Shown: positions 1 through 33,893, numbered from the stretch's first letter. The stretch is 33,893 bases of DNA from Trichoplax sp. H2 (GCA_003344405.1 NOWV01000182.1:124001-157893), one strand, 5' to 3'. Translations and numbers: made by a program. Notes: generated from the letters alone by a model not told the origin.

Positions 1-2604
1 AATGAGCTTGTACTGTTAGGAGACAGCAAGGACTAGACAATATCGTAAAAAGGAAGTCTTTCCACTGCAATAATCATCGACATGCGGACGGATGGGTTAT
101 CCAACTCCAATTGCATTACTGCCATCGTTAACCCTTAGCGATGGATTCAAGTAATAATGAAGAAGCATGATGAACTTGCACTGTCCTGAGACTGCAAGGA
201 TTGAACAAATATCGTTGCTTTATAGCGATTGAATAGATATCTAGAATGCACATCAGCACATATAGTCTTTAGTCGTTTTGATCAGTTATGCTTTTGGTAT
301 TGTCGTAACATCGCCTGTCCTGTAAACTACTGCTTGTTACCTTGTAGTGTACGCGCCATACAACGTGGGGAATCCTAGATATCGTACAATATTATTTATT
401 TATTTACGGCTTATCTAAACCTTATCTAATGTTACTAGATTAAGATTACATGCTACAAATGTTCACGTGCATTAGGATATGGTATTCAAGTTATGTTGGT
501 ACTAGAGCTGATTGGTTGTCACAGATCTTATGTCTCGTTAACGTGTGTATGATATCGCGCTTGGCATGCGCTTCCAATAAAATAGACTAAAGAAAAGGAA
601 AGCTCAAAGTCTCAGATCTTGATCTCGTTACAGGTATTACTTAAATTATGGATTACGAAAGTACTCAATTTGTTTTCAAATGCATATTGCGTTGAGAAAT
701 GCTGGAATACCGTATTGTTGTGATGTACTTTTTTCAGTATGTAATAACAACACGAAATGGCTAATCTGATCAAGATCGTGCAGTGCCATGAGTTTTCTCA
801 TTTCATCAAGGCCGTGCAGTGAAAAGGGTTATCTTATGAAATGCCTGCAAGTACTTCAGTAAAGATACATAAATCAAATTGCCAATCTTATCTTGATCGA
901 GAAGTTGCAAGAGCTATCTAGCTGGAATCATTTACATTAACCTCAGCTACTATGCTTTCGATAATGTCCTATTGTAAGATCTCTCTTCACTTCACTTATA
1001 TTTGATCAATTTGCTAGAATTAGCAAAACACTATCTTATCTCACAATATTACAATTACTGTACTTTCGATAGTACTTAGGACGTATAACTAGAATATAAC
1101 TTGGCTAGTTAATACTGAAGGAATCTTAAAATTTACGCGGTACTACACCTACCTACGGACAAAAATGACTCATAGCACAATCGAGATAGTTTATGAATCA
1201 CAACATGAATTTTCGTTTGCTAGTCAATGCATGATAGACTAAAGAGATAAAATGAGCTTGCACTGTCAGTAGACAGCCATGACTTTAAAATTGCTAGTCC
1301 TATCAAGGTCGTGCTATTACAGAAGATGGTACATGTAATTAATTTACACTATTGGGTTATAGCAGTGTAAGTAAACATACAAGTCAATGGAAAATAAAAT
1401 CGCAAACTAAAATCATGAATATCGATTTCTGCGAGCAATAGACAACTCAATTGAAATATTTAATAAAGTTTACAGCATACAGCTACTGGAGTAATGTTGT
1501 CAATTCTAATCAACCGAACTCTGTAAAGCTATAGTACTGTATACATGCAAATTCTAGCTCAAATAGACCCTATTCACTACCATATGCTGTTTTTGCAACA
1601 GTTTCGACCAGAGTTAGAAGCCCCTTTTCAACATGATCTCAAAATACAATTTTTGAGATCCCCAAGACTTCATGATAACAGAAGTAAGTCATTTTGATAA
1701 CAATCCATTTTTAAGTATTTTCAGCAATATAGGAAAGAATACTTCAACTATTGCAACATAGTCGAATTTCAACTACTGTATTGCTATGCATGCAATACTG
1801 CAACACAAATTATATATTAGCCACAGTTTGTAAGCCCTGCGCTAGCCAAGACATTCACACATAGTGAATCTAATCAAACCAAATTCAAGCAATCATGATA
1901 GAAAAGCTAGACTATAGCCTTGTATACAACTACATTTTCTAATAGGCATGTAGCTGCTTCGGCCAGTGGGTTCGTAACATACACGCATACCCATCACCTT
2001 AATGGTGTGAAATACAGTAACATATACATGGGCTTACTTTCTAATTCTTCAAAGCCTTAACGCCAAAATAATGATAAGAACTCAGATTCCGTAACTTTAG
2101 GCCAACTGACAGTTTATTGGATAGTATAGCATATCAAAATTATCTGCTTTAGAGGATTCAATATATACAAAAGATATGCAAAAGAGTACTAGGACGTAAA
2201 AAAATATACCATTTTGTTGTCAATTAATAAAATCTTGTCGGCAAGTAGATATATAATTATGCTAAAATAGTGACACCCTATTGCAGGTGTAAATTATGAC
2301 TAACTGTAAATGCCATTGGGCTAGATGTAGAAATTCATCATGCTCATTGCTGCGTACTATATTGTCCTGTCTTGGACAACTAAATGTTAGTAAATCGACG
2401 TAAATAGGCTATTGTTATACTGATGTCTATTTCCGTTTTTACAAGTATAATTCTTATATATCCAGTGGAAATGAAACTAGGATGCTAATAAATACTCCTA
2501 GAATTGAAATGAAAAGTAATGATGAGAATAAGCGTCCGAGTTATACCTACAAAATTGTATTCGATTTAACAAGTGGATGAGCCTCAGAGCGTAACTGTAA
2601 GAAG

Positions 2605-4020
2605 TTAAATATCCTGATCAAGTAACGGCTTGCCTTCTGCATTCTGCGCTACACGGATCTGTCTTGTATCGTTAGCAAGCAATGACTTCACTTTCATGTA
2701 ATAAAAATGAACACTATACAACGTAGTAGGCAAGGCTATTAGTGATGCAAAAATACTCATTATACAAGCAGCAAGGAAAGTAGACGAAGCATCATTGGAT
2801 GATATCTTCAGAAAAAGTTGATAGCCACTCATGATAAGATTGGCTACTATAAAGAAACTTGTCAGTACACATAAAATAGTATAAGTACTATAAGTCATGA
2901 CACACTTTTTACGAAGGATGTTAGCAGCAGTTCTACCACTTGCCATTAAGAGGCAGCCAGTTAAGCCAGTAAATACAACTATAGGATCACCATATAAAAT
3001 AGCAATAGCCAAGACTGCGGCTACAAAGCATATCATTGCGCTTATAAATTGGATGACAGCAAAACAAAATTCTCGACTCTGGATCGCATATTCATATCCC
3101 ATCCATTCTTCGCCATTCCTAACTGAATCAAATTTGTGAAGTCCCAGCCTACTTCCCACTAAAACTTCAACATAAACTGCGAAAAAAAAGCCAACTATGG
3201 AAGCTGCCAGTAAAATAAAGAGGAAAACGTAGATCAGAGAACGATTGGAAATAAATGATGTGGCCCCCTGCGCCATATAAACGATATCACAAATCATCAC
3301 TAGCCAACACGCCATCATAGCAATTCGACTAAAAGCAACAAACCAATTACCAGTATTGGCTGAATTCAGTTTAGCTGTAAATTCTCCCATGATACCCGAT
3401 GTAAATATCATGGAACCAGCAGCAATAGCAACAACAGGATAAACGATGGTGACATTGAATAATCCAACCATACCAATAATGGTGAGCACTATCCCAGCGA
3501 AAATTTGCCAAACCGCTAACGTTTTGTATTGAACATCACAACAACCATATTCATCGGCCCAGCTATATCGAACCCAAATACCTCTTCTGGTATGATTGTG
3601 ATCATTACCATCATCATCCGTGGTTGTTAGGTAATACTTATTGACAGATATGAAAGCAACGATGAGTATTGCACTAGTGCTGATACCGTTGATGATAAAG
3701 AGGATCGTAGGGCCAGAAAGATGAAAGTAGCCATTAGTAATAAATATACTACAGTAGATGATAAAATTGCTCAAGCCTAAATGCAAGCACCAAAATGATA
3801 AGGCAAAGATAGCGGTAGTAACAGTATCATGAGGAGCATTCTTGCGATAAAATAGACAGAAAGCCAAAGACAATACCGCTATTGCAGGTAGTATGGGACC
3901 AGTAAAAGCAAGTGTGCGAATAGTTTGATCAGCTGCTATGGGAAGAACCACAAAAGAGACAACACTTAACAGAAAATTTCCCATTCCAAATAAGAGCAAT
4001 ACCATAATAATCCATTCCAT
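2605..4020 (-). CDS. Intronless ~12-TM membrane protein, 471 aa; three tandem 4-TM modules resembling CD20/MS4A/TMEM176 (paralogue A)
   Basis: ATG at 4020-4018, TAA at 2607-2605, uninterrupted ORF. About 12 hydrophobic segments fall in three blocks (aa ~1-130, ~165-289, ~317-441). Block 2 reads KTLAVWQIFAG...G...YP...AGSMIFTSGIMG...K, resembling the MS4A pattern LG.xQI..G...YP.W.G..FI.SG. Co-linear homology with 6243-7643 supports a real gene. The family call is by eye. Confidence 0.85.
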   Translation of the reverse strand: MEWIIMVLLLFGMGNFLLSVVSFVVLPIAADQTIRTLAFTGPILPAIAVLSLAFCLFYRKNAPHDTVTTAIFALSFWCLHLGLSNFIIYCSIFITNGYFHLSGPTILFIINGISTSAILIVAFISVNKYYLTTTDDDGNDHNHTRRGIWVRYSWADEYGCCDVQYKTLAVWQIFAGIVLTIIGMVGLFNVTIVYPVVAIAAGSMIFTSGIMGEFTAKLNSANTGNWFVAFSRIAMMACWLVMICDIVYMAQGATSFISNRSLIYVFLFILLAASIVGFFFAVYVEVLVGSRLGLHKFDSVRNGEEWMGYEYAIQSREFCFAVIQFISAMICFVAAVLAIAILYGDPIVVFTGLTGCLLMASGRTAANILRKKCVMTYSTYTILCVLTSFFIVANLIMSGYQLFLKISSNDASSTFLAACIMSIFASLIALPTTLYSVHFYYMKVKSLLANDTRQIRVAQNAEGKPLLDQDI

Positions 4021-5026
4021 CTTGTCCAGACGCTTTTACTTTAGTGAACAAGTGCCTTGATAGATGGACTGACCGTCAATACTAATGTAAGAATATTCTC
4101 TCTATAATGATCAATTTCTTGGATTTGTTAAAATGATAATCAACCTTGACTTGCTACTTTATAGAATGGAGATTGGTGGACTGTCATCAACGAAGAGATG
4201 AGCAATTGGAAATGCCATACATAGCACTCAAGCTGAGTGATCAGTCATTGAAGCCCTTAATAGTCGTGTAGAGGCTACTCCACTTCTCGTAATAATGCAC
4301 AGAATAGTAATGGCTTGTTCTACTATCGCTGGAATGGATTTGTTCAATGGATCTTCAACGTTTCGTTGCCCTTTTCTTGATCGAGGTGGCCAGTGTTATG
4401 CTGCAAGTTGATTCTATGAGTAAACATCTGATAGTCACGCGCCTCCTACCTTACTGTAGTTTTCGTAGTCATGTCCAAGATGGTGGCGTTCTGTTATAGC
4501 GTAGAAAGCTTCAAAATAAATGAGAAATGTGGATGGCTAGATAGTCACAGTCAATAAGAATCATAATTTACAGTACTCTACTGTATGATGTCCAATTCTC
4601 CACTCAAAACCAGCTAAAATGGCAGTTTTTAGTCTAAATTGATGTTGAAAATTTTGCTCTCTATGCTTGCACAGAACTGGAGCAAGTTAAAAGCCCTTGA
4701 CAGTCACGAGTGTATCAAACACTATAGTATACACAGTATGACAATCAATTAAGTAAATATAATCTGCTGTCGCTATGGTAATTCTACCGACTGGGTGCAG
4801 CCAAAGGCAACTTGCAATCAAGTTACAAGAGCTTAAAAGCACCGTAAAAGAAGCTAACAATTATTCTGCAGTCCTAATCCAACTTCTACTCGTTCTATTT
4901 CGTGTACTTGTTTGACTAAGAAGGATAATTCTATTTATTGTGCTGTACTGCAATAATTTAGTAGTCTAGATAGCCATGGTAAGAGAGATTTTCTTATACC
5001 TATTGCTAGGCAGTTAAGCTCGAAAC

Positions 5027-5072
5027 CATGGAGTTCTAGATTACTTCCCGGGAAGTAATCTAGAAGTCTATG
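5027..5072. mobile_element. 46-bp hairpin mini-MITE or transposon remnant with a perfect 32-bp palindromic core
   Basis: 5034-5065 TTCTAGATTACTTCCC|GGGAAGTAATCTAGAA is a perfect palindrome. The arms extend as CATGGAG...GTCTATG (5/7 pairing). It is flanked by TCGAAAC (5020-5026) and CCGAAAC (5073-5079), a 6/7 candidate target-site duplication. Confidence 0.55.
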
Positions 5073-6242
5073 CCGAAACTCTACCGTACTTTACTTACGA
5101 AGGTGCAGAGCTTTAAGGCTAAGAATGCATTCAACGCTACAGCAGGTGCAGTACGATAATCAGAAGAAAGAAGCTATCCAAGCAAGGAACTACTGGTTTA
5201 ATAATTAATGCATCTTCTATTAGGATATAGTTATGATTGCAAAGAGTTATGTCGAAAAACATACAGCATACCAGTCATTGCTATAAAATGACTGACTAAT
5301 TTTTCAAAATCGATTAGCAAAATACTGCCGACATGAATTTGGTTTTTAATCAAGATCCAGGATAGAAACTAGCTATATTATCGGTACTCTATATAGAAAA
5401 CAAGTGGTTAACCATTTGCGTGATGATAACTCTAAAATTGCGCTCTCTGTAAACGTCTGAAATAGATCCTGTAGAGCTATGGGGAAGAAAATCAATTTTT
5501 CAACTGTATGTTGATTGTATTTCATATCGAGGCATAGCAGGCGGCATTAACTGTGGGTTTTGTGCTTTCAACACGCGTCTAAAATAGATCCTGTACAATG
5601 CCATCAGCATTGAACAGGAAGGTAGTCCATTTCTTGTCCTATACCGTTGTCATCACAAATTAAATCAGTAGAGTTGCGATGCATGCAAGATACAGGTAAA
5701 AGTGAAAGACTTTCCTTTTCTCGCAATACGCGATCGACTCCAACTCTCTAGTATTTCAAGATTAATGTTGATTCTGTATTAATGAATTATTCATCTTACA
5801 AAACACTGCAAATAACTAGCACTACAATAAGTGTTCGTACATAAGTACAGGCAGAAAAGATTTAACATACAGTAATTGTAAAGTACAAGGATAATATCGT
5901 GCAGTTGGGTTGTTGAAGTAATAAAATACTGTCTTGCAGAATGTGAGTAACAATGATTTAAAAGCTGACGTTGCATCTACAGCATAGCATTGATATTAAT
6001 AAATATATACAAGATGGAAGTAATTTATTATTGAGTGTCAGCAGAATTGATTAAACAAACAATCCTAAGTCAACAAATGCATCAGCAAAAATGCAAGGTG
6101 TGGAATGGTATACCACAAGTTTATCTTTTATACAGTATAGACAGTTATGTTAGAGAACCATCTGCTATATTGGTAAAAATACAATCGTTGGCCCCTTTCT
6201 ATCGTCATTTTCATTGAAAATAGAAAATTAGCTTACTCCTCA

Positions 6243-7643
6243 CTACAGTAAACCCTTCCTAACTTCAGATGCAGCATCTGCTTCTTCCGTTAAGACATCT
6301 TTAGTGACTTCGTTACCGTAGATATAGACGCTGTACAATGTAGCAAAAAGACAGAATAATGACACCCCGATGTTGACTAGATCAATAATCATAAAGGCAG
6401 GCGATTTATGTGGCGATTTATCGATCAATATCCACAAGAGCAACTGATGGATGGATAGAACAAAGTTGGCTGCTAGACAAAAGCTACTCATGCTGCACAG
6501 AACTAAATAACAACTGTGAATTGAAACATTTTTTCTTTTCAATATATTTCCTGCAGTTCTACCGGCAGCAATCAAAAAATAGGATGTTAAGCTAGTAAAA
6601 AGTACAAAAGGTGCAGCATGCAAGAGTATTGCCGTTAGAAAGGTAATCGCGATAAAGATACAACCACAGAGCGTTAATATGAAGCACAAGACAAATTGTT
6701 TGGTTTTCAATGCTTGGCTATAACCCTGCCAAGGTTCACCATTTTTCACCGGATCATACTTATGCATCCCTAATCGACTTCCAATAATTACTTCTACAGA
6801 AACCGATAAGAAAAATCCAGCTATACTTGATATAGCTGTAAATGCAAATATCACCAACGAGGTTGCTGTATTCCACCGAGAATATTCCTTTGCATGAACA
6901 ATAAATATAACGTTACACATAACCGATACCCAACAGCCACATCCTCCAGCACGACTGAAAGTGAGAAACCATATACCAGCATCGGGTAATTGTAACTTAG
7001 ATGTGATGATGCCTAGTATGCCCGCAGTCAATAGACAAGTACCAGCTAGGATAAATAACATGGGGAAAACACTATTTTCGCCAAACAAACCAACGATACT
7101 ACTGACTAATAGCGTAATACTGGCAATGACTTGGCCCTGGCCTACACTACCATAATATTGATTTGAACCTGTACAACAAAATTCATCTGTCCAGTAATAT
7201 CGTACCCAGCCACTGCATCTTTCATAATCATTGCACGCAGACAACGATTTATAATACCTATTGACGCTTAAACAAGATAATCCACTAATACCTAAAGCGG
7301 TAGCAATATTGACAATAAAGAGGATGCATTGCGGAGCAGTATTAAAATAATTGTTGCTAATAAAGATATAACAGTATGTTATAATATTAACGGTCGATAG
7401 GGCTATACTCCATACCGACAACGCCATGATAGAAGCTAAAAGAGTAGCATTCGGCTTTTGATTATAAGTTAGTAAAGCTGTTATTACGGAAAAGATGGAG
7501 ATAGCTGGTAGTACAGGCGTAGTAAATGTCATAGCACTGATCGTCCCATTACTTGGATGAACACCAATAACAAAGAAGGATAAAGAGCCAGAAAGAAAGC
7601 TAATAGCCCCTAAAATTGCTAAGATAACAAATACTTTCTCCAT
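6243..7643 (-). CDS. Intronless ~12-TM membrane protein, 466 aa; triple MS4A-like module (paralogue B)
   Basis: The first ATG is at 7643-7641 (MEKVFVIL, aligning with MEWIIMVL of paralogue A); the ORF track start at 7658 is a TTG. TAG at 6245-6243. Shared motifs with A: WVRY.W.DE..C, VEV..GSRLG.HK.D.V.NGE.W.GY, GRTA.NIL..K.V. Confidence 0.85.
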   Translation of the reverse strand: MEKVFVILAILGAISFLSGSLSFFVIGVHPSNGTISAMTFTTPVLPAISIFSVITALLTYNQKPNATLLASIMALSVWSIALSTVNIITYCYIFISNNYFNTAPQCILFIVNIATALGISGLSCLSVNRYYKSLSACNDYERCSGWVRYYWTDEFCCTGSNQYYGSVGQGQVIASITLLVSSIVGLFGENSVFPMLFILAGTCLLTAGILGIITSKLQLPDAGIWFLTFSRAGGCGCWVSVMCNVIFIVHAKEYSRWNTATSLVIFAFTAISSIAGFFLSVSVEVIIGSRLGMHKYDPVKNGEPWQGYSQALKTKQFVLCFILTLCGCIFIAITFLTAILLHAAPFVLFTSLTSYFLIAAGRTAGNILKRKNVSIHSCYLVLCSMSSFCLAANFVLSIHQLLLWILIDKSPHKSPAFMIIDLVNIGVSLFCLFATLYSVYIYGNEVTKDVLTEEADAASEVRKGLL

Positions 7644-8819
7644 TGACGCGTAGATCAAATTTTAAAGATGGAAAGTGTGATTCACCAACCAGTGGTTAGT
7701 CTACCAGTAACAGTAATCAGTTTAAAGAGAAAGGTGGCTGTGATCCAATACCTACATCGGACTGCTCCTTAGACCAACAGTGCGTGTATGCTATTAATTA
7801 ATGTGATGTAGTCCGTACGTTTTCTATTTGCGTTTTACACTCGTTGTTTGTACCCAGAGGTCCTTGACTATAGCTCGCTCTTGAGTATTGACTATTCAGG
7901 AAATCTGCTCCAGGTTTACCGCTAGCAGCCCAATTGATAATTTGACGTCATGGGCTAAGAATAGCGCGAGATGGCTTTAGTATTGATGACTGGTTGTATA
8001 CAGTTTCCACCATGGATTTAGCAAAGAGAACCTTATTGTACAAGAGCACCCCTATCTACTGCTCCGCTATCGCAAAACTAAATCAATAAGCAGCATCAAT
8101 CATGTCAATCATAACTCGCCGAGAGGTGAGAACTGAAAGTTTTCTACTGTATTTGGGTATTTATCTGTTTTGTCTATAATAAGCCTTATTATTTTAGTGA
8201 TCCAATCCTAATGCTGTATGGAAAATGAATCTTTTTTTTTCTCTTTGTTTACTGTCCCTCTTTCTTAATAGTTAATTGAATTATTCCATAATTTAATGTA
8301 GCGGTCAAAGTGAGATGAGTCACGTAAAAAGAGTGGCGACTGGAAATGATCGTTCCGTATACTAAACATAGAGAAGGCAATTATTTTGCTGGTGATTTGT
8401 ACTGCACTTATGCAAAATGAGTAATTTTGTACAGTATAATGGTGAATGATACTATTAGCTATCCATGATTGAAAATGTACTATAACTAGTCATTGAATCA
8501 TGGTCTTTTCCTGATCGAGATACAAGAAAGGGGACTATGCAATACCATCCATGATTCTAGTTTGAAAGGTGTAGAACTCTTTATTGTAGTGTATACTGCA
8601 GACCTGTGCATGAGCTAACCCAAGATCATGATCGCCTTTTAACTGAAGTTCTACTGAACCGAGATAGTTGTACCGTTGCAATTCAAGTCTTTGATGATAC
8701 AGCAAATTGGCCTGTAAAAAAGGTGGTCTAAGGAAGCCATTTCTGGTACTGTATGTCACTGCATCTGATGGAGGTACAGGAATTTTTCTTTCTACTAGTG
8801 TTGTCCGGCCAAGCATTAT

Positions 8820-9790
8820 AACTGTGCAGTTTTCAGTACAGTAGTGTACAGTATAGTAGACCATGCAAAATATGCAAATGATTTCTGATCTTTGCTTACC
8901 TCTCTCGGCTGATACTTGGACTAATATACAGTACTGTACAGTACAACGATGATATTATTTTTTTTACAACTTTGTCCATTTCAGCTCATTTTCAACGCGC
9001 AAGATGAAGATATACTGTCGTGTATATTACGCAACACGTATATTATATCTTATACAACCAAATGGCTCATTTTCAAATATCTATTCATCGAAAATTATAC
9101 TAAGATATTCAAAATGGTTGCATAACGCATTAGTCAATGTATCACCTGAGGGGAGGTGCAAAAAGATTTGTGGAGATATTTTCGGATGATGTCCCAACAC
9201 CCTACAGTACTACTGTATACTGTACACTGTACAGTACAGTACTGTACACTGTAATCACAGGCCTGTCGACTATCATTCTTCCGTACTTACAGTACAGTGT
9301 ACAGTAAGGTGACAGCAGTCCAGACCATAAAATCCATCTTATGGTTTCATCCTATCATTTTATTCATGTTTCTCATTTCTGTCATCATTCCAGGATTTCT
9401 ATCAAAACATAAAACCTCGCCATACTGAAACCGCGATTTGATCCGTTGATTTACAGGAACTGTACACTATTCTGTACCTCTAAAAACGTACAGTACACTA
9501 TAGTATGAGAGCGTACAGTACGGTCCGGTCCGATCCGGTACGGTACCATAAAATCGCGCAACGAACATGGTTAAGAGTAGTATTAGTCTTACTATAGAAG
9601 TCCCTGACTGTATGGTATGATACTGTACCTGTCTGGTACAGACTCATACAAGGTCTCTCGTACAGATTCTGTACTGTACAGTACAGTGTACAGTGTACAG
9701 TGTACAGTACAGGTTATGGGGCCCAGCCGGTACCAGTACCAGTACCAGTACAAGGTCAGCTGATACGGGACACCACATACAGTACAAACG
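8820..9790. repeat. Low-complexity cluster of TACAG/CTGTA (GTAC-rich) motifs between divergent genes, probable promoter region
   Basis: About 30 TACAG/CTGTA pentamers by manual count, e.g. 9203-9253 and 9669-9712 (TGTACAG repeats). Also (CCAGTA)n near 9733-9751 and GGTAC/GGTCC repeats at 9518-9547. It lies between the ATG of paralogue B (minus) and the ATG of PEX16 (plus). Confidence 0.7.
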
Positions 9791-9830
9791 GAAGGGCGAA
9801 AGTTGACACGTTAAAGGTCAATCAACTAAA

Positions 9831-12800
9831 ATGGCGTCTGGAATCCTCCATTTTATCACTGCCAAATGGCAAGAAATTGCTACCAATTACAGGGATTTAA
9901 TCATTAAAGATCCTGAAATAGCTTCGAGAATAGAAGCTATCCTGCGTATGGTCTCCTATCTTATCCAAGGTTATACACGTAAGATAGATACGGTGTTGAA
10001 AAGATTGCAAACGGGAGCAAAATATCTGCTAATAGTACAGAGTCTACGGGGATATACACTACTAAGCTTGCATGCTAAATACGTTGGGTATCGTCTACAC
10101 CCGATCACAAGAATGCTATCCACTTGGTTTTTTAATTTTAGACTAGTGTGTAAATAGATGTAGGGTAAAACAATTTCACCCTGTGGATTCCCCATTCTAC
10201 AAGATAGGCCATAGTGTAATGCGATTTCTATGGACCCTTACGCTACAAAAGAGCAGCTCTCAACGAGTAGCAGTGACCACCAAGTGGATTCCAAGAAAGA
10301 GTCCACCTCTCTCGTTATTCTATCCTATATAGTCCTACTAGTAAATTGTACAGACAATATCAATGTGGATAACACGATTGAATAGTGTTGCTATTTAATA
10401 CGCTAATGTGAAATGCTCGTGCTAGTATTCAGCATCGCTATGTGCCAGTACTAGTTCACGCAATTTCAGCCCCTTGTGTCTTGGTAGGAATGCTCGTCAT
10501 GACAACCATCACGACTAAAACGATGTGATAGCGTTCATGTATACCATCTGATCTAGCCTAGAATAGCAATCCTATCCTACTAGTATCCTACGAATACTTT
10601 AAGAGATACAATTTGAAGGATAGTATACTGTACAGTACTGTACTATGCATGATTGCTAGATCAAGGGTACAAGTACTTTTGCAGCGAATGGCGACGAGTT
10701 TGCTAAAACCTGTAATACTGTACTTATGTCGTTCCACACTCAATTGTCTAACTATGACTTTCTATCCTGTAGGCAAATTTCCTTTTTCTCAAGAAATATC
10801 AGAATTAGGTAAGTCAGGAAGCTGTAGCGCACTTCAATCCCACATCTCCCTCTGAAACTGTACATATTATAAAGAGATCTATTTGTCTTGTTACTCATCA
10901 TGTATGTTAAACGCATACCTGCTATATCGATTATCCTCTGTAAACTGTATTTTACAGTAATTATTAATTAATTTTCAGGATAAGAATTCATATAATCTTA
11001 GTTCCGTTTTATCCATTTCTTGAATAAATATCTAATCGAATATATGCATTTCATTGGACAACAGTTTATACTGCATCTAATCTGTTGACGTTAACCAACG
11101 ACGAAATCTATAGACATGCCAGGAAATTAGCCAATGTTTCGGTAAGATAAAACAGCAGGAATAGACCTAGAAAATTATGTCGTATGAACATACTGTAATC
11201 GACTAGCATAATATGCTTAGGTCTGATACTATTAGCAGTTCTTTCATTCATCACTCAAAATACCAGTACTAACCACTTCAGGATAACAACTATGACATCC
11301 AACATCAATACTTCCTCATAGAAAAGAATTGCCATCATAGTAACCATGAAGGCATACTGTTGTATAATTAATTATTATTTATATAGCGATACTCCCCTGA
11401 AAGGTACATCATGGAAACCTAGTTGATAATATGAACTAATCTTGTGCTAATTCAGTATTAAAAAGGTGATCGTAATGACCAATAAAATGCTATGCTGTAG
11501 ACTATTGCATAGGTTGCACTATGCGTAGGCTGTTATTACTGTATGTACTAGATGCTATCGTACGCGGACATAACAATTGTGTAAATTCCCTAATCCATCT
11601 TGTAAAACAAGTAGTATTGATTTCAGCTATCAATAGAACAGTATGAGTAGTTACTGCAATGACTCTTATACCATTATTAGCAACTATATTTTCCAATGCA
11701 AACTCTTTTCTTTCGCTATAGTCTGCATCTGTAATAAAGATCAAAAGATGGCTCACAGTAGTTGAATACGTTGAAGTATTTATTGAAGTTGGATCGGCTC
11801 GTCTTCTCGGCGACTTTGGACGCTGGGTGGTAGTATTAATGGTACAAATTTTAAAGTAAGTCATTGTAATACTTATTACCATCCAATATGAAACCGGTAT
11901 ACTGTAGTTTTAATTTGGAAACACTCAACACCAAGTAATATTCACTTTATCAAAAAGAGCCGCAATGAGATTGGTCTTAGTTTTCAAGCACAAAGATGGT
12001 ATCCAATGTCGACCAACGATTGCACCCATGAAAAGAGATTCTAAAACTTTATCCGAGATGAACAACAAACAAAATATGAAAAATGATCCAACTGCCCAGG
12101 AACTGCCAGTATGGAAAGGAGAAAGATCCGGGCGATTCGTTCGATCTCTTTCTGCCGGTAGTCAAGCTTAAACTTTGAAATCGAAGATTGTCACTTACAT
12201 TCAGTTACTTTGAACAATTTATACCGTGTAATTGTTGTAATCTTATATTTTCATGCACCAGATCGTCGTCAATACCCTAACTTAGACCAATATAAGATGT
12301 TTGTCGAACAAGAGCCCACTCCCCTTACGGAAAGGCAAAAGCTAGCGGAACTGTTATATACTGTCCGCCCAGTTCTTCACAGTAAGTATTCATCAATAAA
12401 TCATCGCTACGTTATAACCTAAAGTAGCCTATAGAAGTCACCTCTCAGATGAAAACTCTTATTGTAGTATTAAGCATGTTTACTTTTGGACAAAACTCCT
12501 GGAAACCCTGGCTAATATCCACATTTACGGATCTATCCAGGTATCGTAAAGAGCTTTAGAAAGGTTTCTTACTAATTGTAATAGATCTGCCATCCCGCAT
12601 GAACTAATTTTTACTTTGGAATGAAATTCTTATCTTACAATAATGTCCTAATGTAGTTTAGTGATAGCGGGCGATACTACAAAACGAACTTTTCAAGAAA
12701 GACAAGAAATTTCTCGCCGATATATGGTGTTACTATTATATTTACTGAGATCTCCTTGTTATGACAATTATTCAAGGTAAGTGAGGCAATGACTGTAATA

Positions 12801-13065
12801 AATTTGATGCATCGGGCATTAAAATTGAACTATTATCTGCTTATGCCGAAATTGTATAGGGAGAAAGTGATAGCCATCCTTGGCTTTTTAAGCCGTTATA
12901 TTCCTGGATCATCACTTATAATCGGTATGGTATATTTGTACAATTGCATGTGTTAAGGCTTTATAATATAATACGTATTATTTGCTCTGCCAATGTCTTA
13001 TAGGTCCGTTAATAGAATATTTACCGTATTGGCAGAAAACCTACTCTTATAATTGGACTTCCTAA
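9831..13065 (+). CDS. PEX16: Peroxisomal membrane protein PEX16 (peroxisomal biogenesis factor 16), 10 coding exons, 341 aa
   Basis: join(9831..9969,10773..10808,11065..11141,11722..11855,11958..12157,12262..12381,12468..12540,12657..12776,12860..12924,13004..13065). All introns are GT-AG with compatible phases; total 1026 nt = 341 aa + TAA. The translation has PEX16 hallmarks: SYLIQGKFPFSQEISELVYTASNLL, WLTVVEYVEVFIEVG, GRWVVV, GERSGRFVRSL, AELLYTVRPVLH, SWKPWL, LLYLLRSPCYD, PLIEYLPYWQKTYSYNW. Confidence 0.95.
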
Positions 13066-14052
13066 TTATTATATTATTGTACTTTCTTATTACTCATTCC
13101 TGATTTTCCTTTTATGTGATTTCTTTAATCGAAATGGCAAATTATCAACTATGGACTCGATGAGTGGATTAAACTGATAGCCCTGTTTATCGAAAATATT
13201 TAAAAGTTGATAACTCTCTGATAAATATTACTTGTATTATCATTCTAAATATGACAAACAGGAACGTCTGATAAAATCAAAGTGCAGCATTACCATTTAT
13301 AACTGTTATATCATGCTTCACTCACATAATCGATGGGCAACACCAGTGATCCTACTAATGAGTAAAAGAATCAAGTTAAGCTGTTCATCTTCTAAATTTT
13401 ATTGTAATTTGATGTGTTTTACATCATTTTGTTAATTCTTTTAATTACATCATACAGTAGGAACTGTTTCATCTACATTTAATGTCAATATATAATTTGT
13501 CGTAGGCCTACATCTATTGTACAGCACAGTAAAATGTAAGCCTGTAGGGCAACGACAGCACTTGAACTTATTTGCTTATTATTTCGAGTATACTTTTGAA
13601 ATAAATGATGTGCAACAAATGAAAATTACTTGTATACCACTCATCTGGCGATCGTGAACTGGAAAAAATTAAAAGTATGCTCATAACCGATACGCAATGG
13701 CTATCGCTAAAACCCGTTAAATTATCGAAGTCATATATAAATAAATTAATATGATTTTAACCTTTGATACTTGACTGAATCATGTCAAAGAAATTGACAA
13801 TAATTACGCTAGTTTCAATCGCCTTCCTTTCATTAAAAATTATTACCGATGAACATTAGTCAACTTTACTTTATACAACCTGTACCTTCCTTACCTTGTA
13901 CGATAAATTTGCAGACTTATCAAGACTAAGGATTTAATACTATTATGACCCGATTTCATATTAATATCTATAATGTCTCAACGAATCTAGATTGCCTTGC
14001 CTAATAGAGGCCGATCTAAAAATTCATTCAATTCCCCATTTCTTTGTAAAAC

Positions 14053-14166
14053 TGTTACGAAGTAGAAATTTTCTAATTGGTTTACTATGTTGGACTCGTA
14101 GTTATGATTCGTATAGTGAACTCTTATTCTTATTACAAGAAAATCTTACAAAAAAAGATCGTGACA
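14053..14166. mobile_element. 114-bp insertion with TGTTACGA...TCGTGACA ends (miniature or internally deleted solo-LTR-like element)
   Basis: Absent from the homologous position of the other units. Termini are a 7/8 inverted match with TG...CA. Only a partial flanking duplication (AAC) is visible. Confidence 0.5.
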
Positions 14167-15486
14167 AACAATCCAAGGAGCAACAATAGGAATATTTTTA
14201 TTTAAATTATAATTGAATGCTACTTAATTATAACAATACAATTTTCTTCAATAATCAGCATTGATGAATGTGTAGTACTGAGCTAATAATAAATGAAGCT
14301 GATAATTAAAAAATGATGCATTGTAATGTAACGTTTGATTCTGATTTTGGGGCCAATAAATACTTAATAGTATGGAAGAGATATATTTCCTATTTATAAA
14401 CTTGTACCTATCGATACCTTCTATAGCGTATTTACTGAAGAACAAATTCAAAATTAATAGGCAATCATTATAGCTATGCGTTGTGGGTATAAAATCGATT
14501 AACTACTAACTTCTACCGTATCTAGCTCTATTTTATGCTTTAAATTGAAATTAATTTCAAGCTCTCCAAAACATAATTCTGTACGTGAATTGTTATCAAT
14601 CGATTTTCTAGTAAGTATTACAGGCCAAAGACAAGTAGAAACTAGCAAGTTACTGTAATGAAAATCGTATCTTAGAGCACAATTAAACTCTGATAACTAC
14701 ATGTCGAAAGATTGAAATTATCTTCGAGCTAATTAAGCCTCATAGCCGTTACTAACAGTATTTGATACTTTACTTTTTTAATTAATAAAGTTTAGCTAAT
14801 CTTTAATCGGTATAAGCCTGATTAACAAATGATCAGACACATAATTTTAATTGTAGCCCTTCTTTCTCCTTAAAGTTTTTTGCAATCCTTTCTCATTTCA
14901 TTCATTCTCTACGTCTAAAAATAATTTCAAATTAAAAAAGGATTAAATGCCCAATTGATCCATGTATTCTATTCTCTTTAATAGTAAACGGCATGCGTTA
15001 TAAAAATTGGCAATAATTTAACATTACCTACCGATATTGTAAAAGAGTAACAACAAGAAGCAATCCAATTAACCCTTACCTAACGTTATAATTATAATTT
15101 TACAATTGCTTCCCATTTTTCAGTGTAGCATTAGCAATACCTCCTACCAATGAATAACAATGGATAAATGATAACATAGTAGCAAAGAGAAAATTGTTTA
15201 ATTAAGCATAGCAAACTGATTTGAAAACACTACTACCAGATGTTACAGCGGTTAAATTCAAAGCATTAATTTCACTCGGGATAATTACAACACGGCTTAG
15301 GTTACAAGAGTAAAATTAGAAAATTTTCTTTAATTGTTAAATGTATTTCCAGAATTAATTTAATCAAGAAACGTTAGATTACAGTCGAGTATTAACAAGT
15401 TCAATCAATGTATAGCCAAATAAGCATATTTAATCGCATCGATCTTTTGCAATAGATATAGATTAAAAGTATCCAACTCATCGACT

Positions 15487-16446
15487 ATGTTTAATAATGC
15501 TACTATTACACACCCGCTAGGAAATCCTGCTATTTTAGTCGTACAGTTTTGCGTTATTACATTGGCATTGGTTAGTAATATCGTTCTGGTAATAATCGTG
15601 GCGTTCTCTAAAAATTTACACGATTTATCTTATAACTTTATTATTAATGTATCTATATCCGATATTATTTCATCAATAACTCAGTATGTATATGCTATTA
15701 CGACAATCTCAACCGTTTCAATGTCTAGACCTGTAGGTGTTGTTGTATGTCCAATAGCATATGGACTTACGGTTACATCGATCAATACCTCTATTGCAAG
15801 TTTAACGATGATAAGTATCTATCGATTTAAAATCGTTACTTGTCCGTTAACATTTCGAGATACAACTATTTTTAAACATTGTACTAAGTTTATTATACTG
15901 TCTTGGCTTATAAGCGTCGTATTCGCTATCCCTGCTTTCCTAATTGGAACTTATAATTCAGTAATGAAAAGCTGCGACTTTGGCTTTCCCTATGGTAACA
16001 TCTTCAACGTTGTCTATTTTTCGATTACCTTGCTATTCGTGTACTTGATTCCAGGAATAATAATGTTAAGGAATTATAGACATATCGCAATCAGTTTGTC
16101 TTCTCAAATATCTGATAATACTACTATATCTCATGACCGCGAAGCTTCTATTAATCGTACACGGAGCGTTATTCGAGTTTTTATTATCGCAACACTGGCA
16201 CAAACATTACTGACATTGCCCTATATTATAACTATCTTGACTTATTCAATACTCAATCAAAGTCAATTTCAACTACTCTTTAACAATACCCAATTTTTTG
16301 TAGTCATCTTGTTATCGTTTACGAGTAATTCCGTATCTTACTTAGTAAATCCATTTATGTTCTTGATTTTCGATAAAAATGTAAAAACGTCTATGTATGA
16401 CTTATGTTTTCGAATTCGTGATAGACGTAGTAATACGAAATCATGA
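15487..16446 (+). CDS. Class A (rhodopsin-like) orphan GPCR, copy 1, intact, 319 aa
   Basis: Seven hydrophobic segments. N-glycosylation sequon NAT, TM1 SN, TM2 NVSISD, TM3 Cys and SIYR (DRY position), TM4 W, ECL2 Cys, TM5 YLIPG..M...Y, TM6 LPY, TM7 NPFMF. Intronless CDS. Confidence 0.92.
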   Translation: MFNNATITHPLGNPAILVVQFCVITLALVSNIVLVIIVAFSKNLHDLSYNFIINVSISDIISSITQYVYAITTISTVSMSRPVGVVVCPIAYGLTVTSINTSIASLTMISIYRFKIVTCPLTFRDTTIFKHCTKFIILSWLISVVFAIPAFLIGTYNSVMKSCDFGFPYGNIFNVVYFSITLLFVYLIPGIIMLRNYRHIAISLSSQISDNTTISHDREASINRTRSVIRVFIIATLAQTLLTLPYIITILTYSILNQSQFQLLFNNTQFFVVILLSFTSNSVSYLVNPFMFLIFDKNVKTSMYDLCFRIRDRRSNTKS

Positions 16447-16519
16447 TTAATTTATCAAAGTAGCTGCACCAGATACGGTGTCATTTTTCACTAGCCGCTT
16501 AGTCTTAGATAGCTTGCAT

Positions 16520-16990
16520 ACTATCTATAGTGTTAATTGCTATCTAACAGTTATTCTGACATCGATCAAGCTAATACTATAGTAACTTTGATATAGATTA
16601 TTGATAGAGAACGTGTTCGCTATTTAACAGGTTAATTGTTATCCCATCCTTATTCTAACGCGGATCAAATTTCTGCTATGATAACTTCGATACGAAATCA
16701 AGTTAGAGTACTTGTTCACTATTTGTGAGGCTAATAGTCATTTAATCCTTATTCCGAAGTTAGCTGGATCAAATGATTACTAATAACTTTAATAGAAGAT
16801 AATGATAGAGCTCTTACTCTCTATTAACAAGATTAATGGCTATCTAGCTACTATTCTCAAATAGACCAAATTACTACTATAATAAGGTGATACAAATATT
16901 GTTGGAGAACTTGCTTACTCTTTATGCTGCTAATTATTATCTAATCGCTATTTTAAGATGGATCAAAATTACTATCATGGTAACTTTGTG
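16520..16990. repeat. Degenerate ~100-bp minisatellite 3' of the GPCR (about 4.7 units), repeated behind every copy
   Basis: Units start at about 16522, 16621, 16720, 16822 and 16920, sharing TTAAT.G.TATC...TTATTCT...GGATCAAATT.CT.CTAT..TAACTT.GATA...AGAG.ACTTG.TC.C. Homologous arrays lie at about 20056-20315, 23150-23620, 26586-26870, and 31240-31365 plus 31585-31870. Confidence 0.8.
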
Positions 16991-17151
16991 ATGCTGTAGA
17001 ACTATATTGACGATATAATCTTTTAATGAGATTACCTTCTTCTACAGTTATCCTGATTCTATCATGTACTTAATCTGGTAGAAATCGAAGCCTGTAGGGC
17101 GACGACAGTACTTGAACTTGTTCGCTTATTATTTCGAGTATACGTGTACAC

Positions 17152-17459
17152 TCGAAACGAATGACATGCAACAAATAAAAAATGCTCATATACCCCTCAT
17201 CTGGCGAACTTGAATCAGAAAAAATTAAAGCATGCTGTTAAGCAATACGCAATATTCAATGGCTATCACGAAGACTCGTTAATTATAGTCTCATAAAGGT
17301 AAATTGCATTCGAAATAAATGGCATGCAACAAATGGAAAATACTCATATACCACTCGTCTGGCAAACTTGGACCGGAAAAATTAAAGCATGCTCTTAATC
17401 AATATTCAAAGGCTATCACCAAGACTCGTTAAATTATTACACTCTTATAATGGTAAATT
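17152..17459 (+). repeat. Local ~158-bp tandem duplication within the unit 2 upstream region
   Basis: CGAAA..AATG.CATGCAACAAAT...CTGGC.AACTTG...AAAATTAAAGCATGCT...AAGACTCGTTAA...GGTAAATT occurs at 17153 and again at 17311, but once in the other units. Confidence 0.85.
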
Positions 17460-19074
17460 AAAATGATTTTAGCCGTTGGCACTTGGCTGAATTATGCCAA
17501 AGAAACAGCCAATAATAATTATGCTACTTTTAATCGCCTTCTATTGAGTAAAAGTTATCGCCGATGAACATTAGTCAATCTTATTCTATGCTGTATCCAC
17601 TTTACCTTGTACGATAACTTTGCAGACTTTTCAAGACTAAGGACTTAATACTATTGTTGTAAGGCTTAATGCAAATATCTATAATGTCTCAAGGAATCTA
17701 GATTGTCTTGACTAACAGAGACCAATCTAAAAGTTCATCTAACTCTTTATTTCTTTATAATACACCAAATGAAGTAGCAATCTTTTATTTTTTATTTAAT
17801 TTTGATTGAATATTGCATAAATATAATGCTGTAAGTTTTCTTCAATAATTAAAATTGATCAAAGTGTACTACGGAGCTAATAAAATGAAGCTAGTAATTA
17901 AAAATGGTGCACTAAAATGTAATTTTTAATTCTAATTTTGGTGCCATTAAATACTCAATAATATAGCAAAGATGATTTCCTATCCATAAACTGGTACCTG
18001 TTAATACATTCTACAGCATATTTTACAGAAGACATTCAAAATTAATAGGTAATCATGACAGCTATGCGTTGGGCGTATAAAATTACTGGCTAACTTTCTA
18101 TCGCATTTAGCTTTATGCTTCAAATTGAAATCCTAATTAGTTCCAATGAATGGTTATCAATCGATTTTCTAGCAAGTATCAAGGCCATAGATAAGTAGAA
18201 GCTATCAAATTACTGTAATGAAAATCATATCCTAGAATATAATTAAACTCTGGCAACTACATACCTAAAGATTAAAATCATCTTTGGGCTAATTAAGTCT
18301 CATAACCGTTACTAATAGTATTTGATACTTCATTTTATTAATAAGTAAGGTTTAGCTCCATAGTCAAACATTAGTCGGTATAAGCCCGATTAACAAATAA
18401 TCAGACTTAAAACTTCAATAATGGCCGTTCTTTCTCCGTAAAATTTTTATTTTAATCCTTTCTCATTCTATTCATTCTCTACTTTCAAAATAATTTGAAA
18501 CTAAAATAGGACTAACTGCCCAATCGGTCTATACTTATATCCTATTTACTTTATAGATAGAGCACATGCATTATTATAAAAATTGACAATCATTTAATGT
18601 TACCTACTAACTACTAACTACTAACAATGTATAAGAGTAATGACAATAAGCAATTCAATCAACTCTTCTTTAACGTTATAATGATAATTTTACAATTGCT
18701 TTCCACTTTTTACAGGTATCATTAGCAATTCCTATCATCAGTGGAGAACAATAGATAAATGATTACATAGTAGTTAGGGAAAATTGCTCAATTAATAAGT
18801 AAAATAAATTGGTATGAAAACACTACTGCCAGATGTTACAGCTATTAAATTTAAAGCATTAATTCACTCGGGATAATTACAACACGGCTTAGGCTGCAAG
18901 AGTAGAATTAGGAGAATTCTCTTTAATCGCTGTACGTATTTCCAAACTCAATTCAAGAAACGTTAGATTACAGTCGAGTATTGACACTTCAATCATTCTA
19001 CGGCCAAATAAGCATATTTAATCGCATCGATCTTTTGCAATAAATGTAGATTAAAAACATCCAACTCGTCAACT

Positions 19075-19986
19075 ATGCTTAATAATACTACTTTTAGGCT
19101 GCCGCTAGAAAATTCTGCTTTTTTAGTCGTCCAGTTTTGCTTTACTACATTGACAATGGTTAGTAATATCGCTCTAGTAGTAATTATGTTGTTCTCTAAA
19201 AATTTACACGATTTATCTTATAACTTTATTATTAATGTATCGATATCTGATATTATTTCAACGATCGTAATGTATACATATACTGTTACAGCAGTCTCAA
19301 CCGTTTCAATGTCTAGACCTGTTGGTGTTGTTGTATGTCGATTAGCATATGGACTTACGGCTACATCGGCTAATACCTCTATTGCAAGTTTAACTATGAT
19401 AAGTATCTGCATTAAAGACAAGCTAAAATTAATAAATTCAGTAAATGTCTTGTTAATTGTATTCGCTACGCCTGCTTTCCTAATAGGAGCTTTTAATTCA
19501 GTGACGAAAAACTGCGACCTTGGCTTCCCTTATGGTAACATCTTCAACGTTGTCTATTTTTCTATTACCTTACTATTCGTATACTTGATTCCAGGAACAA
19601 TAATGTTAAGGAATTATAGGCGTATCGCAATCAGTTTATCTTCTCAAATATCTGATAGCACTGCTATATCTCATAACCGTGAAGCTTCTATTAATCGTAC
19701 AAAAGGCGTTATTCGAGTTTTTATTGTTGCAACACTCGCACAAATACTACTGACATTGCCCTATGTTATATCTGTCTTGGCTTATTCAATACTCAATCAA
19801 AGCCAAATTCAGCTAATCTTTAATAATCCCCGATTTTTCGTTGTCATTTTGTTATCGTTTGCGATCAATATCGCATCCTACTTGGTAAATCCATTTGTAT
19901 TCTTATTTTTCGATAAAAATATTGGAATTGCAGCACATGACTTGTATCTTCGAATTCGCGATAGTTGTAGTATTACGAAATCATGA
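19075..19986 (+). CDS. Class A GPCR copy 2, 303 aa, with an in-frame replacement removing the TM3 YR motif, ICL2 and half of TM4 (possible pseudogene)
   Basis: Co-linear with copy 1 except that 98 nt (15821-15918 in copy 1) are replaced by 50 unrelated nt (19409-19458), a net loss of 48 nt (16 aa). Confidence 0.8.
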   Translation: MLNNTTFRLPLENSAFLVVQFCFTTLTMVSNIALVVIMLFSKNLHDLSYNFIINVSISDIISTIVMYTYTVTAVSTVSMSRPVGVVVCRLAYGLTATSANTSIASLTMISICIKDKLKLINSVNVLLIVFATPAFLIGAFNSVTKNCDLGFPYGNIFNVVYFSITLLFVYLIPGTIMLRNYRRIAISLSSQISDSTAISHNREASINRTKGVIRVFIVATLAQILLTLPYVISVLAYSILNQSQIQLIFNNPRFFVVILLSFAINIASYLVNPFVFLFFDKNIGIAAHDLYLRIRDSCSITKS

Positions 19987-22111
19987 ACAATTTATCAGAG
20001 TGGACGTATCAAATGTCATTTTTTAACTAGCTACTTAGTCTTAGATAGCTTGCATACTATTTACAGTGTTAATTGCTATCTAACTCTTATTCTGAAATGA
20101 ATCAAATCACTGCTACAGTAACTTCGATGTAGGTTAATGATTGAGAATCTGTTCACTATTTAACGACTTAATTGTTATCCCATCTTTATTCTAAAGTGGA
20201 CCAAATTTCTACTATAACAACTTCGATACGAAATCAAATTGGAGTACTTGCTCACTATTTGTGGGTTAATAGTTATTCAATTCTTATTCGGAAGTTAGAT
20301 GGATCAAATTACTAGTTCTCGAGTAAATACTTAAATATATGAGATACAACAAATGGAAAATACTCTGTTCCTTGGCGAACTTGAACTGGAAAAAATTAAA
20401 GCATGCTCCTAACTAATATGCAACAGTTTATTACTATCATTAAGACTCGTTAAATTATTACAGCCCTATAAAAGTAAATTAAAATAATTTAACAATGACA
20501 ATTAGCTGAATTATGTCGAAGTAATAGGCAATGATTACGCTATTTTTAATCGTCCTCCATCAAGTAAAAATTGTTATCGATGAACTGTAGTCAATTTTAT
20601 TTTATACAAGCTGTATATTCCTTACCTTGTACGATAACTTTACAGACTTATTAAGGTTAAGAATTTAATACCATTATCATACAATTTCATACTAATATCT
20701 ATAAGATCTTAATGAATCTAGATTGCCTTTACTAGTAATAGAGACCGATCTAAAAGCTCATTCAACTCTTTATTTCTGTATAGTACACCAAATAGAGCAA
20801 TATAAATAATCTTTTTATTTATTTGTAATTGTATACTCAATAAATATAAAAATCCAAGTTTTCTTTTCTTCAATAATCAGCATTGATTAAGGTGTCTGCT
20901 GAGCTAATAATTGATGAAGCTGGTAATTAAAACTGGGACATTGGAATTTAATGTTTTGATTCTATTTTTTAGGCCAATAAATACTCAATAGTACGGCAAA
21001 GATATGTTTCCTTTTCGTAAACTCTTACCGGTCAATACATTCCATAATATATTTTACAGAAGACATTCAAGATTACAAGGCAATCATTATAGCCATGAGT
21101 TGGGGGTACAAATTAGTGGCCAACTCTCTACCGTATTTAAGACTATTCTGTGATTTAAATTAAAATCCTAATTAATTTCAAGCTATCCAAGGCATGATGT
21201 TGCACATGAATGGCTATCAATCGATTTTCTAGCAAGAATCGTAGGCCAAGGACAAGTAGGAATTATTAATTTAAAGTAATGAAAACCATGTCTTAAAATA
21301 TAATTAAACTCTAATTACTAAACATCCAAAGATTGAAATCACCTACGGGCTAATCATATCTTATAGCCGATACTGACAGTATTTGATACTTCATTTTACT
21401 AATTAATAAGGTTAAGCTCCATAGCTAAACTTCAGTCAATATAGGTCCGATTAACAAATAATCAGGTTTAAAACTTCAATATTTTTCATACTTTTTCCTT
21501 GAGGTTATATTTTCTCATTCTGTTCATTCTCTATATTTAAAAATTATTTGAAGCTAAAGTGGAATTAACTTATCATCGGTCTATACATACAATTTACTTT
21601 AAATGTAGATGGCGGACGTTATAGAAATTGATAATCATTTAACATTACCTACTAACATTGTACAAGAGTGCAGTATTGACAATAAGCAATTAAATTAACC
21701 CTTATTTAACGTTATAATGATAATATTACAATTGCTTTCTACTTTTTTGTGTAGCTTTAGCAATACTTTCTACCAATGAATAACAATAGATAAATGATTG
21801 CATAGTAGTCAAGGGAAAATTGCTCAACTATGTGTAATAAATTGTTGTGAAAACACTACTACCAGATGTTTCAGCAGACAAATTTAAAGCATCAATTCAC
21901 TTGGAATAATTACAACACGGCTTGGGTTACAAGAATAAATTAAGAGAATTCCCTTTAATTATTGAACGTATTTCCAAACCTTATTCAATCAAGAAACGTT
22001 AGATTGCAACCAAGTATTAACAGATTCAATTATTCTATTGCCAAAGAAGCATATTTAATCGTATTGATCTTTTGCAATAGATGTAAATTAAAAACATCCA
22101 ACTCATCAACT

Positions 22112-23071
22112 ATGCTTAATAATACTACTATTACACTGCCGCTAGAAAATTCTGATTTTTTAATCGTTCAGTTTTCTCTTACTACATTGACATTGGTTAG
22201 CAATATCGCTCTGGTAATAATCGTGGCGTTCTCTAAAAATATAAATGATTTATCTTATAACTTTGTTATGAATGTGTCTATATCCGATATTATTTCATCT
22301 ATCATACAGTATACATATGCCGTTACTGCAATATCAACCGTTTCAATGTCTAGACCTGTAGGTGTTGTTGTATGTCGAATAGCATATGGAGTTACTGCTA
22401 CATCGATCAATGCCTCTATTACAAGTTTAACTATGATAAGTATCTATCGATTAAAAATCGTCAGTTGTCCTTTGACATTTCGAAACACAATTATTTTTAA
22501 ACATTGTACTAAGTTTATTATACTCTCTTGGCTTATAAGTGTCGTATTCGCTATCCCTGCTTTCCTAATAGGAACTTATAATTCAGTCACAAAAAGCTGC
22601 GACTTTGGCTTCCCTTATGGTAACATCTTTAACGCTATCTATTTTTCGATTATCTTACTATTCGTGTACTTGATTCCAGGAATAATAATGTTAAGGAATT
22701 ATAAACGTATCGCAATCAGTTTATCTTCTCAAATATCTGATAACACTGCTATATCTCATAACCGTGAATCTTCCATTAATCGGATAAGAAACGTTATTCG
22801 AGTTTTCATTATCGCGACACTGGCACAAACATTACTGACATTGCCCTATATTTTATCTGTCTTGACTTATTCAATACTCAATCAGAATCAATTTCAGCTA
22901 CTATTTGATAATTCTTAATTTTTAGCAATCATTTGGTTATCGTTTTCAACAAATCTCATTTCCTACTTAGTAAATCCATTTATGTTTTTGGTTTTCGATA
23001 AAAATATTAGAATTGCGGCGTGTGATTTATGTCTTCGAATTCGTGATAATTGTAGTGATACGAAATCATAA
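22112..23071 (+). pseudogene. Class A GPCR copy 3 with a premature stop at codon 269 (6-TM truncation)
   Basis: Homologous ATG at 22112. TAA at 22916-22918 where copies 1 and 5 have CAA. The frame continues FLAIIWLSFSTNLISYLVNPFMF...TKS to TAA at 23069-23071, 960 nt in total, the same as intact copies. Confidence 0.85.
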
Positions 23072-25555
23072 ATAATTATCAAAGTAGCTACATCAGATAC
23101 ATTATCGTTTTCACTTAGACACTTAGTCTCAGATAGCTTGCATAGCGTGCTATTTATAGCGTCAATTACTACCTAACTCTGATTCTGAAATGGATCAAAT
23201 TGCTACTATAGTAACTTTGATACAGTATAATGATAGAGAACCTCTTTACTATATAATAGGTTAGTTGTTATCCAATCCTTATTCTAAAGCGGATCAAATT
23301 ACTACAATAATAACTTCGAAACGAAATCAAGTCAGAGTACTTGCTCACTATTTGTGGGATTACTAGTTATCCAATTTTTATTCTAAAGTCAGATAGACCA
23401 AATTACTACCATAATAACTTTGAGACGGAATAATATTAGATCTCGTACTCTCTATCAATAAGCTTATTGGTTATCTAGTTGCCATTTTAAAATAGACCAA
23501 ATTACTAACATAATAACATGACACGAAAAAATCTTAGAACTTGCTTAATCTTTATACGGTCAATGGTTATATAATCGATATTTTTAAGATGGATCAAAAT
23601 TACTATTATGAAAACTTGTTATACTGTGGGCAATGATAACGATATCTTCTTTTGATGATATTAGTCTCTTCTACAGTTTTCCTGATTTTATCATGTACTT
23701 AATCTGGTAGAAATCGAAATCTGTAGGCGACGACAGCTTTTGAACTTACTTTCTTGCTATTTCGAGTATACACGTAGACTCGAATAAATGACGTGCAAGA
23801 AATGAAAAATACTCGTATGCCCTCGTCCGGCGAACTTGAACCGGAAAAAATTAAAGCAAGCTCTTAACCAATACGCAATATTCAATGACTATCAACAAGA
23901 CTAGTTAAATTATTACAGCCTTATAATAGTAAATTAAAATGATTATAATCATTGATACTTGACTGAATTATGTCAAAGAAATTGATAATAATTATGCTAC
24001 TTTTAATCGTCTCTCATTAAGTAAAAATCGTCGCCGGTAAACATTAGTCGGCTTTATTTTATACATGCTATATCTCGTGTACTTTGCATGATAACTTTAC
24101 AGACTTATCAAGGTTAAGGATTTAATGCTATTATTATCGGATTTTATCCTAACATCGATAGGGTCTCGACGAATCTATATTGTTTTGACTAATGGAGGCT
24201 GAGCCAAAAGTTCATTCAATTTTTTATTTCTCCATAATACACCTAATAGGGCAACGATACAAATATTTTCATTTAATTGTGATTGAATACTATATAAATA
24301 TAATAATGAAAGCTTTCTTTAATAATTAAAACTGATTAGAGTGTGCTATGGAGCTAATAAAATGAAGCTAGTAATTAGAATGGGCATTGAAATATAACTT
24401 TTAATTCTAATTTTGGGCCCATTAAATACTCAATAGTACAGCAAAGACGTATTACCTATTTATAAACTGGTAACTGTTAATACATTCTGCAGCATATTTT
24501 ATGGAAGACATTGACAGTTAATAGGCTAATTATTATAGCTATGCGTTGAGGGTATAAAATTACTTGCTAACTTTCTACCGTATCTAGCTCTATTTTATAC
24601 TTTAAGTTCTAATTAATTGAGCTATTCAAGACTTGATACTGTAGATAAATGGTTATTAATCGATTTTCTAGCAAGTATTATAGACCAAAGATAAGTAGAA
24701 ACTATCAAGTTACTGTAATCAAAATTATGTCTTAAAACATAATTGAACTCTGATAACTACATGTCCAAAGATTGAAATCATCTTTGGGCTAATTAAGTTG
24801 ATAGCCGTTACTAATAGTATTTCATACTTCATTTTATTAATAAATAGGATTTAGCTCCATAACAAAACTTTAGTAGGTATAAGCATGATTAACAAATAAT
24901 CTGACTTAAAATTTCAATATTGACCATTCTTTTCCCTTAAAATTGTATTATAATCCTTTCTTATTCTGTTCATTCTCGAAATTTAAAATAATTTGAAACT
25001 AAAATAAGACTAACCGCCCAATCGGTCTATACATTCTATTTATTTTAAAGGTAGGCGATATGTATTATAAAAATTGACAATCATTTAACGTTACATACTA
25101 ACACTGTACAAGAGTGCGGATAAGAAGCTATTCAATTAACGTTTATTTAGCGTTATATCGATGATTTATAATTGCTTGCGACTTTTCAGAGTTACATTAG
25201 CAATATCTTTTATCAATGTATAACAATAAATAAGTGATTACATAGTAGTTAAGAGAAAATTACTGAATTAATAAGTATAACAAATTGATGTGAAAACACT
25301 ACTACCAGATGTTACAGCTGTTAAATTTAAAGTATTAATGCATTTGAGATAATTATAACTCGGCTAAGGCTATAAGAGTAAAATTAGGAGAATTCTCTTT
25401 AATCGTTGAACGTATTTCCAAACTCAATTCAATCAAGAAAGGTTAGATTACAATCAAGTATTAACGGACTCGATCATTCTACGACCAAATAAGCATATTT
25501 AATTGCATCGATCTTTTGCAATAGATATAGATTAAAAATATCAACTCAAACAACT

Positions 25556-26516
25556 ATGTTTAATAATACTACTATTACGCTGCCGCAAGAAAATTTTCCT
25601 TTCTTAGTCGTCCAGTTTTGCTTTACTACATTGACATTGGTTAGCAATACCGTTCTAGTGGTGATCGTGGCGTTCTCTAAAAATTTACACGATTTATCTT
25701 ATAACTTTATTATTAATATATCCATATCCGATATTATTTCAACGATCGGAATGTATACATATGCTGTTACAGCAATGCCAACCGTTTCAATGTCTAGACC
25801 TGTAGGTGCAGTTTTATGTCGATTAGTATATGGACTTTTGATTGTATCGACTAATACCTCTATTACAAGTTTAACTATGATAAGTATCTATCGATTAAAA
25901 ATCGTCACTTGTCCATTAACATTTCGAAACATGGTCATTTTTAAACATTGTACTAAATTTATTGTACTATCTTGGCTTATGGGCATCGTATTCGCTATCC
26001 CTCCTTTCCTAATAGGAGCTTATAATCCAGCGACAAAAACCTGCGACATTAGTTTCCCTTATGGTAAAGTCTTCAACATTGTCTATTTTTCGACTAACTT
26101 ACTATTTATCTACTTGATTCCAGGAATAATAATGTTAAGGAATTATAGACGTATCACAATCAGCTTATCTTCTCAAATACGTAATAACACTGCTATAGCT
26201 CATGACCGTGAAGCATGTATTAATCGCACAAGAAGCGTTATTCGCGTTTTTATCATCACGACACTGGCACAGACTTTACTGACATTGCCATATACTATAT
26301 CTGTCTTGATTTATTCAATACTCAATCAAAATCATTTCCAGCTACTATTTGATAATCTCCAGTTTTTTTGTAATTTTCTTGCTATTATTTGCGATCAATA
26401 TCTTATCCTACTTAGTAAACCCATTTATATTCTTAGTTTTCGATAAAAATGTTAAAATTGCAGCGCATAATTTATATCTTCGAATTAGTGATCGTTGTAG
26501 TAGTGTAAAATCGTGA
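25556..26516 (+). pseudogene. Class A GPCR copy 4 with a +1 frameshift in a T homopolymer before TM7
   Basis: T7 at 26363-26369 versus T6 in copy 1. Removing one T restores ...YLVNPFIFLVFDKNVK...VKS-TGA at 26514-26516 (961 nt). Could be a sequencing error. Confidence 0.75.
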
Positions 26517-29184
26517 GCAATTTATCAAAGTAGATGTATCAGATATTATTTTTTACTGGCCACTTCGTATTAAATAGCTTGCACACTATTTATAGCGTTA
26601 ATTGCTATCTAACTGTTATTCTGAAATGGATCTAAATGCTCTTATAGTAGCTTTGATATGAAATATTAATAGAGAATATCCTCACTATTCAAGAGGTTTA
26701 AACATAGGGTTAATTGCTATCTAGTTATTATTCTAAAATGGATCAAATTACTACTATAATAGCGTGATACGAAATAATGGAAGAGAACTTGCTTACTCTT
26801 ATACAGTTCATAGCTATCTAATCGTTATTTTCAAATGGATCAAACTCTCTACTATGATAACTTTGCTATACTTTAGAGCCATGTTATCGACATTATCCTA
26901 AAATGATATCAATAAATTATCCGTTTGAATGAATACAAACGTATCCTGCACAAAGAAACACATTAATTAAAGAAAATTTACAGCTAGGCTATTTTACTAA
27001 ACGAGTATACGCTTCCGAGAAGGTAAAATTAGAGATCAAGCCCATACAACAAGTATACTATTATTATATCGGTTTATTTTATATTCAGTAAATGGTCTGG
27101 AATATAAAAATTGCTTATGTGTATTCTATTCGTCTGCATAGTCTTTACATCTTGACGACTTAAAATAAAGTGCTATGCTTTAATTTTTCTACGTTGTTAT
27201 GTAAGAAACTTGTACAATTACAACTTTACCCAATTTTTATTTTTGTAAATAGCGATATTATTTATATCAATCATAAAATTGTGTATTTCTGATATTTTTC
27301 AAATTAAATAAATTACGTTATCAACATAATGACTGCTATATTTAGCTATTTGTGCATTTTTAGCTAAAATTTTAATATTACTTAAGCTCGCATGTGGCTA
27401 AAAACAATGTATAGTTGACTATGAGCAAACATCGATCGGTCTAAATATAATTTAATTTTATTCAATGTTTGCTCTTATGATTTATTAGCAGTAATGGCAA
27501 ACCTTGGCCTAACTACAAATTTTGTTAGCTTCACATGGTAGGGATACGTTTAATCAGCTTTATAACATTATTACTTTATATCTTTAGAACACATGAGCTG
27601 GTTCTAATACACTCTATTGCTTAGTGTTGAAACATCAGATAAATTACGTAAGGATTATTACGAAGCGAATTCTCACAAATTTTAAATTTCATCATCCAGT
27701 ACTTTTCAGATTTTAATTCGAAAACTTAATTCTATAGCATTTCTAAACACTGTTGTATTTATAGTTTCAATTTCTGAAATTATACTAAAGCTGATATAAT
27801 GTATGATGTGCAATGTTATTTTACAGTTATCGTGATTTATCATATACCGTACTTAATCAAGTGGAAATCAAATGCTGATGGGCAACGAGAGCTCTTGAAC
27901 TTGTTTGCTTACAATTTCGAGTAAACACGTGCGTTTAAAATAAATGACATGCAACAAATGGAAATTACTCGTATACCGCTCGTCTGGCGAACTTGAACTG
28001 GAAAAAAATTAAAACATGCTGTTAATCATTACGCAATATTCAATGGCTATTGCTAAGATTCGTTAAATTACTATAGTATTAATTAGTAAATTAAAATGAT
28101 TTTAACTATTGATATTTGTCTGGATTATGACAAAGAAATTGATAATAATTATGATAGTTTTAATAGCCTTTCATTAAGTAAACATTCTCATGGTTGAATA
28201 TTAGTCAATTTTATTTTGTACAACCTGTATCTCCATAACCTAGTACGATAGCTTCGTAGACTTATCAAGGCTAAGGATTTAATACTATTATCTCATACTA
28301 ATGTCTATAATGTCTCAATGAATCTAGGTTGCCTTGACTAATAGAGGCTGATCTAAAATTTTTTTTAACTTTTCATTTCTTTATAATGTACCTAATAGAG
28401 TAACAATACAAATATTGTTATTTAATTGAGAACAAATACTGCATAAACATAAGAATTTAATTTTCTTCAATTATCAAAATTGATTAATGTGTACTACTAA
28501 ACTAATAGATGAAGCTGATAATTAAAAAATAAGACATTGTAATGTAACCTTTGATTCTAATTTTAGGCCCAATGAATACTCAATAGTACGACAAAGATAT
28601 ATTTCCTATTCGTAAACTGGTACCTGTCGATACATTCTACATCATATTTTACAGTAGAAGAAATTCAAAATTAATAGGCAATCATTATAACTATACTTGG
28701 AGTATAAAATTACTTGCTAACTTTCTGTCGTATCTAGCTCTATTTTATGCTTTAAGTTGAAATCCCAATTAATTCCGAGTTATCTAAGACTTCATACTAT
28801 ACATGAATAGCTATCAATTGATTTACTAGCAAGTATTACATGCCAAAGACAAGTAGAAACTATTCAGTTACTGTAATGAAAATCATGTCTTAAAACATAA
28901 TTGAGCTCTGCTATCTACATATCTAAAGATTAAAATCGTCTTTTGAGCTAATTAAGTCTCATAACCGTTACTAAAAGTATTTGATACTCTATTCTATTAA
29001 TAAATAAGGTTTAGTGCCATAGCCAAACTTTAGTCTGCCAAACTTTAGTCGGTATAATCCCGATAAACAAATCATCAGACTTGAAACTTCAGTATTGACC
29101 ATTCTTTCTCCTTGAAATCTTTTGTAATCCTTTCTTATTCTATTTATTCTCTACGTTTAAAAATAATTTGAAACTAAAGTAGGG

Positions 29185-29746
29185 TTATGACGAAATCTGA
29201 TCACAAAAATTCCAAAGTTGTAGAAAATTAGAACTTTATTAGATCTAATACAAAGACTAGCTACACACAGCTCTACTCTAGCTAAATATAAGTACTGAAA
29301 AACTTCCAAAAAGAACAACAGATAATCTAATGTCTCCTGCTTTTATACCTTTCATAGCCTTCGCAGCTACAATCAGCATAGCAACACTCTATCATATTTT
29401 GCACATATTCAGCTTATTATTAGTCACAATATTTTACAACGAACCGCTATTAATCCAATATGGAAATGATTACAACATTTTCGTAGACATTATTCCTACC
29501 ACTCAAAGTATAATGAACTAAGAATATCCTAATATGTGATTTTAAATTCTATTTCTACCTCTAACCTTATTAGTAGCTCAACATCTTTCTGTATATAGCC
29601 ATCTGTACTCTAGCATAGAGTCTATCCTTACAGTCTATAATTATGGGCTACTAAATATATCATAAGATAAATATAGAAAAGACACTACCGTACGTCATAC
29701 TAAACATGGCTAATAGTCTACAATTGCAATATTAAGTTACTTTACA
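29185..29746 (-). mobile_element. 562-bp solo-LTR-like insertion with a 4-bp target-site duplication (AGGG)
   Basis: It interrupts the conserved CTAAA.TAGG.CTAACTG site. AGGG at 29181-29184 and 29747-29750. On the minus strand it begins TGTAAAG, contains TATAAAAG (complement of 29340-29347) and then AATAAA (complement of 29235-29240). The other end is not a canonical CA. Confidence 0.7.
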
Positions 29747-30208
29747 AGGGCTAACTGTTCAATTGGTCTATATACATGTACTCTATTTACTTCAAAAAAC
29801 GACATACGTTATAAAAATTGACAATCATTTAACGTTACATTCTTATTACTGTCATTGTAATGCCTTTCATTAAGAATAACAACAGATAAATGATTATCTA
29901 ATAGTAAAGAGAAATTAGCTCAATTAAGTATGACAAATTGATATGAAAACAATACTGCCAGATGTTACCGCTATCAAGTTTCAAGCATTAATGTACTAGG
30001 GATAATTACAAGACGGCTTAGATTACAAGTGTAAAACTAGAAGAGTTCCCTTTCAATCGTTGAACGTATTTCCAAAACTCAATTAATCAAGAAACGCTAC
30101 GTCATAATCGAGTATTAACAGATTTAATCAATCCACAGTCAAATAGGCTTATTTAATCGTATAGAATTTTAGCTATAATTGTAGATTAAAACATCCAACT
30201 CATCGATT

Positions 30209-31168
30209 ATGTTTAATAATACTACTCTTACACAATCGCAAGAAAATTTTGCTCTTATAGTTATCCAGTTTAGCCTTATTACGTTGACATTGGTTAGCAA
30301 TATCGCTCTAGTAGGGATCGTGGCGTTCTCTAAAAATTTACATGATTTATCTTATAACTTTATTATTAATGTATTTATATCTGATATTCTCTCATCAATC
30401 ATACAGTGTACATATGCCATTACAGCAATCTCAACCGCTTCAATATCTAGGCCTGTTAGTGTACTTATATGTCGATTAGGATATGGACTTATGGTTACAT
30501 CGGCCAACACCTCTATTGCAAGTTTAACTATGATAAGTATCTATCGATTAAAAATCGTCAGTTGTCCTTTAACATTTCGCAACACGATCATTTTTAAACA
30601 TTGTACTAAGTTTATTATACTCTCTTGGCTTATGGGCGTCGTATTCGCTATCCCTGCTTTCCTAATAGGAGCTTATGATCCAGAAACGAAAGGCTGTGAC
30701 ATTGGCTTCCCTTATGATAAAGTCTTCAACATTGTCTATTTTTCGATTACTTTACTATTTGTCTACTTGATTCCAGGAATAATAATGTTAAGGAATTACA
30801 AACGTATCGCAATCTGTTTATCTTCTCAAATATCCGATAATACTGCTATAGCTCAAGACCGTAACGCTTCTATTAATCGCACAAGAACCGTTATTCGAGT
30901 CTTTATCATCGTGACAGTTGCACAAACATTACTGCCATTGCCCTATATTATATCTGTCTTAACTTACTCAATACTCAATCAGAACCAATTTCAGTTACAC
31001 GCTGATATTCCCCAACTTTCTGTAATCATCTGGCTATCGTTCGTTATCAATATAGCATCCTACCTAGTAAATCCATTTATGTTCTTAATTTTCGATAAAA
31101 ATATTAGAATTGCAGCGCATGATCTATGTCTTCGAATTTATGATAGCTGTAGTTTTACGAAATCATGA
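30209..31168 (+). CDS. Class A (rhodopsin-like) orphan GPCR, copy 5, intact, 319 aa
   Basis: Same 7-TM motifs and length as copy 1, ATG to TGA, no disruption. Confidence 0.92.
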   Translation: MFNNTTLTQSQENFALIVIQFSLITLTLVSNIALVGIVAFSKNLHDLSYNFIINVFISDILSSIIQCTYAITAISTASISRPVSVLICRLGYGLMVTSANTSIASLTMISIYRLKIVSCPLTFRNTIIFKHCTKFIILSWLMGVVFAIPAFLIGAYDPETKGCDIGFPYDKVFNIVYFSITLLFVYLIPGIIMLRNYKRIAICLSSQISDNTAIAQDRNASINRTRTVIRVFIIVTVAQTLLPLPYIISVLTYSILNQNQFQLHADIPQLSVIIWLSFVINIASYLVNPFMFLIFDKNIRIAAHDLCLRIYDSCSFTKS

Positions 31169-32452
31169 TTAATTTATCAAATACAAACATCAGATGCGGT
31201 AACATTTTCATTAGACAGTTAGTCTTAAATAGCTTGCATACTATTTATAGCATTAATTACTATCCAATCATCATTCTGAAATGGATCTAATTACCACTAT
31301 AGTAATCTCGATACAGAATAGCAATAGAAGACCTGTTCACTATTTAACAGGTTAATTGTTATCACATACTAATATTGTTGTATTTATAGATTTAATTCCC
31401 GAAATTATACTAAATGATGTACTTTATGATGTGAAATGATATTAACAGTTATCGTGATTTATCACATAATTAATCTGGTGAAAATCGAAAGCCGTAGGGC
31501 AACGACAGCATTTGAGCTTATCAAATTATTACTTCGAGTATGCATTTGAAATATACCACATGTAACAAATGAAAAATTCTAAAATTAGATAGACCGAATA
31601 GCTACTGTAATAAATTGGATGCGAAATAGTATTAGAGCACTTGTTCACTATTTATGGGGTTAATGGTTATCCACTCCTTATTCTGAAATTAGATAGACCA
31701 AATTACTATTACAATAACTTTGATACGAAATATTGTTAAAGCTCTTGCTCGCTATTGACCTGTTCGACGTATAAGATGTTAGAACTTGCTTACTCTTTAT
31801 GCTGTTAATAATGGTTATCTTATCGCTATTTCTAAATGGATCAAAATGATTACTATGATAACTTTGTTATACTTTTATCTTGTTCTTAATCTGATGGAAA
31901 TCGAAATCTGTAACACAGCGACAGCACTTGAAATTATGTGTTTATTATTTCGAGTATACATTTGAAATAAATGACATGTAGCAATGAAAAATACAGTACG
32001 CGTATACCGTTCGTCTGGTGACCGTGAACTGGAAAAATAATAAAAGTACGCTCTTAACTAATACGCAATACGTAATGGCTATCACTAAGACTCGTTAAAT
32101 TATCATAATCTTATAATAGTACATTAAAATGATTTTAATCATTGACACTTGACTGAATGTCAAAGAAATAGACAACGATTACGCTACTTTTAATCGCCTT
32201 CCATAAATAAAAGTTGTCTTCGATGAACATTAGCCAATTCTATTTCATACAAACTGTACATATTTTCTTTACCTTATGCAATAGCTTTACAGACTTATCA
32301 AGATTAAGGATTTAGTACTATTATTATACGATTTCCTACTAATATCTATAGGATCTCTATGAATCTAGATTGTCTTGACTAATAGAGGCCGATGTAAGAG
32401 TTCGTTCAACTCTTTATTTCTTTATAATACACTAAATGGAGCAATGATAGGA

Positions 32453-32815
32453 TGTTACGATGCGTAAGCTCGTCCTAATTATTGGAGTTTCTGACGAGAC
32501 TATAAAAGGCTGGTGCCTGAAGATTCCTTTTTTAGTTAGTTAGTTAGTCGGTTAGATAGTCAACTAGTTTTTCAATTGATATTTAATTGTAAAGGCTATA
32601 ATCTTGGGTGCCGAGATTTCTTCAGTATTAAATGATAGTAAATCTCTGTCTTTCTCGTCTACACTAAATGTGACGCTATAATTATACCACAGTATTCGGT
32701 CATTGGAACTGAATTATTTGGTGATATAGCTAATCTCGCCTCTTAAAGTTAGTAAGTGGCGTTCTTCGCAAGGATTGGCGTGTGTAGACTACTTTGTCAC
32801 TAGTGGTGTGTGACA
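32453..32815 (+). mobile_element. 363-bp solo LTR with a 5-bp target-site duplication (TAGGA)
   Basis: TGTTAC...GTGACA ends. TAGGA at 32448-32452 and 32816-32820. TATAAAAG at 32501, (TTAG)n at ~32531-32548, ATTAAA at 32627. The empty site GCAACAATAGGAATATTTT is seen in unit 1 (~14180-14198). Confidence 0.85.
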
Positions 32816-32860
32816 TAGGAATATTTTCATTTATTTGCGATTGAATATTCCATAAATATA

Positions 32861-33528
32861 TGTTACAATTCCTTTATTTACTAACCGAGCTGGCACTCCG
32901 GTCGGGGTTCCACGAATTAATCAAAAATGTAGTATTTACGATTTTCTTATATTTTCACTTCGTCTACACCATTACTTGCGGTCTCATAACCTAGTCGTCG
33001 TGTTCGCGAGGATTTCAAGACAGACCTCGCTCGATTCCTAACGTAGGGATCTTGTATCTGCGCTATATTATGTACCTACAGCACAATACAGTACCTGAAG
33101 TTCCCTCTATAGTATTGCAGTATTTATTTATATCAGTGTGCATCGTGGGAATTTCAAGGTCTCTTTCTTTCTATTAAGTAATTAATTAATTGATATTAAA
33201 CGTACTTGCTCGACAAATTTATTAAAAGTGCAGGAAAATATAGTAAATGAAGTCTATATTAGTCCCTTCTTAAGTGATGAAAGCGTGCTGCGCATTTAGA
33301 AAGTCCTCCTTAAATCGTTTATTAATTAACTGTAAACATATTCGAACACACCCTTGTATCAGTAATCAAACATGACAAAAGCGCAATATCAGGGACTCCT
33401 ACAGAAACATTTTACACATAAAGTCAAAAAAATCTTATCTAACAAAATAACTGCCTTTCAACATATTCCCAAACTGACCGAGAAGGACCATTTCCTTTAC
33501 TCAAAAATATTTCTTTGCAGTACACGAA
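32861..33528. mobile_element. ~670-bp non-homologous segment beginning TGTTACAA, replacing ~0.8 kb of the unit 6 upstream region
   Basis: Unit homology stops after CATAAATATA (32860) and resumes at CTAACATTGTACAA (~33531, equivalent to ~21652 in unit 3). Read on the minus strand, the left end is AATAAAGGAATTGTAACA, like an LTR 3' end. No target-site duplication was found. Confidence 0.45.
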
Positions 33529-33530
33529 TG

Positions 33531-33893
33531 CTAACATTGTACAAAAGTATGGTAATAACAATAAGCAATTCAATCAACTCTTATATAACGTAATAACGAT
33601 AATTCTACAATTGCTTTGCAATTTTAAGAATATTATCAGCAATATCTTTTATCAATGAATAATAATAGATAAAATGATTTCGTAGTAGTCAAGGAATAAT
33701 TGCTCAATTAAGTATAACAAATTAGTGTGAAACGCTACTACCAGGTGTTACAGCTGGTAAATTTAAAACATTAATGTACTTGAGATAATTGCAATACGGC
33801 TTAGGCTACAGAGTAAAATTAAGAAAATTCTCTTCAATCGTTGAACGCATTTCTAAACTCAATTCAATCAAGTAGCGTTAAATTACAATCAAG
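33531..33893 (+). promoter_or_regulatory. Proximal upstream (promoter/5'UTR) region of a sixth GPCR copy whose ATG should lie ~100 nt beyond the window
   Basis: The window end ATTACAATCAAG aligns with 25447-25458, which is 98 nt upstream of the copy 4 ATG. Confidence 0.75.

What the first reader, a model, noticed from the sequence alone, without database searches (positions are those of the whole stretch)
2605..7643. Tandem pair of ~12-TM proteins apparently built from three fused MS4A/CD20-like tetraspan modules
Seen: both paralogues have three blocks of four hydrophobic helices separated by polar linkers, with a period of about 152-157 aa. In A, the helix-1 polar residues are N15/Q172/Q324 and the helix-2 SG motifs are at 208-209 and 361-362. 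Established: CD20/MS4A, TMEM176 and sarcospan-type proteins normally carry one 4-TM domain and oligomerise; TMEM176B is described as a cation channel, and mouse MS4As act as non-GPCR chemosensors. Inference: this is a covalently linked pseudo-trimer of that fold, an architecture I do not recognise from characterised proteins. It may be a single-chain channel or chemosensor in an early-branching animal. This is the best candidate for an undescribed system in the window.
Basis: partly seen in the sequence, partly recalled or inferred. Interest (0 to 1): 0.8.

Follow-up and report, generated by a model that had tools for sequence, protein, structure and literature searches.

The report
Placozoan triple-tetraspan membrane protein pair
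Two neighbouring Trichoplax genes encode an uncharacterised 12-helix membrane protein that looks like three four-helix bundles in one chain; two bundles resemble the CD20/MS4A/sarcospan fold, but no sequence test ties them to that family and the function is unknown.

Summary
The architecture is real. Two intact, intronless minus-strand genes (A 2608-4020, 471 aa; B 6246-7643, 466 aa; 36% identical) each encode 12 long helices. Two long, conserved linkers split them 4+4+4. The claimed three-fold repeat is not detectable in sequence: none of 12 cross-module Smith-Waterman pairs is significant, and profile-profile probabilities are 1% or less. No module hits Pfam CD20 (0 of 8 queries) or any PDB sequence.

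The family is tiny and placozoan: two paralogues, plus one more distant relative of each (one search also lists a Trichoplax adhaerens protein one residue from B), among billions of proteins. Fused tetraspan modules have precedents, namely tandem MS4A genes and the 4+4 repeat of MLC1. Function is inferred only.

The parts
2608..4020 (-). Gene A coding sequence, 471 aa (P0001), single exon; stop codon at 2605-2607
   Evidence: The same 471-aa protein is in public protein collections. One colinear contig from an RNA library spans 2300-4517.
6246..7643 (-). Gene B coding sequence, 466 aa (P0002), single exon; paralogue of A; stop codon at 6243-6245
   Evidence: It differs by one residue from a named Trichoplax adhaerens uncharacterised protein.
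3640..4020 (-). A module 1: TM1-TM4 (residues 1-127)
3526..3639 (-). A linker 1 (residues 128-165), predicted cytoplasmic: an acidic, variable first part, then the conserved W-V-R-Y-x-W-x-D-E motif and juxtamembrane cysteines
   Evidence: Alignment A1 invariant columns W149 V150 R151 Y152 W154 D156 E157 C160. pLDDT is below 50 over 131-166. K+R bias.
3157..3525 (-). A module 2: TM5-TM8 (residues 166-288), a four-helix bundle of CD20/sarcospan-like fold
3079..3156 (-). A linker 2 (residues 289-314), predicted cytoplasmic and the best-conserved segment (G-S-R-L-G-x-H-K-x-D ... N-G-E-x-W-x-G-Y)
   Evidence: 15 of 26 positions are invariant in 4 sequences, against 65 of 286 in TM helices. Alignment.
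2707..3078 (-). A module 3: TM9-TM12 (residues 315-438), a four-helix bundle whose best PDB match is the FcεRI β chain (MS4A2)
2608..2706 (-). A C-terminal tail (residues 439-471), predicted cytoplasmic and poorly conserved
   Evidence: 4 of 33 positions invariant and 5 K+R. pLDDT is below 50 over 453-471.

Best explanation
A and B are real tandem paralogous genes without introns. They encode a 12-helix membrane protein family found so far only in placozoans.

Each chain is three antiparallel four-helix (tetraspan) bundles: TM1-4, TM5-8 and TM9-12. The N terminus, both long linkers and the C terminus are predicted to lie in the cytoplasm. At least bundles 2 and 3 have the CD20/MS4A/sarcospan type of tetraspan fold. 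I read them as very diverged relatives of that superfamily, to which the 4+4 protein MLC1 may also belong. On this reading the protein is a single-chain counterpart of the oligomers those tetraspans normally form.

The outside loops are 12 residues or less, so an ectodomain-based receptor is unlikely. Conservation sits in the two cytoplasmic linkers and in buried polar residues (N85, N111, Q172, R232, E285, N394, Q401).

Most likely mechanism, by inference: an intramembrane organiser or auxiliary subunit, or a small ion pathway, whose conserved cytoplasmic linkers hold the three bundles in register and dock or gate partners.

Shown here: the gene structure, 12 helices in a 4+4+4 layout, restriction to a tiny family, and the ranking of fold matches. 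Inferred: homology to CD20-like proteins, topology, and any function.
For: Genes and paralogy. The 12 helices and the 4+4+4 split by the two longest loops.

Modularity: in the full-length model, residues 1-135 and 310-445 each align on their own to four-helix bundles. Module 2 folds alone at pLDDT 81.5.

Fold of module 2:
- Foldseek, a different method, ranks four MS4A2 and two sarcospan chains as its top 6, with TMq 0.65-0.83 and E 0.018-0.11. CD20 is at ranks 8 and 18.
- The second look agrees: 6 of the top 8 rows are sarcospan, MS4A2 or CD20.
- Identity in those structural alignments is 12-18% for the 6 CD20-family rows, against 7-17% for 14 other membrane tetraspan rows. One-sided Mann-Whitney p is 0.004, using my own post hoc grouping by entry title.

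Language-model neighbours (leads only): CD20 cluster 0.86 and MLC1 0.84 for the whole protein. For module 2 the top three are CD20 clusters at 0.82 and MLC1 scores 0.81, and 7 of the ten best share a family or clan.

Topology: K+R on the predicted inside against outside is 18/131 vs 3/54, 20/136 vs 4/54, 16/122 vs 3/55 and 18/126 vs 1/58 in the four proteins.

Conservation: linker 2 has 15 of 26 positions invariant.

Constraint: of 14 listed strain differences in the two coding sequences, 8 are synonymous and 6 are not. This is a partial list, since 21 more differences were not shown.

Presence in RNA libraries: contigs from three RNA-seq runs of one study cover A colinearly over 2300-4517 and cover B in pieces, with no joints.

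Precedents for fused modules: PMC2826416 and PMC9144339.
Against: - No sequence method links any module to CD20. Pfam gave 0 of 8 queries with a CD20 hit at E up to 10. PDB sequence searches with the protein and with two profiles gave 0 hits at E up to 10.
- The three modules show no significant similarity to one another, so a common origin of the three is not shown.
- Module 1 gave no CD20-family match and could not be folded alone.
- The alignments behind the models hold only 4 and 2 sequences, and the whole model has mean pLDDT 61.
- The language-model scores are below 0.9. The tool says shuffled proteins reach 0.8 or more a third of the time.
- The longer TM3-TM4 outside loop of CD20 (recalled, not from a call) has no counterpart here: those loops are 9, 10 and 12 aa.
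- PMC2826416 concluded that invertebrates lack MS4A-like genes and that short TM similarities are unreliable (passages).
Confidence: 0.5

Rival explanations
1. This is an orphan placozoan 12-helix protein whose four-helix bundles only look like CD20/sarcospan by convergence. An up-down four-helix membrane bundle with short loops is a simple, recurrent arrangement. On this reading the protein is not related to MS4A/CD20/MLC1, and the three blocks need not share an origin.
For: - There is no sequence signal to CD20 or between modules.
- Uroplakin, ROP, copper-storage and designed bundles score within 0-4 Z units of the CD20-family rows.
- The family has only four clusters in about 15 billion proteins.
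- Module 1's best matches are a designed channel and LRRC8A.
Against: - Two different structure aligners and a language-model search independently put CD20-family entries first for module 2.
- Module 3 independently picks MS4A2 as its best match.
- Identity in the structural alignments is higher for CD20-family rows than for other tetraspans.
Confidence: 0.35
2. This is a chemosensor of the MS4A kind. Ligands would be detected by the outside face or the bundle interior, and the gene pair belongs to a chemoreceptor-rich neighbourhood.
For: - The genes lie about 8 kb from five tandem intronless rhodopsin-family receptor ORFs.
- The paralogues are fast-diverging (36% identity).
- MS4A proteins, including CD20, are reported as olfactory receptors (PMC11026480, search listing and abstract start only).
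Against: - The outside loops total only 54 residues, none longer than 12, and are the least conserved class, with 9 of 54 positions invariant.
- Conservation peaks in the cytoplasmic linkers instead.
- There is no expression or ligand data.
- Proximity to receptor genes is not evidence of a shared function.
Confidence: 0.1
3. This is a diverged member of a known 12-helix fold: an MFS/APC-type transporter or a relative of heme-copper oxidase subunit I.
For: - Foldseek's best whole-model rows are cytochrome ba3 oxidase subunit I, at E 0.004-0.04 and TMq 0.31-0.39.
- Oxidase and NO-reductase chains align over 230-295 residues.
- Recalled, not from a call: that subunit has 12 helices in a three-fold pseudo-symmetric arrangement.
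Against: - TMq is 0.39 or less with rmsd 10-16 Å.
- There is no Pfam hit to any transporter or oxidase family.
- The layout is 4+4+4, not 6+6 or 5+5.
Confidence: 0.04

Closest known systems
FcεRI β chain (MS4A2) and CD20 (MS4A1), Pfam CD20-like family PF04103
   Different: There is no HMMER hit to PF04103. Here three bundles sit in one 470-aa chain rather than one bundle per chain. There is no longer TM3-TM4 outside loop. There are no long cytoplasmic tails. The conserved parts are the inter-bundle linkers, which have no counterpart in a one-bundle tetraspan. The source is a placozoan, not a vertebrate.
Sarcospan (tetraspan subunit of the dystrophin-glycoprotein complex)
   Different: Sarcospan is a single bundle that acts as a scaffold in a multi-protein complex. 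No sequence-level match was found, and no partner proteins are known here.
MLC1 (eight-helix astrocyte membrane protein, modelled as a 4+4 structural repeat; homotrimer)
   Same: It has several four-helix units covalently linked in one chain (PMC9144339, passages). MLC1 clusters are the second-nearest language-model neighbours, at 0.81-0.84. One Atlas cluster carries both MLC1 and CD20 Pfam labels.
   Different: MLC1 has two units, not three. No MLC1 structure or profile was available to compare, because no MLC1 row appeared in any structure search and the MLC1 Pfam model (PF27925) never appeared in the Pfam output. Whether that model is in the local copy is unknown. The relationship is untested.
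Long tandem MS4A genes of chicken, opossum and platypus
   Same: They are predicted polypeptides with 2 or 6 MS4A units in tandem, which shows that fusion of these tetraspans into one chain does occur (PMC2826416, abstract and passages).
   Different: Their units are recognisably MS4A by PSI-BLAST and similar to one another. Here the three units have no detectable similarity to MS4A or to each other, which would imply a far older fusion or an independent origin.
Tetraspanins (e.g. uroplakin Ia, PRPH2/ROM1, CD81)
   Different: The large second outside loop of tetraspanins is absent, since the loops here are 12 aa or less. There is no Pfam hit. Foldseek ranks CD81, CD53 and CD9 at 26-35, below the CD20-family rows.

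Membership tests
CD20-like / MS4A family (Pfam PF04103) | Match to the family profile at or above Pfam's gathering score | tested here: not met
   hmmscan at E up to 10 on A, B, P0003, P0004 and six separate modules of A and B gave no PF04103 row in any of them.
CD20-like / MS4A family (Pfam PF04103) | Four transmembrane helices per unit with N and C ends on the cytoplasmic side | tested here: met
   The helices are arranged 4+4+4. The K+R bias places the N terminus, the linkers and the C terminus inside in all 4 sequences. The topology is predicted, not measured.
CD20-like / MS4A family (Pfam PF04103) | Fold similarity to solved members (CD20, FcεRI β, sarcospan) | tested here: inconclusive
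CD20-like / MS4A family (Pfam PF04103) | Longer outside loop between helices 3 and 4 (disulfide-bonded in CD20); feature recalled, not from a call | tested here: not met
   The TM3-4, TM7-8 and TM11-12 loops are 9, 10 and 12 aa in A.
   Q172 is present in 4 of 4, Q324 in 3 of 4 and N15 in 1 of 4. S208 is present in 3 of 4, G209 in 4 of 4, S361 in 2 of 4 and G362 in 3 of 4. No family alignment was available to check the register.
MLC1 family (Pfam PF27925) | Match to the family profile; 4+4 helix repeat | not testable with these tools
   The only evidence is language-model neighbours at 0.81-0.84. No PF27925 row appeared in any Pfam output, and whether the model is in the local copy is unknown. 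No MLC1 chain appeared in any structure search.
Tetraspanin (Pfam PF00335) | Large cysteine-rich second outside loop; profile match | tested here: not met
   No outside loop exceeds 12 aa, and there is no Pfam row.
MFS / APC-type 12-helix transporters | Profile match | tested here: not met
   No transporter family appears at E up to 10.
MFS / APC-type 12-helix transporters | 6+6 or 5+5 fold | tested here: inconclusive

The most novel reading that the evidence does not exclude
The protein is a true, very old offshoot of the CD20/MS4A-MLC1 superfamily in which three tetraspan units were fused into a single-chain pseudo-trimer. The three bundles would surround a shared polar pathway, lined by residues such as Q172, R232, E285, N394 and Q401, and the two conserved cytoplasmic linkers would gate it. 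That would give a self-contained channel or sensor in an animal without neurons. It would also show that CD20-like tetraspans predate bilaterians, contrary to the conclusion of PMC2826416 that invertebrates lack them.
Probability: 0.2. Interest if true: 0.7.

Novelty: new variant of a known kind. Interest (0 to 1): 0.42.

Why it matters
If the CD20-like reading holds, this would be a natural single-chain version of an oligomeric tetraspan. Such a form is useful for asking how MS4A/CD20-type bundles pack, and whether they can form an ion path. That question is still disputed for CD20, MS4A and TMEM176B.

It would also push the superfamily back to an early-branching animal. Placozoans are a model for cell signalling without neurons, and a conserved, lineage-restricted pair of membrane proteins is a concrete candidate for knock-down or heterologous expression.

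If the resemblance is only convergent, the pair remains a small, uncharacterised placozoan orphan family of modest interest.

Tried and rejected
- Whole-genome search: no genome is held for this window.
- Relatives. Exhaustive phmmer over 1.84 billion representatives found only A and B. Word-seeded searches found one further relative each: P0003 (68% identical to A by BLASTP; 69.6-70% in the alignment) and P0004 (62% to B). A search for shorter, single-module relatives of residues 160-296 scored 33 candidates, none at E up to 10. A metagenome scan with two conserved-linker patterns gave 149 pattern matches, none confirmed by tblastn. tblastn found no third copy in the window.
- Sequence links to known families. 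Pfam gave only sub-threshold chance rows: DUF412, DUF3273, YrhK, SPC12 and similar. PDB sequence searches gave nothing. I could not obtain CD20-family sequences through any tool, so no profile-profile test against CD20 was possible.
- Internal repeat: Smith-Waterman with shuffles and hhalign in global and local modes were all negative.
- Known 12-helix folds: rejected as weak.
- The Atlas 'by structure' rows (DUF5690, CorA, TMEM116 and others) were all under the tool's bar.
- N-glycosylation sequons as a topology test: they fall on both predicted faces and in loops too short to be modified, so they say nothing.
- RNA cover. The three RNA-library runs, all from one study, show no contig over about 4544-5291 between the genes, while run X1 covers the whole stretch. 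Being contigs of one study, this is at most a weak hint that the cover over the genes is RNA rather than carried-over DNA.
- Earlier scan notes: nothing on this genome or sequence. A word search returned only unrelated prokaryotic tetraspan-repeat findings.
- Literature. No paper holds the identifiers listed for the Trichoplax adhaerens protein one residue from B. 'Trichoplax' plus 'MS4A' gave one unrelated paper, seen as a listing only. 'MLC1' plus 'cryo-EM' plus 'CD20' plus 'transmembrane' gave none.
- Not done: no complex prediction was run, since I make no binding claim. No supplementary files were opened. The single-cell atlases of Trichoplax, whose tables could show the expressing cell type, were not consulted.


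Full report
**What is there.** The interval holds two uninterrupted minus-strand reading frames. A is 2608-4020 (471 aa, P0001) and B is 6246-7643 (466 aa, P0002). They lie head to tail, 2.2 kb apart. They are 36% identical over 458 residues, E 8e-94. No third copy exists in the window.

The translation of A is already present letter for letter in public protein sets. A protein that differs from B by one residue is named there as an uncharacterised Trichoplax adhaerens protein. The source is therefore a placozoan.

Contigs from three RNA-seq libraries of one study lie colinearly on A (one contig spans 2300-4517) and on B in pieces, with no joints. This fits intronless genes. Contigs cannot prove transcription.

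Of the 14 strain differences listed inside the two coding sequences, 8 are synonymous and 6 are not. This comes from a partial list and suggests moderate purifying selection.

**The architecture.**
- Hydropathy gives about 12 hydrophobic segments in both proteins.
- The AlphaFold2 model of A was built on 4 sequences, with mean pLDDT 61 and pTM 0.71. It has 12 long helices and two disordered linkers.
- The two longest loops are 38 and 26 aa and sit exactly after helices 4 and 8. The other nine loops are 12 aa or less.
- In the full-length model, residues 1-135 and 310-445 each superpose on their own onto four-helix bundles. Residues 160-294 folded alone give a confident four-helix bundle, with pLDDT 81.5.
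- Lysine plus arginine is strongly enriched on one face in all four known sequences, for example 18 of 131 against 3 of 54 in A. This places the N terminus, both linkers and the C terminus in the cytoplasm.
- Conservation is highest in linker 2, with 15 of 26 positions invariant, and in the second half of linker 1. It is lowest in the outside loops, with 9 of 54 invariant.

**The repeat.** The layout is not matched by any sequence repeat.
- Twelve cross-module Smith-Waterman comparisons give z from -1.18 to 2.69 against 300 shuffles each. The three same-module A/B comparisons give z 27-41.
- Profile-profile comparison of the modules gives probabilities of 1% or less.

**Relatives.** The family is tiny.
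- An exhaustive HMMER pass over 1.84 billion representatives returns only A and B.
- Word-seeded searches add one more distant relative of each, at 68% and 62% identity.
- No shorter single-module relatives were found.
- No relatives were found in metagenome contigs.
- No paper mentions the identifiers listed for the Trichoplax adhaerens protein one residue from B.

**What fold.** Sequence methods give nothing. There is no Pfam family for the proteins or for six separately scanned modules. There is no PDB sequence match.

Structure gives a consistent but modest signal.
- Module 2, Foldseek: four MS4A2 and two sarcospan chains are ranks 1-6, with TMq 0.65-0.83, but E is only 0.018-0.11.
- Language-model neighbours: CD20 and MLC1 clusters at 0.81-0.86, which count as leads only.
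- Identity in the structural alignments is higher for CD20-family rows (12-18%) than for other tetraspans (7-17%). This is a post hoc test with p 0.004.

**Other folds.** Nothing supports a known 12-helix fold.
- The best whole-model Foldseek rows are cytochrome ba3 oxidase subunit I, at TMq 0.39 or less.

**Comparison with what is known.** Fusion of tetraspan units is not unprecedented. Predicted genes with 2 or 6 tandem MS4A units exist in chicken, opossum and platypus (PMC2826416, passages). MLC1 is modelled as a 4+4 repeat (PMC9144339, passages).

What differs here is that there are three units, that they have diverged beyond recognition, and that they are tied by conserved cytoplasmic linkers in a placozoan. 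The same 2010 paper concluded that invertebrates lack MS4A-like genes and warned about short transmembrane similarities. That caution applies to this finding.

Because the Pfam profile test was run and failed, I do not file these proteins as CD20-family members. I describe them as CD20/sarcospan-like in fold and possibly remotely related.

**Mechanism (inferred).** With almost no ectodomain and the strongest conservation in the cytoplasmic linkers and in buried polar residues, the most likely role is one of two. It could be an intramembrane organiser or auxiliary subunit, or it could be a small ion pathway built from three linked bundles. In both cases the linkers would position or gate the bundles. 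A ligand-binding chemosensor seems less likely. None of this was testable here.

**Verdict.** This is a real, uncharacterised, lineage-restricted membrane protein pair whose modular tetraspan build is clear. Its kinship to CD20 is plausible but unproven.

Noticed in passing
window 15424-31168 (+): Five tandem intronless ORFs of the rhodopsin-type 7TM receptor family (Pfam 7tm_1, E 7e-15 to 2e-26). They lie at 15424-16446, 19012-19986, 21959-22918, 25493-26446 and 30185-31168. The second matches the profile in two stretches and the third and fourth stop short of the profile's end, so some copies may be damaged.
   Followed up: partly
window 5417 and 7811: Two loose ends of RNA-library contigs, from different runs and at different places, share a 10-letter word that does not occur in the window. 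At 5417 the genome just upstream resembles the loose letters, so that one may be a strain difference. At 7811 the genome has AG at 7810-7811. This could be a spliced leader, a repeat or chance.
   Followed up: partly
window 9807-10154 (+): An open frame with a weak, sub-threshold match to the start of the peroxisomal membrane protein Pex16 profile (E 2.4e-4, 21 bits against a cut-off of 25). It is probably an exon of a multi-exon gene.
   Followed up: no
window 4033: All three RNA-library runs carry one extra T behind 4033, which is 13 bases upstream of the start codon of A. Run X1 does not carry it. It lies outside the coding sequence and is most likely a strain difference.
   Followed up: no
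window 5417-5909: In one RNA-library run (X12), low-depth contigs (3-5) lie in the space between the two genes. This could be an extended 3' end of B, an upstream start of A, or a separate transcript.
   Followed up: no
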